Source: Betaproteobacteria bacterium
Lineage (GTDB): Bacteria > Pseudomonadota > Gammaproteobacteria > Burkholderiales > JACQAP01
Reading direction: 5' to 3'
DNA: 64,000 nucleotides
Assembly: GCA_016194905.1 (NCBI GenBank)
Contig: JACQAP010000005.1
Span: 205,114-269,113, forward strand
Shown here: positions 1 through 64,000 of the stretch, piece after piece
Layout: each line of letters opens with the position of its first letter
Position numbering within the stretch: the first letter of the stretch is position 1
Translations under genes and position numbers: made by a program
Notes under the pieces: generated by a model
Database searches by the model: none
Told to the model about the DNA's origin: nothing
Seen by the model: only the letters and a program-made list of their open reading frames with translations

Positions 1-1983
1 TGGATTCTCGGCCGACCCGCCGGCAATGCGCGCATGCAGGAAATCGCCGCTGCCATACAACAAGGTGCGCAGGCCTATCTGAACCGGCAGTACACGACCA
101 TCGCCATTGTTGGCGTCATCCTGTTCGTGGTGCTCGGGTTCGGGCTCGACTGGTACTCCGCGATCGGTTTCCTGATCGGCGCCGTGCTGTCGGGGTTGAC
201 GGGCTTCATCGGCATGAATGTCTCCGTGCGCGCCAACGTGCGCACCGCCGAAGCCGCCAACAACGGCATCAATGCCGCTCTCCAGGTCGCATTCCGCGGC
301 GGCGCGATCACCGGCATGCTGGTGGTTGGGCTCGGCCTGCTCGGCGTGGCTGGCTATTACGGCATTCTGCTGACCATGATCGAGCCCGACAAGGCGCTGC
401 ACTCACTGGTCGGGCTGGCCTTCGGTTCTTCATTGATCTCGATTTTCGCGCGCCTCGGCGGCGGCATCTTCACCAAGGGCGCCGACGTCGGTGCCGACCT
501 GGTGGGCAAGGTGGAAGCTGGCATTCCCGAAGACGATCCGCGCAATCCGGCGGTGATAGCCGACAACGTCGGTGACAATGTCGGTGACTGCGCCGGCATG
601 GCGGCCGACCTGTTCGAGACCTACGCCGTCACTATTGTCGCCACGATGCTGCTCGGCGGCCTGATGCTCAGCCAGGTGGGTCCCAACGCCGTGCTCTATC
701 CGCTGGTCTTGGGCGGCGCTTCGATCATCGCTTCCATCATCGGCACGTTCTTCGTCAAGGCGAAAGAGGGCGGCAAGATCATGAACGCACTCTACAAGGG
801 CGTGATCGTGTCGGGCGTGCTCGCTGCCATCGCCTTTTACTTCATCACCAACAAGATGATGGCCGACAGCCCGCTGGGTGCGATGCATCTGTTTTACGCA
901 TCGCTCGTCGGCCTGATCCTCACCGCGTTGATGGTGGTCATCACCGAGTACTACACCGCTACCGAATACGCGCCGGTACGTCACGTCGCCGCGGCTTCGC
1001 AGACCGGTCACGCAACCAACATCATCGCCGGCCTGGGCGTGTCCATGAAGTCCACCGCGCTGCCTGTGCTCGCCGTCTGCGCCGCGATCTGGGCTGCTTA
1101 CACATTCGCCGGACTGTACGGCATCGCCATTGCCGCCACCGCAATGCTGTCGATGACGGGCATGATCGTAGCACTCGATGCCTATGGCCCGATCACCGAC
1201 AACGCCGGCGGCATCGCCGAAATGGCTGGGCTGCCCGCGAAGATCCGCGACATCACCGACCCGCTGGACGCGGTGGGCAACACCACCAAGGCCGTGACCA
1301 AGGGCTATGCAATCGGCTCCGCCGGCCTCGCTGCATTGGTGCTGTTCGCCGATTACACACACAACCTGGCAGCCCTGCATAAGCTCGGTCCCGACACGCT
1401 GGTCAAGGGCTTCGAACTCTCCGACCCGGCGATCATCATCGGCCTGTTCATCGGCGGACTGGTGCCCTACCTGTTCGGCGCCATGGCGATGGAAGCCGTC
1501 GGACGTGCCGCTGGTGCAGTGGTGAACGAAGTGCGCCGCCAGTTCCGCGAGATCAAGGGCATCATGGAAGGCACCGCGAAGCCGGATTATTCACGCGCAG
1601 TGGACATGCTGACCAAGGCCGCCATCAAGGAAATGCTGATTCCGTCGCTGCTGCCGGTGCTGGTTCCGGTGATAGTCGCCTTCGGCATGAACTGGCTGAT
1701 GGGTCCGGGCGCCGGCATTCGCGCGCTCGGCGGCCTGCTGATCGGCACCATCGTCACCGGCCTGTTCGTCGCCATCTCGATGACGACCGGCGGCGGTGCC
1801 TGGGACAACGCCAAGAAATACATCGAAGACGGTCACTACGGCGGCAAGGGTTCCGATGCTCACAAGGCAGCGGTGACAGGCGATACCGTGGGCGACCCTT
1901 ACAAGGACACGGCCGGCCCAGCCGTGAATCCGTTGATCAAGATCATCAACATCGTGGCGCTGCTGCTGGTTCCATTGCTGTAG
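1..1983 (+). CDS. hppA: Membrane-bound H+-translocating pyrophosphatase, 5' end outside window
   Basis: Reading frame is open from base 1 (listed ORF 34..1983). Multi-TM protein with hallmark motifs [33 protein letters not shown] and [14 protein letters not shown]. Confidence 0.95.
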
Positions 1984-2003
1984 CGCGCGCCTGACGTTCT
2001 GCC

Positions 2004-2042
2004 AAAAAATCCCGCGGCGCGAAGGTGCCGCGGGATTTTTTT
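2004..2042 (+). terminator. Rho-independent terminator after hppA
   Basis: Perfect GC-rich hairpin aaaaaatcccgcggc...gccgcgggattttttt with a T-run, about 20 nt after the stop codon. Confidence 0.6.
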
Positions 2043-2099
2043 AAGGTGCATCAGACTTTCCCGTAGGTAGAGACAGGCCGGTGGGTGGCAAGACTCAAA

Positions 2100-2282
2100 A
2101 ACCACTCACCGCAAAGGACGCAAAGGACGCAAAGGACGCAAAGGTAAAGTCAAAGGCGAAGAAGGATACAAAAGCAATTTCCGTGAGCCAAAACCAACAG
2201 GCATGGTATTTTCCCGTCGAGGGTTGTCTCTCCCTGGTTTTCCTTCGCGTCCTTGGCGTCCTTTGCGGTGAATGTTTTTCCT
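2100..2282. repeat. Palindromic MITE-like element, copy 1 (arm unit gcaaaggac)
   Basis: Left arm tcaccgcaaaggacgcaaaggacgcaaaggacgc pairs with right arm gcgtccttggcgtcctttgcggtgaatg. The centre matches copies 2 and 3 in reverse orientation. Confidence 0.8.
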
Positions 2283-2356
2283 TCGTGACGTTGACCCTAT
2301 CCCGCAAGTCAGTGAAAATTAACCTCCGACCCACACGAAAATTGGATGAACATTTT

Positions 2357-2752
2357 TTAACGGCCAACGGGAATTACGCAGCGTCCGTTGATACATGCGG
2401 CCACCGGTTCCGGTAGTGCAACGCATGCGGCGACGGGAACTCCCCGCTTCTGCGCATCCTCGAGCGCAAAGTTGTATTCGGCGATCTTGGTTTCGAGCGC
2501 GGCCTTGTCGGTCGACCGCCAGGAATACGCGATGTATTCGGCCGGGCCGCCGCAGGCATTCGCGCCCAGTGCGGCGATCCGGCAGTTCACCAGATTCGCG
2601 CAAACTGCCGACCCCAACAGCACCGTGATGTCATTGCGCAGCCGCGCGAGTTCCACTTCCGCGCCGACGGCGGCCTTTTCATCTGCGCACACACCGCCGT
2701 TCAGGCCGGCCACCAGGACAATGCCAACCAGCAACCGAACCATCGGATTCAT
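2357..2752 (-). CDS. Small secreted Cys-rich hypothetical protein
   Basis: 131-aa ORF with an N-terminal hydrophobic signal-like segment (MNPMVRLLVGIVLVAGLNGGVCA) and GGGGAGG upstream of the ATG. No family recognised. Confidence 0.55.
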   Translation of the reverse strand: MNPMVRLLVGIVLVAGLNGGVCADEKAAVGAEVELARLRNDITVLLGSAVCANLVNCRIAALGANACGGPAEYIAYSWRSTDKAALETKIAEYNFALEDAQKRGVPVAACVALPEPVAACINGRCVIPVGR

Positions 2753-2889
2753 GCCAACCTCCCCGACTCGTCGGCTGCCACTATTTCACGTGAATGGCAG
2801 ACAGCGCAAGCTGCCGGCGGATTCGACTCGGACGCCGCTTTCTGAGAAAGTACCGGCCCTCGAAGCTTTTCGCAGTCCTCAACAAACCC

Positions 2890-3447
2890 ATGGCCCTCAA
2901 GGCAACCATTTTCAAAGCCGAGCTGCGCATAGCGGACATGGAGCGCGGCTACTACCACGATCACGCGCTCACCGTCGCGCGCCATCCGTCGGAGACCGAT
3001 GAACGCATGATGGTGCGGCTGCTGGTGTTCGCGTTGAACGCCGATGAGACCTTGGCATTCGGCGCCGGACTGAGCACCGACGACGAACCCGACCTGTGGC
3101 GCAAGGATCTGACCGGCAGCATCGAAACCTGGATCGACGTCGGTCTGCCCGACGAGAAACGCATCCGCAAGGCCTGCGGCCGCGCCGACGAGGTGTTCGT
3201 CTACAGCTACGGCGGCCATGCCGCGGAACTCTGGTGGCAACAGGTCGGCGACAAGCTCGCGCGGTCGAACAAGCTCACGGTCATCAATCTTCCGCAGACA
3301 GGTACGCAGGCCCTGGCCGGCCTGGCGGCGCGCAACATGCAATTGCAAGTCACCATCCAGGACGGACAGGTATGGGTGGCGGACGATCACGACTCGGTAC
3401 AACTGGACCCGAAAACGATTCTGGCGGCAAAACCCGAGTGGAGCTGA
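2890..3447 (+). CDS. yaeQ: YaeQ family protein
   Basis: N-terminus MALKATIFKAELRIADMERGYYHDHALTVARHPSETDERMM is typical of YaeQ. Start placed at the internal ATG of ORF 2794..3447. Confidence 0.85.
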   Translation: MALKATIFKAELRIADMERGYYHDHALTVARHPSETDERMMVRLLVFALNADETLAFGAGLSTDDEPDLWRKDLTGSIETWIDVGLPDEKRIRKACGRADEVFVYSYGGHAAELWWQQVGDKLARSNKLTVINLPQTGTQALAGLAARNMQLQVTIQDGQVWVADDHDSVQLDPKTILAAKPEWS

Positions 3448-3554
3448 GGTCGGCGTTGCCGCCAGCGCGGGATTATTCGAACGAATGCTGGTGAGGAGCC
3501 ACACCAAGTGGCATCGTAGTTTGCAAAAGTCCCGAATTGGGACTAACATGACTC

Positions 3555-3857
3555 ATGCGCGTCATTGCATTATCGACCCTCAAGGCATTCTGGGAGAACT
3601 CTTCAAAATATGACGACGCGGAACAGCCGACGTTGGTCTGGTACCGACACGTCCTTAAGGCCGATTGGGCATCGCCAGCAGACGTGAAGTCCCAGTTTGG
3701 TAGCGCCACTATCCTTGCGGATGGGCGTGTCGTGTTCAACATCGCCGGGAACAAGTATCGGGTGGTGGTGTGGATCAACTACGCGTACCGCGTCATTTAT
3801 GTCCGCTTCATTGGAACGCACGCGCAGTACGATCGGATCGACGCACAGACGATTTGA
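3555..3857 (+). CDS. higB: Type II toxin HigB (RelE-fold mRNA interferase)
   Basis: 100 aa with FNIAGNKYRVVVWINY and VRFIGTHAQYDRID, characteristic of the HigB_toxin family. The antitoxin gene follows after 13 nt. Confidence 0.85.
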   Translation: MRVIALSTLKAFWENSSKYDDAEQPTLVWYRHVLKADWASPADVKSQFGSATILADGRVVFNIAGNKYRVVVWINYAYRVIYVRFIGTHAQYDRIDAQTI

Positions 3858-3870
3858 AGGAACGTAGAGT

Positions 3871-4245
3871 ATGGAAATCAAGCCGATCAGGACCAAAGCA
3901 GACTATAAGGCCGCTCTCAAGGAGATCGAGTCGCTGATGGGCGCTCGCCGCAATTCCCCGGAAGGCGAGCGCTTGGATGTGTTGGTTACCCTTGTGGAGG
4001 CACACGAGCGCAAACACTTTCCGCTTGAGCTACCGGATCCGATCGAGGCCATCAAGTTCGCGATGGATCAACAGGGCCTGAGCGTGAAGGATCTCGATCC
4101 GATGCTGGGCCGCTCGAACCGGGTCTATGAAGTCCTGAACCGCAAACGACCGCTGACGCTCAAGATGATCTGGCGACTGCACAAGGAGCTCGGCATCCCC
4201 GCCGAGTGTCTGATCAGACCGCCGCAGCAGAGCGAGGCTGCCTGA
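3871..4245 (+). CDS. higA: Type II antitoxin HigA (HTH domain)
   Basis: 124 aa. Starts MEIKPIRTKADYKAALKEIESLM and carries a C-terminal HTH-like segment (NRKRPLTLKMIWRLHKELGIP). Adjacent to higB. Confidence 0.85.
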   Translation: MEIKPIRTKADYKAALKEIESLMGARRNSPEGERLDVLVTLVEAHERKHFPLELPDPIEAIKFAMDQQGLSVKDLDPMLGRSNRVYEVLNRKRPLTLKMIWRLHKELGIPAECLIRPPQQSEAA

Positions 4246-4288
4246 ATCACCGCGCTGGCAAATCGTATTGATCCAGAAGTTCTTCAGG

Positions 4289-4408
4289 GCACCATCCAGG
4301 ACGGACAGGTATGAGTGGCGGACGATCGCGCGTCGGTGCAACTGGATCCGAAAACCATTCTGGCATCGAAGCCCGAGCGGAGCTGAGGTCGGGGCTGCCG
4401 CCAGCGCG
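4289..4408 (+). pseudogene. Displaced yaeQ 3'-end fragment, copy 2
   Basis: Hand alignment to 3351..3470 (caccatccaggacggacaggtatg.gtggcggacgatc...gagctgaggtcgg.g.tgccgccagcgcgg). Includes the stop codon plus ~20 nt. Diverged. Confidence 0.8.
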
Positions 4409-4500
4409 GCAGATCACCATAGTTAAAGCCCTGATCCCCAACGTGTTCGCCTTCCCGCGGTTGTCGTGCATCGCTGCCGGGAGCGTAATACAATGGCCGG

Positions 4501-4755
4501 ATGAAAACTCTTACTGTGCGACTTCCCGAGGCGTTGGTGGCCGAGATTGAGGCGGAGTCTCGTGAACGCCGGCGCTCCAAGTCCGACGTGATTCGCGAAC
4601 GCCTGACCCGTGCAGAGAAACCGCGGACAAAAGCGCGATTGCCTGACTCGATTGCCGACTTGGTCGGTTCAGTGCCCTCGTTGTCTGCGGACTTGAGCCA
4701 GCGGAAGAAGGCGTATTTGAAGAGCACGGATTATGGCCGGAAACGTAATCGTTGA
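4501..4755 (+). CDS. Ribbon-helix-helix (CopG-like) antitoxin
   Basis: 84 aa starting MKTLTVRLPEALVAEIEAESRERRRSKSDVIRERL, an RHH pattern. Overlaps the downstream PIN gene. Confidence 0.75.
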   Translation: MKTLTVRLPEALVAEIEAESRERRRSKSDVIRERLTRAEKPRTKARLPDSIADLVGSVPSLSADLSQRKKAYLKSTDYGRKRNR

Positions 4756-5143
4756 TGCCGGCTTCCTCATCGCTTTACTGAGCCGCCGCGATACCCACAA
4801 CGCTTGGGCAGTGGCTGAATCGCCTAATTTTCCCTTGCCGTGGCTAACTTGCGACGCCGTTCTTTCGGAAGCCTTTCACCTGCTCGGAGCGCGCGGTTGG
4901 AGCGCTTTGGCCGCGCTTCTCCGGCGAGGCGCGGTAATCCCGACATTTGATCTTGGTGGTGAACTCGACAGAGTCCTGACTTTGATGCAAAAGTACTCGA
5001 GCGTTCCCATGAGCATCGCGGACGCTTGCCTGGTCAGGATGACGGAAACACTGTCCAATCCAATCATTCTCAGTACCGATAGGGACTTCCACGTGTATCG
5101 TCGCCACAGCCGGCACGTTGTGCCTTGCAGAACTCCCTATTGA
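4733..5143 (+). CDS. vapC: PIN-domain toxin (VapC-like)
   Basis: 136 aa with an N-terminal VIVDAGFLIAL acidic motif and a C-terminal ILSTDRDF motif typical of PIN nucleases. Overlaps the RHH gene by 23 nt. Confidence 0.8.
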   Translation: MAGNVIVDAGFLIALLSRRDTHNAWAVAESPNFPLPWLTCDAVLSEAFHLLGARGWSALAALLRRGAVIPTFDLGGELDRVLTLMQKYSSVPMSIADACLVRMTETLSNPIILSTDRDFHVYRRHSRHVVPCRTPY

Positions 5144-5205
5144 TGGTGGCGCATGACGGCAACCTCGCGGAGCATCGAGAGAGAGGGCATGGATAGCAAT
5201 GAGCG

Positions 5206-5446
5206 ACGGCGGCCACGCTGCGTGGGTCTGGTGGCAACAGGTCGGCGACAAGCTCGCGCGGTCGCACAAGCTCATGGTCATCGATCCTCCGCAGGCGGGC
5301 ACTGGCCGGCCTCGCCGCTCGCAACATGCAATTGCAAGTCACCGTCCAGGACGGACAGGTGTGGGTGGCGGACGACCGCGACTCGGTGCCACTGGATCCG
5401 CAAACTATTCTGGCGGCAAAACCCGAGTGGAGCTGAGATCGGCGTT
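5206..5446 (+). pseudogene. Displaced yaeQ 3'-end fragment, copy 3
   Basis: Hand alignment to about 3209..3458 of yaeQ (tggtggcaacaggtcggcgacaagctcgcgcggtc ... caattgcaagtcacc.tccaggacggacaggt). Contains a 9-nt deletion and many substitutions. Confidence 0.8.
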
Positions 5447-5618
5447 ACAGCGGCGTGTAGGATTCCGGCGTAATTTGATGGCCGAGATATGGCGGCGTAC
5501 TATCGTGGAGATTAAAAAAAGGAACTAACCCGGTTCCGGAGTGGGTGTGTGTTTCTATGCTCCCGTGTTACTTGAACGGGGGCTTCCTTTCTGAACTGAC
5601 ACGTGAGGTCCGATCAAA

Positions 5619-6335
5619 ATGCCAATATTGAGACGCCAAGGTTGGAGCCGGCTAGCCGTCGTCTTGACGTTGGCATGGATCGTCGGAGTAGTTGCATATA
5701 CGGCCGTTGTTTATCAACTGCGGTACTCTGAGTTGTCGGCACTGGGAAGCGGTATCAGCCCGAGCACCCGCCAGGCAGTAGGCCACGAAGGGTTTTTGGT
5801 GAAGTGCACTGAGGCTGAATCACAGGGCTTGTCGTGCGGACTTCGCTACAAAAACCTTCTGTGGCTTATCCTCGCGCCCCTTGGCGGCGCGTGGATTCTT
5901 GTGCCGGCGACGGTCATTGCCGTGAGATGGATCCAAGAAGGATTTCGCCCAGGCGACAAAGCAATTCACCCCGACGCCACACCACTAGAGCTTGGCGAGT
6001 TCATTACTCAAAGCCTCTTCGCGATTTTTCACGGCCTTGATCAGGCGAACCAGCGTGTTATCGCTGAAGGACAGACGCCCGAGTCTCTATTCTTTCTGAG
6101 ATACAGTCCAGACAAGAGCACGGGATCGGCCATAGAGTTCGATGTCGGAGTCATAGCTATGGCCGACACAACGAGTTATGCCAAAGCAGCGTTTAAGGTC
6201 GCAGTGTTTGAGGGAGCCCTCGGGCAAGCGTCTGCAACAAGCAGAGGGGCAGTGTCACGCATGAAATTTATCGTCTACGCCAAGCACTGGGACGGCTTGA
6301 ATGGCCCGCGGTCCGCCGAAAGAAAAAATGTATAG
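5619..6335 (+). CDS. Hypothetical membrane-anchored protein
   Basis: 238-aa ORF in a visibly lower-GC segment with two hydrophobic helices in the N-terminal half and a soluble C-terminal half. No firm family. Confidence 0.5.
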   Translation: MPILRRQGWSRLAVVLTLAWIVGVVAYTAVVYQLRYSELSALGSGISPSTRQAVGHEGFLVKCTEAESQGLSCGLRYKNLLWLILAPLGGAWILVPATVIAVRWIQEGFRPGDKAIHPDATPLELGEFITQSLFAIFHGLDQANQRVIAEGQTPESLFFLRYSPDKSTGSAIEFDVGVIAMADTTSYAKAAFKVAVFEGALGQASATSRGAVSRMKFIVYAKHWDGLNGPRSAERKNV

Positions 6336-6386
6336 CTTTACCCGTTGTTAACGAGCATCCGCCCCGCAGTCGGCGCAGGAAGAAAC

Positions 6387-6812
6387 ATGATGCACTCTCC
6401 AATCAGGGCACGTTCATTCGTCGCAACTCTTGGCATCCTGGTGGTATGGCTCAACATAGCCGCTGGCTGTGGAGGGCATTATGAGGTGCGAGAGAAAATC
6501 GATAGGACGCGCTACAAAACGGTGTACGTCGAGAAATTTGAAAATGATGAGTTTGACATGAGGCCGCGCCTCGAACAGCAAATGGTGGTTCTCGGTTTCG
6601 AGACGACTGGGGAAAAAGCGAAGGCAGATCTGACGCTCGTGTGGCGCTACACTCATGCCATGTTGGGCACCAATGCGTCAGTTCGTTTGGTGAACGCGGA
6701 AGGCAGGACGGTCTACCTTGGCGAAGGGGACAACCCGGGATTCGGCACTGCATTGAACAAGACGGGCGCAGTCTGGGGGTGCTTCGAGAGAGCCCTTGGC
6801 GGGTTAAGGTAG
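6387..6812 (+). CDS. Hypothetical lipoprotein
   Basis: Signal peptide with lipobox-like LNIAAGC, and AGGAAG before the ATG at 6387 (internal start of ORF 6345..6812). Confidence 0.5.
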   Translation: MMHSPIRARSFVATLGILVVWLNIAAGCGGHYEVREKIDRTRYKTVYVEKFENDEFDMRPRLEQQMVVLGFETTGEKAKADLTLVWRYTHAMLGTNASVRLVNAEGRTVYLGEGDNPGFGTALNKTGAVWGCFERALGGLR

Positions 6813-6921
6813 CAGCACGCATAGAACTCGGGTATCCCCCAGGGGGGGCTAGGGACAGGTGCTTACCTGCTAAAGCGACCGTACTCCGAAAATTGTGATC
6901 AAAAGATATTCGTGAAGTCAG

Positions 6922-7779
6922 TCAGTCTGAATTGGTGTCGGTGTTTTTTGCTTGCGCTCGTCGATCTTCCCATGCGTTCTTGATTACTGCGGCAATCCAT
7001 CCGAGTTCCCTTCCGATCATAGACCCGGCCACGACAAAGGCGATAAAGACGATGAAAGCCATGACGTAGTTGAAGGCGAAGAGAATCCCGCTGCCCAAAA
7101 TCCACAGCAAGATTGCGTAAACGAAGAAAGCGGCGTAACGCGGGAAGACGGTACCGGCTACGATGAAAGCGACTATGGGGGCAAGAGGAAGAATCCAAGG
7201 TCCCCACCCGGTCCCGACGATTCCGCCCACCCAGTTATCAATCCAAGTAAATATGCTTGCCCCGATGGCTTCAACCCATTTATCCAAAGGTCGCAAGAGG
7301 TTGGAAAATGCAGGCGCGTACACGATAAATAATATGACGCCCCCGATAATGCCGAAAGGATTTCCACTCTCCCTCGCCATCCAGCGGTCGATGCGAGTTT
7401 GTCTTAAGCGCTCACTTTCTCGGAGTTTGAATTCCGCCCATTCACTGGGATTCAGCTTGGTCTGGGTTCCGTCCCAGTTGGTAACAGTGGGGTCACGCCA
7501 ATTTGCGGGCGCCCAGCGTTTGAATGCTTGCAAACCGAGCAACACGAATATGAAGATGTACCCCATGGTGTCGAGCGCTCGTCCCCAAGTACCCCAGCGC
7601 CAGCTATCCGTTAACTCGAATAGATAGTCCAGCGGCAAAAACAAGAGGAACAGAACTGCTGCTACCAGCGCACCGCCCACGACCATGTAGACAGGGACGA
7701 GCAATGCCAGCCCTAGCCATTTGAACAGGCCAAGAAGTTGCGCCGGGAACCCGCGAATCCTTTGCAGGCGAGTATTCAT
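6922..7779 (-). CDS. Hypothetical polytopic membrane protein
   Basis: Start placed at MNTRLQRIRG, with GGAG 9 nt upstream, inside ORF 6922..7923. Many hydrophobic helices. Lower-GC segment. Confidence 0.55.
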   Translation of the reverse strand: MNTRLQRIRGFPAQLLGLFKWLGLALLVPVYMVVGGALVAAVLFLLFLPLDYLFELTDSWRWGTWGRALDTMGYIFIFVLLGLQAFKRWAPANWRDPTVTNWDGTQTKLNPSEWAEFKLRESERLRQTRIDRWMARESGNPFGIIGGVILFIVYAPAFSNLLRPLDKWVEAIGASIFTWIDNWVGGIVGTGWGPWILPLAPIVAFIVAGTVFPRYAAFFVYAILLWILGSGILFAFNYVMAFIVFIAFVVAGSMIGRELGWIAAVIKNAWEDRRAQAKNTDTNSD

Positions 7780-8030
7780 CGCGATTTTCTCCAAGGTCTC
7801 CGGTTCACTAAACACTCGCTGCTCGTGATGGTAAAGCGCGTTCAAGCTACTCGCTGGCGGCTGTGTGGTCAATGCCAGTGACTTCCCAGGTTGCGGAGTA
7901 GTTGCGTTGCCGGTAGCGTGCAAGAGCCAAGCAAATAGGGGTTTTAGCTTCCACCAGTTTCAGTGGAGTTGTATCAGCGCCGTTCAAGACACTGAAACAA
8001 CCTCAATCCAGTGCCCAGATTCATCCTGTC

Positions 8031-8062
8031 TGGCACTCTTGAGGGGATTCGAACGCCTCCCT
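8031..8062 (-). other. tRNA 3'-end-like fragment (T-arm, acceptor strand, CCA)
   Basis: Minus strand reads aggcGTTCGAATcccct-caagagt-g-cca: T-loop consensus, a 5-bp stem with one mismatch, a 7-nt acceptor strand, a discriminator and CCA. No D or anticodon arm found upstream. Confidence 0.35.
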
Positions 8063-8159
8063 CTCTCTTCGCGCCGCAACAGAACATGCTATGAAAAGCG
8101 TCATGCTGCATCCGATATTCCTGTGGATAGGGGAGGCATCTGCGGCTTAAGACTCAACA

Positions 8160-8337
8160 AGTATTCACCGCAAAGGACGCCAAGGACGCGAAGGAATACC
8201 GGGAGAAAATAGACCACGACGGGAGAGTACATAGCCTGCCAGCTCGGGCTCACGAGAACTGTCGTTTGTACCCTTCCTTGCTTTTGACCTGGACATTCCT
8301 TCGCGTCCTTGGCGTCCCTTGCGGTGAATGTTTTTCT
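8160..8337. repeat. Palindromic MITE-like element, copy 2
   Basis: Arms ttcaccgcaaaggacgccaaggacgcgaagg and ccttcgcgtccttggcgtcccttgcggtgaatg. The centre is similar to copy 3. Confidence 0.85.
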
Positions 8338-8428
8338 TTAGTGGACACCACCCGCCAGGGCGACTGTTAGACGCCTGCGATGTTCCGCGCCATAATGGCC
8401 GCTCCGCTTCGATCCAGGCCAACCGATC

Positions 8429-9253
8429 ATGAGCGCAACTTCCCTGACTTCCCTCGATACGCTCGCAGCGTCAATTCCCGACGGCGCAGTGCTTGCCGTG
8501 CCAAAGGATACTTCCGGCGTGGCGATGGCCGCGACACGGGCGCTGGCGCGCCGCGGCGTGCGCAATCTGCATCTGGTCTGCGTGCCGCAAAGCGGCTTGC
8601 AGGCGGATCTGCTGATCGGCGCCGGCGCGGTGACGACATTGGAAACTTCGGCGGTCACCATGGGAGAGTTCGGCGCCGCACCGTGCTTCACCGCGGCGTT
8701 GCGCAACCGCTCGCTGCGTATCATGGATGCGACCTGCCCCGCGATTTACGCCGCACTGCAGGCCGCCGAGAAAGGTATTCCCTTCATCCCGCTGCGCGGC
8801 ATCATCGGCACCGACGTGTTGCGCCATCGCACGGACTGGAAAGTCATCGACAATCCGTTCGCCGCCGGCGATTCGATCGTCGTGCTTCCGGCAATCCGGC
8901 CCGATGTCGCGCTGTTCCATGCACGCTGCGCCGATCGCGAGGGCAACGTCTTCATCGGCAGGGAACGCGAGGTGCTGCTGATGGCGCATGCCGCGAAGAC
9001 CACGCTGGTCACGGTCGAGGAAATCGTCGACGGCAACCTGCTCGACGACCCGGCGCGCGGCGGCGCCGTGCTGCCTTCCATCTACGTATCGGCCGTCGCC
9101 GTCGCGAAACGCGGCGCCTGGCCGCTGGCTTTTGCCGATCTGTATCCGATGGACGATGCGGCGATCGATCATTACATGACGCTGGCACGCAGCGCGGAAG
9201 GCGTCGCGCGGTTCCTCGCCGAGTGGGACAGCGGCGTGCAAGCCGCGGCATGA
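8429..9253 (+). CDS. CoA-transferase family, subunit A-like
   Basis: 274 aa resembling glutaconate/3-oxoacid CoA-transferase alpha subunits. Translationally coupled to the B-like subunit. Confidence 0.8.
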   Translation: MSATSLTSLDTLAASIPDGAVLAVPKDTSGVAMAATRALARRGVRNLHLVCVPQSGLQADLLIGAGAVTTLETSAVTMGEFGAAPCFTAALRNRSLRIMDATCPAIYAALQAAEKGIPFIPLRGIIGTDVLRHRTDWKVIDNPFAAGDSIVVLPAIRPDVALFHARCADREGNVFIGREREVLLMAHAAKTTLVTVEEIVDGNLLDDPARGGAVLPSIYVSAVAVAKRGAWPLAFADLYPMDDAAIDHYMTLARSAEGVARFLAEWDSGVQAAA

Positions 9254-9978
9254 GCGAATTCAGCCGGACCGAGCTGCTGATCGCCGTCATCGCACGCCTG
9301 TTGCAGGGTTGCGCCCATGTGGCGGTCGGCGCTTCTTCGCCGGTAACCGGCGCGGGCGCACTGCTTGCGCGTTCGCAATCCGCCGGCGCGATGCGCGTCA
9401 CCGTGCTCGGTTCGCTGAAAAACAATTTCTTCACCAGCGGCGGCGTCGAACTCTTCGATCTTGCCGCGCAGGGCAGGATCGACGCGTTCTTCCTCGGCGG
9501 CGGGCAGATCGACGGCCAGGCCAACATCAATCTGGTCGGCACCGGCGACTATCCGGATACAACGGTGCGCTGGCCGGGTTCCTTCGGGTCGGCGTATCTG
9601 TACTTCCTGGTGCCGCGGGTCATCCTGTTCCGCGAAGAGCACACGCGCAGGGTCATGGTGCCGAAGGTGGATTTCATCAGCGCGCCGGGCGTGAGCGACG
9701 CCGGCGTGCATCGGCCCGGCGGCCCTCACGCGCTGCTCACCGGACTGGGATTGTTTTCCTTCGACCGCGCGCGCCGCCGCTTCCGGCTGGAGAGCGTGCA
9801 CCCCGGGCACAGCATCGAGGAAATCCGCGACAACACCGGCTTCGAATTCGACTGCCCGGCGCAAGTCCCGGCCACGCCGGCCCCGGATGCTTCCATTCTG
9901 GCGGCCATCCGCAACCGCATCCGCGGCGACATAGCGGAAACCTATCCGCACTTCGCAGCTGCCCTCTCGGCCGCCTAG
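9250..9978 (+). CDS. CoA-transferase family, subunit B-like
   Basis: ATG at 9250 overlaps the stop of subunit A (ATGA). MSEFSRTELLIAVIARLL... and GGGQIDGQANINLVG are typical of beta subunits. It is the downstream part of ORF 8380..9978. Confidence 0.8.
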   Translation: MSEFSRTELLIAVIARLLQGCAHVAVGASSPVTGAGALLARSQSAGAMRVTVLGSLKNNFFTSGGVELFDLAAQGRIDAFFLGGGQIDGQANINLVGTGDYPDTTVRWPGSFGSAYLYFLVPRVILFREEHTRRVMVPKVDFISAPGVSDAGVHRPGGPHALLTGLGLFSFDRARRRFRLESVHPGHSIEEIRDNTGFEFDCPAQVPATPAPDASILAAIRNRIRGDIAETYPHFAAALSAA

Positions 9979-10081
9979 CTGTTTTTTTTGGATCGGCCGA
10001 CTTTCATGTGGATCGAAAGTATGTTTGCATTGGCTTCCGGGATAGGCGCAGCAACGCGATGAGTATCCTCATAAATCTAAA

Positions 10082-10248
10082 ACATTCACCGCAAGGGACG
10101 CCAAGGACGCCAAGGAAAACGAAGTAGAACAGGCCTCGACGGAAGTATGCAGTGCCCGCCGCTTCGGGTTCACGGGTGGCTCTTTGTACTTTCCATGTCT
10201 TTGACTTTCCCTTGCGTCCTTGGCGTCCTTTGCGGTGAGGTCTTTTTG
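10082..10248. repeat. Palindromic MITE-like element, copy 3
   Basis: Arms cattcaccgcaagggacgccaaggacgccaagg and ccttgcgtccttggcgtcctttgcggtgagg. Confidence 0.85.
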
Positions 10249-10304
10249 ACTCTCACGCCCAACTTGCCTGTCTTCAATCTCGGGAAAGTCAGACGCACCT
10301 CTTT

Positions 10305-11045
10305 TTAATGGGCGAGGACCGCCGCACCCAGCATGGTCAGCCCGGACACGAGCAGCAAGCCTTCGATCAGCAGACTGAACTGTTCGGCCTTCAGTTTGAG
10401 CACCAGCCGCTTTGCCACGAAAGAACCGACCATCAGCGAGCTGCCGATGATCAGGCCCTTGGAGAATATGTCCATGGGCAGCGCCCCGAAGCTGCGAAAC
10501 ACGATCGCCTTGCTCGTATAGACCGCCAGCGAGCCCAGCGCCTCGGTCGCGAGGTAAGCGCCCTTGACCAGGCCCAGCGCCAAAAAGAAAGGGGCGTTGA
10601 TCGGACCGGTCGACACCACAATGCCGGTGATGTAGCCGACCAGCGCCCCGGCCAGCGCCAGTTGCCAGAGATTGATGCGCAGATTGTGCCCGGCCAGCCA
10701 GCGCCGTGCCGGAATCACCGCCAGGAAGAACAGGCCCATGGCAATCTCGATCCAGCGCTGCGGGATGGCCAGCAGCGTGGACGCTCCCAACGCTGCCGCC
10801 GGAACACCGGTCGCGGAATAGGCGGCGAACGCGCGCCAGTCAACGTCCCGCCACCACACCAGCGCGCGCGACGCGTTCGCCAGCAGCGCCGCCACCGCCA
10901 TGATCGGCACCGCTTCGCGCGGACCGAACAGGATCACCAGTACCGGCATCAGCATGATCGACGAGCCGAAGCCGATGACCCCGCCGAGCGTGCCGGCCAC
11001 CACGCCCAGGAGCAGTACCGCCAGCAGATCCAGGTGCAGGAACAT
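10305..11045 (-). CDS. TauE/SafE (TSUP, DUF81) family anion exporter
   Basis: 246-aa polytopic membrane protein with the Gly-rich repeated helices typical of TSUP transporters. Divergent from a LysR gene. Confidence 0.8.
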   Translation of the reverse strand: MFLHLDLLAVLLLGVVAGTLGGVIGFGSSIMLMPVLVILFGPREAVPIMAVAALLANASRALVWWRDVDWRAFAAYSATGVPAAALGASTLLAIPQRWIEIAMGLFFLAVIPARRWLAGHNLRINLWQLALAGALVGYITGIVVSTGPINAPFFLALGLVKGAYLATEALGSLAVYTSKAIVFRSFGALPMDIFSKGLIIGSSLMVGSFVAKRLVLKLKAEQFSLLIEGLLLVSGLTMLGAAVLAH

Positions 11046-11192
11046 TGCGTCCTTTTCGTCCAGGCGAGCCGAATCCGTCGCTGGAGTAAAATGAAATCAT
11101 CTTAACGTTTGTGCAACGACTCGCAGGCGCAATCGAGCTTGCGCCGCGGCCCGATTCCAGGCGCAGCGTTCACCGACCGAACCAGGCGCGCC

Positions 11193-12116
11193 ATGGAACT
11201 GCGGCAACTCGAATACTTCATCGCCATCGCGGAAACCGGTGCGTTCTCGCGTGCGGCCGTTCGCCTCTCGGTCGGCCAGCCGATCCTGAGCCGGCAGATG
11301 AAGGCGCTGGAACAGGAACTGGGCACCGAGCTCTACCATCGCACTGGCCGCGGCATCGTGCTGAGCGAAGCCGGAAAAATTCTCGAACAACATGCGCGCG
11401 GCGTCCTCGAAACCACCGCCGGTGCGCGGCGTGCGATCAATGCGCTGGGTTCCGCACCGGCCGGCCGCGTGGTGATCGGCATGCCGCCTTCGGTCGGTGC
11501 GGTATTGACGGACTCGCTGGTGCGCCAGTTCCGCGCCGAATTTCCGAAAGTCTCGCTCGGCGTCATGGAAGGCTTCAGCGGCCATGTTCTGGAATGGCTG
11601 ACGACCGGGCGTATCGACGTCGCCGTGCTGTATAACGCACCGCGCACCAGCGCGCTGGTGACCGATCCGCTGCTGACCGACGAGTTGTTCCTGCTCGGCC
11701 CGGTCGGCGATCCGGCCGGGGCCGGCAACGGTGACGTCGCCGCGTCGCATCTCGCCAGGATTCCGCTGATTCTGCCGAGCCGGCCTCACGGTTTGCGCGT
11801 ACTGGTCGATGATTTCCTTTCGGGAATCGGTGTCGCACCCAACGTGCAGGTGGAGATCGACGCGATGCCGTCCACGCTCAGCCTGGTCGAGGGCGGCATC
11901 GGCTATACGATCCTGTCGTATTCCAGCGCACACCATTTGATCGAAGCGGGCCGCATCAGGAAGTGGTCGATCGTCGACCCGACGATGACGCGATCGCTGG
12001 TGGTCGCGACCTCGACGCAACGGCCGGTGACCAAGGCCGCCAGGGCCCTGGTCGGTTTCGTGCGCAAACAGGTCGACACGCTGGTCGAAGAAGGACGCTG
12101 GGCGCCGAGAAGTTAG
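11193..12116 (+). CDS. LysR family transcriptional regulator
   Basis: N-terminal HTH MELRQLEYFIAIAETGAFSRAAVRLSVGQPILSRQMKALEQELG. Start placed at the internal ATG of ORF 11109..12116. Confidence 0.9.
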   Translation: MELRQLEYFIAIAETGAFSRAAVRLSVGQPILSRQMKALEQELGTELYHRTGRGIVLSEAGKILEQHARGVLETTAGARRAINALGSAPAGRVVIGMPPSVGAVLTDSLVRQFRAEFPKVSLGVMEGFSGHVLEWLTTGRIDVAVLYNAPRTSALVTDPLLTDELFLLGPVGDPAGAGNGDVAASHLARIPLILPSRPHGLRVLVDDFLSGIGVAPNVQVEIDAMPSTLSLVEGGIGYTILSYSSAHHLIEAGRIRKWSIVDPTMTRSLVVATSTQRPVTKAARALVGFVRKQVDTLVEEGRWAPRS

Positions 12117-12123
12117 TTCGGGC

Positions 12124-12306
12124 TGAACCACGGAGGGCACGGAGAACACGGAGAGAAAAATATCGGGATTTTTATTGGGCACCAATCGATGTATCGACGA
12201 CAATATTTTTATTCGCGCCCCGATGGGTTCGTCCCGTCTGTTCATTTGTTCTTTATCTGCCTCGCTGTTGCTTTTCCTCCGTGTCCTCCGTGGTGAATGG
12301 TTTTGA
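12124..12306. repeat. Palindromic MITE-like element, copy 4 (arm unit cacggagg)
   Basis: Left arm accacggagggcacggagaacacggagag pairs with right arm cctccgtgtcctccgtggtgaatgg. Same architecture as the other copies with a different arm sequence. Confidence 0.75.
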
Positions 12307-12309
12307 CTT

Positions 12310-13107
12310 TCATCCGATAGGATCGGCGTCGAGCCGCACGATCCAGTCTTCCATGCCGGCACGCGCGGCAGGATAACGGTCCATCACCAGCGGGTCGTGC
12401 CCGGGAATGATGTGCCGGGGCGATGTCGCCAGCCGGCGCAGGGTGTTGAATCCTTCGAGCATGTCGTTGAGATTGTAGAGAATCGGGAAAGCGCGATCCT
12501 GCTCCATGTGCGCATAGAAATGGCTGGCGTCGGAAGCCAGCACAACCCATCCCCTGCGCGTGCGCACGCGCACCGACTGCATGCCTTTGGTGTGCCCGCC
12601 GATATGATGTACCTCGATGCCCGGTGCGATCTCGGCCGGTCCATCGTGGAACTGGACGCGCTGGTCGAACACGCACCGCACCATATGCACCACGTCGTCG
12701 GCCTCGTAGCCGTGGCGCATCATGCCGTGGCACATGCAGCGGCCGGTGGCGAAATCCATCTCCTTGTCCTGCAGATGGTAGCGGGCGTTGGCAAACAGCG
12801 GAATATTGCCGGCGTGGTCGTAGTGCATGTGGGTGATGATCACGTCCTTGACCTTCTCCGGCTCGATGCCCAGCGCCTTGACGCCTTCCGCGACCGGCCG
12901 GACGATCTGGCGGTTGCGCTTCTTCGCCATGGTCTCGTTGAAGCCGGTGTCCACCACGATGCTGCGCTCTCTGTTCGAGACTACCCAGACGTAGTAGTTC
13001 AGCGGCATCTCCGTGTCGTGCGCATCACCGCCGATGAAGTTATCCGGCGAACGGCGCATCAGCCGGGCGTATTTGATCGCGTAGATTTCGTAAGATTCTT
13101 CCGTCAT
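12310..13107 (-). CDS. MBL-fold metallo-hydrolase (lactonase-like)
   Basis: HxHxDH motif ITHMHYDHAGN. Start placed at MTEESYEIYAIKY inside ORF 12310..13176. Confidence 0.8.
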   Translation of the reverse strand: MTEESYEIYAIKYARLMRRSPDNFIGGDAHDTEMPLNYYVWVVSNRERSIVVDTGFNETMAKKRNRQIVRPVAEGVKALGIEPEKVKDVIITHMHYDHAGNIPLFANARYHLQDKEMDFATGRCMCHGMMRHGYEADDVVHMVRCVFDQRVQFHDGPAEIAPGIEVHHIGGHTKGMQSVRVRTRRGWVVLASDASHFYAHMEQDRAFPILYNLNDMLEGFNTLRRLATSPRHIIPGHDPLVMDRYPAARAGMEDWIVRLDADPIG

Positions 13108-13144
13108 CGTCCTGCTCTCCCGCGTCTGTTGCGTCGATGGCAGT

Positions 13145-13534
13145 TTACTTCTTCTCGTTGCGATCGAATTCGGCAAAGGTTTCCTTCGCCACGCGGAAGG
13201 CGTCCACTCCCGCCGGGATGCCGCAGTAGATCGCGACCTGCAGCAGCACTTCGCGGATTTCGGCCCTGGTCACGCCATTGCGTAATGCGCCGCCGATGTG
13301 CATCTTCAGTTCGTGCGGCCGATTCAGCGCGGAGAGCATCGCCAGGTTCAGCATGCTGCGGGTTTTCTTCGGCAGTTCCTCCCGGCCCCATACCGCGCCC
13401 CAGCAGTATTCCGTAGTGAGCCTCTGCATCGGCATGTTGAAGTCGTCGGCGGCGGCAATGGATTTTTCCACGAACTCGGCGCCGAGCACGGACTTGCGGA
13501 TTTCGAGACCCTTCTTGAACAAATCGTCATTCAT
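13145..13534 (-). CDS. Carboxymuconolactone decarboxylase family protein (PcaC-like)
   Basis: 129 aa with TRSMLNLAMLSALNRPHELKMHIGGALRNGVTRAEIREVLLQVAIYCGIPAG, typical of the CMD family. Confidence 0.85.
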   Translation of the reverse strand: MNDDLFKKGLEIRKSVLGAEFVEKSIAAADDFNMPMQRLTTEYCWGAVWGREELPKKTRSMLNLAMLSALNRPHELKMHIGGALRNGVTRAEIREVLLQVAIYCGIPAGVDAFRVAKETFAEFDRNEKK

Positions 13535-13616
13535 TTCTAATCTCCTGAATTAAAGAACTACAGCCAAAACAAATCTCAACGCAGATACCCTACGTGCGTA
13601 GCACGTCGGAGTACCC

Positions 13617-13768
13617 TTTTAGGCGCAGAGAACGCGGAGGACGCAGAGGAAAGGAAAAAGAACAACGAGAATTGCATGCGGTTCATACCGATACTCCACG
13701 ATACCCGTATTTCATCGCTTTCTCCGCGTTCTCTCTCTTCCCTCTGCGCCCTCTGCGTCAACGCTCTT
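13617..13768. repeat. Palindromic MITE-like element, copy 5 (arm unit cgcagagg)
   Basis: Left arm aggcgcagagaacgcggaggacgcagagg pairs with right arm ccctctgcgccctctgcgtcaacgc. Confidence 0.7.
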
Positions 13769-13784
13769 GATCTTGCATTTTGCT

Positions 13785-15029
13785 TTACGGTTTTGGCCAG
13801 ATGGGCGCAGAGATAGCGTCCTTGGCCGGATACACGGTGATGGGCACGCCTTTCTGCCATTGCACGATCAGCAGGCTGGCGCCTTCGCGCCGGCCGTTGT
13901 CGTCGAATTTCAGCTTGCCATTGCCCGGAAAAAAGCTCGCAGGTCCCCCGGTCAGGTTCATCGCGTGCAATGCGTTTGCCACGGCTTCGCGATCGGCCTT
14001 TCCTGCGGCTTCCAGCGCGGCCTTGAAGATCCACATGTCCCCGTACGTCGTCACGAAGTGCTGGGTCGGCCATGGCTCGGCGGTCTTCTTCTTCACTTCG
14101 GCGACGAAATCCTTCTGTGCGCCGGTGGTCCAGTTGGCGACCACCGCCATCACGCCTTCGAGTTGCTCGATGTTCATGTTGTTGCGCAGATCCGGATCGA
14201 GGATCGCCGCGCCGTTGGAGATCGTCGGCAGCTTGCCGCGCCCGAGGCCGAATTCGTTCATTTTTTCCAGCAGCAGCTTCGCATCCGGAATCGCCGTCGG
14301 CAGCAGCAGCAGGATATCCGGCCGCGCCGAGCGCAGCTTCTGGATCAGCGGCGTCGCATTGGCCAGGGGCGGCGTGAAGGTCTCGTCCACTACCAGCGAC
14401 AGCCCCAGCTTGGCGAGCTGGTGATCGCGCATCGGTTTGACGAATGCCACCGAGGCGGCGGTGTTGTCCATCACGATGCCGATGGTCTTCGGTCGCTGCC
14501 CGGACGCCTTTTCCGCCATTTCCAGCAATGCCGGCAGCGAACCTTCGGCCTGCTGCACGCCGGTCGCGGAAGTCTGGAACACATATTTGAAGCCGCGCGA
14601 GGTGATCAGGTCCGAATAGGAAAAGGTGACCACCGGCAACTGGGCGCGCTCGGTAACCTCGGTGACGGCCAGTGTAAACGAACTCAGATACGCACCGGTG
14701 GCCACGACCAGGTTCGGCGAGTCGGCGACCATGCGCTGTGCGGCGTTCTTCGCTTTCTCGACGGTATCGCCCGCGTCGAATACGCTGAGCTTCAGTTTCG
14801 CGCCACCCAGCGACTTGATGCCGCCCTGCTGATTGATCGATTCGATCGCCATGTCGGCGGCTATTTTCATTACCTGGCCTTGGCGAGCCCACGGGCCCGA
14901 CATCGGTGCGATCAGCCCGACCTCGACCTCCCTGGTCTGCGCAGAAGCATCGAACATCGCGACCAGTGTCGCCGTTGCCAGCACCAGGCCGAGCGCCCGC
15001 TTTCCCTTCGAGATGATTGTGTTTCGCAT
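13785..15029 (-). CDS. ABC transporter substrate-binding protein (LivK/branched-chain amino acid type)
   Basis: 414 aa with a signal peptide and a type I periplasmic binding fold pattern. First gene of a Liv-like operon. Confidence 0.9.
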   Translation of the reverse strand: MRNTIISKGKRALGLVLATATLVAMFDASAQTREVEVGLIAPMSGPWARQGQVMKIAADMAIESINQQGGIKSLGGAKLKLSVFDAGDTVEKAKNAAQRMVADSPNLVVATGAYLSSFTLAVTEVTERAQLPVVTFSYSDLITSRGFKYVFQTSATGVQQAEGSLPALLEMAEKASGQRPKTIGIVMDNTAASVAFVKPMRDHQLAKLGLSLVVDETFTPPLANATPLIQKLRSARPDILLLLPTAIPDAKLLLEKMNEFGLGRGKLPTISNGAAILDPDLRNNMNIEQLEGVMAVVANWTTGAQKDFVAEVKKKTAEPWPTQHFVTTYGDMWIFKAALEAAGKADREAVANALHAMNLTGGPASFFPGNGKLKFDDNGRREGASLLIVQWQKGVPITVYPAKDAISAPIWPKP

Positions 15030-15056
15030 GCTGTCCTCCTCCGTTCTTGTTGACTG

Positions 15057-15764
15057 CTACATGCCGAGATACGCCTGGCGTATCCGGTCGTTGCTTTTCA
15101 GTTCGTCGTGGCTGCCTTCGAGTACGACGCGTCCGGCCTCGAGCACGTAGCCACGGTCGGCATAGTGCAGCGCCTCGGCCACGCGCTGCTCCACCAGCAG
15201 CACGGTCAGGCCCGAGTTGGAATGGATGGAAACGATGCGTTCGAATATTTCATCGGCGGCGGCCGGCGCCAGTCCCATCGAGGGCTCGTCGAGCATCAGC
15301 AATTTCGGCGACGACGCCAGGCCGCGCGCAATCGCCAACATCTGCTGCTGTCCGCCCGACAACGCCCCCGCCTGTGCCTTCGCGCGCTCCGCAAGCACCG
15401 GGAACCCGCTGTAGATCTTTTCCAGATTCTCTTTCCACGCGCGACGGCCCGCTTCGGTGTACGCGCCCATCTCCAGGTTTTCCAGCACCGTCAGCGACGC
15501 AAACACCTGGCGGCCTTCGGGAATGTGCGCAATGCCCAGATGCGGCCGCGACGACGGCGCGACCGCCAGCAGATCCCTGCCTGCGAATCGGATGTGGCCT
15601 GAAGTCGGCCGGACGATACCGGAGATGGTTTTGAACAGCGTCGTCTTGCCGGCCCCGTTGGGGCCGACGATCGCCGCGAACTCGCCCGGCTTCACGCGCA
15701 GCGTGACTGAGTTCAGGACCGGCACCGATCCGTAGCCGGCACTTAAGGAGTCGATCTCAAGCAT
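15057..15764 (-). CDS. livF: ABC transporter ATP-binding protein (LivF-like)
   Basis: Walker A GPNGAGKTT, signature LSGGQQQML and Walker B LLMLDEPS. Start at MLEIDSL overlaps the upstream gene end. Confidence 0.9.
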   Translation of the reverse strand: MLEIDSLSAGYGSVPVLNSVTLRVKPGEFAAIVGPNGAGKTTLFKTISGIVRPTSGHIRFAGRDLLAVAPSSRPHLGIAHIPEGRQVFASLTVLENLEMGAYTEAGRRAWKENLEKIYSGFPVLAERAKAQAGALSGGQQQMLAIARGLASSPKLLMLDEPSMGLAPAAADEIFERIVSIHSNSGLTVLLVEQRVAEALHYADRGYVLEAGRVVLEGSHDELKSNDRIRQAYLGM

Positions 15765-17535
15765 TCGCGATCCTCCAGCGCTTGCCGAGATAAGCATCGA
15801 TCACCGCGGTATTGCGCGTGATGTCTTCGGGCAGCCCTTCGGCCAGCAGCGCGCCTTCGTTGAGTACCACGAAGCGATCCACCAGACGCACCATCGCCTG
15901 CATGGTGTGCTCGATGATGACGATGGTGATGCCGTGCGCCGCGAGCTTGCGGACCACTGCAATGACTTCCTCGACTTCGCCCGCCCCCAGGCCGGCCAGC
16001 GTTTCGTCGAGCAGCAGCAATCTGGGTTTGCCGGCCAGTGCGCGCGCGATCTCCAGCAGCCGCAACTGCTTGTTGGTCAGCGCTCCCGCCGGTTGCTGCG
16101 CCTCGCCTTGCAACCCGACCTGGACCAGGGCCTCCTCCGCCACGATACGTGCCTTTGAGTCCGACGCCGCATTGACGTAAGCACCGACCACCACGTTTTC
16201 CAGCACGCTCATGCGCCGGAACGGCCTGACGACTTGAAAGGTGCGGCCCACTCCCGCCGCGCAGATTTCGTAAGGCCGGCGGCCGACGATGTCCTTGCCC
16301 TCCAGCAGGATCTGACCGTGGTCGGGCCGGATGAAGCCGTTCAGCAGATTGAACAACGTGGTCTTGCCGGCGCCGTTCGGTCCGATGATGCCGAGGATCT
16401 CGCCATGCATGACCTGGATGCTGACGTCGCGCACCGCCTTGAGCCCGCCGAAAGCCTTCGACGCATTGCGCACTTCGAACACGATTGCGCCGTCCGGATT
16501 CTTTTTCCTCGCCGGCAGCGCGACAACGATCGCGCTCGTCCGGCCGGCGACCGGTGCCTCCTGCGTGCGACGGCGCAACACGATGTCCTTCACCTTCCAG
16601 AACACGCCCTCCGGCGCCAGCAGGATCACGGCGACGATCGCCACGCCATAAACCACGCCCTGGATGCCCGGAATCACATTGCCGAGTTTCGCGTGCAGGA
16701 ATTCGCTCAGCGGAACCAGCACCAGCGCGCCGATCACCGGCCCCCACAGCGTGCCCACGCCGCCGAACATCGCGACGATCAGCGCCTGCGCCGAGACCAG
16801 CATGCCGAACACCGCCGGTGGCGTCACCACCAGCAGCACGACTGCGTAGAATCCGCCCGCTGCGCCGGCCAGTGCGCCGCTCAGCGTGATCGCCTTGAGC
16901 TTCCACGCCAGCGTGCGAATGCCGGCGGCTTCGGCGGCGGCTTCATCCTCACGGATCGCCACCAACGACATGCCGAAGCGCGAGCGTTCGACCAGGCTGG
17001 TCAGCACCATCGCCCCGATCATCAGCGCCAGTGCAAACCACACGTAGATGCGGTGATCCTCGAATTGCATGTAAGCGAAGGCATGCTCGCGCTGCATCGG
17101 CAGCGCCAGTTCCTGGTAACCCAGCCACTCGAACACGTAGAGCAGCGCAAGCGGGTACGCCAGCATGGCGAGCGCGAAATAGTGGCCGCGCAGGCGGAAG
17201 GTCGGAATGCCGACTACCAGGCCCGCGAGAGCCCCGACGACCGCGGCACAGGGAATGCCGAGCCAGGGCGACAGGCCCCAGTGAATCTGCGCCAGCGCGA
17301 CGAAATAGGCGCCGAGGCCGAAGAACGCGGCATGGCCGAAGGACACGAAGCCGCTGTATCCGCTCAACAGGTTCCACGCGAGTCCCATCACCGCCCACAC
17401 CGGCACGACCGCGAGGATCAGCAGATAGTAGGAATGCTCGACGAACGCAGCGAGCAGGCCATACGCCACGGCAAATGCCGCAATCAGCAACGCCTGGCGG
17501 CGCCAGTTAGTTGCGAGAGAATCCGTGCCCGGCAC
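15757..17535 (-). CDS. Fused ABC permease (LivM-like) and ATPase (LivG-like)
   Basis: 592 aa. The N-terminal ~330 aa are polytopic; the C-terminus has GPNGAGKTT, LTNKQLRLLEIARAL and LLLLDE motifs. Confidence 0.85.
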   Translation of the reverse strand: MPGTDSLATNWRRQALLIAAFAVAYGLLAAFVEHSYYLLILAVVPVWAVMGLAWNLLSGYSGFVSFGHAAFFGLGAYFVALAQIHWGLSPWLGIPCAAVVGALAGLVVGIPTFRLRGHYFALAMLAYPLALLYVFEWLGYQELALPMQREHAFAYMQFEDHRIYVWFALALMIGAMVLTSLVERSRFGMSLVAIREDEAAAEAAGIRTLAWKLKAITLSGALAGAAGGFYAVVLLVVTPPAVFGMLVSAQALIVAMFGGVGTLWGPVIGALVLVPLSEFLHAKLGNVIPGIQGVVYGVAIVAVILLAPEGVFWKVKDIVLRRRTQEAPVAGRTSAIVVALPARKKNPDGAIVFEVRNASKAFGGLKAVRDVSIQVMHGEILGIIGPNGAGKTTLFNLLNGFIRPDHGQILLEGKDIVGRRPYEICAAGVGRTFQVVRPFRRMSVLENVVVGAYVNAASDSKARIVAEEALVQVGLQGEAQQPAGALTNKQLRLLEIARALAGKPRLLLLDETLAGLGAGEVEEVIAVVRKLAAHGITIVIIEHTMQAMVRLVDRFVVLNEGALLAEGLPEDITRNTAVIDAYLGKRWRIANA

Positions 17536-17536
17536 G

Positions 17537-18490
17537 TCAGGTCCTCCTCATCGCCGTGCCGAACAACCCTTGCGGACGCAGCAGCACGATGAACAGGAAG
17601 ACGACGAAGATCGCGGTGTTTTGCAACTGGTTCGGCAGGAACAGTGTCGACATCTGCTGCACCAGGCCGATGGTCAGGCCGCCGAGGAAAGCGCCCGACA
17701 CGCTGCCCAGGCCGCCGAGCACCACGCCCGCGTACATCACGATGACGTACTCGAGACCGACGTAAGGCTGGAACGACGTGCCGGATGCCAGCAGTCCGCC
17801 GCCGATGGCGGTGATCGCCACCCCGAACCCGAACGCGAGCCGATGGGACTGGGCGACGTCGATACCCATGTAAGTCGCCGCCTCGGGATTGTCGGCCGCG
17901 GCGCGCAGCGATTTCCCCAGCCGCGAACGGCTCATGATCATGACGAAGGCGAGCACCACGACGACGGCGATGGCCGCGGCGACCGTCTGTCCCTGGTTGA
18001 CGAAGACTTCGATCCTGTCGCCGTACAGCGGGCCAAGCGCCCAGGCGTTGGAGGCGAGCGGCGTCGAAATCGAAACCGGCGTCGAGCCGAACAGGTAGAG
18101 GCCGCCGTTCTGCAGGATCAGGGCCAGGCCGAGCGTCAGGATCAATTGCGCGTAATGGCCTTCCGACTGCAGCGTGCTGCCGTGCATGCCGGTGACTTTG
18201 CTGATCAGCAGCCGGTGCACCAGTACGCCCGCGAGGAAGATCACCGGCCCCGCGATCAGGGCGGCGACGTATGGTCCGACCGTTGCGCCGAACATCGCAT
18301 GGATGCCCAGCACGCCGAAGACATAATAGGCTACGTACATGCCGAGCATCATGAAGTCGCCGTGGGCGAAATTGATGACGCGCATGACGCCGAAGATCAC
18401 GCTCAGGCCCACGCACATCAGCCCGTAGATCGACCCGGTCAGCAGCCCCGCGATCAGCGCCTGCAGGAAGTTCTCCAGGAACTGCGACAC
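17537..18490 (-). CDS. livH: ABC permease (LivH-like)
   Basis: GTG at 18490, just downstream of the upstream gene's stop codon (18493-18495). Begins VSQFLENFLQALIAGLLTGSIYGLM, typical of LivH. It is the downstream part of ORF 17537..19264. Confidence 0.8.
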   Translation of the reverse strand: MSQFLENFLQALIAGLLTGSIYGLMCVGLSVIFGVMRVINFAHGDFMMLGMYVAYYVFGVLGIHAMFGATVGPYVAALIAGPVIFLAGVLVHRLLISKVTGMHGSTLQSEGHYAQLILTLGLALILQNGGLYLFGSTPVSISTPLASNAWALGPLYGDRIEVFVNQGQTVAAAIAVVVVLAFVMIMSRSRLGKSLRAAADNPEAATYMGIDVAQSHRLAFGFGVAITAIGGGLLASGTSFQPYVGLEYVIVMYAGVVLGGLGSVSGAFLGGLTIGLVQQMSTLFLPNQLQNTAIFVVFLFIVLLRPQGLFGTAMRRT

Positions 18491-18492
18491 GC

Positions 18493-19893
18493 TCAACCGT
18501 TCCCGCGCAACAGCGAACTCAACCGCCCGGCGTCTTCGCTGCGGTCCAGTGCCTCGATGCAATCTTCTATTTCCTGCGCGCGCGTCTTGCCAACCGCGCC
18601 TTCGACGGCCAGGCGGAAGCGCTCCCGCACTTCGGATGGCGTGGCATTGACGACGTCTTCCAGCCGCAGCCGCTGCGTCGCGCCACCGGTCTCGCGAACT
18701 TCCACTTCGCCGCCCTGCTTGCCCGGATAGGCCCGTGTCATCTCGTCGTCGACTTCGAGCGTCATCAGGCCGATCAGCTTGTGCAGCCGCGCGTCGTTCA
18801 GTAGGTTGAAGTTCTTCTCCGATACCCCGCCTTCGATCAGCGCGGCCGCGACGTTGTACTGGATGCTCATCTTGGCCTGCAGGATGTGCGCGAACGGCCC
18901 CGTGTAATCGCAGCCCGGATACAGCGCGCCGGCGCGCGGCACCCGCACGGTGATCGACGCGATGCGATCGATCGCCGATTTGCCGGCACGCGCAATCCTG
19001 AGTGCCGCCTGGCTTGCGGTCTGCGCGAAATTGCAGGCGGGTACCGGCTTGTGATAGACGGACAGGATTTCCGGCGCGCCCTGGAACAACTCCACCTTCG
19101 ATGCCGCCGAACGCTTCTTCAATGCGGCGAACAGCCCTGCCTCGCCATCCAGCGCGGACGGCGACGCGAAGGCGCCGTTTTCGGCGAGACGAACCGCGGT
19201 CACCGCATTGCGCGCAGCAAAGCCGGCATGAAAGAACATCTCGCTGCCGCCGGTGTGCGCCCATTGATTGAATCCGACGGTGGTATTGGCGCCGAGCGCG
19301 ATCGCGCTGGTCGCCTGCTCGATGCTCAGTCCGAGCAGGCGCGAACCCGCCGCCGCGGCCGCGACCGGACCGGTGATGCCGGTCGGGCGGTGGATCTTCG
19401 CCACGTCCGCATCCATCACGGCACGTCCGACCTGCCCGCCCACTTCATAGCCGGCTACCGCGGCGGCGATGAAATCGCGCCCGCTGACGCGGCGAACCTG
19501 CGCCAGCGCCAGCAAGGCAGGCAGCACGACGATACCCAGATGGCTGATGCTGCCGGCGTGCATGTCTTCGCGTACCAGGCCGTGTCCCATCACGGCGTTC
19601 GCGAACGCAGCATCACCGCAGGTCACGGAGCCGGACGAACCGATGATGGTCGCGCCGCCGGCTTTGCCGTCCACGTGCTCGGCGAGTTGCGCCGCCTGCC
19701 GGCTCCAGGGCAGATCGCGCGACTCGAAAGCGCAGCCGATCAGATCGACCAGGCACAACTTCACCTTGTCCGTCACTTCGGCCGGCAGATTTTCCGCCGA
19801 CACGGCAATAACGGATCGCGCGATGCGCGCGGCGAGCGGCTCGTGGGCTTCGAGGATGACGGGGTTATTCATCGATCGGGTGGCAGGCGGCAT
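18493..19893 (-). CDS. MmgE/PrpD family protein
   Basis: Start at 19893 (GGGAG upstream). Sequence resembles 2-methylcitrate dehydratase-like proteins (KLCLVDLIGCAFES, GITGPVAAAAAGSRLLGL). Confidence 0.8.
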   Translation of the reverse strand: MPPATRSMNNPVILEAHEPLAARIARSVIAVSAENLPAEVTDKVKLCLVDLIGCAFESRDLPWSRQAAQLAEHVDGKAGGATIIGSSGSVTCGDAAFANAVMGHGLVREDMHAGSISHLGIVVLPALLALAQVRRVSGRDFIAAAVAGYEVGGQVGRAVMDADVAKIHRPTGITGPVAAAAAGSRLLGLSIEQATSAIALGANTTVGFNQWAHTGGSEMFFHAGFAARNAVTAVRLAENGAFASPSALDGEAGLFAALKKRSAASKVELFQGAPEILSVYHKPVPACNFAQTASQAALRIARAGKSAIDRIASITVRVPRAGALYPGCDYTGPFAHILQAKMSIQYNVAAALIEGGVSEKNFNLLNDARLHKLIGLMTLEVDDEMTRAYPGKQGGEVEVRETGGATQRLRLEDVVNATPSEVRERFRLAVEGAVGKTRAQEIEDCIEALDRSEDAGRLSSLLRGNG

Positions 19894-19951
19894 GGCAGTC
19901 TCCCTCGGCAGGGTGGAATCGACGTTTGAATGATGAAGCGCAATGCACTCG

Positions 19952-20845
19952 CTAGCCGCGCACTTCGACACCGGCCCACGACTCGACGACTTTGCACATC
20001 GAGGTGAAATCCGAGTCGGCGCCGTACATCGCGTTGGTGACCGCGAGCATCTCGCGCACGGCGGCGCCGCAGACCATCGGCACGCCGAGCGCCTCCGCTT
20101 CGTCGATGCACAGGCGCACATCCTTGTACGACAGGCCGGTGGCAAAACCGAAATCGAAGGTCCCCGGCAGCACCGACTTGGGGAATTTGTCCTGCGAGGC
20201 GCTGTTGCGTCCCGATCCGGCGTTGAGTACGTCGAGCATCACCTTCGGATTGAGTCCCGCCTTGACGCCCATCACCATCGCCTCGGAAGTCAGCGCGATG
20301 GCGGCGGCGGCCAGCAGATTGTTGGCGAGCTTCATGGTCTGCGCCTGGCCGGCGCTTTCGCCGAGATGGAAGGGCTTGCCGAAAGTCTTGAGGATGGGCT
20401 CCAGCTCCACGTAAACATTTTTCGGGCAGGACACCATGACCGCCAGCGTGCCCTCTCGCGCTCCCTTCAGGCCGCCGCTCACCGGGGCGTCAACGTAGAC
20501 GATCTTGCGTTCCGCGAGACCTTTGGCGACCAGGCTCGCCGTTCGCGGTCCGATGGTCGAGAAGTCCACCACGCGCTTCACCCGGGTGCCTTCGATGACG
20601 CCGCCGGTTTGCAACGCCGCCCGCTGCACGATCTCCGGATTCGGAAGACTGAGAAACACCGTGTCGGCCTTGCCCGCGACTTCTGCTGCGGAGCCGGCGC
20701 GCCGTGCGCCCTGTTCTTCCAGCGCCGCGACCGCTTCCTCGGCTACGTCGTAGACGACGACCTTGTGTCCGTTGTTCAGCAGCCGCGCGGACATCAGTCC
20801 GCCCATGCGACCGACACCGATGAAGCCGAAAGTCTGTTGTTCCAT
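19952..20845 (-). CDS. NAD(P)-dependent 3-hydroxyisobutyrate dehydrogenase-like oxidoreductase
   Basis: Rossmann motif FGFIGVGRMGGLMSARLL at the N-terminus. Start placed at MEQQTF inside ORF 19952..20986. Confidence 0.85.
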   Translation of the reverse strand: MEQQTFGFIGVGRMGGLMSARLLNNGHKVVVYDVAEEAVAALEEQGARRAGSAAEVAGKADTVFLSLPNPEIVQRAALQTGGVIEGTRVKRVVDFSTIGPRTASLVAKGLAERKIVYVDAPVSGGLKGAREGTLAVMVSCPKNVYVELEPILKTFGKPFHLGESAGQAQTMKLANNLLAAAAIALTSEAMVMGVKAGLNPKVMLDVLNAGSGRNSASQDKFPKSVLPGTFDFGFATGLSYKDVRLCIDEAEALGVPMVCGAAVREMLAVTNAMYGADSDFTSMCKVVESWAGVEVRG

Positions 20846-21040
20846 GCCGCCCCCCGCTGATTTTATGCATGCCATGTTAACGGGACGCGCCGCGTTCAGC
20901 ATCCCCGCTGCAGACATAACTGACTGATCATTCCGCGCATAACACGGGCGCTGCGGCGCAGCATCGCAGAAACCGGTGCGGGGCAATGCTTATCACGGGA
21001 AACGGGGGAAACGGATGCCGGGCAGGCCGGCGGGCGCACG

Positions 21041-21631
21041 CTACTGCGCGGAAGACTGATTCATGCCTGGCATCTGCAGCGACGGCGGCACGATCGAGGC
21101 GCCGAAGGACGGCGCTGCGTTGCCCGCTGAGGTTGTCGCTTGCACCGGCGGTGCCGCCGGGAGGTACACGAACTTCCAGTCCGCATAAGTCGACGCCGTA
21201 TCGAAGTCGGGTCCCTGTGCTGCGGAACCTGAAGTTTTGATCGGCTTGCCGGTCGACAGGCTGTGAACACCCATGATGCCGCCGTCGGGTGCCGTAATCG
21301 TGCCCCAATCCGCGTCTGCATTCATCGGATCCCGATAGATGCGGCGTAAATAGCGGCGCGTGTCGGGATAGCGCGGATCTTTCAACAGGTCGCCCAGGCG
21401 TTTCGGAAACTCCTGCAGTCCTCCGGGCGAACGGTTGTAGTACAGCGCGATCGCTTCGCGAAAGGCGGCGCCGGCGAACAGCAGCTGCGCTTCTTTCTCA
21501 CGCTGGCGCGTGGTCTGCCAGGATATGGCTACCGCCGCCAGACCGACACTCAGCACCGCCACGAAGAAAAGCAGCGACAGATAGGTGAATCCTCGCGGCA
21601 ACCCGTTACCAGTCCCGGTATGCAGTCCCAT
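21041..21631 (-). CDS. Pseudopilin-like protein lacking Glu+5
   Basis: Prepilin-like N-terminus GLPRG/FTYLSLLFFVAVLSV, with Ser where Glu5 is usual. Last gene of the filament cluster; start uncertain. Confidence 0.5.
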   Translation of the reverse strand: MGLHTGTGNGLPRGFTYLSLLFFVAVLSVGLAAVAISWQTTRQREKEAQLLFAGAAFREAIALYYNRSPGGLQEFPKRLGDLLKDPRYPDTRRYLRRIYRDPMNADADWGTITAPDGGIMGVHSLSTGKPIKTSGSAAQGPDFDTASTYADWKFVYLPAAPPVQATTSAGNAAPSFGASIVPPSLQMPGMNQSSAQ

Positions 21632-22070
21632 CCTTGCCGTTTCCCGCAGCACCGCTCCTGACATCGAAGACGCCGCCCTTGTCCGTATCGCGCGGTGGCA
21701 CCACCAGCCAGGTCGTCGTGCTGCCGGTGACCGGATCAATGGGCGCCGAACGCAGGTAGTGCCGCGTGACCAGATCCTCGATCTTGTCCGGATACTTGCC
21801 GGTATCGGAAAAATACTGGTCCAGCGACTGCCGGACCTGGAACAGGTTTTCCCTGAGCACGGTTTCCTTCGAGCGGTCGAGGCTGCCGAAGTAGCGCGGC
21901 ACCGCAATGCTCAGGAGAAACGCGAGGATGGCGAGAACGACGAGCAATTCCACGAGCGTGAACGCTCGTGAGGGGCGAGTAAAAGCCCCAGAGCGTTTGA
22001 CGTTGCCTAGCCCCTCACCCCTAGCCCCTAGCCCCTGCCTTTCCTCACCATTCCCTATACGCAATCCCAT
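21606..22070 (-). CDS. Pseudopilin (prepilin-type N-terminal methylation domain)
   Basis: FTLVELLVVLAILAFLL prepilin helix. The only in-frame start gives a 36-aa leader partly encoded by a ggggcta heptamer repeat. Confidence 0.65.
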   Translation of the reverse strand: MGLRIGNGEERQGLGARGEGLGNVKRSGAFTRPSRAFTLVELLVVLAILAFLLSIAVPRYFGSLDRSKETVLRENLFQVRQSLDQYFSDTGKYPDKIEDLVTRHYLRSAPIDPVTGSTTTWLVVPPRDTDKGGVFDVRSGAAGNGKDGTAYRDW

Positions 22071-22527
22071 TCAATCCCCTACTATTCGACAGCGAATACA
22101 CGTCGTACACGTCCTTGCCCTCCTTGGGCGCATTGGGCGGGCTTGCGTAGCTGCGCTTGCCCCAGGTCTGCTCGGACGGCGCGGCGGGATCGGAGAAGAA
22201 CGGATCGCGCACCAGCCGGCGCAGGAAATAGAGCTTGCCACCGCTCGCGCTCTGCGCGTCATCGATGCCATCGACCAGCGCCCGCAAGGTTTTCGGATAG
22301 CCGGAATCCCCGGCCTCGCGCTTGATCCTGCCTTCGTCGAAGGCCCGCCGGTAGGCATCGAGCGCTCCCCGGATCTGGCGCAGCGCGATGCGCAGGTCCT
22401 CCTCCTTCTTGCGCTGCACCGATACTTCCGCGAGCGGCAGGCAGATGCTCGTCAGCACCGCGATGATCGCCAGCGAGACGACGATCTCCATGAATGTAAA
22501 ACCGCGCTGGCTTGCGCGAACTCGCAT
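22045..22527 (-). CDS. Pseudopilin (prepilin-type N-terminal methylation domain)
   Basis: Canonical leader MRVRASQRG/FTFMEIVVSLAIIAVL. Confidence 0.8.
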   Translation of the reverse strand: MRVRASQRGFTFMEIVVSLAIIAVLTSICLPLAEVSVQRKKEEDLRIALRQIRGALDAYRRAFDEGRIKREAGDSGYPKTLRALVDGIDDAQSASGGKLYFLRRLVRDPFFSDPAAPSEQTWGKRSYASPPNAPKEGKDVYDVYSLSNSRGLNGIAYREW

Positions 22528-22530
22528 GGA

Positions 22531-24795
22531 TCACTTCGCGATCGAGACCGCGAATGCTCCCGGAACCGCGACATTCGCCGATGTACCCGAGGGCGACAGG
22601 GCCGCGACCGACAGCACCCGCACTTCCGACCTGGGTCTCGACACCCGGGCGCGGAAAGTGATGGTTGCCAGTTCGCCCTGTCCCGTCGAGCCTTCCTTGT
22701 CGGAGCGCGAACTCCCGACGGAAATCCGTCCGCCCGGCGCATCGACTCGATTGGCAAAGTTGCTGCGGCCGTTGCCGAGCTTGAAGAAATCGCCCTCGGT
22801 AACGCTCACCACCTCGAGCGCGCTCGGATCGAAAGCCAGTTGCATCGGCACGCTTTTCAGCGCACTGCCGGACTTCATGACCAGAGTCAGATTGAACTGC
22901 TCGCCGACCCTGGTCTCACGGGGGCCGCTCCAGGTGAGCGAGACGCCCTCTCCGGCGGGCACCGCTGTTTCGGTAGCCGAGGTTGCCGCTGGAATCTCCG
23001 TCTTCACGTTCGTCACCTTGCGTGCCGATATCGCTGCCGAACTGACCGGATTCTTCGGCGTCGTCTCGCTGCCGGAAAGGAATGCCGATGCCGTTGCATG
23101 CGGCAGCGTCATGTTGCGCACCAGGTGCGGTGTGATCAGCAGCATGATTTCGGTCTTCTGGATGTCGTCCTTCTGGCTCCTGAACAAACGACCCACGACC
23201 GGAATGTCTCCCAGGCCCGGCACGCCGCTCGAGTTGCGCGTGTCCTGGTCGTTGATGAGGCCCGCGAGCACCTGGGTCTCGCCGTCGCGCATGCGCAATA
23301 CCGCCGAAGCATTGCGCGTGCCGATCTGGTAAGTCAGCACGCCCGCGCTCTGAACCTGGCTGGATATGCTGGATACCTCCAGCGCCAGCCGAATCTCGAC
23401 TTCGTCCTGGAGATGAATCGAGGGTTCGACCTCGAGCTTGAGACCCACGTCGAGATACTGCACGCTTTGCGAAGCGAATCCAGTCGCCGACGCGGTGGTC
23501 GTCACAACGGGCACCTTGCTGCCGATCAGGATATTGGCCTTCTGATGATTCAGCGACCGGATGCGCGGATTCGCCAGCAGGTTGGCCACCCCGGTTTCCT
23601 TCCTGAGATTGATGATCATGCTCGCCAGCTGCGCGCCGGTGGCGGCGGACGTAATCCCGGTAATGTCCCGCAGCGTCGTGATCTGGCCGTTCGAGGGCAA
23701 TGGCGAAAGCGTCAACTGATTCGGCCACTGGATGCCCATCTCCTGGAGCTTGCTGCGCTGGACTTCGAGTACCTCGACATCGAGCATGACCTCGGGGGCG
23801 ACGAGATCGTGCATCGCGATCAGCTTCTCCGCGATGGCGATGGCCTCCGGGGTGTCGCGCAACACGATCATGTTCATCTTGTCGTCGACGAACATTTCCG
23901 TGGGCTTGAGCACGGCTTTCAGCAGCTCCGCGGTCTGTTTCACGTCCGCGTAAGTGAGATAGAAACCCTTGACCGCAAGGTCCTGATACTGGCGCAGCTT
24001 CTCCGCAGTCACCGGATAGATCAGCACGGTGTTGCGATTGACGATCTTCTTCTCCAGTTGGTTGCTCATCAGCAGCAGGTCGAACGCGTCCTCGAACGCA
24101 ATTTCGCGGGCGACGATGGTGGCGCGCAAGTCCGGCCTGACGTCACGGTCGAACACCACGGTGACGCCGCTCTCGCGCGATAGCACGTCGAATACCTGAC
24201 GCAGGTCGGCATCGCGAAACTTCATGTTCAGCGGCGGCCCGTCGTACATCGAGCGCAGGGTCGGAATCGACGCCAGTTCCCGGGCGCGTTGCTCCTCGAT
24301 CTGGCGCTTCAACTCCCGCGCCTGCCGGTGGCCAGGATCCTCCCTCAGTACCGTCTGGATTCGCAGCCAGGCGCCTTCGATGTCACCCTCGTCCCACAAC
24401 TTGCGCGCCTGCGCAATGCTCTCGGCGTGGGCGCGGTCGCGGTCGATTTCGGCCAATCCGCTGCGCGCCCGCTCGTTGCCGGGGTCGATGCCCAGCGCAC
24501 GCCGGCAGAGCTGGGCGGCAGGTTCGATGCCGCCGGCGGTTCGCTCGTCCGCCGCCTCGGCGAGCAGGCGATTCAATGCCCGTTCGCGCGCGTTGATGAG
24601 GTCGGTCCGAAGCTTGTAGTTCCCCGGCTGGTCCTTTATCTCCTGTTCGAGTTGCGCGATGCCTTCCTCGTATTGGCCCTGTGCCATCAGCGCCAATCCG
24701 TCCTCGTGCCTGGCGCGTTGGGTCGCGCAGCTGCCGAGTGCCAGGACCAAAAACACCAATGCGCTCGATCCTGCGATGCGTGCAATGGGATTCAT
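22531..24795 (-). CDS. Secretin (GspD/MshL-like) with N-terminal TPR-like region and C-terminal cohesin-like domain
   Basis: Start MNPIARIAG with possible lipobox LALGSC, then a TPR-like helical region. Secretin core: NPRIRSLNHQKANILIG, GVPGLGDIPVVGRLF, TEIMLLITPHLV. C-terminal ~140 aa fit a cohesin pattern (GEQFNLTLVM...LAFDPSALEVVSV...GELATITFRA). Confidence 0.85.
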   Translation of the reverse strand: MNPIARIAGSSALVFLVLALGSCATQRARHEDGLALMAQGQYEEGIAQLEQEIKDQPGNYKLRTDLINARERALNRLLAEAADERTAGGIEPAAQLCRRALGIDPGNERARSGLAEIDRDRAHAESIAQARKLWDEGDIEGAWLRIQTVLREDPGHRQARELKRQIEEQRARELASIPTLRSMYDGPPLNMKFRDADLRQVFDVLSRESGVTVVFDRDVRPDLRATIVAREIAFEDAFDLLLMSNQLEKKIVNRNTVLIYPVTAEKLRQYQDLAVKGFYLTYADVKQTAELLKAVLKPTEMFVDDKMNMIVLRDTPEAIAIAEKLIAMHDLVAPEVMLDVEVLEVQRSKLQEMGIQWPNQLTLSPLPSNGQITTLRDITGITSAATGAQLASMIINLRKETGVANLLANPRIRSLNHQKANILIGSKVPVVTTTASATGFASQSVQYLDVGLKLEVEPSIHLQDEVEIRLALEVSSISSQVQSAGVLTYQIGTRNASAVLRMRDGETQVLAGLINDQDTRNSSGVPGLGDIPVVGRLFRSQKDDIQKTEIMLLITPHLVRNMTLPHATASAFLSGSETTPKNPVSSAAISARKVTNVKTEIPAATSATETAVPAGEGVSLTWSGPRETRVGEQFNLTLVMKSGSALKSVPMQLAFDPSALEVVSVTEGDFFKLGNGRSNFANRVDAPGGRISVGSSRSDKEGSTGQGELATITFRARVSRPRSEVRVLSVAALSPSGTSANVAVPGAFAVSIAK

Positions 24796-25289
24796 TTGGG
24801 CTCGGGGTTCAGGGTTTGCCGTTCGTTGAATGGCAGGTAGACGATCGTCAACGTTTCGCCTGTTACGGATTCCAGTCGATACTCGTTGTCGATCGGCTCG
24901 CCGGCTCTTACCGAGAATGCCTCCTCGCCGCGCGACAACAGCACGGTCGGACCTTCCCGGCCTTCTATCTGGCCGACGTACTGGAAGGGCATCGGCGGAG
25001 CGACCGGCTGCGGCGCGATCGTTTCCCGCACCACGGATGGCTTGTTCCGGGACTTCGGCGCGAAAACATCGACACCGTCCGCGGCGGGCGGCACGCGCAC
25101 GAGTTTCGCGACTTCGATGCGCGCCGGCGTCTCTGCGATGGCCACGGACGTCGCCTGGGTTTGTCCCACCGGCGCTGGCTTCGGCTCCTCGACCTGAATC
25201 GATCTGCCGTCGCCTATCACGGTCAACCCAATCGCGAGCAGCAGAGTGAAGCCCAAACCAATCCGTCGCTGAGTGACGGTCAGCATCAT
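24792..25289 (-). CDS. PilP/GspC-like small inner-membrane-anchored protein
   Basis: 165 aa with one N-terminal TM, a Pro-rich linker and a beta-rich C-terminus. ATGA overlaps on both sides; call rests on position in the cluster. Confidence 0.45.
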   Translation of the reverse strand: MMLTVTQRRIGLGFTLLLAIGLTVIGDGRSIQVEEPKPAPVGQTQATSVAIAETPARIEVAKLVRVPPAADGVDVFAPKSRNKPSVVRETIAPQPVAPPMPFQYVGQIEGREGPTVLLSRGEEAFSVRAGEPIDNEYRLESVTGETLTIVYLPFNERQTLNPEPK

Positions 25290-25828
25290 GTTCTCTGCCG
25301 CAGGTAGAGCGTGAACTGCATTTGCACGTCGACCCTGGCATCCGCGATTGCATGTCGTTGCAGGCTGATCTGGTCGAGCGACAGGTTCGGCATCTCCGTC
25401 AGCACCGCAGCCAGGAAATGCTTGAGCTGCGGATAGGTTGTGGTGGCGGGGACGGAAATGCGGTACTGGCCGAGTCGCGGACCGCGTTCGTCAATGGCGC
25501 GATAGTCGGCCTGCTGCAACGCCATTCCGTTCTTCTCGCCGATGCCGTGCAATTTCGCCAGCAGGCCGGTCAGCGCATCGTCGCCGGGGAAGGCTCGATA
25601 GAACGCATCGAGTTCGGCGGCAGGATCCGGCGCGCGCAGGGCATTCGCCGTGTCCCGGCGCGCCTTCGGCAAGGACATCTTCGCCTTGAACTCCGAGATC
25701 CGACTATCCAGCGGCGCAATGACGCCCGCGCAGAATGCGCAGGTCGCAATCAGCAGCCCGAGGCCGGCGACGCCCTGCCAGCCCAGCCGTTGCACGGCGA
25801 GCCGTGCCAGCCAGCGCAACCGGATCAC
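25286..25828 (-). CDS. GspM/PilO/MshJ-like assembly protein
   Basis: 180 aa, single TM after a basic N-terminus, GTGA overlap with the upstream gene. Assigned by topology and position. Confidence 0.5.
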   Translation of the reverse strand: MIRLRWLARLAVQRLGWQGVAGLGLLIATCAFCAGVIAPLDSRISEFKAKMSLPKARRDTANALRAPDPAAELDAFYRAFPGDDALTGLLAKLHGIGEKNGMALQQADYRAIDERGPRLGQYRISVPATTTYPQLKHFLAAVLTEMPNLSLDQISLQRHAIADARVDVQMQFTLYLRQRT

Positions 25829-26352
25829 GGCGTGATCCTCCAGTTGGCGGCGATGGCAAATGCCAGCGGATGCCGCGGATCTTCGCGCTTGACCTTGTGG
25901 CTCAGCAAGCGCACGTGCGCGAATGCCTCGCTCGCATCGAGGCGTTCCATGTATTCGAGCACGTCGGCGTAAGTTTGCGCCTCACCGTTCAACGTGATCA
26001 GGCGCTGCTGCGGTTGCGGTTGCACGCTCAGCAGCGCGACCCTGTCGATCGCCGAATCTTCGATACCCTTGAACAGTTCGTGCCATGGCAACGACAGCCT
26101 GCCGATGACCTCGTTGGCGTCTTCGACTTGCAGCAGCAGTCGGTTGCGATCCTCTGCGTTAGCGCGGACCGCGACGGCTGCCGCGCTCTGCCGTGCGGCC
26201 TTCACTGCGACTTGCTCCCACTGCCCCGCCCGGTCCGCCAATCCCGCGTAAAGGGTCGCCGCGGCACTGACCGCGAGCACGCCGATGCCGAGCAGGACCC
26301 ATCCCAACCGCGATTTGCGCGCGCAGTAGTCGAGATCGATCTTTCGTATCAT
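25825..26352 (-). CDS. PilN-like (fimbrial assembly) protein
   Basis: Start at MIRKIDLDY, one TM (LGWVLLGIGVLAVSAAATLYA), then a periplasmic domain. Assigned by topology and position. Confidence 0.5.
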   Translation of the reverse strand: MIRKIDLDYCARKSRLGWVLLGIGVLAVSAAATLYAGLADRAGQWEQVAVKAARQSAAAVAVRANAEDRNRLLLQVEDANEVIGRLSLPWHELFKGIEDSAIDRVALLSVQPQPQQRLITLNGEAQTYADVLEYMERLDASEAFAHVRLLSHKVKREDPRHPLAFAIAANWRITP

Positions 26353-26368
26353 CGTCTGCTCCGCGCGC

Positions 26369-27193
26369 TCATTGGACGGATTCGGGAATGCGCGTGCGCG
26401 TCGGCGACATCCACGCTTTCGTCCTGGTACGGAAGAACGAACTGGTGGTGGGGCCGACAGCCGCGACAAAGAGATATTCCGGCAACCCATCCGGGTCCAC
26501 CGATTTCAGTTCCTGCGCCAGCACCGGCACCAGTTCGTCCGGCTTGAGCGTGCCGATCCGGCGCGCGCTCAGGGTGCGCCAGCCGGCCTCGTCGAAGATG
26601 CCGAGCGCCACGCGCCCGGGTTCGAGCACCGCAATGCAACCGCTCCGGTAACCGCCCAATTCGCGGCGGAAGCGGTTGCAGGCCGCCATGAAGTTCGGCT
26701 GGATCGATACAATCCGGACGCTGTGCTCGACCAGCAGTTTCTCTACGGCCCTCAACATCTCCGCGTCCACAGCGCAAGCCAGCGCGTTGCGCCGGAAGCC
26801 GCCGCTGCTCATCCTGATCTCCCAGTCCGCCACCGCTTCGCCGTAAATGTTCTGGAAGCAGTGGCGGGCAAACTCAGCCTGCTCCGGTACGCTGACGACG
26901 TTGTCGCGCCAGGGAACGACGGTGTAGCGCACGAAACGGCTCGACACGATGACGGTGGCCGGAGTGCCCGGCGCCGCGAAACCGGCCAGGTTTTTTTCCA
27001 GCGCCGCGACGGTCACCCTCCATGCTGGACTGGAGCCTGCCGGATTGGAATTCGGCGGATCTGGACCTGGGTCGGCCGTTTCCACAACGCGCTTGTCGAT
27101 CAAGCGCGTGCGCCAGCCGCGCTCGATCTTCGCGGCGATGACCCGCGCGGGAAACAGCGCGATGAGCAGGTTCTCAGGCGACCAGCGTGACAC
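26369..27193 (-). CDS. PilM/GspL-like cytoplasmic assembly protein
   Basis: GTG start overlapping the gspE stop region, soluble, ~274 aa. Sits between the ATPase and PilN-like genes. No motif-level proof. Confidence 0.45.
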   Translation of the reverse strand: MSRWSPENLLIALFPARVIAAKIERGWRTRLIDKRVVETADPGPDPPNSNPAGSSPAWRVTVAALEKNLAGFAAPGTPATVIVSSRFVRYTVVPWRDNVVSVPEQAEFARHCFQNIYGEAVADWEIRMSSGGFRRNALACAVDAEMLRAVEKLLVEHSVRIVSIQPNFMAACNRFRRELGGYRSGCIAVLEPGRVALGIFDEAGWRTLSARRIGTLKPDELVPVLAQELKSVDPDGLPEYLFVAAVGPTTSSFFRTRTKAWMSPTRTRIPESVQ

Positions 27194-28874
27194 GGTTGAT
27201 CTCCTCCAGAGTGGTCTCGCCGCTCCTGACCAGTGCCACCGCCTGGTCGCGCAGGAATACCGTGCCGTTCTTGCGCGCCGCGACGCGCAGCTCGCGGAAC
27301 GGTGAGCGGGCAACGATCAGTTCGCGAATCTCCTCGTTGAGGTTCAACACTTCGGCGATCGCTTTGCGTCCCTTGAACCCGGTGCCGCGGCACTCACCGC
27401 ACCCGGCGCCTTCACGGAAACCGAACTCCGCGGTGCGCTCCGGCCCTATACACGAAACCTCGAGCAGTTCCGCGGACGGCGTCGCATCGCGCGCGCAATG
27501 CGGGCAGATCAGGCGCACCAGCCGCTGGGCCATGATGCCGTTCAGCGCCGAGACGAAGCTGTAGGGTTCGACCTGCATGTGCACGAAGCGGCCGATCACG
27601 TCGAACACATTGTTGGCATGCACCGTCGTGAACACGAGGTGGCCCGTCAGCGCCGCCTGCACTGCAATCTGCGCGGTTTCAGGGTCGCGAATCTCGCCCA
27701 CGAGAATCTTGTCCGGATCGTGGCGCAGGATGGAGCGCAGCCCCCGCGCAAAGCCCAGTCCCTTCTTTTCGTTGACCGGGATCTGCAGCACGCCGTTCAA
27801 CTGGTATTCCACCGGATCCTCGATGGTCACGATCTTGTCGCGTCCGTCGTTGATCTCGTTGATCACCGCATACAGCGTGGTCGTCTTGCCGCTGCCGGTG
27901 GGTCCCGTCACCAGCAACATGCCGTAAGGCTCGCGTGCCAGGCGTCTCAACGCGGTTTTCGACTCCGCATCGAATCCGAGGACGTCGATTTGCAGCCCCG
28001 CTCCGCCTTCGGCCAGATACTGCTTGTCGAGTATGCGCAACACCGCGTCCTCGCCATGAATGCTGGGCATGATCGATACCCGGAAATCGACTTCGCGACC
28101 GTTGATCGCGGCACGAAAGCGGCCGTCCTGCGGAATGCGGCGTTCGGCAATGTCCAGTTCGGACATTACCTTGATGCGCGACAGTACCTGGTCGGCGCTT
28201 TCCTGCATGCGCGGCGCATTGATCGGCACCAGCACGCCGTCGATCCGGTACTTGACGCTCAACCCGCGTGGCGAAGTCTCGAAGTGGATGTCACTCGCCG
28301 CGCTCTTGATCGCGTCGTACAGCGTGGAATTGACGAAACGCACCACCGGGCTGGAATCTTCGCTGATGCGCCGCAGGGAAATGTCCTCCGCCTGCGAGCC
28401 CGCGCGCGGCCGGGTGTCGTCGTCCTTCGCAAGGCCTGCGACGGCCGTCAGCGATTCTTCATGCCGCGACAGGATCGCGGCCAGGTCGGCCGGATGGATC
28501 AGGCCCCATGCGAACGCGGGTTCGATGTGCTCTTCGGCCCAGGCACGCAACATGGACGACCAGGGGTCGCAAACCGCAACCAGCAAGGCACCACGCGCAT
28601 CGCGCAAGGCGAGACATTTGCGCATGCTTGCGTCCGCATAGGAAACGACGTCGAATGCCGGCGTGAGGCCGCCGAGCGTGGCCGGTGTAATCGCCCGGAA
28701 TCCGAAGGCTCGGGCCAGCGCCCCGATGGCATGCACACGCGGAAGACCGCTCTTCTCTTCGAGCAGTTCAAGCGCCGGCCGGCCGCCGGCGGCGGATTCA
28801 AGGCGCGCCTGCGCGATGAGGTCCGGAGAAACGCGGTCGGAGGAAGCGTATATGGCGGCGCGGGCGCGGTTCAT
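27174..28874 (-). CDS. gspE: Type II secretion / type IV pilus assembly ATPase (GspE/PilB/MshE family)
   Basis: Walker A VTGPTGSGKTTTLYA, Asp/His boxes, tetracysteine motif CPHC...CGEC. ATGA overlap with gspF. Confidence 0.95.
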   Translation of the reverse strand: MNRARAAIYASSDRVSPDLIAQARLESAAGGRPALELLEEKSGLPRVHAIGALARAFGFRAITPATLGGLTPAFDVVSYADASMRKCLALRDARGALLVAVCDPWSSMLRAWAEEHIEPAFAWGLIHPADLAAILSRHEESLTAVAGLAKDDDTRPRAGSQAEDISLRRISEDSSPVVRFVNSTLYDAIKSAASDIHFETSPRGLSVKYRIDGVLVPINAPRMQESADQVLSRIKVMSELDIAERRIPQDGRFRAAINGREVDFRVSIMPSIHGEDAVLRILDKQYLAEGGAGLQIDVLGFDAESKTALRRLAREPYGMLLVTGPTGSGKTTTLYAVINEINDGRDKIVTIEDPVEYQLNGVLQIPVNEKKGLGFARGLRSILRHDPDKILVGEIRDPETAQIAVQAALTGHLVFTTVHANNVFDVIGRFVHMQVEPYSFVSALNGIMAQRLVRLICPHCARDATPSAELLEVSCIGPERTAEFGFREGAGCGECRGTGFKGRKAIAEVLNLNEEIRELIVARSPFRELRVAARKNGTVFLRDQAVALVRSGETTLEEINRVTLVA

Positions 28875-30061
28875 TGAATGCTCCCGGCAAGTTCGAAGAT
28901 CGGCATGTAAAGGAACACCACGATCAAGCCGATCACCACTCCGATTGTCGCCATCAGCAGCGGTTCGAACAGGCGCGTGAACCATTCGACCCAGCGCGCA
29001 ATCTGCTCTTCATGGAATGAGGCGATGCGATCGAGCATCTCCGGCATCTCGCCGCTGTGTTCGCCTACGCGCAGCAGGCGATAGGCGATCGGCGTGGTCA
29101 GCCGATTGTCGCGCATCGCATCGGAAAATGCGATTCCTTCGCGCACCGCGCGGCCGGCATTGCGCATCGCCGGTAGCAAGGCTTCGGTCAGCAGCGCCGC
29201 GGCGATCTCGAGCGCACCTGCAAGCGGAACGCCGGAGCGCTGCAGCATGCCCAATGTCCGATAGAAGCGCGCGTACTGATAGATGCGCAGGTGCTCGCCG
29301 ATCGCCGGCAGCGCGAGGAAACGCAACATGAGCCGCCCGCGTATGCCCGGTCTCGATAGCGCACTCCCCACCCCGAAGATCAGGCCTGCAAACAGCAGGG
29401 CGATGAGCACGCCGTGATTCTCCACGGCCGCCCCCCAGTCCACCAGCATCCGGGAGAAGAACGGCAGATTGGTGCCCATGTCCTCGAAGATGCGGCGGAA
29501 CTTCGGCACCACATAGAACAACAGGAACAACGCCACCAGGCTACCGACGATGAATAGCAGCGCAGGATAGATCAGTGCACTGCCCAGCTTGGAGCGCACC
29601 TGGTCCATTTGAATGCGGTATTTCGCGTAGCGCGTCAACGATTCGGCGAGGCCGCCGGTCTTCTCATTGCTGCGTACAGTCGCCACGTACAGAGGCGGAA
29701 ACACATGAGGAAATTCTTCCAGCGCATCGGAAAACGCCGTGCCGCGATGCAGGCGTTCGAGAATCCGTGAGAGGACCTGGCTCGTCTGGGACGACTCCTC
29801 CTTTTCCGCAAGCGTTTCTATCGCCGCGACGAGATTCAGGCCGGCTTCAAGCAGCGCAACCAGTTCCTGCGTGAAGGCCAGTACGCGCAAGCTGCTTCGT
29901 CGGAATGCCGTGCGGTTGCCAAAGCCGGTGGAGCGTTTCACAGCCAGCACGGCGTAGCCCTGCTCGCGCGCGTGACGCGCGGCGTTCTGCGCATCGAAGG
30001 CCTCGATCGCGAGATCGACGACATCCGCGTGGCCACGCACCGCTTTTACCCGGAATCGCAT
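28871..30061 (-). CDS. gspF: Type II secretion system platform protein (GspF/PilC family)
   Basis: 396 aa with two repeated GspF-type domains and three TM segments (ALIYPALLFIVGSLVALFLLFYVVPKF). Confidence 0.95.
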   Translation of the reverse strand: MRFRVKAVRGHADVVDLAIEAFDAQNAARHAREQGYAVLAVKRSTGFGNRTAFRRSSLRVLAFTQELVALLEAGLNLVAAIETLAEKEESSQTSQVLSRILERLHRGTAFSDALEEFPHVFPPLYVATVRSNEKTGGLAESLTRYAKYRIQMDQVRSKLGSALIYPALLFIVGSLVALFLLFYVVPKFRRIFEDMGTNLPFFSRMLVDWGAAVENHGVLIALLFAGLIFGVGSALSRPGIRGRLMLRFLALPAIGEHLRIYQYARFYRTLGMLQRSGVPLAGALEIAAALLTEALLPAMRNAGRAVREGIAFSDAMRDNRLTTPIAYRLLRVGEHSGEMPEMLDRIASFHEEQIARWVEWFTRLFEPLLMATIGVVIGLIVVFLYMPIFELAGSIQ

Positions 30062-30063
30062 GG

Positions 30064-30501
30064 CTAGTTGGCCCAGTTCGTAATGTCACCCTGTTCGCCG
30101 GTGCCGCCGGCGACACCGTCCTTGCCGAGCGTGTACAAATCAAAGTCACCATGCTCTCCAGGACAACACTTGTAGAAATAAGGCCTGCCCCACGGATCGG
30201 ACGGGACGGCCTTGGACAAGTAAGGCCCGCTCCACTTCGGCTCGCCCGAAGGTGCGGCGATCAGCGCCATGAGCCCCTGCTCGGCTGTCGGAAAATGACC
30301 GACGTCGATGCGATATTGTGCAAGCGCCTTGTCCAGCGCGTCCATCTGCGCGCGGGCAACCTTGATCTCGGATTTGCCGATCTGGCCGAAGTACTTCGGT
30401 CCGACGTAACTGGCCAGCAGACCTATGATCACCATCACCACCAGCAGTTCCAGCAGCGTGAAACCGGGCGGCGGACGCGGCCGTCGACGCAATCCGGACA
30501 T
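30064..30501 (-). CDS. gspG: Major pseudopilin GspG
   Basis: Leader ...PPPG/FTLLELLVVMVIIGLLA, followed by KVARAQMDALDKALAQYRIDVGHFPT and SDPWGRPY, typical of GspG. Confidence 0.9.
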   Translation of the reverse strand: MSGLRRRPRPPPGFTLLELLVVMVIIGLLASYVGPKYFGQIGKSEIKVARAQMDALDKALAQYRIDVGHFPTAEQGLMALIAAPSGEPKWSGPYLSKAVPSDPWGRPYFYKCCPGEHGDFDLYTLGKDGVAGGTGEQGDITNWAN

Positions 30502-30516
30502 GCCCCCGTTGCCCGA

Positions 30517-31980
30517 TCACCGCGAACGCAGAAAATTGAGTACGTCCTGCTTCTGGTTCTCCCTCAGATTGTTGAAATTGGCGACGACCAGGTTCGCTTC
30601 GGAAGCATTGTTGGTGCGCGTGCTTCCGCTCGCATGCGCCTGGATCGCATCCAGCAAATCCGATGCCCTGCCGTCATGCAGGAAGAAGAGGCGCTGCCCC
30701 AGTCCCCACAGCGGCGCAGTACGGAAGTCGCGTGGACCGGCCTGTCCCTGCGAAACCCCGTCCGCGAGGCCCGGACCCATGTCGTGCAGCATCAGGTCCG
30801 AATAGAGATTCACAGGCTGATTGCGCAATGCCGCGACTGAAGAGTTGCCGGTGCGCATCATGGGCGTATGACAAGTCGCGCAACCGACCGTATTGAACAA
30901 CCCCTGCCCACTGGTGATCGAGGGGGCCCCTCCCGGCGTGTCGGCGGACGGCGCCGGCGGCGCCAGGAAGCGCATGAAGATCGCGAATTTCTCGATAGCG
31001 CTCAGGGTGCCGACCATATCGGCCGCTTCGCTGTTGGTGGTGTCGTTGGGCGTCCCCGTGTACTGACAGGTGTCCGATTCACTGCGCTCGGTCTGGAACA
31101 ATTCGTTGGTGATGCCCATCTCGACGTTATAGGCCTCGCCCGAAAACAGCAACAGCGACTTGTTCTGCGCCTTCCATCCGAAGCGGGCGATGGTGCCGTC
31201 GTTGCCGTTGGTGTTCGGCTGGCCCGAGATGGTGTTGCCCGCCAGCACGATATTCGGCCGGCCGCGGATGCCGAACGTTCTTCGCTGCGGCGCATTGACG
31301 GTCTGGTTCGCCAGGATGGCGCTGTCCGGAATGATTTCGATCAGTCCCGTGCCGAACAGTGGCGTGGGAATGCGGAAGATCGCATTCCTATTTGCCAGCG
31401 CAGTCGCGAAATCCGGCTGTCTCTTGCCGCAACCCGGCGCGTCCGACCGGCCGGCAATCGTGAACAAGTCGTGTACGCCGCCGTCGGGGGTTCCGTCGGG
31501 ATTCTTCACGAAGCGCACCTCGCGCACGGGTCCGTTCGCCCTGATGAAAGAGGGAAGGCTATTGGTCGCTCCCAGTTTCTTGGCGAAGGCGACCTGCGGA
31601 TTGACCGGCGGACTCGACCCGCCGATTGCCGGTTGCGAGTGGCAGCCTGCGCAACTGTCGAGGTTCATGGTGGGGCCCAGCCCCTCCTCGACCGTTTCCT
31701 GCTCTGCGAAGTCGAGCAACCCCGCCTGGAAGAATTTCACCTGGTTGGGGGTCAGATTCGCAATCGCCCCGCCGGCGGCCCCGGCGCCCGGACGTGCGCC
31801 CGGATCCTTGGCTTTGGTGACTGCAGCGGTTGTTGTGGCAGGCGCAGAAGTTGCTCCAGAAGTTGCGGGCACGGCTGCGGCAGCCGTGGGATCCACCGAT
31901 GAGGCGAACTCGATGGTGATCAGAAACAGTCCGGCGACTGCAAGAAGTGCGGACAGCAGGACAGCGGATTTCTTGTTCAT
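30517..31980 (-). CDS. DUF1111 family di-haem protein (putative thiol oxidoreductase/peroxidase-like), secreted
   Basis: Two CxxCH motifs (CAGCHSQ, CATCHTP) and a signal peptide MNKKSAVLLSALLAVAG. GGGGGG before the ATG at 31980. 16 nt upstream of gspG on the same strand. Confidence 0.75.
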   Translation of the reverse strand: MNKKSAVLLSALLAVAGLFLITIEFASSVDPTAAAAVPATSGATSAPATTTAAVTKAKDPGARPGAGAAGGAIANLTPNQVKFFQAGLLDFAEQETVEEGLGPTMNLDSCAGCHSQPAIGGSSPPVNPQVAFAKKLGATNSLPSFIRANGPVREVRFVKNPDGTPDGGVHDLFTIAGRSDAPGCGKRQPDFATALANRNAIFRIPTPLFGTGLIEIIPDSAILANQTVNAPQRRTFGIRGRPNIVLAGNTISGQPNTNGNDGTIARFGWKAQNKSLLLFSGEAYNVEMGITNELFQTERSESDTCQYTGTPNDTTNSEAADMVGTLSAIEKFAIFMRFLAPPAPSADTPGGAPSITSGQGLFNTVGCATCHTPMMRTGNSSVAALRNQPVNLYSDLMLHDMGPGLADGVSQGQAGPRDFRTAPLWGLGQRLFFLHDGRASDLLDAIQAHASGSTRTNNASEANLVVANFNNLRENQKQDVLNFLRSR

Positions 31981-32213
31981 GGCCGTTCCCCCCTCGTGTG
32001 TGGAGCGTGGTGATCCGAAGACCATTGCGAACGAATTGCGCGAATGAATTGAACTCAGACCCCGTCCGCTGTCGAATACCGATGAGGTTCCAAATTAAAA
32101 TTATTTTGATTTTGAAAAATAGCGACAGCAGCCGAAGCGACATCCGTGCCCGGGGATTTTCGGAAGACGGGCTGGCATAGATCAAGGAAAACACAGAGGT
32201 TACATGAAGGAAA

Positions 32214-32873
32214 ATGAAGCTTAGGCGCTCGCGGCTGAGCAGCGCGCAGACGCGGCGATTACTCGAACACTTCGTGGCCGGGACACCGGCTCGCACGGCT
32301 GCGGAACTCGTCCAGGTCAATCGCAACACAGCCACCCACTTCTATCACCGCCTGCGCGAGGTCATCGCGGTGCGGCTGGCGCATGCCGGTCCATCGGGCA
32401 GCAGAGGCGAAGTGGAAGTTCACGAGTCCTATCTGGGCAGCGCCCGTAAGGGCCAGAAGGGGCGCACGCCAAAGGGAAGTGCGCCCGTGTTCGGCATGCT
32501 CACCCGTGGCGGCGAGATCCACACCGTCATGGTGCCGAATACACGGCAGGACACTCTGTTGCCGATCCTGCGTACGCGGATCAATCCCGAGTCGCTGGTC
32601 TACACCAACGCATTGCACGTTTCAGATGCGTTGAATCGGCTCGGCGTGCGCCATCGCAAGGTCGCACCCCGCGATCGCTTCGCCCCCGGCCCCGCGCACA
32701 TGAACGGGATCGAGAATTTCTGGAACCAGGCCAGGCGGCACCTGCGAAAATATAACGGCATCCCCAGCCATCACCTGCATCTGTATCTGAAGGAATGCGA
32801 GTGGCGCTTCAACTATGGATCCGCGGGTCAGTTGCTGAAGACGCTGGAACACTGGTTGATTCAGGAACAGTGA
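32214..32873 (+). CDS. IS1595-family (ISXO2-like) transposase homologue, possibly inactive
   Basis: MKLRRSRLSSAQTRRLLEHFVAGTPARTAAEL and NGIENFWNQARRHLRKYNGIP are typical of the family. The expected acidic residues appear as EVHESY and YTN. Confidence 0.75.
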   Translation: MKLRRSRLSSAQTRRLLEHFVAGTPARTAAELVQVNRNTATHFYHRLREVIAVRLAHAGPSGSRGEVEVHESYLGSARKGQKGRTPKGSAPVFGMLTRGGEIHTVMVPNTRQDTLLPILRTRINPESLVYTNALHVSDALNRLGVRHRKVAPRDRFAPGPAHMNGIENFWNQARRHLRKYNGIPSHHLHLYLKECEWRFNYGSAGQLLKTLEHWLIQEQ

Positions 32874-33075
32874 AGTTCCGGCGTTATCTGTGCCAGCCCC
32901 AAATGTCCAGTCCATGGCGACATGCGAGCGGACTGTCGTCGATGTACGACGCAATTCCACGACAAATTTTCAATGCGCTGTTTCTTGGGAAATTCATTGT
33001 CGCCGATCGGCGACCCGGGCTCGCAATGAAGGTTCGCCGATGACAACGCGAGTGCAAGAACACGAATGAGACGAA

Positions 33076-34965
33076 TCAGGTCATTCTTCTTGTGGCACTA
33101 TCGGTTGCAGCCAGGTGGCGCACAACGGCATGAAGCGCTTCCGGAGTCGCCGTCGCGGGACTGAGCGCCGGTCCAACGCTCAGGGAAACAGCGGGAAACA
33201 GCGTCGCGACTTTCCACTTGTCGCGATTGCGCGAGAAAATGCTGCGCCACAGCCCCGACAACGCCATCGGGACCACCGGCACCGGCGTGCGCTCGAGGAT
33301 TCGCGTCACGCCCGGACGGAAAGGACCGGTCTGACCATCGCGAGTCAACTGCCCTTCCGGAAAAATACAAACCAGTTGTCCATCTTCCAGTGCCGCGGCA
33401 ATCTCGTCGTAGGCCCGGTCCAGCACTTCCGGCGCTTCTTTCGCGCCGGCGATCGGAATTGCCTTCATCGAACGAAAAATGAATCGGAGCACTGGAACGT
33501 TGAAGATGGCGTAATACATGACGAAGCGAATCGGCCGCCGGCATGCCGCGGTGACGACGAGCGCGTCGGCGAGGCTCTGGTGATTGCATACCAGAAGTGC
33601 CGGCCCTTCTTCGGGAATGTGTTCAACGCCGGAAGTCTTCAGCCGGTAGATCGAGTGCACCAGCATCCAGTCGATGAAGCGCAACAGAAATTCCGGCACC
33701 AGTGCGTAAATGTAGACTGCCACCGCCACGTTGAGCGATCCGGTCAGCAGCAGCAATTGCGGGATCGTCATACCGGCATTCAGGGTCACTACCGCGAGGC
33801 CGGCCGCGACCACCATGAATAGCGCGTTCAGAATATTGTTTGCGGCAATCACCCGCGAGCGATGGCTGGGCGGGCAACGCGTCTGGATCAGCGCATACAG
33901 CGGCACAATGTAGAAGCCGCCGAACATGCCGATCAGGAACAGATCCAGCGCAATCCGCCACGCATCGGGCTGCATCAGGAATTGCCATGCGCCGACGTCT
34001 GCGCGCGCAACACTGCCCGGCGTGGCGAAGAACAAGTCCACGGCGAAGACGCTCAGGCCGATCGATCCGAACGGAACCAACCCGATTTCCACCTTGTGTC
34101 CAGACAAGCGCTCGCACAGCAGCGATCCCGCTGCAACGCCGACAGAGAACAGCGCCAGCAACAACGTGACCACATGCTCGTCGCCGCCGAGCACGACCTT
34201 GCTGTAATTCGGAAACTGCGACAAAAACACCGCGCCATAGAACCAGAACCAGGAGATGCCCAGCAGCGACAGGAACACCGTACGGTTTTGCCTTGCGAAT
34301 TTCAGGTTCGACCAGGTCTCGCGCAACGGATTCCAGTCGAAGGCAAGCGACGCGGCGGCCGCCGGCGCCTTGGGAATTGCAAGGCTCGCAAGAAAACCCA
34401 GTACGCCGATGACCAGGATCAATGCGCTGACCCAGGCAGTGCCACCGTCGAGAGCGACCAGTACGCCGGCGACCAGCGTGCCGGCAAGTATCGCGACAAA
34501 GGTCCCCATCTCCACGAGGCCGTTGCCGCCGATCAGTTCCGCGGGGGTCAGCGCCTGCGGCAGGATTGCGTACTTCACCGGACCGAAAAAAGTGGAATGC
34601 AGCCCCAGCAGAAACAGCGCGGAAAATAGCAGCGGCAGACTCCGCAGCAGCAGTCCCGCGCCGGCGATCACCATGATTCCAATTTCGATCGCCTTGATGA
34701 TCCGGATGATCGCGGATTTCTCGAACTTGTCGGCAACTTGGCCGGCGCTCGCGGAGAACAGCAGGAAGGGAAGGATGAAAATGCCGGCCGCGGCGTTGGT
34801 CAGCAGATTCGGATCGAGGCTGGAATACGTCGCGGCGTGATACGCCACCAGAATGACCAGCGAATTCTTGTAGAGATTGTCGTTGAACGCGCCTAGGAGC
34901 TGGGTCAGGAAGAAAGGCCCGAAACGGCGTTCGAAAAGAAGTCGAAACTGGTTTTTGTTTTCCAT
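33076..34965 (-). CDS. MFS lysophospholipid-transporter-like domain fused to 1-acyl-glycerol-3-phosphate acyltransferase domain
   Basis: 629 aa. N-terminal 12-TM MFS (LplT-like start MENKNQFRLLFERRFGPFFLTQLLGAFNDNLYKN); C-terminal PlsC-type HxxxxD motif NHQSLADALVV. Confidence 0.85.
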   Translation of the reverse strand: MENKNQFRLLFERRFGPFFLTQLLGAFNDNLYKNSLVILVAYHAATYSSLDPNLLTNAAAGIFILPFLLFSASAGQVADKFEKSAIIRIIKAIEIGIMVIAGAGLLLRSLPLLFSALFLLGLHSTFFGPVKYAILPQALTPAELIGGNGLVEMGTFVAILAGTLVAGVLVALDGGTAWVSALILVIGVLGFLASLAIPKAPAAAASLAFDWNPLRETWSNLKFARQNRTVFLSLLGISWFWFYGAVFLSQFPNYSKVVLGGDEHVVTLLLALFSVGVAAGSLLCERLSGHKVEIGLVPFGSIGLSVFAVDLFFATPGSVARADVGAWQFLMQPDAWRIALDLFLIGMFGGFYIVPLYALIQTRCPPSHRSRVIAANNILNALFMVVAAGLAVVTLNAGMTIPQLLLLTGSLNVAVAVYIYALVPEFLLRFIDWMLVHSIYRLKTSGVEHIPEEGPALLVCNHQSLADALVVTAACRRPIRFVMYYAIFNVPVLRFIFRSMKAIPIAGAKEAPEVLDRAYDEIAAALEDGQLVCIFPEGQLTRDGQTGPFRPGVTRILERTPVPVVPMALSGLWRSIFSRNRDKWKVATLFPAVSLSVGPALSPATATPEALHAVVRHLAATDSATRRMT

Positions 34966-35076
34966 GGAGCCGATGGGACCCGACTAGCCGCACAGCTTAT
35001 GAAAAGGGTGCACACAACGCAACATCCTCGAGTCCCCGCGGCCGCGCACGGTCCGGCGCCCTGCGTGTCTCGCCGG

Positions 35077-35361
35077 CTACCGCGCCCGGCGCGGAGTCAC
35101 GCGGGTAACTCTTTTTCCCGAGGAAAGTTTTTCGAGCCAGAAACGAACGCGGTTGCGCGCGTCGATTTCCTCGATCGGTCCCATGTTCAGGTCTTCATGC
35201 TGGGCCTGTTTTACATAAGCGAGGAAACGCTCTCTGCGCTCCACTTCATGCTCGATTGCCTCGAGCATCCAGCGCCGCGTGCTTTTGCCCTTTTGTTTTG
35301 CTGCCCGGGCTATTCGCACCTTGAGTTTGGCTGGAAGCTTGAGGGTGACGGATATAAACAT
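35077..35361 (-). CDS. Ribbon-helix-helix-like small protein (orphan antitoxin-like)
   Basis: 94 aa. N-terminal beta-strand/helix pattern ISVTLKLPAKLKVRIARAAKQKGKSTRRWMLEAIEHEV. No adjacent toxin ORF seen. Confidence 0.45.
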   Translation of the reverse strand: MFISVTLKLPAKLKVRIARAAKQKGKSTRRWMLEAIEHEVERRERFLAYVKQAQHEDLNMGPIEEIDARNRVRFWLEKLSSGKRVTRVTPRRAR

Positions 35362-36282
35362 GCTGTCTCCCTTTGACCGCAGTCCGGGACAACGCTAACC
35401 GAGCACGCATGGCGCGTCAAATCTATCAAATGACAGATTTAAGATTTAACCTTTTTTTCAGCAGTTTAAGGTCCTTCATCAGATGCTAGAACCACCGCTT
35501 TCCACGTGATCATGGCTCGATAAAATCGGAGTTCTCCGATCGCCCTGACGGAGCAATTTCGACACGCGGTGGAAATCCGGATGCTGCATCGCAAAGGCGA
35601 TTTTGAGGCATCTTCCTCACCAGTTGAACGGGCTTTTGATCGACTGGGGCGTTCAGTGACGCTTTGCGCGTATCCCGGCTGTTGATCCTTCGTCAGTGCA
35701 AGCGTCAGCATTCAGGCACTGCCCTTTTTCCCTAAAAAACAGAGCACATTCGAGCAATAGTGCGATTGTCATTTTTTCAACATACGCTGCTGGCATAGCC
35801 ATTGCGACATGGAGAATGCGCCCGGGGATCGTGGAGCAAAGGGAGGTCGGGGGTCTTTTGGCATCCGACTCGCGCAAACCCTGGGCGCACCTTTTTACCA
35901 GTACACGGGAACACGCAGCAATGCATTTGCATTCGGTTTCAGATGACTCCGCGGATTCGCCTTCCCTGCTGGCGAGGAGCCTCGACAAGCCTCGGCAGGC
36001 ACGGATACGCCGCTATTTGAATAGGATCGCGACAACCTTTCTGACGCTTTTCGCCCATAAAAAAAACAAAGACACGGAGTACGACATTCCGTTGGGTGAT
36101 CAGGTCAAACTGCCAGAAGAATTTTTGGAGACCGTATCCCGGATACCCGAAAGCCAAAGTCGAAAATAAGCAGGCTTGGTCTATTACTTCGGATGCCCCG
36201 GTGGCCTTTGCCGTCCAGTCGCGTCTTCGCCCGCTGAAAGGGCACCGCTCGGAGCTCTGGTCACCCAACGTAGTTCGCATGG

Positions 36283-36798
36283 CTACTCACTTCTGATACG
36301 GGAGAAAATCAGAGCAAAGCTCTCCACCATGCGATCAATCTGTTGACGAACTATCGCAGCCACCTTGTCTTTTGGGCCGTAACCGAGCGATGCGTCTCCA
36401 ACAATATTCAAGTGATCCGACGTCGATATCTGGCACTTGACCTGATACGCGACCGGTGAATCGTCACCCTCTATCCATACCCGGCATGAAAAGCGACCCA
36501 TTGCCCTTCTGTTCTCCTCGTCAGACCAGTGAGAGGCGTCGATACCCTGAAATGGAACACCGGAGAAGTACCTGGCGAATTGAAGCCGCATGAATTGCGT
36601 CAATTCTTCTGACGAAAGCCCACTCGACTTGGCTGGCTTGGCCGAATCGGCAGTGTGAACGCTGACGGAAATCGAACCAAAAAATGAAATCGGTTTCAAG
36701 TCTTTGTAGTCTTGCAGGGAATCCTCTGCGACGCACGCGTTGTTCAGTCCGAGAAATAGTACAAAACTGAACCACAACACTTCCTTCGCTGCATTCAT
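36283..36798 (-). CDS. Hypothetical secreted protein
   Basis: Start at MNAAKEVLWFSFVLFLGLNNACVA (signal peptide) inside ORF 36283..36984. Lower-GC region, no family recognised. Confidence 0.4.
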   Translation of the reverse strand: MNAAKEVLWFSFVLFLGLNNACVAEDSLQDYKDLKPISFFGSISVSVHTADSAKPAKSSGLSSEELTQFMRLQFARYFSGVPFQGIDASHWSDEENRRAMGRFSCRVWIEGDDSPVAYQVKCQISTSDHLNIVGDASLGYGPKDKVAAIVRQQIDRMVESFALIFSRIRSE

Positions 36799-37169
36799 GC
36801 CCCTCCTGATTGACACACGAGTCCTGCGGAAGGGTGTGGGCGGTAATGAGCATTGGCTTGCTGCCTGACATCGAACATCGCCGACGCGCCCTCGCGTGCA
36901 TCCGCTCTGGATTGAGTCGTCAGGCCGTATGGTGTCTCTATGGTAAATCAGCAACAAAGGGAAACTCCAGGAAATGCGACCCAATGTGCACTATTCATCG
37001 TTGCAATACCGGCCATTCCAAAAAAACAGTCCGTCGTTTGCAAAAAAAAGAGGGGCGGAGACCTGAAACCACCGCAGTTGCGGCAATGGTCGCAATGAAT
37101 GCGCCATTGAAAATGAATCTGCGGGAACCGGATTGCTTGCGAGCGGCAGCATTCGCGTCCAACTCTGTC

Positions 37170-37560
37170 AGAGGATCGTGCTTGGATGTGTCTGCAGGAC
37201 GACGCCGACGTAGCGCGCCTTGAACCCGGCTATTGGCACGATCGCAAGCGCATCAGTTTTGCCCGAAGAAGACCATGCGGTCTTCTTCGACGCGCGATAT
37301 AAAAGGCGAGCCGCAGGCCGGGATACCCCCGGGTCCAGGGAGGCAAGACTTGCGCGGAAGCACCGCGACCTTGGTGCGGCTCGCGAACCGGTTAAGCAGT
37401 ACGACAAAGGCGCCGTCAGCGCTGTCCAGCCAGCGCGCTGACCGATCATTTCGGCCTGCGTGCGCAGCTGCGTCGAATTCGTATGGGGGATGAAAGCTGG
37501 CCGGTTGCCAGCCCCTTATCGAAGGGAACACCGCCGTACCGGTAGAGCACTCACACCGGC
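37170..37560 (-). pseudogene. Decayed N-terminal (C39-like domain) fragment of a T1SS ABC transporter gene
   Basis: Split over two frames. PPYEFDAAAHAGRNDRSARW, AFVVLL, SPFISRVEEDRMVFFGQ and ALAIVPIAGFKARYVGVVLQ parallel PPYDFESVARAAGSLGLRAGW, PFVVLL, LAFVLRLEEDRVAFFEQG and HTILPLAEFELRYAGRVLQ of ORF 55236..55967. Confidence 0.55.
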
Positions 37561-37764
37561 AACTGATGAACGAGCACATACTTCCGCGCCCAACCCTCCT
37601 TCTGCTGCAGCCGTCCCGCGGAAAGCGGCTGCACCGCTCGCGGACCCAATTGCAGTCTCCCTTTTTATTTCATACCATTTCTGTTTTTATATGCTGGACG
37701 CATGTGCTCGCCATCTTTGTTTTTAACTTTATCTTGTATTTTGCTTTCTACGGCATCTGGAAAA

Positions 37765-37782
37765 TTTGTCAAATCTGACAAA
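37765..37782. promoter_or_regulatory. Conserved palindrome TTTGTCA-N4-TGACAAA upstream of the T1SS ABC remnant
   Basis: Perfect 7-4-7 palindrome within the block ttacggcatctggaaaatttgtcaa.tctgacaa, which is also found at 56070..56105. Confidence 0.3.
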
Positions 37783-38147
37783 ACGACAAGTTTGCACAGT
37801 CAACGGATCGGACGCCATCCGGACAAACTCTGCGGAGACCCTTCTAACATACTCAATTAAAATAAATATTGCGCCGAATCCATGAGCGATTATTTGATTG
37901 GGCGCACAAAATCTGTGCGACTCCCTCGCTTTGGACCTCTTAAAAATATTTTCACGCTGGTCTCGCCCTGTAGGACAAAAACCGATGCGCTGGTCGGAAA
38001 TAGGCGGCTGGCTGTCGAACTGAGATCAAAAAACGGCGGCCAAACGGCCACCCTCTTCGAATACATCGAGACCATCTGCATCCGATTGCCGCCTGCATGT
38101 CGACGCGCCACGCATGCATATCGCTGCCGGGGGCGCGACTGAAATAT

Positions 38148-38675
38148 TCAACGCTCCTGCCGTTTTGCTCGTCTCCACTCCCACGGCGGCATCGGCTTGG
38201 GGTCAGCCCACAGTCCGGCACGTCTCGCCCGCGCATCCCATTCGGCGAACCCATACCGCTCGCGCTCCTCGGGCGTCTGCTCTTCAGCATGCTGCTTGCG
38301 ATGCCACGCCAGACCCACAGCGATTTGAGCCAGTCCGACGTCCAGTGTCTTCGGGCATTCCAGTTGTACAGCGGGACAGGCGTCCGGCGCCGCAACCATC
38401 ACTTTGCCAACGATGCGTCCGTAACGATCGTACTTCTTGTAGCCCACCGTGACAGGCTTACCGTAGACCAGGCGGGAAAGATGTTGCTCCGATTGTTTAC
38501 CGAACGGTTGCACCTTCTCGGGCGCATCGATCCCGGAGAGTCGAACCTTGTGCTGTTTCTTTCTGGCGCCCTCGACGGTAATCGAGTCGCCGTTTTCGAC
38601 AGAAAGAACGCGGCCGCTCAAGGTTTCAGCGTGGGCGGCCGACGTGAACAGCAAGAGGACGAGGATCCAACGCAT
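38148..38675 (-). CDS. Secreted thermonuclease (staphylococcal nuclease homologue)
   Basis: Signal peptide MRWILVLLLFTSAAHA, then SNase motifs VRLSGIDAPE and DRYGRIVGKV. GGAGG before the ATG at 38675. Confidence 0.85.
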   Translation of the reverse strand: MRWILVLLLFTSAAHAETLSGRVLSVENGDSITVEGARKKQHKVRLSGIDAPEKVQPFGKQSEQHLSRLVYGKPVTVGYKKYDRYGRIVGKVMVAAPDACPAVQLECPKTLDVGLAQIAVGLAWHRKQHAEEQTPEERERYGFAEWDARARRAGLWADPKPMPPWEWRRAKRQER

Positions 38676-38728
38676 GAAAGCCTCCTTCCTGCTGGGCGAT
38701 ACAGCACATTTTTGATTAATATGACGAT

Positions 38729-39001
38729 ATGAGCACAATTAAAGGCCAGTCCGCAAGACGGCCGCGTCCGGTCGCAAGTTGCGTGCGTTGCGGCCGGCCG
38801 TATCAGACCGATCCGACAAAGACGAGTCTCTGTCTCGAGATCGATGCGAACGGCAAAGTTTGCGGCGGCCGCATCACGTGGCACTTTGACCAGAATGCCT
38901 GGATTGCGTGCGACGCCTGCGGAGCTACCGGAAGGCAAGACGAGATGCAATGCCCCGTTTGCTTCGGCACGGGCTGGTTGACCCGAAAGTCCACGGCATA
39001 A
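38729..39001 (+). CDS. Small Cys-rich zinc-finger-like hypothetical protein
   Basis: 90 aa with CVRCG, CGG, CDACGATG and CPVCFGTGW (DnaJ-type CxxCxGxG-like repeats). Confidence 0.4.
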   Translation: MSTIKGQSARRPRPVASCVRCGRPYQTDPTKTSLCLEIDANGKVCGGRITWHFDQNAWIACDACGATGRQDEMQCPVCFGTGWLTRKSTA

Positions 39002-39117
39002 TCCCGTTCCTGATGCAGCGCGAAGACGGGCACTGAAGCGCCACATCGGAAAATTGACCTTGCGCTTGATCAGACAAGACTGTATCCGGCCCTGTTTACT
39101 CGCCGTTTACCCGCCAA

Positions 39118-39149
39118 CAAAAACGGCCGGGACAATCCCGGCCGTTTTT
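39118..39149. terminator. Bidirectional rho-independent terminator
   Basis: aaaaacggccggg-acaa-tcccggccgttttt lies between convergent genes 38729..39001 (+) and 39156..39824 (-). Confidence 0.55.
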
Positions 39150-39155
39150 CATCGC

Positions 39156-39824
39156 TCAACCGTTTTTCTTGAAAATGCGGTCCAGGTGCTCCATGTCGTT
39201 CACCACCTTCCAGTCCGACGCGCCGGCGGTACGGGTACGCTTCTCCCACCACTCCAGCCGGTCAAGGTAGCGGCGCGGATCGACGTTGTCGGTGTTGAGC
39301 TTGGTGACATTCAGCGCAACAACGCGGATGCCATCGAGCTTGATCGGGATATCCCGCACCGTCTTGTAATCGAGTTCTTCCTGCATGTCGGAGAAGATGA
39401 CGATGGTCTTGCGCCCAGCCTGGGTCTCGTTCAAATACTCCGCTGCCTGGATGATGCCGCCGGTGATGTCGGTGTAGCGGCTTCCCTTTGCTTGTTGTTC
39501 GGCCTTGGTGAAGCTGGCGAACTGCTCGCTGAATGCGCGCTTCTGGGCATTTGCGGCGAGCGGGTCCTTGCCCAGGCTGACCTTGGCGATGATTTCCTTT
39601 TCGCTGAAGCTGCGGCTCTTCACCCGTCCGACCGCCAGCGCATCGCCGGGGTTGATCGTGCCCAGCAGGTAATTCATCACTGCTTGTGCTTTGTTCATTT
39701 CCCTGACGTAAGTGCCGGAGGTGTCGATCAGCACATACACCGCCTGGTTGTGGTTGACCTGCGGTCCGCAGGCGACGACAAACAGGAATGCCCCGAGTAT
39801 TCCAAGCGTCGATGCCGCTTTCAT
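39156..39824 (-). CDS. VWA-domain lipoprotein
   Basis: Lipobox FLFVVAC. VWA/MIDAS-like start VYVLIDTSGT and later TIVIFSDMQEE. ATGA overlap with the upstream membrane-protein gene. Confidence 0.65.
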   Translation of the reverse strand: MKAASTLGILGAFLFVVACGPQVNHNQAVYVLIDTSGTYVREMNKAQAVMNYLLGTINPGDALAVGRVKSRSFSEKEIIAKVSLGKDPLAANAQKRAFSEQFASFTKAEQQAKGSRYTDITGGIIQAAEYLNETQAGRKTIVIFSDMQEELDYKTVRDIPIKLDGIRVVALNVTKLNTDNVDPRRYLDRLEWWEKRTRTAGASDWKVVNDMEHLDRIFKKNG

Positions 39825-41296
39825 ATGGCCTCCTCGGATCCGGACGCGCGCTTGAGCGGCGGCACCGGCCGCAGCTTGTTGCGGCGCGCCGCCCCTTCGC
39901 GATAGCTCCCCACCCAACGCTCGATCGCGAGCGGCGCAAAGATCAGCACATCGTAGAGCATGATCACGAATCGACCTATTTCCTTCGCCATGTTGGAGGC
40001 GAAGCGCAGCACGAAAGCGAGTCCATGCAGCGCCAGCTCCAGGCCGGCGCCAAGCACCGTGCGGCCCGAATTGATGAAGGTCTCCAGCGGGATCGCCACG
40101 AACGCAAGCGCAAACGGCAGCGTGAAACCCAGGATCATCTGACCGAAGGTCGGGATGCGGGTCACCCAGCCGGCTTCGGCGTGTGCCGCGCCCGCAACCG
40201 AGCCGAGTTGCTGCTTGAGCGCCACGTCGGCGGAAATGATCGTGTCACGCATCACCGCCAGCGCGACTTCGACGCCGGCCAGTACCAGCAGGATGGTGAG
40301 CGACGCCCACATCAGGCGGCGGCGCATCTTCTCGGTAATGCTGCCGAACGGGAAGAGGCTGGTAAAGCGCAGCGTTTCCATCAGGAAGAGGCCCATCAGG
40401 GTTTCGAACAGGATGATTACCAGCGCCGCCACTTCCGATGCCTGAAGGGTATCGGTGATGTAATCGCCGCCGCCGACCATGGCCGACATCGGCAGCGCGA
40501 TCAGCTTGAAGTTGACATAGGCGCCGCCGAAAGCGATCAGCATCACCATGCCGGCGACGAAGAACTGCGTGGACGCCGACGACGCCAGCGCATGCGCAGC
40601 GTCATTGCCCCTGGCGGCGATGTTTTCCAGCTTCAGCACGTTGGCATCGATCTTTGCCGCGCTGACCTGCAGGCTGGTGATGTTGCGGTCCACTTGCGTC
40701 AGCGTCTGGCTCACGGAACGCCAGAAAGGCAGAAAGCCCTTCAGAATATGATGTCGCTCCTGGTAAGCGCTGCGGTACTCGGATACCACTTTCTGGTAGA
40801 TGTTGCCGAGCGCATCGCGGATTTCGATAAGAATGTGCTCGACCACCCCGTCACCGGATGCCTTGATCTTGGCGATCGCCTCGATCGCCTTCACCCAATC
40901 CGGCGGAGGCAGTGGCACTTCGCCTGACTTCTTGTAGTCCTCCTCAATGCGGGTGATCTCGTCCATGAGTTTCCGCTGCAGCACCGGATAGCCCTCCAGA
41001 TCGCGCTGCACCAGCATCGTGACGCGTTCGAACTCGCGCTCGATGGTCTGCTTCACTTCATGGCTGCCGTGCGCGAACAGCACTTGGCGGTTGCGGTTGC
41101 GCAGCCGGACAGCCGCGTCGGCAAGCCAGCGCGCGCCCAGCCGCAGCGGATTCGACACCGACCGCGACGCACTCCTGATCAGCGCATGCATGGGCCCGCG
41201 CGCCACGTAGAGGAACGGTACGGCGATCAGCAGCAGTATCAGCAGCGATGGCAGTACCCGGTCCGGCCAAATCAACAATGATTGTAGAAGCGACAT
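39821..41296 (-). CDS. Hypothetical large membrane protein (N-terminal TM, long helical soluble region, C-terminal polytopic domain)
   Basis: Start at MSLLQSLLIW with GGGGGAG upstream, inside ORF 39821..41398. No family recognised. Confidence 0.55.
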   Translation of the reverse strand: MSLLQSLLIWPDRVLPSLLILLLIAVPFLYVARGPMHALIRSASRSVSNPLRLGARWLADAAVRLRNRNRQVLFAHGSHEVKQTIEREFERVTMLVQRDLEGYPVLQRKLMDEITRIEEDYKKSGEVPLPPPDWVKAIEAIAKIKASGDGVVEHILIEIRDALGNIYQKVVSEYRSAYQERHHILKGFLPFWRSVSQTLTQVDRNITSLQVSAAKIDANVLKLENIAARGNDAAHALASSASTQFFVAGMVMLIAFGGAYVNFKLIALPMSAMVGGGDYITDTLQASEVAALVIILFETLMGLFLMETLRFTSLFPFGSITEKMRRRLMWASLTILLVLAGVEVALAVMRDTIISADVALKQQLGSVAGAAHAEAGWVTRIPTFGQMILGFTLPFALAFVAIPLETFINSGRTVLGAGLELALHGLAFVLRFASNMAKEIGRFVIMLYDVLIFAPLAIERWVGSYREGAARRNKLRPVPPLKRASGSEEAI

Positions 41297-41817
41297 GTCT
41301 CCCCCCTTGGGGTCTGGTTTATGCATCGGCAAAAAAAGCGCATTGACCCGTCTGCTACGTGCAACCGATGGGCCAGCAATCGCCCGCGCGCACCACATCC
41401 GGGCGGCATAGTTGCGGCGTGCTTACATCGCTGTTATTGCGCGGGTAAATCACGCAGAAAGTTGATGCAGGAAGCTCAACGGGGAACCGACTTGTCGTCT
41501 TTGAGCGACGAGCGGTGCCGCAATTGGGTATTCCATGGGCAGCCGGATGAAAGCACTTCCTATTTGCGGGCTCTACACGACCGGAGTCGGGTTATCGAGG
41601 TCTGGCGGTTGCTCGCATGAAACGGTTTCGAAGAACCGGAAAATGTCGGCAGTGATTACTGATGCATCGGTCGAGAAATAGTAGATGTGCTCGCCATCGG
41701 GAAGGTTCTGCAGAGAGAGTTTTGCGGAATTTTGGAGAGTCGGCGTTGGGGGGAAATGCGATCAGGCCTGCAGTGTGCATAAGTACTTTGCTCGATCAGC
41801 GAACTTGCGACAAAGCT

Positions 41818-43179
41818 CTACATCTCCCGCCCGGCTTCGTGTGCGACTTTTTGCACGGGTGACAACAGATACTCCATCACCGTGCGGCTGCCGAGATTGA
41901 CCTCGGCCGATACAAGCATGCCGGCGGAGACCCGGAATTGTTTGCCGTCGCGCTCGAGATAAGGCGAATCCAGCGCCACCAGCGTGCGGAACCCGGAGGG
42001 CGGCATGACATGTTCGCGGGTGTCCTTGCGGTCGCGCTCGCGCGTGTCGGGCAGTTCCGCCGCATCGGGGCTGATGGTTTCGACGTGGCCGTTGATCATG
42101 CCGTACTTGTTGAACGGGAACGCGGCGAGCTTGATCTTGACCGGCTGATTGACTTCCACCCATCCGGCATCTTCGTTGGTGACCCAGACTTCCGCCTTGA
42201 CCGGATCGTTGCGCGGCACCAGGGTCAGGAGAATGGTGCCGGGCGAGACCACGGTACCCGACGTATGCGTGGCGAGATCCTTCACGATGCCGTCCTGCGG
42301 GGCTTTGAGTTCCAGCAACTCGCGGCGGTAAGCCTGCTTGCCGGATTCCTGCTCCAGCCTTAAGCGTTGCCCGTTCGCCTCGCTGCGTTCATTCTGGAGT
42401 TGTTGCCGGTAGCTCGAGGTAATTTGCGCGAGCCGCTTGCGCGATTGTTCGATGCTGGCGCGCAGGCTGGCGACCTGGTGGGTCTGGGCTTTAAGTTCCT
42501 GCTCTTTCTCGATGCGCTCGCGCCTCTTGTCCAGCATCGCCAGCCGGGAGATGAAGCCATCCTTGGCGAGGTTCTGATGCGCGGCCTCCGTTTCCAGATA
42601 GATGGGTACGATCTGCTGGAGCCGGGATTCCATCTCCAGTGCGCCATTCAGGTCTTGCGCAGCTTTCGCCAGGGCCGCTTGCTCGCTGTCGAGCTGGCTC
42701 TCGTACGCCCTGCGGTTGGCCAGCGACTGCGCCGTAACCTGCTGAATGAGATCCACCCGATCCCCGGGTCTCGCGGTGAAGGGGACGCCGGCCAGTTCAG
42801 ATTCAATCCGGCGCAGTTGCAGGCGCCGGAGCATCAGATCCGTTTCCACGGTGGCCCGATCGGCGTCGGTGACTTCCGTGTCCATGCGCAGCAGCACCTG
42901 GCCCGCTTTGACTTCCTGCCCGTCCCCGACGAGGATTTCCCGCAGCACGCCGGAGTCGGCCGGCTGCAGGATCTTCACGTAACTGCTGGGAATGAGCTTG
43001 CCCTGTGCGACCGCGATGATGTCCAGCCGCCCGAAGCAGGCCCACGCCAGCATCACCGCGAAGAGCGCGATATAGAGAACGATGCGCGACAGCGGTGGCG
43101 GGTTCTCATGCTGAGCGCGCAGGATCGCGGGCGCGAAATCTAGTGCACCGGCCTCGGTGGAATGGATGCTCTTCGCCAT
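41818..43179 (-). CDS. hlyD: HlyD-family type I secretion membrane fusion protein
   Basis: 453 aa with one N-terminal TM, a long coiled coil and typical HlyD ends (GKLIPSSYVKILQP, RTVMEYLLSPV). AGGAGG before the ATG. Confidence 0.9.
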   Translation of the reverse strand: MAKSIHSTEAGALDFAPAILRAQHENPPPLSRIVLYIALFAVMLAWACFGRLDIIAVAQGKLIPSSYVKILQPADSGVLREILVGDGQEVKAGQVLLRMDTEVTDADRATVETDLMLRRLQLRRIESELAGVPFTARPGDRVDLIQQVTAQSLANRRAYESQLDSEQAALAKAAQDLNGALEMESRLQQIVPIYLETEAAHQNLAKDGFISRLAMLDKRRERIEKEQELKAQTHQVASLRASIEQSRKRLAQITSSYRQQLQNERSEANGQRLRLEQESGKQAYRRELLELKAPQDGIVKDLATHTSGTVVSPGTILLTLVPRNDPVKAEVWVTNEDAGWVEVNQPVKIKLAAFPFNKYGMINGHVETISPDAAELPDTRERDRKDTREHVMPPSGFRTLVALDSPYLERDGKQFRVSAGMLVSAEVNLGSRTVMEYLLSPVQKVAHEAGREM

Positions 43180-43199
43180 GCCCCCTCCTGGCCATCAGT

Positions 43200-43405
43200 T
43201 CACGACAGGCGGATCTGCCCTTGTTGAAGCTCAGCGAGCGTGCGCAGTGTCTGCGCGCTGCTGCCGAATTGCGCGGAATTGATGACGTCCTGCGCCGGCG
43301 TGAGTCCGATTCCGGTCAACGGTCCGCTCTTGCCGTATTGATAGGCCAGATCGCCGCCAAGGGCCGCCGTGTCGCTGCCCGACAGATGCGCGCCCTCTGT
43401 CGCTA
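43200..43405 (-). pseudogene. Probable C-terminal remnant of the T1SS ABC transporter ATPase
   Basis: The last ~65 codons of ORF 43200..43466 (GAHLSGSDTAALGGDLAYQYGKSGPLTGIG...FGSSAQTLRTLAELQQGQ) loosely fit the AHRLS...D.I.V...G....G end of T1SS ABC ATPases. Stop is 20 nt before hlyD. Upstream codons are AT-rich junk. Confidence 0.4.
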
Positions 43406-43431
43406 CAAATAGTCTATACCAGAGGGAAAAT

Positions 43432-43953
43432 TCACTTTTTCTTCTTGAGGTCGAAAAAATAGACATATTCTTTGGTCCAATCTGGCCGCAGGAAGATCAC
43501 GCGGCCTTCTTCCAGCGTCATAGCGCCACGGCATACAGCGCGACAAACTGACGCCTCTAGCTGATCCTTGAACTTCGCCGCCCACTGCCCATTACGCGGC
43601 TCTGGCCACAGATTGCGATGGTCGGTAGGGTGCCCGCCGAGGCATAGCGGGACCAAATGATCCTCTTCGTAGTCCGACGCTTTGCTGGATAGGCGCATTT
43701 CGCGCATCTGCTGCGCCTTCAGCCGGTTAGTGTATGAAGTCGGCGGCCGGACGGTGGCCGTCCAGCCGGGAACGCATATGGTCTGAGCAATATTGTCTGC
43801 CGTGACGTATTGACTGATGGCGCCTGGCGTTCGATCGCGATCCGGAACAAAGAATGCGGGCCCATGAGAATCGAGTTCGCTCTGGTCCGCAGAAGCGAAC
43901 TCCATCGCTGCAATGCACAGCAACCCAAGAAATCGACCCTGTGGCATTCGCAT
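43432..43953 (-). CDS. Secreted HNH-type nuclease-like protein
   Basis: Signal peptide MRMPQGRFLGLLCIAAMEFASA. HNH-like core EEDHLVPLCLGGHPTDHRNLWPEP. Confidence 0.6.
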   Translation of the reverse strand: MRMPQGRFLGLLCIAAMEFASADQSELDSHGPAFFVPDRDRTPGAISQYVTADNIAQTICVPGWTATVRPPTSYTNRLKAQQMREMRLSSKASDYEEDHLVPLCLGGHPTDHRNLWPEPRNGQWAAKFKDQLEASVCRAVCRGAMTLEEGRVIFLRPDWTKEYVYFFDLKKKK

Positions 43954-43986
43954 ATCATACTGAAGCCCAACGTTCAGGGATTTGCC

Positions 43987-44262
43987 ATGTCCGAAGCCAT
44001 AGCCCGATTCGCCGCCTTCCTGCAGTTATCAGACGACATGCTCATCCGTGCGGAGTGCGAGGATCTTGAGGAGTGCGTGAGGATTCTGGCAGTCCAGTGC
44101 GCTCACTATCAATCGAAGTTCGGGAAATTGCCGATGTCGGACACGCTTGAAGTCCTCTCAAGCGAGACGATGAATGACGAGCAAGCCAAGTGGATCGGGG
44201 ACGGTCTGGAAATGGTAGTTGGCGTTCTGGGGATGCTGGAGCAGGAGCATGCAAAGCATTAG
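43987..44262 (+). CDS. Small hypothetical acidic protein
   Basis: 91-aa ORF from the internal ATG of 43810..44262. No recognisable family or strong RBS. Confidence 0.3.
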   Translation: MSEAIARFAAFLQLSDDMLIRAECEDLEECVRILAVQCAHYQSKFGKLPMSDTLEVLSSETMNDEQAKWIGDGLEMVVGVLGMLEQEHAKH

Positions 44263-44780
44263 GCTGCTTCATGAAGTCACTGTTATGGCGAGATGCCTAA
44301 GTCATGTTGATATCGATTTTCTGAATGCCTGTTTTCGACCTATTCTGTTGAAAAACTCCAATTTGCATGCACCCGGAATTATTGCGAGAGTGCATTGCAA
44401 TTGACAATTCATTCGACGAATCGTCGAAGCGTTTGTTAGAAGGCTCGTGGTCGCGCGCAGCAGTAGATCGCATGCCCCCCACGTCCGAGAAGGACCGACG
44501 CCCCTGCGGGCCTGAAATTTTTCGGGTAGCTCCTGAAAAGGTGTTTTTCAACAGATATAGACCCTAAGCTGCCGGTCAGGTGTTCGGAAAGCAGCCGTTC
44601 AACGTACTGCGCGTAGTCGGCTCGCAAACGGCAAGCGAAGCGCCGCTGTTCGCGAGTCCGTGCTGACGCGCAGGTTAGAGGGCATGGTTTCTTTGAGAGC
44701 GATGTGCCGGCCAGACACGCATCGACCCCTCCCCGGCTTCGTCCCGTCGTGACTTGCCTGGAGCGTTATTGTCGTATCGA

Positions 44781-44868
44781 TGATGACCAATCATCTTCAC
44801 CTCGCCTTGCAGATGGGCGATGTGAACTCTCGGCGGGCATGCAGAACCTGTCGTTTCGATATACCCGC
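44781..44868 (+). pseudogene. Internal fragment of a RAYT/IS200-like transposase gene
   Basis: Hand alignment to 50282..50370 of the intact gene (HUH region SNHLHLALQ.GD...SAGMQNLSFRYTR): about nine mismatches and one 1-nt indel. Confidence 0.75.
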
Positions 44869-44913
44869 CGTGTCCTATCCGTGATCAAGTGGTGCAGTTA
44901 AATGCTGAATCCA

Positions 44914-47868
44914 CTACCCTTGAATTGAAGGCTCCCTTGCGAGCTTCATGCGAAGCAGGTCCATTGCGCCGTTCTTAGCTAACAGAGCGAAGTCAACTCC
45001 CAAGACCTCCCGGGTAAAACGCTGATCGAGTTCTTTACGCACGTCGTCTACATCCATTTCATTTATGGGACGCAACGCTTTATCGCGCATCTGATCAAAA
45101 ATATTAACGGCGGCGGAAAGCTGCTTCGCGTTCAGCTTGGTGACATCAAGGATGACGAAATCTTCAAGCGCCGATTTACCAATGTTTCCTCTGCCCGCTT
45201 GCTGCTTGTTTGCCTGCCACCAATGCAAGAGCAGTCCGAGCGACGTGTTCGCCCATAGCACGAGTGCTTTCTCATGGTCTTCAGACGCCATCTGTATGGA
45301 GGCCCAAGCACGGCCGCCGATACTGCGCCTCGGCGTGAACTGCATCCCTGTGGATTGGCTGTTGAATCGAAAGTTGATGTTGAAGTGACAATGTGAAGCG
45401 GTCGCAGCCACTCGCGGAATTCTTTCTGCCACCAAATCTTCCTCCGCTGGGGTTGCGCCCATGCGAGCAATGCCTTCGCTATCCGCATCAAACGCCATAG
45501 TTCGCTCACGCGCAGCATCGTGTGACCACAATACGGGATAGGTTGGCACCGCCCCTGGAGTTACTGGCGACACCGTGAATGGCCCACGAACACCACCGGA
45601 TGAAGTAGATCCTTCAATATCACTGTGATAGGGGCCGATTTTACCTACGGCCCCAACCGCTGCGATCGGGATGCCCAATGCTTGCGATTTCTGCATGCCC
45701 GGGAGCCAGACTTTCCCATTATTCCGCAACTGAAAAGCACTCTGCGCCAATGATAGATCGGCTACGCGCGACAGGTACCACCCGTCCGTTGCTGAGATGG
45801 GCGCATCCAACACATGGCCAATCACGTCGCTTCCAAACATAATTGCGGCGCCGCCGACTGGCCCATCTTCCAGACGTCTGAGGGCCTTCGTGTCAATTAA
45901 GCGTCTCACCTCGCGCGCGACACCAGCGCCAAGCATTGGAAACGCGGGGCGCTCCTTCAGAACGACAAAGGTAGCCCTATCGCTGGGTGTTCCTGACTTG
46001 CTCCCAACGACTAAGCATTCGCCCATTCCCGTGTCGGCCGAGAAAGACATGTCACCGCTGCCGCCGCCTGTGATGGAAACCAAAACCAAGTCGGTGTAGT
46101 TCTTCACCAAAAGTGCGCGCGACTTCTCCCAAGCCTCGCCAGACATAAGGCTCAGCGGCATTACCAATGCAAGGGTCCCGTTCTTCGTGAGTTTTCGATC
46201 TGCCAGTACAAGGAAGATCGACGCCTCGCCAGCATTGCCGTGCGCGCTGGTGCCATCAGTAAGGCGCTTGGTGGCAGCACCCATCAAGCGTTGTTCTTCC
46301 ACAGTTGAACTGAATGCCGCAAACATCGGATTAGGAACACCGATCTTTGAGCTTTCATGTCCTGTAGCGCGCGTAAATGGGGGATTCATAAAAACCATGT
46401 CGAATGAAGCGTGCGGAAGGTGCGACCAAATCTCCTTTTCCTTTTCGCCCATACCTTCGGCGGCATGGGCGGTGATGGCGAGAATGCCGAATGTTCGTTG
46501 CGGGTCAAGAAGATCCAGCGAACCAAGCGCAATACCGCCGTCCGGTTGCTTGCCATAGGCGACAGTCATGATCGAGCTTTGGGTGTATTTGACTGTCGGA
46601 TGTGCACCGGAAAGCATTGATGCGGTGAGGTGCGCTGCTGCTGGTAGGACATCACATCCGATCAGGCCATGCGCCATCATTTCAGGATGTAGTGCTTCCG
46701 AGTCCCCACCCGCCAACTCGTGCAATTGTCCGATGCGTTGATACGCAGTCGACAATAGGGTGCCCGTGCCACAGGCAAAGTCCGCAACTCGCAGCTTCTG
46801 AACATCCTTTGAGTTGGACCAAGAACCGCCTGACGCCGGTTTATTCGGTGCGATCGCCAATCCCACAAGGAGCGCAGCCGAAGCTGGTGTCGTGTAATAC
46901 GCGGCGAGGAATTTACGGTCGGCGATAAGTCGCTGGAACACTGACCCGGTCAGGTCATGCGACCGCATGAGCTGATTCTTGAGCAAATTGTCAGCCGTAA
47001 CCGCAAGACTCTCTATGATCGCCTTGCTGCTCGCGGCCGGTAGCACCTCAAGGATGCGGCGCGCGATGTCAAAGATGGGCCAATAATTGACCTTAAGAAT
47101 CTTGCGCCACTCAGCCAGGACTGAGGTTTTGGTGAGCGCTCCAGTCGTACCGCGCAGTTCATCTAACGATCTGACGCTGGCAAGTTCACCAGGCCCACCC
47201 GCTAAACTCTCCTGAAAAACGAAGGCATTGGCAAGGATGGTTGCCGCCATGCGACGGGTTTGCTCCGATTCTTCTTGCCGGAGCTCTTCACAAATCTTCT
47301 TGATTGCTCCCGATCCCGGCGGTGCGACTTCGCCAAGGAGACCGGCTACCTCGCTAACACCGCTCACGAGTTGGTCAGCCGCGGCGTCAATTACTTCTGG
47401 TGGAACCGAAGCCGACTGCACAAGTATTGAGACATCCGCCACCGTTCCACGTACCCACCCGGCGTGAGGATAGCGCGTGAAGTTGGATGAATCGCTGCCG
47501 GTGAAAAGCGCCATTTCCAGATCGTCGGCGTTTTCCAGTTCGGAAGCTAACTTCTTGCCAGATTTGGTTCGTAGCCGGAGCGGTAGGCGAATCGCCACTA
47601 CTGAAAGTATCGTGCGGCCCGTATGGCGCAGATGTTTTCCGAGCCTTGCTAGTGCGTCCGCCTCTACAGTTGGAGCAGGTAGTACCTCGGTTTCAACTAC
47701 TACCGGGGAAACGTTTGGTTCGATGACCAATATGTCTGGGCGCTCGCTGGTGCCCTTCAACATTCCTGTATTCTCGGAACTAACCACCTTGTCTGACCGC
47801 CACATTTGACGCTTAGTACGTAAGACTTCCGCGAGAGCGTCGTTGATGGTGTGTTCGGTCACCGGCAT
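44914..47868 (-). CDS. Large fused N6-adenine DNA methyltransferase / putative restriction enzyme (type IIG-like)
   Basis: 984 aa. SAM motif I VADFACGTGTLL and catalytic motif IV MNPPFTRA. The N-terminal ~130 aa carry a PD-(D/E)xK-like string RPDILVIEP..PVVVETEV. Long C-terminal region consistent with a target-recognition domain. Confidence 0.75.
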   Translation of the reverse strand: MPVTEHTINDALAEVLRTKRQMWRSDKVVSSENTGMLKGTSERPDILVIEPNVSPVVVETEVLPAPTVEADALARLGKHLRHTGRTILSVVAIRLPLRLRTKSGKKLASELENADDLEMALFTGSDSSNFTRYPHAGWVRGTVADVSILVQSASVPPEVIDAAADQLVSGVSEVAGLLGEVAPPGSGAIKKICEELRQEESEQTRRMAATILANAFVFQESLAGGPGELASVRSLDELRGTTGALTKTSVLAEWRKILKVNYWPIFDIARRILEVLPAASSKAIIESLAVTADNLLKNQLMRSHDLTGSVFQRLIADRKFLAAYYTTPASAALLVGLAIAPNKPASGGSWSNSKDVQKLRVADFACGTGTLLSTAYQRIGQLHELAGGDSEALHPEMMAHGLIGCDVLPAAAHLTASMLSGAHPTVKYTQSSIMTVAYGKQPDGGIALGSLDLLDPQRTFGILAITAHAAEGMGEKEKEIWSHLPHASFDMVFMNPPFTRATGHESSKIGVPNPMFAAFSSTVEEQRLMGAATKRLTDGTSAHGNAGEASIFLVLADRKLTKNGTLALVMPLSLMSGEAWEKSRALLVKNYTDLVLVSITGGGSGDMSFSADTGMGECLVVGSKSGTPSDRATFVVLKERPAFPMLGAGVAREVRRLIDTKALRRLEDGPVGGAAIMFGSDVIGHVLDAPISATDGWYLSRVADLSLAQSAFQLRNNGKVWLPGMQKSQALGIPIAAVGAVGKIGPYHSDIEGSTSSGGVRGPFTVSPVTPGAVPTYPVLWSHDAARERTMAFDADSEGIARMGATPAEEDLVAERIPRVAATASHCHFNINFRFNSQSTGMQFTPRRSIGGRAWASIQMASEDHEKALVLWANTSLGLLLHWWQANKQQAGRGNIGKSALEDFVILDVTKLNAKQLSAAVNIFDQMRDKALRPINEMDVDDVRKELDQRFTREVLGVDFALLAKNGAMDLLRMKLAREPSIQG

Positions 47869-48141
47869 ACGCGAGATATTACCGGCAACATCACCAGTCG
47901 GGGAAAAATAATGGAGTACAAGACAAACCTTATTGAATTCCTCTCAAAGGAGGAAAACAACCTGCTAACAACCATCGTGAATTGTCGGAGCGACCTTGAC
48001 GCGTTTTCTCGGATTGACGGAATATTTCAAGCGCCATTTGAGCGCATCGACGTAAAAGCAACCGATAACTATAGCCGCATGTTGGTTGGCCTCTGTGCAT
48101 CCTGTGGCTAGGTTAGCGATGGCACTGGGGCGGTGACAGCC

Positions 48142-48714
48142 TCACACCGGGAGCAATGCGTTGGCTGACTTGAACGCGGCCTCGAACATGTCGAGGGTAG
48201 CTGCCAAATACTTGCCCAGAAGTTCAAGCGTAAGCTGTTTTAATGCCTGCCCCTTGATATCGGATGGAAGGTCAAAGCTCTCCACGAGGTTCTTTGCAAG
48301 TGTGGCCTCGACGACTGGAACACTGACATAGAGATAGCAACCATTTGCGCTTTTTGAATAGCTCTTGGAAAGGACAATCTCAGGTTTTGAAAGGACATTG
48401 CTTCCGAACTTTTCTTTTATTGCATTGAGTTCAGCCTCGTCTAGCGCAAAAGTTGCCTCGATAACTTTGGCGTGCATCCGCCGCTTCGTCTCGATGTCCT
48501 GCTGGTAGTTCTCCACTTCAGACCTTGGATAGTCATCTGTTACGTCAAAGTTTCCGTCGCTAGCAACAATGGGATTGAGCCGATACAGGGCTTGCAAGAT
48601 AGCCGTCTTGCCCGCTTCATTCTTACCTACCAGACACGCAACCCGATCCACCTCAAACGGATTCGAGTCCCACACAGACTTGAATTCCCGAACATGAACC
48701 CCGCGCAATTTCAT
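48142..48714 (-). pseudogene. N-terminal fragment of an ABC/OLD-type P-loop ATPase (truncated)
   Basis: 190 aa with Walker A LVGKNEAGKTAILQAL but no Walker B or signature motif. Relatives that I recall are several hundred residues longer. GGGAGG before the ATG. Confidence 0.55.
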
Positions 48715-48825
48715 CTAAACCTCCCGTGCTAGCTCATGCTCATTTGGACGCTAAAGCTACTTTCCAATGAATTGCAATAGTGCATACGTTTCTATGACTT
48801 TACAAAGTTGACATCCACACTCTTG

Positions 48826-50034
48826 TCATGCGCGCCGGCTTGTGCGATGAGCTGTTTCTTCCGACTCTTCAGCAACTTTTCGGAAGGGGTGTGGAATTGA
48901 CTTCTCTGGTTCTTTAGTTGCATTACGCAGGTAATCGGTTACGCTCTTGCGCAATCTAGGGGCCCACTCTGGCTCACGAATATCGTAAATGATTACCCTG
49001 AGATGCCTAAGGTCGAAAGGGACGTCGCCAACCTCGGAAGCTGTGAAGACAACTGGCTTACGTGCCGCATGAGCTAAACCAAGTTCGTAGAAGACATTCG
49101 GATTCTTTCCAGATAGATCTGCTAGCAATAGTTTCGATTTCTCAATCTGCTCCCAAATCTGTTCAACCACACTGCCAGTTGTAAATAGCTCATCGGCGCG
49201 TACCGGTTCGAATCCCGCTTCCTTGATGGCAGGCATATAGATTTCTTGATAATAGCGATCAAACCACGCGCCGAAGGGCATCATTACAAAACAGGTGTCC
49301 AAGAACTCTCGCACGCGAGGCTCCTTGGAAACTATCGGACTCGGTACCTTTTCCGGCGGAGTCGGAGTAATTGCGGTGTCCGCCGAACCGGCTCTTTGGT
49401 CAGACGGCACAGTCGTCGGAGTAAAAGCTCGGAGAAATTTGAGGTTTTCGAGAAAAATTTTGGCGAACTGCTCTACGCGATCACGAGGAATATTAAACTC
49501 TCGAGTAAGTGTATTGAGAAAGAACTCGTCCTCAGGTATGCGCTTACCACTATAGAATTTCTCAACCCCTTCGAAATCCTTCACGTTTCGAAAGACTCGT
49601 AGGAGTGCCTCAGACCGCTGACTGGGCGAACTTGGAGCAACGACATCTTGGCCTAACTGCGAGAGATGAATCGTTCCGGTAGCGCCAGTACCCGTGACTA
49701 AACCATATTGGTTGGCGGAGCGAAGGAGATCGAGAAATCTCCAATCAGACGATTGGCGAAAACCTACGGCGACCGCGATTTCCTGTGCAGGCATTGGATT
49801 ACCCGCGTTCTTCTCCTCGATCGCTTTAGCAAGTGCAATAGCATCTTCAAGACTATTTTTTGGAAAAGTCCAGGGCTTTCCCTTGGCAGTAGTCAACAAC
49901 TCCGCGGCTTTTTTCTGCTTCCCTTTCTTAGCTTTCTTCTTGGTTTTCTTTTTTGGGAGATCAGCCTTTTTCGGGACATCACCCTTTTTTAAGGCATCGG
50001 CCTTTGGCTTGGTTGTTTCCTTATCTTCTGCCAT
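48826..50034 (-). CDS. Lys-rich N-terminal tail + helical (wHTH-like) region + nucleoside 2-deoxyribosyltransferase-like (TIR/SLOG-related Rossmannoid) domain protein
   Basis: 402 aa. N-terminus KKADLPKKKTKKKAKKGKQKK. C-terminus CFVMMPFG...YQEIYMPAIKEAGFEPVRAD...LLLADLSGKNPNVFYELGLAHAARKPVVF matches the pattern I associate with Nuc_deoxyribosyltransferase-like domains. AAGGAG RBS. Confidence 0.6.
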   Translation of the reverse strand: MAEDKETTKPKADALKKGDVPKKADLPKKKTKKKAKKGKQKKAAELLTTAKGKPWTFPKNSLEDAIALAKAIEEKNAGNPMPAQEIAVAVGFRQSSDWRFLDLLRSANQYGLVTGTGATGTIHLSQLGQDVVAPSSPSQRSEALLRVFRNVKDFEGVEKFYSGKRIPEDEFFLNTLTREFNIPRDRVEQFAKIFLENLKFLRAFTPTTVPSDQRAGSADTAITPTPPEKVPSPIVSKEPRVREFLDTCFVMMPFGAWFDRYYQEIYMPAIKEAGFEPVRADELFTTGSVVEQIWEQIEKSKLLLADLSGKNPNVFYELGLAHAARKPVVFTASEVGDVPFDLRHLRVIIYDIREPEWAPRLRKSVTDYLRNATKEPEKSIPHPFRKVAEESEETAHRTSRRA

Positions 50035-50077
50035 TCTCGAACTCCTTTGGGTGACTTTTAGTGCGTCCAGGGTCAGG

Positions 50078-51126
50078 CCTGCATAATTGGATAATCTTCA
50101 TGTATCCTCCGTCCTATGGCTCGCAAACCCCGCCTGCACGTTCCCGGTGGTCTGTATCACGTCATCTTACGCGGCAACGCCGGGCAGGATGTGTTCTTCT
50201 CTGCGGGTGACCGGCGCTTCTTCTATGAATTGCTCGCCGAAGGCGTAGTCCGCTTCGGCTACCGGGTGCACGCCTTCTGCCTGATGAGCAATCATCTCCA
50301 CCTCGCTTTGCAGGTGGGCGATCTTGCACTGTCGGCGGGCATGCAGAACCTGTCGTTTCGCTACACCCGCTATCTCAATACGCGACTCAAGCGGTCAGGA
50401 CATGTATTCCAGGGACGCTTCAAGGCTTTCCTGGTGGATCAGGATCGCTATGGGTTGGCATTGGTGCGCTATCTCCATTTGAATGCGGTGCGCGCGAGAA
50501 TGGTCAGGCAACCCCGTGCCTACGCCTGGAGCAGTCACCGCGCTTACCTCGGCGAAGAGGACTTGCCCTGGCTCACGACGGATTGGGTGCTGGGACAATT
50601 CGGCGAACGGGTCGAGCCGGCCCGGCAGCGCTTTGCCGCCTTTGTCGACGCCGGTGCTCGCGACGGCCATTCGGAGGTGTTCTACGGCGGGCAGGCGGAT
50701 GGCCGGGTGGTCGGGGAGGAAGCTTTCCTGAAGAAGGTGCTGAAGGTGCTCCCCAAGCGAGAAGCGAAGCGCAAAGCCCCATCGCTCAGGCAGATCGTGG
50801 CCTATGTGTGCGACGGTTACGGACTCACGGAAGGGGCGCTCAAGGCGCCGGGCAAGGGCCGGCAAACGGCGCAGGCGCGCGCACTCATCGGCTGGCTTGC
50901 GGTCCGGTTTCGTTCGTGCACGCTTGCAGAAGTCGCCGAGCATTTCTCGCGCTCCCCTTCCACGCTAAGCCATCTTGTCGCCAACCTGGAGAAGCTTTCG
51001 CACAGTTCCGGCCAACCCGCCGATGCGCTGCGAAAACATCTATTCACACTGCAGGTCTGACATCCTTTTACTTTTCTTTCTTTTACTGAGGCCTAGATCT
51101 CACTTCCGTTTATGCAATTATGCAGG
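50078..51126 (+). mobile_element. RAYT unit: Y1 transposase gene bracketed by a 17-bp imperfect inverted repeat
   Basis: cctgcataattgGataa (50078..50094) is the reverse complement of ttatGcaattatgcagg (51110..51126) with 16/17 matching. Confidence 0.55.
50116..51060 (+). CDS. REP-associated tyrosine transposase-like protein (IS200/IS605 Y1 HUH family) with C-terminal DnaA-C-like HTH
   Basis: LYHVILRGN, HUH motif SNHLHLAL, RYLHLNAVRARMV. C-terminal RALIGWLAVRFRSCTLAEVAEHFSRSPSTLSH resembles the DnaA domain IV-like HTH seen in this transposase family. Confidence 0.8.
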   Translation: MARKPRLHVPGGLYHVILRGNAGQDVFFSAGDRRFFYELLAEGVVRFGYRVHAFCLMSNHLHLALQVGDLALSAGMQNLSFRYTRYLNTRLKRSGHVFQGRFKAFLVDQDRYGLALVRYLHLNAVRARMVRQPRAYAWSSHRAYLGEEDLPWLTTDWVLGQFGERVEPARQRFAAFVDAGARDGHSEVFYGGQADGRVVGEEAFLKKVLKVLPKREAKRKAPSLRQIVAYVCDGYGLTEGALKAPGKGRQTAQARALIGWLAVRFRSCTLAEVAEHFSRSPSTLSHLVANLEKLSHSSGQPADALRKHLFTLQV

Positions 51127-51182
51127 TCCATTTACTCTCCGCGTTGGTTCCCCTATCACTTTGCGGATGGTGAACCAGCTTT

Positions 51183-52598
51183 TTAGCGGTGCCCCCTGTC
51201 GTACACCGAAAAGACGTCCGCCACTGGACTGACTCCTGCCTCGCCTTCGACGGTGCAGCGATACACGCCGGCGGGCAACGGGGGTACCTCGGCGCGCAGC
51301 CATCCTTCCTTACTCGGCGGAAATGCGATACGTGCCACTTCGGCGCCAGAATCGGCCTCGACGACCGTCGCATAAAGCGCCGGCGAAGCCGCGGAGTCGG
51401 CCAGAACACGTAACGACACCGACTCGTCATTCCAGTATGCATCCTCCAGGTGCAGTGCGACCTTGACCGGGCCAGCCGATATCGCCCGGTATTGCCACGA
51501 CGACAGATCGAGATCGAGCGCCGTGATCGCATCGCACACGTGGTGCTGGACGGCGGAGGCGTTCTGCAACGAGGCATGGCAGGTCGAGACATAGGCCTCG
51601 CGGCCCGCATTGGATAGCTCGACCGGCGTAGCGGAGATTCGCGGCACCGTGCCGTCGCCTCCGAGGTCGTGCCCCGCATGCTCGCTGGCGAACTCGATGT
51701 TTTCGCCACCGGTCATGCGCGCCGATTGGAGCGTTTCCTGATGCGTCCCGACCACCGGAATTACGCGATAACGCCCACGGCGATAGATGTCGTCGTCGAG
51801 ATGACGATCGATGGCCTGTCGGATTTCGGCGTGGAAATCGCGGGCGCCGAGCACCTTCCCGGCTTCGACATGGGCGATCGCGGGGCCATCGCTCAGATGT
51901 ACGAGTTGACCGTCGACTGTCTGCAGACAGGGATAGGTGGGCAGCAATTGATAGACTGAGGGGAGCGAGCGCACAAACGCCGACAGATCGACAATGCCGA
52001 AAGGTCCCTTGCGGATGCCCTCGACCAGCGTGCGCAGCGCATTGACCGAGCCGCGAAAGGGCGTGCCGAAGGTGACGAGCGCCTTTGCATCCGGCCAGCC
52101 CTCAAGCGCTTCGAGGAAGTAGCGGGCAACGAGCCCGCCCATCGAATGCGCAACGATGATGAGCTTCGCCCCGTTGTTACCGGAAGATTCGCGCCAGCGT
52201 CGGAGCCACTCCCGGCTCACGCGCTGGAGCTGCTTCGCCGCGACGCGGTTATCACGCCGCCAATCGTACGGGAACTCGAAGTAGTTGACACCGTGCTCGA
52301 CATCGAAGGTGCGACGGAGCGACTCGGTCAAGCTCGAGTACCCGTCGATCTTCCACAGATACGGGATCAGGTGGAGATCGGGCAGGATGCGTGTGGCTTC
52401 GACATCGTCGACGCGCTGTTCTGGGTCGGACGAATCCGCGGTGAGACGGAGCGCGCCGATGCTGTCACCGAGCGTGGTCAAGGCGTGCAATCCCGCGCCG
52501 GCAGAAAATCCCCACGCGTCACGGCCCTGCCGCTTCAATTCGCTGCCGAGGATCCCGGGTATCACCACCAGCACATCGGGCATCGGCTTTCGGATCAT
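51183..52598 (-). CDS. LCAT/PGAP1-like alpha/beta hydrolase (putative lipase/esterase) with C-terminal beta-rich domain
   Basis: 471 aa. N-terminal VVIPGILGSEL, YDWRRD, nucleophile elbow IVAHSMGGLVARYF. 38 nt downstream of the cyclase-caspase gene on the same strand. Confidence 0.7.
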   Translation of the reverse strand: MIRKPMPDVLVVIPGILGSELKRQGRDAWGFSAGAGLHALTTLGDSIGALRLTADSSDPEQRVDDVEATRILPDLHLIPYLWKIDGYSSLTESLRRTFDVEHGVNYFEFPYDWRRDNRVAAKQLQRVSREWLRRWRESSGNNGAKLIIVAHSMGGLVARYFLEALEGWPDAKALVTFGTPFRGSVNALRTLVEGIRKGPFGIVDLSAFVRSLPSVYQLLPTYPCLQTVDGQLVHLSDGPAIAHVEAGKVLGARDFHAEIRQAIDRHLDDDIYRRGRYRVIPVVGTHQETLQSARMTGGENIEFASEHAGHDLGGDGTVPRISATPVELSNAGREAYVSTCHASLQNASAVQHHVCDAITALDLDLSSWQYRAISAGPVKVALHLEDAYWNDESVSLRVLADSAASPALYATVVEADSGAEVARIAFPPSKEGWLRAEVPPLPAGVYRCTVEGEAGVSPVADVFSVYDRGHR

Positions 52599-52635
52599 CG
52601 GGACAGCCGCGCCAGCGTGAATGGAGATCGCGCGC

Positions 52636-54657
52636 TTACGCTTGCGCTCGCGGCGGAAGAAACAGGAACTCGCCCTCGCCGTCGAGCTTGGCGTATTGAG
52701 GCGTCTGCCGGTTGTCGGATTCCGCCAGCACGCGCTTCAGGATGTAATCCGCGAGCTTGAGCGCAGTTAACCCGGCGCCGTCGGGGTCCGCGAAGCCCTC
52801 GAGGCCTTTCAGGAAACTTCGCGTGAAAATGCCGTGGCCGCCATCCTCGACCGCTTTCTGGTTCCCTGTGCCTGCGGTGAGGAGTTGCACCACTGGTTCC
52901 TGGGTCAGCCCGGTCAGGTCCATCTCCACACCGGACGGGGCGGCGTCGCGCTTCGCCGCATAACCGGAGAAACAGCTGTCGAGCACGAACAGGATGTGCT
53001 TGGCCGGCAGGCTCTTTCCGTGACGCACGAAATCCACCATCGGCAGGGAGCTCAGCGGAAGATTGGCCGGATCCGCGTCATAGGGCAGAAGGTAACCTTC
53101 CTCTCCTTTGCGGTGCTTCAGGACCTGGCCGTGCAGCGCGAAGAATACCAGCAGCCGGTCCTCTCGTTGCGTGGTCTCGACCTTGCCGAGGATCGAGCGC
53201 AAGATCCCATCTTTGGTCGCCTTTTCGTTGACGAGGAGTTCGATGCGCTCCGCGGGAAAACCCGCTCTGGGGAGGGCTTCCGCCACCGCCTCGGCGTCGG
53301 CGACCGCATAGCTCAACCGGGCCACGGATGGCGATTGGTAGGTGTCGACGCCGACCACGATCGCCCATGAATTCTGGTAGTAGGCGCCCAAGCCCTTGGC
53401 AACGTCGGGATGCGTCTTCCGGCTCTTCACGGTGACGACGGCCTCGCCTGCAGCCGGCCGCAATCGGCGCACGTGATAGCGCTTGTATACGACGCCCATC
53501 GGCTGATCGGACTTGCGCATGTCGTACGTCTGCGGATCGTCGACTTCGGCGACAATGTCGCGTGCCACGTAGTACGTGTTCTGGTCGACCAGGATCCGTT
53601 TACCGCCGCGCGCGTCCTGCTCGAACGCCGCGGCCAGGTTCACCACATTGCCGAGCGCTGTGAAGTCCTTGATCTGCCCTCCGCCAATGGACCCGATGAT
53701 CACGTCGCCGGTCGCGATTCCAAAGCCAATGTCGAGAAAGCCCAGATCCTCGTTGCGTTTGCGGTTCCACTGGTTGCGCAGGTCCACGAACCCCGCGATG
53801 ATGCTGAAGGCGCAGCGCAGCGACCGCTCCTCCGTGCCGGTCTTGCCGCGGAACAGCGCCAATACCCCGTCGCCGAGGAACTTGTTGACGAACCCGTCGA
53901 ATTTGACTACCTGCGCCGCCAGCAACGTCAGGAACTCGTTCAAGTGCCCCGCTATTTCCTTCGGATCACCGAGCGTCTGACTCAACCGGCTGAATCCCCG
54001 CATGTCGGCGAACATCACCGTCATGCGCTCGTGATGCGCCGGGGCGGCGAGCTCGCCAAGCAGATCGCCGGTCTTGCGCCTGTGGGCTGCGGACGTAAAT
54101 AGGCCCTTGTGCGCGAGCAGATCGCGAATGTGGCGCGCATTGCGAATCGCGATGGCAGCGTGGCCGGCGAAATGCTCCAGTAGGCGCAAGTCGCGCGAGG
54201 TGTAGTCGCCCGACGCCTTGTTTAGAAGCTGGACGACGCCGCTCCGAAGTGACTCGATGGCAAGCGGCACGCAGATCATCGATTTGGTGCTGTAATTGGT
54301 CTGCTGATCGACGCCTTTGAAATGGTCCGTCCCCCTCACCACGGAGCGCTCGATCAGCGATTCGCCGGTCTTGTACACGCGGCCCGCAATGGAACCCATC
54401 GGGACACGGTCAGGGCCGAATTCGCCGAATTGCGTGAGCACGTCCTGCGCCTTGGGACCGGTTGCGGCGGCGAAATACATGCCATCGCGCTCGGCGTCAT
54501 GGAGTATGACGGAGCCGGACTCCGAGCTGGTCAGGTTTCCCGCTCGGGTTAGGATCGCCGCGACCAGATCGCCGTAGTCGATCTCGGAACTCAGCTCACG
54601 GGCGTTCTCGACCAGGGAGAGCAGGTCGGACCGGCTGAGCTCGTCATCGTCTGCCAT
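52636..54657 (-). CDS. GAF domain - class III nucleotide cyclase - caspase-like (peptidase C14) fusion protein
   Basis: 673 aa. GAF-like aa ~15-175. Cyclase aa ~210-385 (MTVMFADMRGFS, KFLGDGVLALF, GIATGDVIIGSIGG, GNVVNLAA). Caspase-like aa ~425-660 (WAIVVGVDTY, FFALHG, FVLDSCFSG). Confidence 0.8.
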   Translation of the reverse strand: MADDDELSRSDLLSLVENARELSSEIDYGDLVAAILTRAGNLTSSESGSVILHDAERDGMYFAAATGPKAQDVLTQFGEFGPDRVPMGSIAGRVYKTGESLIERSVVRGTDHFKGVDQQTNYSTKSMICVPLAIESLRSGVVQLLNKASGDYTSRDLRLLEHFAGHAAIAIRNARHIRDLLAHKGLFTSAAHRRKTGDLLGELAAPAHHERMTVMFADMRGFSRLSQTLGDPKEIAGHLNEFLTLLAAQVVKFDGFVNKFLGDGVLALFRGKTGTEERSLRCAFSIIAGFVDLRNQWNRKRNEDLGFLDIGFGIATGDVIIGSIGGGQIKDFTALGNVVNLAAAFEQDARGGKRILVDQNTYYVARDIVAEVDDPQTYDMRKSDQPMGVVYKRYHVRRLRPAAGEAVVTVKSRKTHPDVAKGLGAYYQNSWAIVVGVDTYQSPSVARLSYAVADAEAVAEALPRAGFPAERIELLVNEKATKDGILRSILGKVETTQREDRLLVFFALHGQVLKHRKGEEGYLLPYDADPANLPLSSLPMVDFVRHGKSLPAKHILFVLDSCFSGYAAKRDAAPSGVEMDLTGLTQEPVVQLLTAGTGNQKAVEDGGHGIFTRSFLKGLEGFADPDGAGLTALKLADYILKRVLAESDNRQTPQYAKLDGEGEFLFLPPRAQA

Positions 54658-55096
54658 GAAGGGCCGCCCAGAGTGTGTTGTGTACCACGAGGGTCTTCAT
54701 TGTTGATAATGCCCATGACGATGTCGAATTACAAGGGAGCGTCTTAGGGCGCCAGGCTCAACTAATCATAAATCGAGCGTGCCCCCCCCTTTCCCCTTCC
54801 TGAGCAAAGGGGAACGGTGGAGGGGAACGGGGTCTACCGTTTGAATTGTGCGGCAGACGGTATTGTGTCGGAGGCGTAGGAAGATACATGCAACGGGAAC
54901 GGTCGAGTTTTTTCGGTCGCTACGATATTACGCCAGCATCCTGCAGTCGACAATTCTGCAGGAAGGTCTCTCAGAGAGAGCCAGGCTAATGAGTCTGGGG
55001 ATATGACCGTAAAGTTGCGTGCCCTCTAAGGATTGTCGAATCCCCCCTGAGCTACTACTATTTTCTATTCTCCACGCCCCCTGCCTTTCTTTAACT

Positions 55097-55258
55097 ATGG
55101 CTAAACCCCTCACGGATAAGCAACGGAAGGAAAAGATCGAGAGTGCGCTCAGGAGCTTTAGGGGCGACTTCAACGACTACGAGCGAGCAGCGTTGAACCT
55201 AAGCAACGACGACCTTGTAGCTCCGGCCGCTGCGCTTAACCTGATGCGGCCAGATTAA
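55097..55258 (+). CDS. Very small hypothetical protein
   Basis: 53-aa ORF (MAKPLTDKQRKEKIESALRSF...) in the island-junction region. No support beyond the ORF itself. Confidence 0.2.
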   Translation: MAKPLTDKQRKEKIESALRSFRGDFNDYERAALNLSNDDLVAPAAALNLMRPD

Positions 55259-55294
55259 CCTTCACTGAAACACGCGATGAATCTTGCGTGTTTT

Positions 55295-55967
55295 CGATCA
55301 CGACCTTGGTGAACAACGGCGTGGCCAGCGCCATGAGCTGGATGGCAAGCGACGCCATGAGGACGTCGCGGAATACCTTGCGGTGCTTGAGAAGTTCGGG
55401 GATGAACCAGCCGAATCCGAAATGGGTGCCCGCAGCGGATTTCGCATCCGGATCCGCCAGAGGTTCATTTTTGGGCGCCGCCTGCAGGACCCTGCCCGCG
55501 TAACGCAACTCGAACTCGGCAAGCGGCAGGATGGTGTGACCGGCCGTGCCTTGTTCGAAGAAGGCGACGCGGTCTTCTTCGAGGCGCAATACAAAGGCGA
55601 GCCGCGGGACCGGCGCCTCCGGGTCTAGGGAGGGAAGACTTTGGCGGTCGACGCCGAGCCCCTGTTGATGCGGCTCGCTTATAACCGGAGCTAGCAGCAC
55701 GACAAATGGCGCTGAAAGTTTCTTCAGCCTTGAAACCGGCGGCGCCTTCCAGCCCGCGCGCAAGCCGAGCGATCCGGCTGCGCGCGCGACTGACTCGAAA
55801 TCGTAGGGGGGCGAAAGCTGCCCGGTTACCAGCTTCTCGTCAAAAGGAAGTCGAAAGTACTGGCTGAGCACGGACAGCACCCATACCAGCGTCTCATGGT
55901 CAAACGCATCGCTTCGCGCCCGTCTCCCCTGTTCGGCGGGAAGCAACTGCACCACTTGCGGACCCAA
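55295..55967 (-). pseudogene. N-terminal ~225 codons of a T1SS ABC transporter (C39-like domain + first TM helix), truncated
   Basis: FGFGWFIPELLKHRKVFRDVLMASLAIQLMALATPLFTKVVI matches the start of the HlyB-type TM domain. Homology stops there and the frame runs into unrelated sequence (ENTQDSSRVSVKVNLAASG stop). Confidence 0.75.
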
Positions 55968-56088
55968 TCCCCGATTCCTTTTCTTTTTCTTAGCGTCATG
56001 TTCTGTTTATTTTTTATGACAAGCGCCTGTGCTTGCGCCTTGACCAACGTCTTCTACACATCATGCTTTTTACGGCATCTGGAAAATT

Positions 56089-56104
56089 TGTCAATTCTGA
56101 CAAT
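56089..56104. promoter_or_regulatory. Conserved palindrome TTGTCA-N4-TGACAA upstream of the truncated T1SS ABC gene
   Basis: Perfect 6-4-6 palindrome about 120 nt upstream of the ATG at 55967. The same block occurs at 37749..37785. Confidence 0.3.
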
Positions 56105-56523
56105 TGATAGATTTGGAGAAGCAGGTACGTGATAGAGACGTGCGAAAGGCGCATCGACCCTCGTCTTAACTGACTCAATTGAAATGATTGTTGCGGAGCG
56201 TCGTCACACCTTTGGACGACGCGCCGTCCGTTCGGTTGGAGCCGAATGTCATAAGCTTATTCAAAAAAATTTCCTGGAAGCTCGGAATCGAGCGCCGTAT
56301 TACTCGCGCCGTGTAGGACGGAAACGGACAGCGCGTCGGGAGAATGTGATGCGCAACGAACGCAGACTTGGCGGAAACTCTCCCGGAACCGGGAGGCGGG
56401 TAAACCGCCGACGGTGATCAGCTAACAGTGAACGGTGAACAGGGAACAGGGAACAGCTAAGAGTGAACGGCGAATGCGATAAAGGACCAGCACGAATCCG
56501 GCTTCGTACTTCGGAAGATTCAG

Positions 56524-56556
56524 AAAAACAAACGGCGGCCCGTCGGCCGCCGTTTT
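56524..56556 (-). terminator. Rho-independent terminator after fbaB
   Basis: The minus strand reads aaaacggcggcc-gacg-ggccgccgtttgttttt, about 20 nt after the fbaB stop. Confidence 0.6.
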
Positions 56557-56574
56557 CATTTGCCTCTTTTTCTC

Positions 56575-57681
<1,107 letters not shown>

Positions 57682-57786
57682 GATGTGATCTCCTGAACAC
57701 TGTTGGCGGTATTATCTCCCAGCTCGGGTAGGGGCGTGTAAGCGTCCCTTATAATGAACCGATCCGGACTGCCAAACGACGAAAGC

Positions 57787-58311
57787 ATGATTTATTCCCT
57801 CGGTGACAGGAAAGTCATTACCCGCGGCGATTACTGGGTTGCGGACAACGCGACGATCATCGGCTCCGTGGTGCTGGAGCACAATGCCAGCGTCTGGTTC
57901 AACAGCGTGGTGCGCGGGGACAACGACCTGATCACCCTCGGCGACGGATCGAACGTGCAGGATGGCAGCGTGCTACATACCGACGCAGGCGTGCGGCTGA
58001 CCATCGGCAGGAACGTGACCATCGGCCATCAGGTGATGCTGCACGGCTGCACCATCGGCGAGGGCAGCATGATCGGCATCAAGTCGACGATCCTGAACCA
58101 CGCGAAGATAGGCAAGCACTGCCTGATCGGCGCGCATGCGCTGATCACCGAAGGCAAGGAGATTCCGGACCGCTCGCTGGTGGTGGGCTCACCGGGAAAG
58201 GTCGTGAGGCAACTGACCGACGAGGAAGTGGAGCAACTGCAGGAAAACGCCCTGCATTACGTGAAGAACTTCCAGCGCTACCGGCTGGATTTGAAGGTTC
58301 AGCCGGGTTGA
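57787..58311 (+). CDS. Gamma-carbonic-anhydrase-like hexapeptide-repeat protein (YrdA/PaaY family)
   Basis: Starts MIYSLGDRKVIT..., with left-handed beta-helix repeats and SVLHTD / IGHQVMLHGC histidines. Confidence 0.85.
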   Translation: MIYSLGDRKVITRGDYWVADNATIIGSVVLEHNASVWFNSVVRGDNDLITLGDGSNVQDGSVLHTDAGVRLTIGRNVTIGHQVMLHGCTIGEGSMIGIKSTILNHAKIGKHCLIGAHALITEGKEIPDRSLVVGSPGKVVRQLTDEEVEQLQENALHYVKNFQRYRLDLKVQPG

Positions 58312-58349
58312 CCGCCGTGTCCGCGCCCGCTCCAACCCTGCCACAGCAT

Positions 58350-58577
58350 ATGATCAAGTTCGGATTCAAGATCCGCACGCGCAGCGGCTTGCCGGTGGAC
58401 AACCTCGTTGTTCATGCCCGCGACCAGGCCGAGGCCGAGCGCAAGATCACGCAGATGTACATGCATTGCGAAATCATAGAGTGCAGACAGATCGCCGCAC
58501 CGGTTCGGGAAGAAGGCAGCGACCTCGAAGGCATCATCTCGCTTATATCGAGACAGCCGGACGAAGAAAAGCCGTGA
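58350..58577 (+). CDS. Small hypothetical protein
   Basis: 75 aa from the ATG (MIKFGFKIRTRSGLPV...). The listed ORF start at 58308 is a TTG. No family recognised. Confidence 0.35.
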   Translation: MIKFGFKIRTRSGLPVDNLVVHARDQAEAERKITQMYMHCEIIECRQIAAPVREEGSDLEGIISLISRQPDEEKP

Positions 58578-59373
58578 CGGGGGATTCCGTGACCACTTCG
58601 GGCTCGCGCCGCTCGATAAAACCGACATTCACCAGCTCTTCCAGCAGCGCCTCGTAATCCAGTGCGCCGCGGCTGTCGGGCGCATGCGCGAAGACATCCT
58701 TCTTTGACGCGGGGCTCTCGGCGATGCTGACATTCTCCGTGATCCGGGTGTTGCAGACTTCGTCGCCCAGCCGCGCCTTGAGCTCGTTGTAGATCTGGTG
58801 CGACATCTTGCGGCGGCTGTCGAAGCGCGTCATCACGTAGCGCCGCACCACCCGTTTTCTCAGCACATGCTCCAGCGCCTTCAATGTCTTCTCGACCTGG
58901 AACACGCTATGCACTGCCAGATAGTCGGTGGAGACCGGGATCAGCACGCGATCCGACGCGAAAATCGCGCTCAGACTGAGCACCCCCAGCATCGGGCAGC
59001 AGTCCAGCACGATCGGCCGGCCGGTATTGAGGTTTTCCTTGACGATGCCGACGTTGAGCCGGTTGAGGATGTTCGGGCCTTTGCCGAATTGCGTATCGAC
59101 CTTCGACAACTCCACGTGCGCGGGGATCACCAGCCAGCCGCCGGCCGCGGGGCGGATCAACTGCGTCAGGGCCTTGGTGCTTTCATAGAAGCCGAACATC
59201 GAATCGTCGGCATTGCCGACGGTACTGTTACATATATAGGAAAGATGGGCCTGCGGATCGAGATCGATCGACAACGGGTTATACCCCCGCCGCGCGAGCG
59301 CCGCCGTGAGGTTGAGTGAAGTCGTGGTCTTGCCGACCCCGCCCTTCTGATTGAAAACCGCGATTTTGGCCAT
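58543..59373 (-). CDS. ParA/MinD-family P-loop ATPase
   Basis: Deviant Walker A MAKIAVFNQKGGVGKTTTSLNLTAALA, with a C-terminal extension. Confidence 0.85.
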   Translation of the reverse strand: MAKIAVFNQKGGVGKTTTSLNLTAALARRGYNPLSIDLDPQAHLSYICNSTVGNADDSMFGFYESTKALTQLIRPAAGGWLVIPAHVELSKVDTQFGKGPNILNRLNVGIVKENLNTGRPIVLDCCPMLGVLSLSAIFASDRVLIPVSTDYLAVHSVFQVEKTLKALEHVLRKRVVRRYVMTRFDSRRKMSHQIYNELKARLGDEVCNTRITENVSIAESPASKKDVFAHAPDSRGALDYEALLEELVNVGFIERREPEVVTESPVTAFLRPAVSI

Positions 59374-59548
59374 TGACCACCCGCCCCCGACCTCCCGGGA
59401 AGGGGAAGTACAATACTAATAAAATCAGCCGCTTGTCAATCCAATTTGAGAGTATTTCAACTGTGATAAAGTTCCCGCCTCGCTTTCCGCACCAGGTGAT
59501 GCGCCATCATTGCGGCATCTGCCGAGTGCGGCGTTCTTCAAGATAACA

Positions 59549-60550
59549 ATGAGCAACGATCCCTTCCTCACTGCGCTCGGACGCATGGGGTTGCTTCAGC
59601 CCGGCGAATGTCCCGCCATTTCACCGCTCACGGGCGGCGTGTCATCAGACATCGTGCGCGTGGACCTCGCGAGCGGCCCGATCTGCGTCAAGCGCGCTCT
59701 GCCCAAGTTGAAAGTCCAGGCGGACTGGCAGGCACCGATCGAGCGCAACCAGTACGAGATCGAATGGATGCGAGTCGCGGCGGGCATCGATCCGCAGGCG
59801 GTACCGAAGGTGCTCGGCGAGGATCGCGACACCGGCATGTTCGCCATGGAATTTCTCGACGGGGACCGCTACCGCGTCTGGAAGAACCAGTTGCGCGACG
59901 GCGAAATTTCGATCGACACCGCCCGTGAAGTCGGCCGCCGCCTTGCGGCGATCCACGGCCGCACGGCGGGCAACATCGATATCGCAAGGAAATTCCCGAC
60001 GGATCACATCTTCTTTCCGATCAGGCTCGAGCCTTATCTTTCCGCCACCGCGAAGAAACATCCCGATTGCGCCGACCGCCTGGAAAGCCTGGTGCGCGTC
60101 ACCGGTGCGACCAAAAAAGCGCTGGTGCACGGGGACGTCAGCCCGAAGAATATTCTGTCGGGGCCGGACGGACCGGTGTTCCTCGACGCCGAATGCGCGT
60201 GGTACGGCGATCCGGCATTCGATCTCGCGTTTTGCCTGAATCATCTGCTGCTGAAATGCGTGTGGCGGCCCCAGTGGCAGACACGCTACCTCGAGTGCTT
60301 CGACGTACTCGCCGAGAGCTATCTTGCGAACGTCGCCTGGGAAGCCCGCGCCGACATCGAGGCGCGCACCGCGCATCTGCTGCCTGGGCTGTTTCTGGGC
60401 CGCGTCGACGGCAAGTCGCCGGTGGAATACATCACGACCGACGCAGAGCGCGATCAGGTGCGTCGCGTCGCGCGCGCGCTGCTGCTCCATCCGGTGGACC
60501 GCCTTGCCGGCGTGCGCGCCGCCTGGCAGCGCGAGCTCTCCCAAAAATGA
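59549..60550 (+). CDS. Aminoglycoside/methylthioribose-kinase-like phosphotransferase family protein
   Basis: Protein-kinase-like fold motifs LVHGDVSPKNIL and FLDAECAWYGDPAFDLAF. Start at MSNDPFL. Confidence 0.8.
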   Translation: MSNDPFLTALGRMGLLQPGECPAISPLTGGVSSDIVRVDLASGPICVKRALPKLKVQADWQAPIERNQYEIEWMRVAAGIDPQAVPKVLGEDRDTGMFAMEFLDGDRYRVWKNQLRDGEISIDTAREVGRRLAAIHGRTAGNIDIARKFPTDHIFFPIRLEPYLSATAKKHPDCADRLESLVRVTGATKKALVHGDVSPKNILSGPDGPVFLDAECAWYGDPAFDLAFCLNHLLLKCVWRPQWQTRYLECFDVLAESYLANVAWEARADIEARTAHLLPGLFLGRVDGKSPVEYITTDAERDQVRRVARALLLHPVDRLAGVRAAWQRELSQK

Positions 60551-60572
60551 CAGCGACGGAAGCGAACGTTTC

Positions 60573-61859
60573 ATGACCGACACCACCATTACCAAAGTTC
60601 ACGGCCGCCGCGTGTGGGATTCGCGGGGCCGGCCCACGGTCGAAGTCGAGGTCCATGTCGCCGGCGGTGCGCTCGGCCGGGCCATCGCGCCGGCGGGCGC
60701 GTCACGCGGATCGAACGAAGCCGTGGATCTGCGCGACGGCGGACCGGCGTTCGGCGGCATGGGGGTGTCGAAAGCAGTGGCGCACGTCAACAACGAGATC
60801 TCCCGCGTGCTGCTGGGACGCAATGCCTTGCGCCAGGCCGAAATCGACGACGAGTTGATCGCGTGCGACGGCACGCCGAACAAATCCAGACTCGGCGGCA
60901 ACGCCATGATCGCCACGTCGATGGCCGTCCTGCACGCAGCAGCGGGCGCGCATCGGATGCCTCTGTACGCCTATCTGGCGCAGGGCAAAAGGATTCGCAT
61001 GCCCCTGCCCGAAATTCAGATTTTCGGCGGCGGCGCACACGCGGGACGGCGCGTCGACATCCAGGACTTCATGGTGATGGCGCTGGGTGCGCGCAGCTTC
61101 GGCGACGCGGCTGCCATCACCGCCGAGATCTATCGCGCCGCGGGTGAGTTGATGAGAGAAGCAGGCAAGCTGCAAGGCGTCGCCGACGAAGGTGGATTCT
61201 GGCCGGCGTTCGATTCGAACGAAGAAGCGCTCACCATGTTGATGCGCGCGATCGAACGCGCGGGCTATCGTCCCGGCGAAGAGGTCGGCATCTCGCTCGA
61301 CATCGCCGCGTCGGAGTTCGGCCGCAGTGGTCGTTATCGCCTTGGTCTGGAAAGCCGCGAACTCGACAGCGACGGCTTGTGCGAATTGCTGCTCGGCTGG
61401 CTGGACCGCTATCCGATCGTGTCGATCGAAGACCCGCTGGCCGAAGACGACGCTGAAGGCATGAAGAAATTCACGGCGGCCGCCGGAAAGAAAGTACAGA
61501 TCATCGGTGACGATTTTCTGGTGACCAATGCCGCGCGCGTGAAGGATGCGGCTGCTTCCGGCGCCTGCAATGCCGTTCTCATCAAGCCCAACCAGGCCGG
61601 CACCGTGACCGAAACCAAGGCCGCGCTGGACGCCGGAAAGCGCGCCGGCTGGGGGACCATCGTCTCCGCGCGTTCGGGCGAAACCGAGGACGTCACCATC
61701 GTGCATCTCGCCGCGGGCTGGGATACGGGTCAACTCAAGGTCGGCTCCTTCGCACGCTCGGAACGCATGGCCAAATGGAATGAGGCGTTGCGCATCGAGG
61801 AAGCGCTCGGCGCCGAGGTCGCCTTCGCCGGGCGGACCGTTCTTCCGGGGCAGAAATAA
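60573..61859 (+). CDS. Enolase-family protein (divergent paralogue)
   Basis: RGRPTVEVEV, ADEGGFWP, SIEDPLAEDD, LIKPNQAGTVTET and SARSGETED align by eye to enolase motifs. SARS stands where canonical enolases have SHRS. Confidence 0.8.
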   Translation: MTDTTITKVHGRRVWDSRGRPTVEVEVHVAGGALGRAIAPAGASRGSNEAVDLRDGGPAFGGMGVSKAVAHVNNEISRVLLGRNALRQAEIDDELIACDGTPNKSRLGGNAMIATSMAVLHAAAGAHRMPLYAYLAQGKRIRMPLPEIQIFGGGAHAGRRVDIQDFMVMALGARSFGDAAAITAEIYRAAGELMREAGKLQGVADEGGFWPAFDSNEEALTMLMRAIERAGYRPGEEVGISLDIAASEFGRSGRYRLGLESRELDSDGLCELLLGWLDRYPIVSIEDPLAEDDAEGMKKFTAAAGKKVQIIGDDFLVTNAARVKDAAASGACNAVLIKPNQAGTVTETKAALDAGKRAGWGTIVSARSGETEDVTIVHLAAGWDTGQLKVGSFARSERMAKWNEALRIEEALGAEVAFAGRTVLPGQK

Positions 61860-61904
61860 GAAATGACGCGCCAGCCGCGGTGAGCGTTTTGACCGCAAGC
61901 GAAC

Positions 61905-62810
61905 ATGAACACTGACTCCCACCACCGCCGAACATTGCGCGGCATCGTGTTAACCATGTCGGCGGTGTTCATGTTCTCGGCGATGGACACGCTCGCCAAG
62001 TACATGCTCAAGTCTTACCCGATGTCCGCTCTGATGTGGGCGCGCTACATGGTTCACGTCGTGGTGATGCTGGCACTGCTGTGGCCGCGCATGGGCATCA
62101 AACTATTTCGCACCTCACACCCATGGCTGCAGATCCTGCGCGGCGTGTTGCTGGTGGGGAGTACCACTTTCTTTTACTTCGCGCTTCGCTATCTGCCGCT
62201 TGCGGAGGCGGCGGCCATCAGCTTCGTGGGCCCGGTGCTCACGGCCCTGCTGTCGGGACCCATGCTGGGCGACAAGGTGACTCGCCGCCAATGGTTCGCG
62301 GTCACGCTGGGCTTCGTCGGTGTGCTGATCATCATGCGACCGGGCGGCGGCGTGCTCTCGCTCGCCGCGGTGTTTCCGCTGGCGACCGCAATCCTGTTCA
62401 GCGTCTACCAGATCGTGACCCGCAAGCTGTCGGGACGCGAGCACCCCTATACCACGCTGTTCTATACCGCCATCGTCGGCGGTGCGATCACCAGTATTGC
62501 GGCGCCGCTGCATTGGATCACGCCGACTTTGAGTCAAGCGGGCTTCATCGTTTGCATCGGCCTGCTCGGCGGCTTCGGTCATCTGTTGTTGATCCGCGCC
62601 ATGGAGCACACATCGCCGTCGACATTGGCGCCGTTCGTCTATTCACAATTGATCTGGTCGACGCTCTTGGCCTACCTGGCGTTCGGCGATTTTCCGGAGT
62701 CCATGACTCTGTTCGGCATGCTGGTCGTCGTCGCGGCCGGACTGCTCGCGGTGAACTGGAAACAGATGCGACGATTAAGCGATGCCGCCGATCAGGCGGG
62801 CTCGCATTGA
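61905..62810 (+). CDS. DMT-superfamily (EamA-like) transporter
   Basis: 301 aa with ten hydrophobic helices in two EamA-like repeats. Confidence 0.8.
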   Translation: MNTDSHHRRTLRGIVLTMSAVFMFSAMDTLAKYMLKSYPMSALMWARYMVHVVVMLALLWPRMGIKLFRTSHPWLQILRGVLLVGSTTFFYFALRYLPLAEAAAISFVGPVLTALLSGPMLGDKVTRRQWFAVTLGFVGVLIIMRPGGGVLSLAAVFPLATAILFSVYQIVTRKLSGREHPYTTLFYTAIVGGAITSIAAPLHWITPTLSQAGFIVCIGLLGGFGHLLLIRAMEHTSPSTLAPFVYSQLIWSTLLAYLAFGDFPESMTLFGMLVVVAAGLLAVNWKQMRRLSDAADQAGSH

Positions 62811-62827
62811 TTTTTTCAGGGACTGAC

Positions 62828-63268
62828 ATGACTCGACCCGCACCCGATCCGCGCGACGCCTACCGTCACTTCCAGACGATTGCGACCCGCTGGATGGACA
62901 ACGACGTATACGGTCATGTGAACAACGTCGTCTACTACAGTTATTTCGACACGGTGGTAAACCAGTATCTGATCGAGCAGCGCGTGCTGGATATCGAAAA
63001 AAGCAAGGTGATCGGGCTGGTGGTGGAAACCCAGTGCCACTACTTCGCCCCGTTCACCTTTCCGGATGTCGTGCATGCCGGATTGCGGGTCGCCAAGCTC
63101 GGCAACAGCAGCGTGCGTTACGAAATCGGATTGTTCAGAAACGAGGAGAAAACGGCCTCGGCGCAAGGACATTTCGTCCACGTGTACGTGGATCGCACCT
63201 CGCGCCGATCAGCCGCGGTTCCCGCCGACATGCGCACGGCCCTGGAAAAGATCATCGCTAACCGATAG
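62828..63268 (+). CDS. Hotdog-fold acyl-CoA thioesterase (YbgC/4HBT-like)
   Basis: RWMDNDVYGHVNNVVYYSYFD is typical of 4HBT thioesterases. It is the ATG-initiated part of ORF 62036..63268. Confidence 0.85.
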   Translation: MTRPAPDPRDAYRHFQTIATRWMDNDVYGHVNNVVYYSYFDTVVNQYLIEQRVLDIEKSKVIGLVVETQCHYFAPFTFPDVVHAGLRVAKLGNSSVRYEIGLFRNEEKTASAQGHFVHVYVDRTSRRSAAVPADMRTALEKIIANR

Positions 63269-63331
63269 CTGCGGAAGGTAATCCGTCACACGTGCGTTTT
63301 CATTCCAGACCAGCTTCATTCCAGGCCAGCT

Positions 63332-63844
63332 TCATTCCAGATCAAAGAATTCATGACCGTAGCGCACCGTGCCTGAAACCCTGGCGAACGCGCCGGGTTC
63401 GAGTTCGATCGCCATGAAAGCATTGTCGGCTGCGGGGAACGGACACTTCAGCCCAAAACGCGCCGCCGGCACGAATCCGAACCGCGCGTAGTAGACCGGA
63501 TCGCCAAGCACCAGCACGCGCGCCTGCCGTGCCGACCGGCAGCGTTCCAGTCCGGCACTGACGAGCGCGCTGCCGATACCGAGACGCTGAAACGCGGGCA
63601 CCACCGCAAGCGGCGCCAATGCCAGCGCACTCACCTCGCCTCCTTCGGCATCCGTGACAATCTTCGAGAATACGACGTGTCCAAGAATGCGTTCTCTTTC
63701 TTCGGCCACGAGCGCCGATGCGATTTTGCCGGATGCGCGCAAACGATCGACCAACCGCGCCTCCGCTTCGCGCCCAAAGGACGCGAGCAGAAGCGCGCGA
63801 ACCGTATCGAAATCCCGAGACTGTTCCGGCCGGATCAGGGGCAT
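63332..63844 (-). CDS. GNAT-family N-acetyltransferase
   Basis: 170 aa. Acetyl-CoA binding motif FQRLGIGSALV and the overall GNAT pattern. Confidence 0.85.
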   Translation of the reverse strand: MPLIRPEQSRDFDTVRALLLASFGREAEARLVDRLRASGKIASALVAEERERILGHVVFSKIVTDAEGGEVSALALAPLAVVPAFQRLGIGSALVSAGLERCRSARQARVLVLGDPVYYARFGFVPAARFGLKCPFPAADNAFMAIELEPGAFARVSGTVRYGHEFFDLE

Positions 63845-63847
63845 GAG

Positions 63848-64000
63848 CTAGCCGCCCGGTCCGCCGCCGTTGACGAACACGATCTGCCCCGTCATATAAC
63901 TGGCGGCATCGGAAACCAGGAAGGCCACGGCTTCGGCGATTTCCTTCGGCTCACCCTTGCGTCCGAGGGGGACCGATTTGATGAATGCGTCGGCGCGCTC
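63848..64000 (-). CDS. Short-chain dehydrogenase/reductase, C-terminal part only (gene continues beyond window)
   Basis: The reverse translation ends ...[40 protein letters not shown]-stop, a typical SDR C-terminus. Confidence 0.7.

Follow-up and report, generated by a model that had tools for sequence, protein, structure and literature searches.

In our reading, which we hold with moderate confidence, the five palindromic loci (E1 to E5) of the window, the whole stretch of 64,000 nucleotides analyzed here, are copies of a modular, non-autonomous intergenic palindromic repeat that is REP/REPIN-like, is not of the DDE type, and is a potential bidirectional hairpin terminator. The unit of homology is an arm module rather than the center, and this module is common to hundreds of elements with unrelated centers. 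Its plan comprises an A-run, ∼3 nt, a (T)TCACC cap, and two to four tandem 9-mers (NCNRAGGRC); the opposite arm is the reverse complement, followed by GGTGAA, ∼3 nt, and a T-run. Whichever strand is read, the 5′ arm is the purine-rich one. Exchangeable cargo of 13 to ∼260 nt lies between the arms, and outer modules can be attached. Both this architecture and the polarity of the arms (purine arm first and pyrimidine arm second in 88 cases, as against 6 of the opposite order) support our reading. The cap profile shows GGTGAA at 0.7–0.99 per position, followed by T at ∼0.5 at +9 to +12, while the opposite-side flank has T at −1 in 76% and A in ∼50% at −10 to −5. The unit consensus is nearly identical across phyla, with C2, A5, G6, G7, and C9 fixed.

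All five elements are present at the positions given in the original prediction, and a regular expression for two or more tandem units found no match in the 64 kb beyond these five, in agreement with its claim of no further copies there. E1 and E3, however, are both ∼60 nt longer than it described, with true spans of 2045–2282 and 10079–10305, and each carries an additional outer module of ∼60 nt. The outer-module motif GGTGCRTCWGACTTTCCCG occurs twice within the window (0.06 expected), and the motif GGTGCATCAGACTTTCCCG at 2045–2063 recurs on the reverse strand at 10281–10299 (0.06 expected). In E1, the outer module (EndA; 2045–2105, forward strand) immediately follows the H+-PPase terminator's T-run, and its flank has homologs in L265, L255, and L316 (L numbers denote fetched loci). 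The forward-strand E1 arm (2106–2146) has a TCACC cap (2106–2110) and four homogenized 9-mers (GCAAAGGAC three times, then GCAAAGGTA), one unit more than its partner; the type A center (2147–2239) lies on the reverse strand; and the complementary arm (2240–2279, forward) consists of the arm proper (2240–2266), GGTGA (2267–2271), and a T-run (2275–2279). E2, entirely on the forward strand, comprises (i) an EndA-like outer module (8109–8164) ending in GGGGAGGCATCTGCGGCTTAAGACTCAACAAGTAT, whose homology to L234, L244, L255, and L276 begins at 8107–8109; (ii) an arm (8165–8196) with TCACC at 8165–8169 and the units GCAAAGGAC, GCCAAGGAC, and GCGAAGGAA; (iii) a type A center (8197–8295) with orthologs in L260, L299, and the start of L303; and (iv) a complementary arm (8296–8335) with the arm proper at 8296–8322, GGTGA at 8323–8327, and a T-run at 8331–8335. 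Its 35-nt arms are 97% complementary. In E3, the left arm (10079–10117, forward) contains an A-run, a TCACC cap (10086–10090), and GCAAGGGAC, GCCAAGGAC, and GCCAAGGAA; it is followed by a forward type A center (10118–10206), a forward complementary arm (10207–10238) with GGTGA at 10234–10238, and a reverse-strand EndA module (10239–10305) that reaches the TauE stop codon, such that E3 fills most of the convergent CoA-transferase/TauE gap.

E4 begins 8 nt after the LysR stop codon with a forward arm (12125–12156), which has a GAACC cap variant (12125–12129) and the units ACGGAGGGC, ACGGAGAAC, and ACGGAGAGA; this arm type is also present in L256 and L264. Its center (12157–12273, no strand assigned) is unique, with no homolog in ∼320 fetched loci, and its forward complementary arm (12274–12304) contains the arm proper (12274–12291), GGTGA (12292–12296), and a T-run (12301–12304). 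The GGTGA cap ends 13 nt before the stop codon (12310–12312) of the MBL-fold gene beside the right end of E4. The true left end of E5 lies 40 nt further left than originally placed, behind a nested insert: the forward left cap (13576–13584) reads TCAAC-GCAG, with TCAAC at 13576–13580 where the relatives L004 and L008 carry TCACC-GC, and a 38-nt REP-like insert (13585–13622, no strand assigned; ATACCCTACGTGCGTAGCACGTCGGAGTACCCTTTTAG) separates this cap from the arm. Copies of the insert that are 93–97% identical occur in L287 (twice), L305 (twice), L220, and L014. The forward E5 arm (13625–13651; GCAGAGAAC, GCGGAGGAC, and GCAGAGGAA) is followed by a unique center (13652–13738, no strand assigned) and a forward complementary arm (13739–13764) of two CCCTCTGCG units with a non-canonical TCAACGC end. 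E5 has no GGTGAA end (its right end is GCG-TCAAC), which contradicts the claim of a ggtgaat-like terminus in every copy.

The tandem-repeat check recovered the predicted arms of tandem 9-mers with a complementary array on the opposite side, including CGCAAAGGA ×3.9 at 2110–2144 in E1, CACGGAGAA ×2.9 at 12129–12154 in E4, and CGCAGAGGA ×3 at 13624–13650 in E5; complementarity between paired arms is 79–97% across E1–E5. When folded, every copy forms a long hairpin, with minimum free energies of −101, −82, −87, −69, and −60 kcal/mol and Z-scores against shuffles of −9.4, −6.0, −6.1, −2.4, and −3.1 for E1 to E5, respectively. Alignments and BLAST of the centers bore out the proposed homology of the E1–E3 centers and the inversion of the E1 center relative to E2 and E3. 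The original prediction had named unrelated centers in the variant-arm copies as evidence against a single family; the E4 and E5 centers are indeed unrelated to those of E1–E3, whereas the arm module is homologous.

Elements with the arm module form a superfamily that extends over many bacterial phyla and also into phage contigs. It was found at no fewer than 120 loci in representative genomes (Acidobacteriota, Planctomycetota, Bacteroidota, Clostridia, Chloroflexota, Alpha-, Beta-, and Gammaproteobacteria, and others), at 73 loci in viral contigs and, for the E1–E3 arm alone, at 113 metagenome loci. Among isolates, Gemmatirosa kalamazoonensis carries it at 28 and at least 38 places per megaplasmid, and it is present in Bacteroides finegoldii and B. 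ovatus. Each of the 100%-identical short-read contigs (L005, L010, L204, and L205) ends inside an arm, as would happen if the source genome carried multiple copies of the arms. A literature search returned no description of the repeat and no paper containing its sequence.

As predicted, the arms covary strongly. Among 59 distinct copies, double changes occur in 9 of 23 pairs, with 131 double-change cells as compared with 56 ± 11 in shuffles (0 of 500 shuffles reached the observed value), and 92.5% of cells are paired as compared with 36–55% when the partner is slid. Orthologous copies differ one-sidedly, and the transition mismatches (G:U versus A:C) show no strand bias per element, their splits fitting a fair coin (for example, elements with three mismatches split 3:0 in three cases and 2:1 in ten). 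Several changes appear to be concerted: the E1 arm has four homogenized units where its ortholog L221 has three mixed ones, the middle unit being GCCAAGGAC; in the right arm of E5, where relatives carry CCCTTTGCG ×2, both units changed together; and L234 and L244 have the outer flanks of E2 with the center flipped. With respect to the outer ends, the type A center occurs either way round, and EndA is found on either side of the center in other copies. Arms within one element carry the same element-specific variants, as in L133.

Copies come and go, nest in one another (as in L256 and L264), and are hit by smaller palindromes. Element presence differs between relatives that are 84–93% identical: L001 and L003 lack E1, E3, and E4 or retain only remnants of them, and in L001, 9 nt replace positions 9980–10310 of the window (the E3 region) and the E4 remnant reads GAACCACGGAGG/ATGGTTTTGAC. 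In L249, which lacks E4, the two stop codons are only 7 nt apart, and an element occupies the MBL/CMD gap (13108–13144), which is empty in this window. With the TauE/LysR gap (11045–11193) also empty, the elements do not fill strictly successive gaps, contrary to the original description.

A search of 85 copies for target-site duplications of 2–8 bp at offsets of 0 to 20 nt yielded chance levels only. No transposase was present among the neighbors of 120 genome loci, which share no neighboring gene (the recurrent ones being ABC, SDR, ADH, and histidine-kinase genes), no arm pairs occur at typical IS-length spacing, and the single RAYT-like ORF among ∼320 loci has GTAG REPs of its own on both sides. 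The predicted lack of a cognate transposase and the proposed family of non-autonomous elements with arm subfamilies are thus supported, but the elements are not MITE-like in the strict sense, as neither a target-site duplication nor an element with matching ends around a gene was found. Since target-site duplications and a linked transposase are both lacking, spread would not have been by DDE "cut/copy and paste"; it more likely would have followed a hairpin/single-strand route or recombination (REP/REPIN-like or gene-conversion-like), with a putative trans-acting factor. Each copy would inherit a matched arm pair, a scheme that is partly seen in the copies and partly inferred by us. The palindrome would then evolve in concert, with slippage homogenizing or expanding the tandem units and the arms recombining or templating each other so that the center flips, and arms might later decay by one-sided transitions to ∼89% complementarity. 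When transcribed from either side, an element would give a very stable hairpin and a U-run, and so may serve as a bidirectional terminator or 3′-end protector, which fits E3 and E4 (both between convergent genes) as well as E1.

The latter role, as originally proposed, is plausible for E1, E3, and E4, whereas the family-wide placement statistics do not support it. No other hairpin lies between the LysR and MBL stop codons beside E4, and the family-wide median distance from stop codon to cap is 39 nt. By crude gene calls, however, placement is 57% tandem, 24% convergent, and 19% divergent as compared with 60/20/20 for all gene pairs at the same loci, with no family-wide enrichment at gene 3′ ends. 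The genes on either side of E2 are divergent, and the T-run starts ∼3 nt past the GGTGAA cap, at the stem end, which is suboptimal for intrinsic termination. Terminator function looks opportunistic and not the reason for the family's existence.

Several other explanations were weighed. A classical MITE, i.e., an IS deletion derivative mobilized in trans by a DDE transposase binding the 9-mers as subterminal repeats, would account for the terminal inverted repeats, small size, many copies, and insertion polymorphism, and subterminal tandem repeats are transposase-binding sites in some eukaryotic DNA transposons (CACTA, hAT, and Foldback). We nevertheless rejected this very improbable reading because the 85 copies show no target duplications and no full-length element with these ends was found; the lack of IS-like arm spacing and of transposases beside the 120 genome loci also argues against it, and the difference between occupied and empty sites is greater than a clean insertion would leave. 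Even more remote, in our estimate, are a cluster of integron-type attC sites that lacks an integrase (CALIN) or a set of invertons, promoter switches that flip between bounding inverted repeats. While variable yet self-complementary sites clustered at gene boundaries recall attC arrays, and a center in both orientations recalls invertons, there are no RYYYAAC/GTTRRRY core sites, no nearby integrase or invertase, and no promoter-like site in the centers; the flanking genes are of mixed orientation, syntenic, and housekeeping-type, and are kept in relatives without elements; and any segment enclosed by long inverted repeats is expected to flip. A structured RNA under purifying selection (cis-regulatory hairpin, processed sRNA, or dedicated terminator), with covariation as compensatory evolution, is improbable. 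The very stable folds, family-wide covariation, U-runs flanking on both strands, and tight placement of E3 and E4 between convergent stop codons would fit, but none of the 39 pairs shows a double change among 13 type A copies, whose center has neither covariation nor supported structure, and no Rfam family matches the elements even at E ≤ 5. The mismatches without strand bias, one-sided changes, center in both orientations, turnover among close relatives, and lack of 3′-end enrichment likewise give the originally proposed selection for the hairpin no positive support.

It is unlikely, but less so, that an iteron-like array rather than the hairpin is conserved, with TTCACC + (NCNRAGGRC)n binding a widespread sequence-specific factor (a DNA- or RNA-binding protein) or with the purine arm acting as a multi-AGGA, Shine-Dalgarno-like or CsrA-like RNA site; palindromes would then be two facing arrays. 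The identical fixed unit positions across phyla and the conserved cap favor this, as do the solo arrays (∼55% of detected arms have no partner within 400 nt). In phage contigs, solo purine arrays run in one orientation (7/7 in L183, 5/5 in L148, and 4/4 each in L132, L145, and L193), several stop a few nt short of an ATG, their final unit being positioned as a ribosome-binding site would be, and 5 of 7 such contigs have the purine array on the strand richest in coding-like ORFs. Conversely, neither a candidate factor nor a conserved neighboring gene was found, orientation relative to genes is ∼50:50 in bacterial loci (a crude estimate), the AGGA motifs are base-paired in hairpin copies, and independent binding arrays would not need the element-specific variants shared by arms. 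The modular palindromic repeat that we favor is supported by the cross-phylum and viral distribution, family-wide arm covariation, turnover and nesting, concerted evolution, absence of a DDE signature or linked enzyme, and terminator-like placement of E4. Against it stand the lack of a mobilizing enzyme at the loci; the unit consensus, which exceeds hairpin needs and points to sequence-specific recognition; the one-orientation phage arrays, which a hairpin-centered model does not predict; the placement and T-run data above; and the origin of new matched arm haplotypes, no compensatory change being seen among orthologs.

Among known systems, REP/BIME/REPIN elements are likewise extragenic imperfect palindromes in many copies without target-site duplications, with mosaic clusters with other motifs, fast turnover, and matched-arm subfamilies, and they have been proposed to act in termination and in protecting mRNA 3′ ends. 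Our repeat differs in having a TTCACC cap instead of a GTAG or CGTC tag and arms of tandem 9-mers (25–40 nt) around cargo of up to ∼260 nt. Moreover, REPs are lineage-specific and each linked to its own RAYT (PMC6006769, PMC3733652), whereas the 9-mer repeat sequence occurs across phyla. Bidirectional intrinsic terminators, including inverted DNA-uptake-sequence pairs of Neisseria and Haemophilus, share the A-run/stem/loop/stem/T-run symmetry, the reuse of a short conserved sequence as stem, and the location between convergent genes (E3 and E4), but the stems here greatly exceed the length required, the T-run is displaced by ∼3 nt, elements also occupy divergent gaps (E2), and the module is not genome-saturating as uptake sequences are. 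Integron attC/CALIN arrays also keep structure while sequence varies at clustered gene boundaries, but R″/R′ core sites and cassette organization are absent here, and neighboring genes are conserved in relatives without elements. Eukaryotic Foldback/CACTA-type elements are transposase-mobilized and make target-site duplications; their likeness, long inverted tandem-subrepeat arms behind a short conserved cap with variable middles, would be architectural only. Bacterial MITEs (Correia/NEMIS, RUP, ERIC, Nezha, and others) are similarly intergenic, 60–260 nt long, and bounded by terminal inverted repeats, from which our repeat departs in its tandem-subrepeat arms, cross-phylum distribution, and lack of target-site duplication or parent IS. 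They too give hairpin RNA if transcribed, are possible terminators, and mislead gene callers; the predicted spurious low-complexity ORFs are present here, with the ORF at 2081–2416 reading ...TAKDAKDAKDAKVK....

Five hairpin elements, E1 to E5, lie in the window where the original prediction had placed them (2100-2282, 8160-8337, 10082-10248, 12124-12306, and 13617-13768, respectively). Their common plan comprises an arm, namely a (T)TCACC cap followed by tandem 9-mer units (e.g., GCAGAGGAC); a center; and a partner arm, which is the complement and ends in GGTGAA followed by a T-run. Tandem Repeats Finder located 9-nt arrays on both sides of every element, and a repeat finder paired these arrays as inverted arms of 18-56 nt with 79-97% complementarity. 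Upon folding, the RNA minimum free energies were -87, -101, -82, -69, and -60 kcal/mol for E1 to E5, with z-scores against dinucleotide shuffles of -6.1, -9.4, -6.0, -2.4, and -3.1, respectively. A search of the 64 kb for at least two tandem units of the common form returned only E1-E5, in agreement with the claim that the window holds no further copies; by a rough calculation, the chance of finding five elements inside one ~12-kb stretch of the 64 kb is ~1e-3 under uniform placement. The expected spurious low-complexity ORF was also recovered, at 2081-2416 (TAKDAKDAKDAKVK).

While the locations stood, the ends of E1 and E3 had to be redrawn, as each carries in addition a ~60-nt outer module, EndA, giving corrected spans of 2045-2282 for E1 and 10079-10305 for E3. 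There are just two occurrences of the EndA motif GGTGCRTCWGACTTTCCCG in the window, at 2045 (+) and 10299 (-), versus 0.06 expected, and EndA also adjoins copies in other metagenomes; a related outer module of E2 extends from ~8109. The termini of E5 were likewise revised: its right end is non-canonical, and its left cap is really at 13576-13580, separated from the arm by a nested palindromic insert of 38 nt, which is a dispersed repeat in its own right. This mini-palindrome (13585-13622; ATACCCTACGTGCGTAGCACGTCGGAGTACCCTTTTAG) recurs with 93-97% identity in several metagenome loci (L287, L305, L220, and L014; L-numbers denote loci that we fetched from other genomes, metagenomes, and viral contigs). 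Another mini-palindrome (…ATACCCCCTTGAGGGGT…) lies inside the left arm of an E2 ortholog (L299:1226-1254), and similar ones adjoin arms in L004, L007, and L068. Smaller palindromic repeats thus seem to target the 9-mer arms.

E1 follows the H+-PPase gene (34-1983, plus strand) and that gene's own terminator (2004-2041); on its other side, a minus-strand gene that ends at 2357 makes the gap convergent. E2 occupies the divergent gap between a minus-strand gene (6922-7923) and the CoA-transferase A gene (8429-9253); E3 occupies the convergent gap between CoA-transferase B (ending at 9978) and TauE (minus strand, ending at 10305). E4, in a convergent gap, begins 8 nt past the LysR stop codon (12116), and its GGTGA cap ends 13 nt before the stop codon (12310) of a metallo-beta-lactamase-fold (MBL) gene, while E5 lies between a periplasmic-binding-protein gene (minus strand, ending at 13785) and a CMD-family gene (minus strand, starting at 13534). 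The proposal that four copies fill successive gaps therefore needs qualifying, since the TauE/LysR and MBL/CMD gaps inside the cluster are empty. E1, E3, E4, and E5 follow gene ends, whereas E2 does not. Family-wide, and with crude gene calls, 57% of the elements lie in tandem, 24% in convergent, and 19% in divergent gaps, versus a background of 60/20/20, so that convergent gaps are not enriched. The 532-aa ORF listed at 8380-9978 in fact corresponds to two genes; the calls in the syntenic MAG contig L001 and in L204 give CoA-transferase subunits A (8429-9253) and B (9250-9978), and the first half of the ORF is an overlapping artefact. The window's sole Rfam match at the gathering threshold is the Burkholderia sRNA Bcj11 at 34189-34310 (minus strand; 57 bits, E=5e-7), which is consistent with a betaproteobacterial origin.

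The arm module extends far beyond the window. A degenerate pattern for the arm, consisting of TCACC and two units, matched at least 120 loci in representative genomes, as against ~17 chance matches estimated at uniform base composition, and the taxa among the loci listed include Acidobacteriota, Planctomycetota, Bacteroidota, Clostridia, Chloroflexota, Alpha-, Beta-, and Gammaproteobacteria, Geobacterales, and others; the module also occurs in Gemmatimonadota. Several features that the pattern did not demand recur in these matches, namely (i) a T preceding TCACC in 76%, (ii) an A-run at -10 to -5 before the arm, (iii) a third 9-mer unit in about 60%, and (iv) in about half, a complementary array followed by GGTGAA, ~3 nt, and a T-run. 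The purine arm is 5' in 88 cases versus 6 with the opposite arrangement. Viral contigs contributed 73 loci with the pattern, and isolates carrying it include Bacteroides finegoldii, Bacteroides ovatus, and Gemmatirosa kalamazoonensis, with 28 and at least 38 places on megaplasmids of the last; a BLAST search of E2 against plasmids gave no match. In the B. finegoldii locus (L320), a second, unrelated long palindrome at 6100-6330 (GGGTCCAGGGTGAGGGGTGGTGAGGGTAGATTTATAAC and its complement) sits beside the 9-mer hairpin within one 558-nt intergenic region.

The exact arm of E1-E3 was found at 113 metagenome loci, many of which share the center type common to E1-E3 (type A; 13 aligned, mean column identity of 72%), and the others carry at least five further center types. 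The centers of E4 and E5 have no homolog among about 320 loci, but L256, L264, and many other loci carry the same arm types. Loop length varies between 13 nt and about 260 nt, and loop sequences are unrelated across lineages, which indicates that the arm module, not the center, is the unit of homology.

The proposed covariation of the arms was borne out. When 59 distinct copies were anchored at the cap, changes on both sides appeared in 9 of 23 stem pairs; double-change cells numbered 131, versus 56 +/- 11 in shuffles (0 of 500 shuffles reached the observed value), and 92.5% of cells were paired, versus 36-55% with the partner slid. At the first unit position, for instance, the pair is G:C in 29 copies, A:U in 26, G:U in 3, and another combination in 1. 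Overall, the arms are 89% complementary, with A/G transitions making up 72% of the mismatches. Within elements, however, wobble showed no strand bias, G:U falling on either strand in fair-coin proportions, and none of 39 predicted pairs showed compensatory change in the 13 type-A copies; neither the type-A center nor EndA yielded supported structure or covariation. Orthologs differ one-sidedly (E1 versus L221; E2 versus L260, L299, and L234). The arrays also evolve in concert: the E1 arm has four identical units versus three mixed units in its ortholog, and both units of the E5 right arm read CTCTGC in the window versus CTTTGC in relatives. The fair-coin wobble, the lack of compensatory pairs, and the concerted arrays all argue against strand-specific selection on an RNA; a structured RNA or DNA element under selection was one of the explanations first offered for the preserved pairing.

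A comparison between loci and metagenomes shows that the type-A center can point either way with respect to the asymmetric outer ends. EndA lies to the left of the center in E2, L255, and L263 and to its right in E1, E3, and L223, while L234 and L244 have the EndA flank of E2 with the center reversed (85.6% identity when flipped versus 74% directly); both orientations are the expected product of recombination or template switching between inverted arms. In several loci (L119:4090-4160; L034, L051, L104, L125, and L031), we also observed inside-out junctions, in which a pyrimidine arm ending in GGTGA is followed after 10-25 nt by TTCACC and a purine arm, so that the caps face each other; these resemble abutted ends or the product of an inversion between two elements.

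Turnover at the element sites is rapid. In L001, which is about 91% identical, 52 nt replace 2043-2369 and 9 nt replace 9980-10310 of the window, and the E4 site holds only a one-unit remnant (GAACCACGGAGG/ATGGTTTTGAC); in L249, 7 nt separate the stop codons at this site. The 37-nt stretch (13108-13144) that separates the MBL start from the CMD stop is empty in the window; it carries a TCACC/9-mer element in L208 and another, with a 75-nt center, in L249 (1173-1333), whereas in L303 (5453-5610) it holds a different, BoxC/triplex-motif-like GGGGAGAGGG palindrome with ATCACC...GGGGTGAGG as its boundaries. Different hairpin repeats have thus occupied a single intergenic site independently of each other. 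Elements are nested in each other in L256 and L264, and smaller palindromes invade E5 and the E2 ortholog in L299. Relatives differ over the whole intergenic stretch, with no clean insertion/empty-site junction among them, and exact-protein look-ups for strain-level empty sites returned only identical contigs, all stopping inside arms. The elements mark intergenic spots with rapid structural turnover, and their arms break short-read assemblies (four 100%-identical contigs stop inside them) and generate spurious low-complexity ORFs, such as AKDAKDAK in the window and a 52-aa gene called in L001.

The LysR/MBL junction is a hotspot for gene-sized and hairpin-sized insertions. In L001, the LysR 3' end (window 12059-12136) is duplicated (11239-11316 and 11932-11980), and between the duplicates lies a cupin gene that the window lacks, while at this convergent junction L303 carries an unrelated coding stretch of ~800 nt on the reverse strand. 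Elsewhere, the window contains a 4.9-kb lower-GC island (3465-8353) that is missing from L001. Here, two further copies of the final 157 nt of yaeQ (3306-3462) are found, at 4245-4401 (68%) and 5295-5451 (89%), with toxin-antitoxin cassettes between the copies (HigB, 3555-3857, with HTH, 3871-4245; RHH, 4501-4755, with PIN, 4733-5143), an arrangement that resembles a series of site-specific insertions behind yaeQ. E2 sits at the right edge of the island, 16 nt from the resumed homology with L001.

How such elements move can be narrowed by comparison with known classes. The MITE-type traits of terminal inverted repeats, small size, and multiple copies are present. On the other hand, counts of 2-8-bp target-site duplications at offsets of 0-20 nt in 85 copies were at chance level; there is no IS-like arm-pair spacing, with the sole exception of a phage-specific 752/882-nt pattern; and, as originally noted, no cognate transposase is evident, either in the window (1-16 kb) or among the recurrent neighbors of the loci listed, which belong to ABC ATPase, SDR, alcohol dehydrogenase, and histidine kinase families. 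A DDE-type MITE is therefore unlikely. As extragenic imperfect palindromes in many copies without target duplication, the elements resemble REPs/REPINs, but their hairpin foot is (T)TCACC/GGTGA(A), without the GTAG (or CGTC) tetranucleotide of REPs. A phmmer scan of all ORFs in about 320 loci and the window, for which we used sequences of IS200 TnpA and E. coli RayT as queries, gave one RAYT-like match, in L119; this ORF is bracketed by its own GTAG REPs, not by TCACC arms, and is thus unrelated. A survey of Y1 transposases describes no repeat with TTCACC ends (PMC6006769). The TIRYT/subclass 2.1 Y1 transposases, which have a DnaA-like 9-bp-binding domain, have reported ends of the form GGGG[AT][CG]A[CG] (PMC6006769), not TTCACC, and were rejected as the cognate enzyme. 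Integron attC sites and CALINs were rejected as well: the elements lack an RYYYAAC/GTTRRRY core, their ends being TTCACC...GGTGAA (variants GAACC and GGTTM), and the genes are in mixed orientation, the same genes being syntenic in L001 without elements. As for invertons, both orientations of the center are seen between loci and metagenomes; a consensus scan showed no promoter-like site in the center, and no recombinase lies nearby. We infer that a REP/REPIN-like single-strand route, or copying by recombination, is the best remaining option.

With regard to function, the hairpins are very stable and are accompanied by an enrichment of T and A runs, which begin, however, ~3 nt outside the GGTGAA cap. 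Judged from sequence, two features suggest that the elements may serve as bidirectional terminators or 3'-end protectors: the A-run/stem/T-run symmetry and the way in which E4 and E3 closely fill the space between convergent stop codons. Apart from the E4 hairpin, there is probably no terminator-like structure between LysR and MBL; our simple promoter/terminator consensus scan could not score loops of >8 nt and is uninformative for long-loop hairpins. Termination would nonetheless be opportunistic rather than the purpose of the family, because placement mirrors intergenic availability and E2 lies between divergent starts. Rfam 15 gave no match on the elements at the gathering threshold (window and ten loci) and, at E<=5 on 2-14 kb, only sub-threshold miRNA-hairpin matches. 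The unit consensus (C2, A5, G6, G7, and C9) and the cap are kept across phyla well beyond the needs of pairing, and each 9-mer unit has an AGGA/GGAGG core. Further, some phage contigs (L183, L132, L145, L148, and L193) carry 4-7 solo TTCACC/9-mer purine arrays, without partner arms, in a single orientation, which suggests that the array has a role of its own that depends on orientation; in viral contigs and L045, solo arrays are often beside GGCAACGG repeats, and several are followed by an ATG after a few nt. The over-conserved units and cap and the one-way phage arrays keep alive an alternative in which recognition is of the array and the palindromes are not the conserved unit, as well as a reading in which the 9-bp units are read by an undescribed factor. 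We regard it as a tentative and rather doubtful proposition that the TTCACC-capped 9-mer array is the recognition module of an undescribed system, as a mobile element or a cis-element. Such a system could possibly be (i) a new class of hairpin/single-strand mobile element, moved by an enzyme that reads the 9-bp units, or (ii) a cross-phylum cis-element read by conserved machinery, with phage copies sense-oriented just upstream of start codons. If so, the palindromes of the window would be one manifestation of a regulatory/mobile code common to bacteria and phages.

Intergenic palindromic repeats are a well-known general kind, and REPs and MITEs are normally lineage-specific, each linked to its own enzyme. 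To our knowledge, the combination of capped tandem 9-mer arms, exchangeable cargo, and cross-phylum sequence conservation has not been described. In a full-text literature search, 17-mers of the arm gave one irrelevant match and 12-mers gave only primer coincidences, and papers on REP/RAYT and triplex/BoxC elements describe other elements. Possible similarities of the cap or arm to the 16S 3' end (h45/anti-SD), parS, DnaA boxes, and tRNA T-loops carry no weight as evidence here. If the breadth of the arm module and its lack of a transposase, target duplication, and Rfam or literature record hold, they would point to an unrecognized, very widely distributed mechanism that makes, moves, or uses hairpins.

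Other short tandem arrays, rich in purines or pyrimidines, were seen in non-coding parts of the window: GGTGAAC-AGGGAAC-AGGGAAC heptamers (56411-56474) upstream of a terminator-like hairpin (56531-56560), four copies of CCCTAGC adjoining CCCTCACCCC (22006-22036), two copies of GGGAAACAGC (33183-33203), and two copies of GGGAAACGG immediately 5' of an ATG (20997-21014).

Follow-up and report, generated by a model that had tools for sequence, protein, structure and literature searches.

How do small toxin-antitoxin (TA) operons come to be stacked, one behind the other, next to a core gene? The question is raised by the yaeQ locus in a 64,000-nt stretch of DNA from a Betaproteobacterium (the window), which records in order how selfish TA cassettes pile up without a visible recombinase gene. 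The intact yaeQ gene (2890..3447, + strand) encodes a protein of 185 aa that matches Pfam YaeQ over its full length (E 3.4e-79) and is 90-93% identical to many metagenomic YaeQ sequences. An earlier note on this DNA had claimed that the 3' end of yaeQ occurs three times in direct orientation and that the copies are diverged. This was confirmed by a repeat search, blastn and alignments, and the coordinates given there were correct to a few bases.

Copy 1 (3205..3470, +) comprises the last 243 nt of yaeQ and 23 nt after the stop codon. Its sub-part 3351-3470 is the stretch that recurs in copy 2 (4290..4409, +), which is made up of 97 coding nt and a further 23 nt and is 88.3% identical to it (blastn, E 1e-37). 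Copy 3 (5202..5458, +) is equivalent to 3205-3470 and is 86.6% identical to 3205-3457 (blastn, E 3e-83). The TGA stop codon is found in all three copies (3445-3447, 4384-4386 and 5434-5436), each time followed by about 23 nt. Translation of copy 2 revealed a TGG>TGA nonsense change and the frame of copy 3 is shifted by an 8-nt deletion; both are therefore dead fragments. The right end of the homology is shared by both fragments and lies at +23 (3470 and 4409), and the left ends differ (3205 and 3351 in yaeQ). Behind the stop codon, only 2-3 of 23-24 sites distinguish copy 1 from copy 2.

The intervals between the copies were searched with Pfam and contain what had been claimed, a higBA pair between copies 1 and 2 and an RHH/PIN pair between copies 2 and 3. 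The higBA insert (3471..4289, +) is the youngest layer, layer 3, and is absent from the otherwise collinear L002. Its predicted toxin gene higB (3555..3857, +; 100 aa) encodes a RelE-fold toxin domain at residues 23-95 (Pfam HigB_toxin, E 2.3e-29, 101.9 bits vs a cut-off of 27). The predicted antitoxin gene, a higA-like ORF with an HTH (3871..4245, +; 124 aa), begins 13 nt after higB. Its HTH_3 match is weak (17.8 bits, under the cut-off of 23), and its position and length are those of the partner gene in L162; the partner is kept in L162 and L165. The conserved operon extends from about 3514 to 4255, beginning at a -35-like TTGCAA (3521), and is 84-92% identical to the cassettes in L161-L165. 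In five contexts the conservation begins exactly at the -35 element, which suggests selection for function and not an element terminus. The flanks at 3471-3513 and 4256-4289 are unique, with no match among the sequences compared. The one relative with a close higBA, L161, carries the cassette at a different junction, after the left part of the oldest layer.

The RHH/PIN insert, layer 2 (4410..5201, +), is collinear with 5206-5984 of L002. It contains a conserved operon (4461-5198, +) that is 76-86% identical to cassettes in L166-L173. The predicted antitoxin gene (4501..4755, +; 84 aa; Pfam RHH_1, 27.1 bits vs a cut-off of 20.5) and the predicted PIN-domain toxin gene (4733..5143, +; 136 aa; Pfam PIN, 26.7 bits vs a cut-off of 23.6) overlap by 23 nt in a VapBC-like layout. 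All four TA genes have lengths equal to those of many homologues (HigB, n=6807, most of 100 aa; PIN, n=5690, most of 136 aa), and both pairs appear intact. The distal end of the insert, from 5189 (ATGGATAGCA...), is what remains of the start of a SAM/nucleotide-cyclase gene. Elsewhere the same cassette is followed by a SAM/Guanylate_cyc gene (L166) or a SAM-domain gene (L171). The remnant is joined to yaeQ at the microhomology AGCnAnGGC, in what is most probably an illegitimate junction. Since the start of a foreign gene is fused to yaeQ, the RHH/PIN cassette has no defined element end.

The DNA that follows copy 3 is also non-native and not the original downstream sequence, a point missed in the earlier note, as was the continuation of the inserted DNA to 8363. 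This oldest layer, 'Z' (layer 1; 5459..8351), is absent from the empty sites of the close relatives L174-L177. Its left end at 5459-5583 is common to L002 and L161, and its cargo varies between genomes. The three ORFs of Z (5619-6335, +; 6345-6812, +; 6922-7923, -) had no Pfam, PADLOC or PHROG matches, and a palindromic repeat element lies at 8149-8343. The GC content of Z is 53-57% vs 61-69% in the flanks.

The insertion point itself was then defined by a motif search. Positions 12-23 past the yaeQ stop form the motif CCGCCAGSGCGR, of which copy 1 (CCGCCAGCGCGG, 3459..3470, +) was found by exact search, with all inserted DNA starting right after it. Copy 2 (4398..4409, +) ends the second yaeQ fragment, a diverged copy is located near 5447-5458, and copy 4 (CCGCCAGGGCGA, 8352..8363, +) closes the entire insert at its distal end. 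This fourth, 12-nt copy had also escaped the earlier note. Its proposal of an att-like core around gagctgag.tcgg was not upheld: that sequence is merely the conserved yaeQ end, and the motif repeated at the junctions is CCGCCAGSGCGR. Beyond the junction copies, the motif was found only once more in the 64 kb.

The same boundaries emerged when the window was aligned with the empty site of L174, which has one diverged motif copy. On the left, collinearity stops at 3465 (6918 of L174); on the right, the window aligns from 8353 with L174 from 6913, overlapping the end of the left-hand alignment. The insert 3471-8363 thus covers 4.9 kb of lower GC content, 23 nt beyond the yaeQ stop. Motif copy 4 directly precedes a promoter-like site (TAGACG-17-CATAAT, 8368..8396, +; promoter scan) of the downstream core gene, which encodes a CoA-transferase (8429-9253). 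Conserved in L002, L174, L177, L178 and L179, the promoter-like sequence directly adjoins every insertion on its right and is the right limit of the dispensable gap. In the lineage of the window, only about 23 nt of what separates yaeQ from the next core gene are dispensable, namely those from the stop codon to this site.

The order of the insertions was read from the relatives. In L174-L177 the site is empty and the yaeQ stop lies 77-89 nt from the next core gene; 3471-8363 is therefore inserted DNA. L002 has RHH/PIN with its yaeQ fragment and the identical distal junction, without higBA. It follows that accretion was stepwise, with the newest cassette adjoining yaeQ. Copy 2 is in positional orthology with the intact yaeQ end of L002, and the left breakpoint of copy 3 is identical in L002. 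The gap was filled in at least three steps, first Z, then RHH/PIN and then higBA. Every new layer entered at one point, +23, adjoining the intact yaeQ, and a copy of the yaeQ tail decays behind each TA layer. The serial capture of TA cassettes that the earlier note had suggested is borne out by the presence, absence and order of the cassettes in L174-L177, L002 and the window. A local tandem duplication would have given identical cassettes, and the two found here are unrelated. No donor genome was found in which yaeQ and its +23 are followed by the same unique flank and cassette.

The cargo of the gap between yaeQ and the CoA-transferase gene differs among the relatives. The gap is empty in L174-L177, is occupied by a CsoR/CDF pair in L178 and by a small palindromic element in L179-L186, and has TA arrays in L002, L161 and the window. 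Such differing cargo in one interval between conserved genes, without mobility genes, is the pattern of a homologous-recombination hotspot or minimal mobile element. The insertions in L178 and L179 are offset differently (about +15 and +0). Genome and metagenome scans gave 160 yaeQ loci, of which only L002, a member of the window's own clade, has fragments. What is a hotspot is the narrow interval that separates yaeQ from the CoA-transferase gene; yaeQ is not a TA hotspot in general.

Direct repeats of a candidate core at each junction, with one copy in the empty site, are what element accretion at a gene 3' end would leave. The short core CCGCCAGSGCGR may have been acted on by a recombinase of the tyrosine or serine type whose gene lies elsewhere or has been lost, so that successive elements entered at the reconstituted proximal site and decayed to recombinase-less, CIME-like remnants in which only the addictive TA operons survive. 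The yaeQ fragments would then be parts of att regions that were later trimmed by deletion, and the junction of the SAM remnant to yaeQ could be an internal deletion joint. This reading accounts for the single insertion point of three layers, for the four motif copies with one further occurrence in 64 kb and for the single, diverged copy in the empty site. The newest element adjoins the gene, as is the case in known 3'-end accretion (for reviews see PMC5704250 and PMC7563491).

The recombinase was searched for in several ways. A profile search detected no integrase or transposase among the subset of window ORFs tested, and a crude tblastn probe made of XerD and the lambda-Int catalytic region had no match in the window, in agreement with the earlier note. 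The same probe detected no integrase adjoining yaeQ in about 185 loci. In addition, an insertion past the stop codon needs no 97-243 nt of coding sequence, and the starts of the fragments differ. The offsets of about +15 and +0 in L178 and L179 fit a gap limited by selection better than one core. The earlier suggestion of integrative elements that act through a yaeQ-specific integrase and bring a replacement 3' end was not borne out: no integrase was found by these searches, the left edges differ, one junction is apparently illegitimate and the same architecture occurs at other genes. We regard site-specific accretion in general, the main rival of the explanation preferred below, as possible but rather unlikely.

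Other known mobile systems were examined at the same sites. A DDE or other transposon with target-site duplication was rejected, as there are no terminal inverted repeats and the duplications, of 120 and 266 nt, are diverged; the repeat search found no inverted repeats at the cassette ends. The cassettes might also belong to an integron or to XerCD-dependent pdif modules, with the fragments as attC-like or dif-like sites. Chromosomal integrons and Acinetobacter pdif modules typically carry TA pairs of such a size, and distant higBA relatives (66-68% nt identity) are found on Acinetobacter and other plasmids. Against this, the fragments showed no attC-like fold (DNA folding z-scores of 0.0 to -1.6), the locus contains no RYYYAAC...GTTRRRY pairs and no intI was found. 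Between 3401 and 5650 there is no XerC/XerD arm or core match within 2 mismatches to a dif-like 11-6-11 site (28 bp), and the repeats are plainly yaeQ coding sequence. These searches effectively refute the integron or pdif reading, to which we give almost no credence.

The same architecture was found at other genes. In L165, higBA is flanked by two copies of the end of an alpha/beta-hydrolase-like gene (199 nt, 89%); hence this cassette family is not bound to a single att site. In L071, ParE/Phd has on either side a copy of the final 76 nt of an ion-channel gene; gene end and fragment differ in 11 codons, 8 of them synonymously, and the reading frame is preserved. The cassettes of the window have only the operon in common with their copies elsewhere. 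In the window the flanking sequence is unique, and at one end stands a foreign gene remnant. Defined element ends, as an integrative element or CIME should have, are not common to the copies at other sites.

Varying lengths of duplication (120 and 266 nt here, 76 nt in L071 and 199 nt in L165) could also result from an event in situ that needs no recombinase. A replication fork or broken end would stall about 23 nt after the stop and switch by microhomology to a TA operon, for example on a plasmid. After about 0.8 kb had been copied it would switch back upstream within yaeQ, leaving a tandem duplication with foreign filler, of which the distal copy decays. The microhomology at the distal RHH/PIN junction, the remnants of foreign neighbour genes in the filler and the near identity of the post-stop segments of copies 1 and 2 fit such an event. 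The divergence of the copies does not. The pN/pS between gene and fragment was 0.26-0.44 and that between functional alleles 0.10-0.23, values that rest on 12-40 substitutions per comparison and that gene conversion between the copies could distort; for the decay of one member of an initially identical pair, about 0.55 or more is expected. For the positional orthologues copy 3 and the L002 fragment, pN/pS was 0.45 and not about 1. Copy 2 and the L002 fragment owe their LASKPE-type tail to four clustered changes that are synonymous or conservative, and the ...LASKPEWS end is present in functional YaeQ proteins. The fragments look like former functional alleles, and not like a decayed twin. A similarity change to L174 at about 3205 was considered as evidence of a crossover and rejected, since a hypervariable stretch of yaeQ explains it.

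The divergence between genomes was compared for cassettes and flanks. Between the window and L002, dS was 0.12 for RHH and 0.23 for PIN, compared with 0.36 for hppA, 0.47 for yaeQ and 0.62 for the CoA-transferase gene. Between the window and L161 it was 0.24 for higB and 0.44 for yaeQ. The history of the cargo is thus discordant with that of the flanks (dS of 0.12-0.24 vs 0.36-0.62, in small genes), and L174, whose site is empty, is at least as closely related to the window as L002. With their lower synonymous divergence than the flanking core genes, both cassettes appear younger than the backbone. Exchange between strains would then be required anyway. Duplication in situ must also place the stall of two independent events at the same nucleotide and meets almost purely synonymous differences in L071; we consider it improbable.

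The array could also be an artefact, in which the assembler threaded strain variants of the region downstream of yaeQ serially via shared yaeQ-tail k-mers. The relatives are nearly all metagenome-assembled genomes or metagenome contigs and the window is probably of similar source. The exact YaeQ protein has no other record, and the higBA/copy 2 junction (4289/4290) is without independent confirmation because L161 ends inside higA. The RHH/PIN-fragment junction, on the other hand, is identical base for base in L002, an independent metagenome-assembled genome of another study. A chimera requires reads that link the sequence distal to higA with the interior of yaeQ. The nonsense change and the 8-nt deletion are unexpected in strain variants of a live gene, and analogous structures are present in the independent assemblies of L071 and L165. 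An artefact is very unlikely.

The best explanation, to which we give nearly an even chance, is that the cassettes spread between related strains by means of the yaeQ tail, which acts as a one-sided homology arm. No dedicated recombinase would be involved. In some strain, a TA operon would first land behind yaeQ by illegitimate recombination; the foreign gene remnant indicates that it was excised from another context. DNA of such a strain would then enter a related strain by transformation, transduction or conjugation. As the sequence past +23 is strain-specific, homology exists only on the yaeQ side. One putative RecA-type crossover in the yaeQ tail would integrate the DNA, either Campbell-style from a circularised fragment or by homology-facilitated illegitimate recombination. 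The crossover would duplicate the homology arm, so that one copy completes yaeQ and the other stays distal to the new cassette and decays. Presumed addiction (post-segregational killing) would preserve the operons while their surroundings erode, and the direct repeats may permit later excision, re-integration or exchange. The outcome would be an integron-like ordered array without an integrase.

Spread by a one-sided homology arm accounts for the shared right ends at +23 and the differing left ends, since the arms are of arbitrary length and the homology ends where donor and recipient diverge. What speaks against it is that three independent layers start at the same nucleotide and that a 12-nt motif recurs at each junction and at the distal end of the insert, which is exactly the pattern that a site-specific recombinase would give. 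The common +23 is explained solely by the shared homology boundary together with selection for a very small neutral gap. The search for a donor without success and the different junction of higBA in L161 also count against it. We tentatively propose, with some reservation, a wider principle: small selfish operons may carry a piece of the 3' end of a neighbouring core gene as a portable one-sided homology arm, and single host-mediated crossovers may stack such cassettes, the newest proximal, without an integrase. If this is true, the decaying gene-tail copies are a built-in stratigraphic record. Should it hold more widely, for which L165, L071 and perhaps further inserts flanked by fragments give a hint, recombinase-less islets would be assembled in nature by a route that has gone unrecognised.

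Single-crossover (Campbell-type) integration duplicates its anchor. Homology-facilitated illegitimate recombination was reportedly described by de Vries and Wackernagel in 2002 for naturally transformable bacteria. Both are known mainly from laboratory constructs and selection experiments. The yaeQ locus resembles both in combining one homologous anchor with a probable illegitimate microhomology joint. We know of no description of either as a natural route that stacks TA cassettes.

In the prophages e14 and phage 21 at icd of E. coli, the 3' end of the gene is replaced by an insertion inside the coding region, made by the phage's own integrase. As here, a displaced, diverged pseudo-3'-end of 100-200 nt lies at the far side of the insert. 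Since the insertion at yaeQ is after the stop codon, the duplicated sequence has no gene-rescue role, unlike that of e14 and phage 21.

The minimal mobile elements of Neisseria occupy a fixed interval between conserved genes and carry varied cargo. Recombination hotspots likewise are fixed intervals with differing cargo in related strains and without mobility genes, where exchange is presumably homologous (Oliveira et al. 2017, PMC5635113). In both of these, a double crossover in the two flanks swaps the cargo and leaves no duplication, whereas the ladder of yaeQ fragments points to additive, one-sided events.

Several features of the yaeQ locus are also those of integrative elements and CIMEs accreted in tandem at the 3' end of a gene, with ICESt1/ICESt3 at fda as an example (for reviews see PMC5704250 and PMC7563491). 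There, too, direct repeats of the target 3' region are found at the junctions, the newest element adjoins the intact gene and recombinase-less remnants are retained. The yaeQ locus differs in that no integrase is detectable, the repeats are 120-266 nt long with different left ends and the units are only 0.8 kb. It also has one apparently illegitimate fusion to the start of a foreign gene, and its cassette family uses other gene ends elsewhere.

TA-only islets between core genes have been described, for which homologous recombination at core genes that flank them was proposed as the means of spread and the mode of integration was called unclear (Belot et al. 2026, PMC13617665). A model of stepwise acquisition and streamlining has also been put forward for them (PMC13617665; Hayes & Van Melderen 2011 as cited there). 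At one locus, Belot et al. report a 24-bp palindrome that is duplicated and similar to a Tn3 res site; they report no gene-end ladders. Like the arrangement here, the islets consist of type II TA operons, alone or clustered, between two core genes at a spot of high turnover, without mobility genes, and addiction outlasts the neighbours. In contrast to them, the yaeQ locus keeps the scars of each step, diverged gene 3' ends and a foreign gene remnant, and these scars indicate the order of events and a one-sided homology. Taken together, the yaeQ locus appears to be related both to the known TA islets and to the known tandem accretion.

The 3' end of yaeQ (2890-3447, plus strand; Pfam YaeQ, E 3e-79) was found by blastn in three direct copies. 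The intact gene end (copy 1) is followed by copy 2 at 4290-4409, which corresponds to 3351-3470 at 88.3% identity (E 1e-37), and by copy 3 at 5202-5446, which corresponds to 3205-3457 at 86.6% identity (E 3e-83) and remains similar up to 5458 in the alignment. Each copy includes the TGA stop codon and about 23 nt beyond it. Since copy 2 has a nonsense change from TGG to TGA and copy 3 a deletion of 8 nt, both are pseudogene fragments. A HigB_toxin gene (3555-3857) and its HTH partner (3871-4245) lie between copies 1 and 2, and the interval between copies 2 and 3 holds overlapping genes for an RHH protein (4501-4755) and a PIN protein (4733-5143). All four ORFs are intact, with lengths equal to those of many homologues. 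The three gene ends with one toxin-antitoxin (TA) pair in each interval, as claimed in the earlier note, were therefore confirmed. Local tandem duplication of a single yaeQ-cassette block, named there as the refuting alternative, was ruled out because the two cassettes belong to unrelated families.

The window comes from a clade of uncultured Burkholderiales, in which more than 50 YaeQ proteins with at least 85% identity were found. The empty state of the site is present in four contigs with 90-91% identical YaeQ (L174-L177). In these, yaeQ comes after hppA and a small gene and is followed by the CoA-transferase gene, with 77-89 nt between the yaeQ stop and the next gene. Window 2776-3465 aligns with L174 as far as position 6918 of that contig, and the window from 8353 onwards aligns with L174 from 6913. 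Since the flanks are contiguous on the empty site, the 4.9 kb at 3471-8363 are inserted DNA; their GC content is 53-60% vs 61-69% outside. The entry point is located 23 nt 3' of the yaeQ stop codon (+23), and a conserved promoter-like site, TAGACG-17-CATAAT (8368-8396), follows directly downstream of the insertion. The sequence past copy 3 is likewise non-native DNA as judged by alignment: its first part, Z-left (5459-5583), is missing from the empty sites and is common only to the window and the contigs L002 and L161.

These two contigs represent intermediate or alternative states. In L002 (YaeQ 91%), yaeQ is followed by RHH/PIN, a yaeQ fragment with a left breakpoint identical to that of copy 3, Z-left and a different cargo; higBA and copy 2 are absent. 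In L161, yaeQ is followed by Z-left and a higBA cassette with a HigB 93% identical to that of the window. Read as a series, the arrangements show an order from the empty gap to the Z layer (5459-8351), then RHH/PIN and finally higBA, each newcomer adjoining the intact yaeQ. The proposed stepwise accretion was thus borne out by the empty sites and by the RHH/PIN state without higBA. Among 160 yaeQ loci (61-91% protein identity) covered by genome and metagenome scans with self-comparison, fragments occurred in L002 only, which rules out yaeQ as a general hotspot.

Close relatives carry other cargo in the yaeQ/CoA-transferase gap. A CsoR/RcnR-like metal repressor and a CDF cation-efflux gene occupy it in L178 (8842-10457), and a palindromic element of about 115 nt (CACCGCAGAGGCGCAGATACCC...GGGTATCTGCGTCCTCTGCGGTG) in L179 (2163-2300) and L180-L186; the right border of this cargo invariably lies directly before a TTAGAC promoter-like box. 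Inside Z-left, a terminator-like hairpin is found on the minus strand at 5521-5537 (GGAACCGGGTTAGTTCC then TTTTTTT). From 10-45 nt to the right of this hairpin, the window, L002 and L161 carry different cargo, which indicates a second variable point just past it. A palindromic repeat of about 200 nt with the arms CGCAAAGGACGCAAAGGACGC.../...TCCTTCGCGTCCTTGGCGTCC has three intergenic copies in the window (2090-2290, 8149-8343 and about 10084-10238), one of which abuts the distal junction of the yaeQ island. The close relative L174 lacks the element at all three positions: it has nothing corresponding to window 2043-2369 and 9980-10310, and the copy at 8149-8343 is part of the inserted block. 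L002, L006 and L161 have related arms as well, and the repeat resembles an active MITE- or REP-like element.

The left flank is closed by a 12-nt motif, CCGCCAGSGCGR (3459-3470), that appears again at the end of copy 2 (4398-4409) and, diverged, at the end of copy 3. As it also closes the inserted block on the distal side (8352-8363), the junction is present four times, so the triplication described previously holds for the gene ends and not for the junction. Beyond the junctions, the motif has only one further occurrence in the 64 kb. A site-specific recombinase, acting in trans or since lost, predicts exactly what is seen here, namely three layers that begin at the identical nucleotide and a 12-nt motif flanking the block; if it were true, the motif would be a new attachment site. 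We consider this explanation the main rival of the one proposed below, though rather unlikely. The window ORFs that were tested include no recombinase, in agreement with the earlier note on integrases, and none adjoined yaeQ in about 185 loci searched with a crude XerD/lambda-Int probe. The probe gave just two matches, a XerD orthologue 8 kb from yaeQ in L140 and an integrase in L090, 5 kb from yaeQ with housekeeping genes between. Copies 2 and 3 share the right boundary at +23 and start at different yaeQ positions on the left (3351 and 3205). With no local recombinase, unequal left ends and an illegitimate joint, the idea of an integrative element specific for yaeQ was not borne out.

The joint was deduced from RHH/PIN operons elsewhere (L166-L173, 76-86% nt identity). 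Downstream of the operon lies a SAM/Guanylate_cyc gene in L166 and a SAM-domain gene in L171, both starting with ATGGA(T/G)AGC. The cassettes of the window and L002 keep the first 10-17 nt of such a SAM-type neighbour gene (from 5189 in the window), and this remnant is joined to yaeQ at a microhomology (donor AAGCAATGGC vs target CAGCTACGGC). The joint is illegitimate and not the terminus of an element. At the other cassette, conservation of higBA starts exactly at a -35-like TTGCAA in five different contexts, a pattern that fits selection on the operon better than the end of a mobile element. The short flanks at 3471-3513, about 4246-4289 and 4411-4460 had no match among the loci compared, except in L002.

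Several other origins were rejected. The short unique flanks are not diverged native downstream DNA, since they aligned no better than shuffled sequences. Transposon ends were excluded as the cassette borders have no inverted repeats, attC/integron sites as the fragments have neither an attC-like fold nor an attC motif, and dif/pdif sites as no dif-like motif was present. A plasmid origin was also ruled out: the plasmid relatives of higBA are distant (66-68% nt), and RHH/PIN has none at the DNA level.

The divergence of the copies bears on where the fragments came from. Every yaeQ-end copy groups within the yaeQ clade of the window. The pN/pS ratio is 0.10-0.23 between functional alleles and 0.26-0.44 between gene ends and fragments; drift of a fragment that was initially identical to the gene end would give about 0.55 or more. 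A cluster of four synonymous or conservative changes (GCATCGAAGCC) is common to copy 2 and the L002 fragment, leading to a ...LASKPE-type end, and live YaeQ proteins end with ...LASKPEWS. This suggests that the fragments are former working ends of different alleles, with small counts and gene conversion as a possible contributor. Template switching in situ would account for the microhomology and the variable duplication length, but it leaves this allele-like divergence unaccounted for and seems improbable to us. An excess of differences between the window and L174 within yaeQ (4.4% upstream of about 3205 and 11% downstream) was not counted as evidence for a crossover breakpoint in the intact gene, because it sits in about 3280-3350, which is hypervariable in all pairs.

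The cassettes are younger than their surroundings. Between the window and L002, dS is 0.12 for RHH and 0.23 for PIN, and 0.36, 0.47 and 0.62 for hppA, yaeQ and the CoA-transferase gene (8429-9253). Between the window and L161 it is 0.24 for higB vs 0.44 for yaeQ. Since these cassette values are below those of the flanking genes, the cassettes moved between lineages after the split. The empty-site contig L174 is at least as near to the window as L002. An assembly chimera is very improbable, because one junction recurs independently in L002 and the fragments have lesions of their own. The higBA/copy 2 junction was seen in the window assembly alone, and as a protein look-up gave no exact match to the window YaeQ, it stands without independent confirmation.

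Taken together, the comparisons show that foreign cassettes with histories of their own entered a selection-limited gap repeatedly and in order at a single point, with at least one illegitimate joint and no local recombinase. As to how they entered, the reading favoured here, tentatively, is that they may have spread among related strains, with the tail of yaeQ serving as a homology arm on one side. As strains differ past +23, homology would exist on the yaeQ side only, and one crossover in the tail would duplicate the arm, either by Campbell-style integration of a circularised fragment or by homology-facilitated illegitimate recombination. Addiction would then keep the TA operons while their surroundings erode. 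Such a process would explain why the right boundary is common and the left one variable, why the fragments are allele-like and the cassettes young, why there is no integrase and why the architecture recurs at other genes. Against it stand the identical start nucleotide of the three layers and the motif around the whole block, and none of the loci compared has the structure required of a donor.

The same architecture was observed at other genes. An unbiased self-comparison of 1.48 Mb revealed, in the Gallionellaceae MAG contig L071, a ParE toxin/Phd antitoxin pair (10192-10791, minus strand) flanked on one side by the end of an ion-channel gene and on the other by a copy of the last 76 nt of that gene (83%; repeats 9988-10065 and 10849-10926). 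In this copy 8 of the 11 changed codons are synonymous and the frame and stop are kept; a HicA-like gene comes next. This is the arrangement of the yaeQ locus. In L165, a higBA 84% identical to that of the window is enclosed by two copies, 199 nt long and 89% identical, of an alpha/beta-hydrolase-like gene 3' end (23-217 and 1229-1421), and each copy has a 1-nt indel of its own. The first copy is separated from the cassette by about 195 nt of unrelated DNA with the apparent tail of another gene.

Further short inserts between diverged repeats of 39-281 nt were noted in L093, L145, L166-L170 and L172. In L166-L170, a second TA pair (DUF433 / PIN_10-DUF5615) upstream of RHH/PIN is bracketed by a 39-nt direct repeat (95%; for example 279-317 and 1014-1052 in L166), and the whole array sits before a SAM-domain / AAA / guanylate-cyclase gene. 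The RHH/PIN of L172 (82% nt identity to that of the window) has a complete TPR-S/MAP3K_TRAF_bd gene on one side and, on the other, 281 nt that repeat an internal part of this gene at 90% and run off the contig end (1282-1562 and 3237-3517); this may be a mirror-image case with a duplicated 5' part or tandem paralogues. The inserts of L093 (3254-3360 and 4240-4350; 6179-6577 and 7546-7933) and L145 (11883-11958 and 13077-13152) have diverged direct repeats of 76-190 nt. One contains an ORF that by eye resembles an IS200-like/RAYT transposase directly 3' of yaeQ, where the repeats are probably REP sequences; another an ORF6N-domain gene with a HigA-like gene end in the flanking repeats; and another a RhuM-family gene. 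In the window itself, an 89-nt direct repeat (88.8%; 44781-44868 and 50282-50370) surrounds about 5.4 kb that hold genes for a methyltransferase-like protein of 984 aa and for a protein matched by PADLOC as TIR-effector-like, along with a short GajA/AAA_15-like ATPase ORF. Of the two repeat copies, the distal one is part of an IS200-like Y1_Tnp + DnaA_C-HTH gene (50116-51060) and the proximal one is an isolated fragment of a gene of this type; the block may be a further insert with a gene fragment at its side.

Integrase-bearing elements and their remnants are known to accumulate in tandem at gene 3' ends. Searches of the literature on yaeQ with toxin-antitoxin systems and on TA cassettes flanked by duplicated gene ends did not reveal this architecture, nor a ladder of protein-gene tail fragments between recombinase-less TA cassettes. 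For each insertion the locus keeps scars, namely the same entry point, unequal homology arms and an illegitimate microhomology joint, together with fragments resembling former functional alleles and cassettes younger than the backbone. With these scars, one-sided homologous integration with arm duplication becomes a concrete and testable mechanism, and its genome-wide signature may be a short insert plus a diverged copy of the upstream gene's tail. Under either mechanism, one-sided integration or a trans-acting recombinase, the ladder yields relative cassette ages, which are rarely obtainable. Hotspots without mobility genes are already known (PMC5635113). TA-only islets between core genes and their streamlining have been described, and their spread by flanking homologous recombination proposed, in a 2026 study, which calls the integration mode of chromosomal TA islets without mobility genes unclear (PMC13617665). 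The yaeQ locus is a clean natural record that bears on this question and is based on a handful of loci.

What the first reader, a model, noticed from the sequence alone, without database searches (positions are those of the whole stretch)
43405..55295. About 11.9 kb mosaic island replaces the core of a type I secretion ABC transporter gene, leaving hlyD orphaned
Seen: ORF 55236..55967 (minus) encodes the C39-like domain and first TM helix of a HlyB-type exporter, and homology stops abruptly near 55295. At 43200..43405 the last ~65 codons before hlyD loosely resemble the C-terminal end of such an ATPase; this part of the call is weaker. The TM and ATPase core in between, several hundred codons by my recollection of HlyB-type exporter length, is missing. 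In its place are unrelated genes: an HNH nuclease, a type IIG-like enzyme, a truncated ATPase, an NDT-like protein, a RAYT, and the lipase with the cyclase-caspase. Part of the segment (about 43.4-50.1 kb) is visibly AT-richer than the flanks, while 51.2-54.7 kb is not, so at least two modules of different origin are joined. hlyD (41818..43179) looks intact. Inference: this is a hotspot where defence-like cargo was inserted and the target gene partly deleted. An intact hlyD suggests a recent event or use of hlyD with another exporter.
Basis: partly seen in the sequence, partly recalled or inferred. Interest (0 to 1): 0.7.

Follow-up and report, generated by a model that had tools for sequence, protein, structure and literature searches.

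The report
Decayed secretion operon patched with cargo
An uncultured betaproteobacterium has lost most of a protein-secretion operon, and the two gaps, one on each side of a resident transposase-like gene, are filled with portable, mostly defence-type genes; this is ordinary genome decay, apart from a small hairpin insertion at one break.

Summary
The 5' fragment of a HlyB-type type I secretion (T1SS) ABC gene is real: 55294-55967, minus strand, about 225 of 721 codons. hlyD (41818-43179) is full length.

The supposed ATPase C-terminal remnant is something else. Bases 43200-43391 are the last 63 codons of a giant RTX adhesin, the T1SS substrate. In at least 25 related loci that gene ends directly upstream of hlyD.

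The "11.9 kb island" is not one insertion. A RAYT gene with flanking inverted repeats (50070-51126) sits at the same place in relatives. The variable DNA lies on both sides of it.
- **Segment A (43.4-50.07 kb):** low GC. It holds solitary foreign genes and replaces the RTX gene body.
- **Segment B (51.13-55.2 kb):** host-like GC. It holds a portable two-gene cassette (GAF-cyclase-caspase plus LCAT-like lipase) found elsewhere in other genomes. It replaces the ABC core.

The ABC break is a 76-nt two-hairpin insertion, which I call J1 (55218-55293). ABC sequence resumes for 12 nt after it and then stops. The same insertion at the same site occurs in a divergent ABC lineage, and three different rearrangement endpoints lie within 21 nt of it.

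Verdict: a decayed T1SS locus in a plastic region. The kind is known. The insertion is the only unusual part.

The parts
55294..55967 (-). 5' fragment of a HlyB-type T1SS ABC gene: C39-like domain plus the first membrane helix, about 225 codons. The open frame runs on to a stop at 55236.
   Evidence: TIGR01846 E 2e-14. HlyB PDB 8dck E 3.2e-10. tblastn with the L005 ABC, residues 1-218, 62% identity, E 3e-80. 84% nt identity to L048 and L052.
55218..55293 (-). J1: a 76-nt insertion with two hairpins (AAACACGC..GCGTGTTT and GGTTAATCTG..CAGGTTAAGC) and the tail GCGGCCGGAGCTA. It interrupts the ABC gene between ..ATCGA and CAAGG.., with no target duplication.
   Evidence: The same element sits at the same ABC position in L054-L058, L061 and L062. 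Stems are conserved while the loops vary, and the only paired changes are wobble changes. The covariance model finds only this copy and one in L132. No Rfam match.
55206..55217 (-). 12 nt of ABC sequence (CAAGGTCGTCGT, codons for K-V-V-V) that resume after J1. The second breakpoint follows directly.
   Evidence: 12 of 12 identical to L005, L052 and L014 immediately after the insertion site.
54739..55205 (.). 467 nt of unassigned DNA between J1 and the cassette. It holds only short ORFs, one of them 55097-55258 on the plus strand.
   Evidence: No homology to any fetched locus. No Pfam hit for the small ORF.
51178..54738 (-). Portable two-gene cassette: GAF-class III cyclase-caspase (52636-54657) and LCAT-like lipase (51183-52598), with its own upstream region.
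   Evidence: Pfam hits. 82% and 78% nt identity over exactly this span to L130 (between mutS and DUF4397) and L131 (between ligD/ku and DUF72). The ends are abrupt and carry no repeats. GC3 is 0.75-0.81.
50070..51126 (+). Resident RAYT unit: gene 50116-51060 (Y1 HUH transposase domain plus a DnaA-C-like HTH) flanked by inverted repeats at 50070-50094 and 51110-51126. The right repeat has lost its outer 9 nt.
   Evidence: PF01797 at 38.5 bits. NF047646 E 1e-14, below its cut-off. HUH and Y motifs are visible in the translation. Inverted repeat found. The same unit, with a 26-nt repeat, is present in L010 (80% aa), L014 (74%) and L045, and the flanks diverge exactly at the repeat ends.
48826..50034 (-). 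402-aa protein with a C-terminal TIR/NDT-like domain. Foreign composition, GC3 0.47.
   Evidence: PADLOC PDLC00733 'TIR effector' E 3.7e-10. phrog_3634 E 6e-28. Pfam NDT at 17.6 bits, below its cut-off.
48142..48714 (-). Truncated AAA_15 / GajA-OLD-type ATPase. Only the N-terminal part is present (190 aa).
   Evidence: AAA_15 residues 1-77 on profile positions 1-68 of 374. GajA PDLC00090 on positions 1-100 of 659.
44913..47868 (-). 984-aa solitary gene with a weak Eco57I-type methyltransferase signature. It belongs to a very widespread, highly conserved family.
   Evidence: More than 4000 homologues at 67-85% identity, including one annotated to Candidatus Uhrbacteria; the 100% match is NCBI MAG Betaproteobacteria HY067_02425. 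In L128 and L129 homology is limited to the ORF, and the surrounding genes are unrelated. Pfam and PADLOC hits are sub-threshold.
44781..44868 (+). 89-nt fragment of a RAYT gene (the HUH-motif region), 89% identical to 50282-50370.
43432..43953 (-). 173-aa ORF with a signal-peptide-like N-terminus and a D-H..N motif. The HNH call is unconfirmed.
   Evidence: No Pfam, NCBIfam, PADLOC, PHROG or PDB hit. 40% identical homologues lie near hlyD fragments in L045 and L048.
43200..43391 (-). Last 63 codons plus the stop codon of a giant RTX adhesin gene, the T1SS substrate. It is embedded in an 88-codon ORF (43200-43466).
   Evidence: tblastn with the L014 2282-aa RTX protein, residues 2203-2282, E 4e-19. 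That protein carries 13 HemolysinCabind repeats plus cadherin and Big_9 domains. The same domain ends 20-60 nt upstream of hlyD in at least 25 loci. DNA homology ends at 43390-43392.
41818..43179 (-). Full-length hlyD (T1SS membrane-fusion adaptor), 453 aa, with a ribosome-binding site 20 nt after the RTX stop codon.
   Evidence: TIGR01843 at 315.7 bits. 91% aa identity to L001. dN/dS 0.07-0.13. Sequence read.
37115..37782 (-). A second, frameshifted remnant of a HlyB-type ABC 5' end (C39-like domain), downstream of hlyD.
   Evidence: tblastn E 2e-7 in broken frames. 67% nt identity to L048. The position corresponds to the second ABC gene of L053.

Best explanation
**What it is.** This is a decayed RTX-type type I secretion locus in a plastic chromosomal region of an uncultured betaproteobacterium.

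**Ancestral order (inferred from relatives).** deoC | hlyB-like ABC - a few ORFs - resident RAYT with flanking inverted repeats - (ORFs) - giant RTX adhesin - hlyD.

**What remains here.** Only three relics survive:
- the first ~225 codons of the ABC gene;
- the last 63 codons of the RTX gene;
- an intact hlyD.

**The two replacements.** Two separate stretches, one on each side of the retained RAYT unit, were replaced.
- Segment A (43392-50069) replaces the RTX gene body. It holds low-GC foreign genes that occur as solitary, self-contained modules elsewhere.
- Segment B (51127-55205) replaces the ABC core and the genes downstream of it. It holds a portable cyclase-caspase + lipase cassette of host-like composition.

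**The ABC break.** The ABC gene was first interrupted by a 76-nt two-hairpin element (J1). The remaining ABC sequence was then lost from a point 12 nt beyond J1.

**Consequence.** With no pump and no substrate, the secretion system is dead. hlyD is most likely a relic that has not yet decayed.

**Shown versus inferred.**
- Shown: the identity of the relics, the module boundaries, the synteny of the RAYT, and the portability of the cargo modules.
- Inferred: the order of events, and the idea that hairpin-forming repeats (the RAYT repeat ends and J1) are where illegitimate recombination or exchange happens.
For: **Relics**
- ABC fragment.
- RTX tail.
- hlyD.

**Intact or differently arranged relatives**
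- L005 has ABC and hlyD adjacent.
- L014 has deoC..ABC..RAYT-hlyD..RTX.
- L010 has RAYT..RTX-hlyD.
- L064 and L065 have ABC-RAYT-hlyD.
- deoC-ABC synteny holds, with DeoC 94.6% identical in L052.

**RAYT unit**
- Homology runs from 50070 to 51072. The 26-nt inverted repeat is conserved, and the flanks diverge exactly outside it in four lineages.
- The literature describes RAYTs as single-copy, vertically inherited genes (PMC5581495).

**Composition**
- Segment A is foreign and segment B is host-like.

**Portability of the cargo**
- The 984-aa gene.
- The two-gene cassette.

**J1**
- Insertion, then ABC resuming for 12 nt.
- Endpoints at +12, about +17 and +21 nt after J1 in different lineages.

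**Not an assembly artefact**
- One 16.5 kb Logan contig spans from the ABC fragment to hlyD. A second run gives the same order.

**No other exporter**
- No other HlyB-type exporter lies in the 64 kb. The ABC genes at 15-17 kb are Liv-type importers.
Against: - No single relative shows the full inferred ancestral order. It is pieced together from L005, L010 and L014, which differ among themselves.
- The closest relatives by ABC sequence (L048-L052) are themselves broken, in a different way.
- The ABC fragment is still an open frame. Its dN/dS (0.19-0.27) is no higher than between intact genes (0.20), so decay is not demonstrated by sequence.
- hlyD shows strong purifying selection in all comparisons.
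- No recombinase or mechanism for cargo arrival was identified. The RAYT repeats and J1 do not resemble each other.
Confidence: 0.72

Rival explanations
1. One ~11.9 kb mosaic island was inserted into the ABC gene and deleted its core. This left the ABC N-terminus at one end and the ABC C-terminus next to hlyD at the other.
For: The ABC 5' fragment and its abrupt end are real. Relatives with ABC directly next to hlyD exist (L005).
Against: The segment next to hlyD is the RTX substrate C-terminus, not ABC. The RAYT in the middle is syntenic in relatives, and breakpoints lie at its repeat ends. There are no island hallmarks: no integrase, tRNA or direct repeats.
Confidence: 0.05
2. J1 is a small non-autonomous mobile element of the hairpin-ended kind, like the miniature derivatives of IS200/IS605 or REPINs that HUH tyrosine transposases move. 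It would insert site-specifically after ..ATCGA in this ABC gene and promote adjacent rearrangements, making it the driver of cargo turnover at this end.
For: - It is a discrete 76-nt insertion with no target duplication and two conserved hairpins. The first stem also pairs with the last 7 nt of the target.
- The same insertion site occurs on two ABC backgrounds that are only 70% identical. Each background also has close relatives that lack J1 (84% and 93% identical; 1000 of 1000 bootstraps).
- Three different downstream junctions lie within 21 nt of its 3' end.
- A related copy lies in an unrelated context, downstream of rpoD.
- A RAYT gene lies 4 kb away.
Against: - Only one copy occurs in 64 kb, and none in ~720 kb of related loci besides the junction copies and L132.
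- L132 shares only the right half.
- There is no similarity to the RAYT's own flanking repeats.
- No compensatory base changes were seen.
- Shared ancestry plus recombination within the ABC fragment could also give the pattern.
Confidence: 0.2
3. The relics are still in use. The 243-aa C39-like-domain protein and HlyD would work with a T1SS pump encoded elsewhere, so hlyD is not an orphan pseudogene-in-waiting.
For: - hlyD is full length, has a good ribosome-binding site, and has dN/dS 0.07-0.13.
- The ABC fragment is an uninterrupted ORF here and in L054-L058, with dN/dS 0.19-0.27, as for intact genes.
- Many relatives keep the 5' ABC part in several different truncated forms.
Against: - All HlyB domains are needed for secretion (PMC11026475).
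- The J1 copies in L061 and L062 carry a frameshift in the fragment.
- In relatives, hlyD itself is cut down to its last 41-100 codons (L045, L057) or lacks its membrane anchor (the J2 loci).
- Pairwise dN/dS over dS of 0.4-1.3 cannot detect recent loss of constraint.
Confidence: 0.12
4. The arrangement is an assembly or binning chimera.
For: The source is a metagenome-assembled genome. The composition changes sharply at 50.07 kb.
Against: Two independent Logan assemblies of two sequencing runs reproduce the order. One 16.5 kb contig spans from the ABC fragment through both segments to hlyD.
Confidence: 0.02

Closest known systems
RTX-type type I secretion operons (E. coli hlyCABD, Bordetella cyaABDE; HlyB pump with a C39-like domain, HlyD adaptor, RTX substrate with a C-terminal signal)
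   Same: The ABC fragment matches HlyB and TIGR01846. The adaptor is a full TIGR01843 HlyD. The remnant upstream of hlyD is the conserved C-terminal end of RTX adhesins that carry nonapeptide repeats in relatives.
   Different: The pump lacks five of its six membrane helices and the whole ATPase. The substrate is reduced to 63 codons. In relatives the gene order is ABC ... RTX-hlyD with a RAYT gene inside the locus, unlike hlyCABD.
Defence islands and variable-region hotspots in bacterial chromosomes
   Same: Self-contained, mostly defence-type genes of foreign composition are packed between conserved anchors. The content differs between close relatives, and some of the genes are truncated.
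   Different: No complete known defence system is present. One of the two segments has host-like composition. The anchors are remnants of a destroyed operon and a resident RAYT rather than intact core genes.
RAYT genes with flanking REP/REPIN repeats (PMC3116915, PMC3337134, PMC5581495)
   Same: It has a Y1 HUH transposase domain with HUH and Tyr motifs. It is present once, flanked by inverted repeats, and kept in the same position in related genomes.
   Different: No dispersed copies of its flanking repeat were seen in 64 kb or in the related loci. It scores below the NCBIfam cut-off for REP-associated transposases. It carries a C-terminal DnaA-C-like HTH. It sits inside a secretion operon.
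Miniature hairpin-ended elements mobilised by HUH transposases (IS200/IS605 derivatives, REPINs)
   Same: J1 is small (76 nt), has two hairpins, leaves no target duplication, and lies at an identical site in divergent lineages.
   Different: Its copy number is very low. The two hairpins are not inverted copies of one repeat. No cognate transposase was identified, and transposition was not shown.
Cyclase-based conflict systems (Pycsar-type cyclases; GAF-cyclase proteins fused to TIR or caspase effectors)
   Same: The cyclase domain hits PycC profiles at E 1e-19. Relatives swap the caspase for TIR. The gene travels with a lipase as a two-gene cassette.
   Different: There is no effector with a cyclic-nucleotide-binding domain. 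The cyclase carries GAF and caspase domains in one chain. A defence role was not tested.

Membership tests
HlyB-type T1SS ABC exporter (TIGR01846) | N-terminal C39-like domain | tested here: met
   Residues 106-226 align to profile positions 58-168 at E 2e-14. 62-79% identity to the N-termini of relatives' ABC genes.
HlyB-type T1SS ABC exporter (TIGR01846) | Six-helix membrane domain (ABC_membrane) | tested here: not met
   Only the first helix is present. In the intact L005 protein ABC_membrane spans residues 195-462, and the window ends at about 225. The score of 52.8 bits is far below the cut-off of 725.
HlyB-type T1SS ABC exporter (TIGR01846) | ATP-binding cassette (Walker A/B, signature motif) | tested here: not met
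   No ABC_tran match anywhere in 43-56 kb. tblastn at E 10 finds only Liv-type importers at 15 kb.
HlyD-family T1SS adaptor (TIGR01843) | Full-length match above the curated cut-off, including the N-terminal membrane anchor | tested here: met
   315.7 bits against 208.65, covering profile 8-421 of 422. Residues 1-453 align to L001, L002, L005 and L010.
RTX T1SS substrate | Ca-binding nonapeptide repeats | tested here: not met
   The window has none. Repeats are present only in relatives: L014 has 13 HemolysinCabind stretches and L010 has 19.
RTX T1SS substrate | Conserved C-terminal end directly upstream of the adaptor gene | tested here: met
   53-85% identity over 62 residues in at least 25 loci, ending 20-60 nt before hlyD.
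RAYT (REP-associated tyrosine transposase) | Y1 HUH transposase domain with HUH and catalytic Tyr motifs | tested here: met
   PF01797 at 38.5 bits against a cut-off of 23. NHLHL and Y..LN motifs are visible in the translation. NF047646 scores 54.7 bits, below its cut-off of 80.
RAYT (REP-associated tyrosine transposase) | Flanked by inverted palindromic repeats | tested here: met
   A 17-25 nt inverted repeat at 50070-50094 and 51110-51126. A 26-nt repeat in L010, L014 and L045.
RAYT (REP-associated tyrosine transposase) | Many dispersed REP/REPIN copies of the flanking repeat in the genome | tested here: inconclusive
   No further copies occur in the 64 kb window or the related loci. The rest of the genome was not available.
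RAYT (REP-associated tyrosine transposase) | Single copy, vertically inherited position | tested here: met
   Same side and orientation relative to hlyD in L010 (80% aa), L014 (74%) and L045. dN/dS 0.13-0.15. An 89-nt fragment of a second copy exists at 44781-44868.
Integrated genomic island (site-specific) | Integrase or recombinase, tRNA or other att target, flanking direct repeats | tested here: not met
   No tRNA in the window. No flanking direct repeats. No integrase among the ORFs.
Gabija (GajA/GajB) | Full-length GajA ATPase-Toprim plus a GajB helicase | tested here: not met
   Only positions 1-100 of 659 of GajA are matched, in a 190-aa ORF. There is no GajB.
Type IIG restriction-modification enzyme | Methyltransferase motifs plus a nuclease domain in one chain | tested here: inconclusive
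   Eco57I scores 18.3 bits against a cut-off of 25.3. PADLOC MTase_II gives 2.5e-9 and REase_MTase_IIG gives 2.5e-4. No nuclease domain was found and there is no PDB match.
Pycsar | Cyclase plus an effector with a cyclic-nucleotide-binding domain | tested here: not met
   PycC profiles hit the cyclase domain at 1.2e-19. The partner is an LCAT-like lipase with no such domain.
IS200/IS605-type miniature element (for J1) | Subterminal hairpins, no target duplication, fixed target sequence, multiple copies, cognate Y1 transposase | tested here: inconclusive
   The hairpins, the lack of duplication and the identical site in two lineages are met. Multiple copies are not met: only L132 besides the junction copies. 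Whether the RAYT acts on J1 was not testable.

The most novel reading that the evidence does not exclude
The 76-nt two-hairpin element J1 may be a new kind of small site-specific insertion, possibly moved by an HUH tyrosine transposase such as the neighbouring RAYT. It would have hit the same nucleotide of this secretion-pump gene independently in divergent lineages. Its 3' end would act as a recombination hot spot where different cargo is joined, since three distinct junctions lie within 21 nt of it. If so, a tiny structured element, not a classical integrase, would drive gene replacement at this locus.
Probability: 0.15. Interest if true: 0.6.

Novelty: new member of a known kind. Interest (0 to 1): 0.35.

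Why it matters
- **For annotation.** hlyD here should not be read as evidence of a working secretion system. The small ORF upstream of it is a substrate-gene tail, not a pump remnant.
- **For genome evolution.** The locus shows that what looks like a single island can be two independent replacements around a conserved transposase-like anchor. It also shows that the same secretion operon has been broken in at least five different ways in related uncultured Burkholderiales.
- **Beyond routine decay.** The hairpin insertion recurs at an identical site, with rearrangement endpoints clustered beside it. Breakpoints also coincide with the ends of the RAYT repeats. If either reflects a mechanism, it would link hairpin elements to cargo turnover.

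Tried and rejected
1. **ABC C-terminus at 43200-43466.** tblastn with two intact ABC proteins at E 10 gave nothing there, and Pfam and NCBIfam gave nothing. Rejected.
2. **Island hallmarks.** No tRNA. No flanking direct or inverted repeats spanning the region.
3. **J1 as a known RNA.** No Rfam hit at E 1 in 43-56.2 kb, and none for the L132 copy.
4. **J1 as a dispersed repeat.**
   - Pattern searches of the window with 3 mismatches found one copy.
   - The covariance model over 720 kb found only L132.
   - A loose hairpin pattern in viral contigs gave chance hits except L132.
   - Plasmid blastn gave nothing significant.
5. **J1 as coding.** The plus-strand ORF through it is not conserved upstream, and the frames differ between loci.
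6. **Recombination explaining J1 on two backgrounds.** Sliding identity shows the window stays closer to the L048 type right up to the junction.
7. **dN/dS as a test of pseudogenisation.** Not decisive.
8. **Solved-structure searches** for the 984-aa, 173-aa and 402-aa proteins found no useful match.
9. **A 3' remainder of the truncated ATPase** downstream of the 984-aa gene was not found.
10. **Terminal repeats at the cassette ends.** None.

Full report
**Source and reality of the sequence**

The 984-aa protein of the region is 100% identical to a protein of an NCBI metagenome-assembled Betaproteobacteria genome (locus tag HY067_02425, 384 kb contig). Two independent Logan assemblies of two sequencing runs reproduce the gene order. 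One 16.5 kb contig runs from the ABC fragment through all the cargo to hlyD. The arrangement is therefore not an assembly chimera.

**The ABC fragment**

ORF 55236..55967 (minus strand) has no Pfam hit. It does match the type I secretion (T1SS) pump model TIGR01846 at E 2e-14, profile positions 58-168 of 694. It also matches solved HlyB at E 3.2e-10.

I used HlyD as a probe on one genome per species and recovered 45 related loci, all from uncultured Burkholderiales or Betaproteobacteria. L005 carries an intact 721-aa ABC gene directly upstream of hlyD. Its residues 1-218 align to 55967..55290 at 62% identity, E 3e-80. Nothing of residues 219-721 is found near the region. In the intact protein the membrane domain spans residues 195-462 and the ATPase spans 525-673. 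About 495 codons are therefore missing.

**The remnant next to hlyD**

The 88-codon ORF 43200..43466 shows no similarity to ABC proteins at any threshold. It matches the last 80 residues of a 2282-aa protein of L014 at 56% identity, E 4e-19. That protein carries 13 RTX nonapeptide stretches plus cadherin-like and Ig-like domains.

The same C-terminal motif (AHLSGSDTxALGGDLAYQYG...LQQGQxRL) ends 20-60 nt upstream of hlyD in at least 25 of the related loci. DNA homology stops at 43390-43392. A 40-nt AT-rich spacer and the stop codon of the 173-aa ORF follow.

The relic is the tail of the secretion substrate gene, so that gene was destroyed along with the pump gene. hlyD itself is full length, has a ribosome-binding site 20 nt after the RTX stop, and has dN/dS of 0.07-0.13 against relatives.

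**The RAYT is resident**

The RAYT gene (50116..51060) is flanked by inverted repeats at 50070-50094 and 51110-51126. L010, L014 and L045 carry the same unit with a 26-nt repeat (GGGGTCAGGCCTGCATAATTGCATAA). It lies on the same side of hlyD and in the same orientation, at 74-87% protein identity. In every case the similarity to the window ends exactly at the outer ends of the repeats. In the window the outer 9 nt of the right repeat have been replaced.

More distant loci (L064, L065, L068) also have a RAYT-like gene between the ABC gene and hlyD or the RTX gene. This fits the published picture of RAYTs as single-copy, vertically inherited genes (PMC5581495). The 11.9 kb is therefore two variable stretches around a conserved anchor.

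**Segment A (43392-50069)**

GC is 0.49-0.57 and GC3 is 0.47-0.63, against 0.74-0.83 for core genes. The segment holds:
- **A 173-aa ORF.** It has no profile match. Homologues at 40% identity lie near hlyD fragments in L045 and L048.
- **An 89-nt RAYT gene fragment**.
- **A 984-aa gene with sub-threshold Eco57I-type methyltransferase hits**. It has more than 4000 homologues at 67-85% identity, including one annotated to Candidatus Uhrbacteria. In L128 and L129 it sits alone in unrelated contexts, and DNA similarity is limited to the ORF.
- **A 190-aa N-terminal stump of a GajA/OLD-type ATPase**.
- **A 402-aa protein with a TIR/NDT-like domain**.

In L010 the corresponding interval holds three other ORFs and the RTX gene.

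**Segment B (51127-55205)**

Its composition is host-like. Its core, 51178-54738, is a two-gene cassette: a GAF-cyclase-caspase gene plus an LCAT-like lipase gene. The cassette recurs at 82% and 78% nt identity in L130, between mutS and a DUF4397 gene, and in L131, between ligD/ku and a DUF72 gene. Its ends are abrupt and carry no repeats. Relatives of the first gene swap the caspase for TIR. In L014 the corresponding interval holds the ABC core and three other ORFs.

**The junction at the ABC gene**

A metagenome scan with the ABC fragment gave the closest relatives. Seven loci (L054-L058, L061, L062) share with the window about 85 nt beyond the point where ABC similarity stops.

Closer reading shows a discrete 76-nt insertion (55293..55218). 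It lies between ..ATCGA and CAAGGTCGTCGT. After it the ABC sequence resumes:
- for 12 nt in the window, 12 of 12 identical to intact genes;
- for about 17 nt in L057;
- for 21 nt in L055, L056, L058, L061 and L062.

Unrelated DNA follows in each case. In L057 that DNA is an HsdM fragment. In L062 it is the tail of an IS3-type transposase.

The element has two hairpins. The stems are conserved while the loops vary in sequence and length, and only wobble changes are seen. It has no Rfam match. The only other copy found is downstream of rpoD in an IMG/VR contig.

The window's ABC fragment is 84% identical to L048, which lacks the element, and only 70% identical to L057, which has it. L013 lacks the element and is 93% identical to L057 (1000 of 1000 bootstraps). 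No recombination tract is visible next to the junction. Either the element entered the same site twice, or one old insertion has been shuffled by recombination.

**Other ways the locus is broken in relatives**

| Loci | State |
|---|---|
| L013, L048-L051, L063, L081 | ABC residue ~297 joined to HlyD residue 64 in a different frame; this removes the adaptor's membrane anchor |
| L039 | A similar join at other positions |
| L059 | ABC stops at residue 133 |
| L042 | RAYT fragments lie between a truncated hlyD and half an ABC gene |
| L045 | Only the last 100 codons of hlyD are kept |
| L053 | The whole ABC-to-hlyD block is absent between deoC and the 525-aa membrane protein gene |

The window also has a second, frameshifted ABC 5' remnant at 37115-37782. 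Erosion of this secretion system is widespread in the clade.

**Function**

All HlyB domains are needed for secretion (PMC11026475). No other HlyB-type pump lies in the 64 kb. The system is most likely dead and hlyD is a relic.

dN/dS of the ABC fragment (0.19-0.27) is no higher than between intact genes (0.20). Recent loss and retained function therefore cannot be separated here.

**Comparison with the known, and verdict**

The parts belong to known kinds:
- an RTX-type T1SS, now decayed;
- a RAYT with flanking repeats;
- a variable region with defence-type cargo.

No complete known defence system is present. The finding is a new member of a known kind. The one unusual feature is the hairpin insertion at a recurrent site, with rearrangement endpoints clustered beside it. 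I could describe it but not explain it.

Noticed in passing
window 37115-37782 (minus): A second, frameshifted remnant of a HlyB-type ABC 5' end (C39-like domain) lies in a low-GC, ORF-poor stretch at 35.3-38 kb. The position corresponds to the second ABC gene of L053.
   Followed up: partly
L013 9145-11173; L048 302-2363; also L049, L050, L051, L063, L081: A recurrent deletion allele joins ABC residue ~297 to HlyD residue 64 at the same nucleotide, in a different frame. It occurs on two backgrounds only 70% identical, and both truncated ORFs are still open. Whether this is recurrence or ancient polymorphism is unexplained.
   Followed up: partly
window 51178-54738; L130 9920-13484; L131 10007-13479: GAF-cyclase-caspase plus a 471-aa LCAT-like lipase form a conserved two-gene cassette found at three unrelated chromosomal sites. 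A larger family replaces the caspase with TIR. This is a candidate conflict or defence system.
   Followed up: partly
window 44913-47868; L128, L129: The ~986-aa family has more than 4000 members at 67-70% identity, including one annotated to Candidatus Uhrbacteria. Where checked (L128, L129) it is a solitary gene with homology limited to the ORF. Its function is unknown beyond a weak Eco57I-type methyltransferase signature.
   Followed up: partly
L132 2060-2145: The only other copy of the J1 hairpin module lies directly after the rpoD stop codon and upstream of a tRNA gene, in a contig classed as viral.
   Followed up: partly
L001 5465-5578; L048 5039-5324: A duplicated hlyD 3' fragment lies about 3-4 kb downstream of hlyD. 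In L048 a galactose-oxidase-like gene sits between the two copies, and a homologue of the 173-aa ORF follows.
   Followed up: no
window 50116-51060: The RAYT carries a C-terminal DnaA-C-like helix-turn-helix (29.4 bits, just below the Pfam cut-off). RAYT-like genes sit between the ABC gene and hlyD even in distant relatives (L064, L068).
   Followed up: partly
window 32214-32873 (+): An IS1595-family (ISXO2-like) transposase gene lies about 9 kb downstream of hlyD.
   Followed up: no
window 38148-38738 (minus): A staphylococcal-nuclease-like protein with a signal peptide lies between the 253-aa ORF and the second ABC remnant.
   Followed up: no
window 55290-56575 versus L052: Synonymous divergence of the ABC fragment from L052 (dS 0.42) is about twice that of the adjacent deoC (dS 0.22). 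This hints at a different history for the two neighbouring genes.
   Followed up: no
window 43392-43431: The 40-nt AT-rich spacer at the left breakpoint contains a 7-bp inverted repeat (CCCTCTG..CAGAGGG). This junction could therefore also form a hairpin.
   Followed up: no
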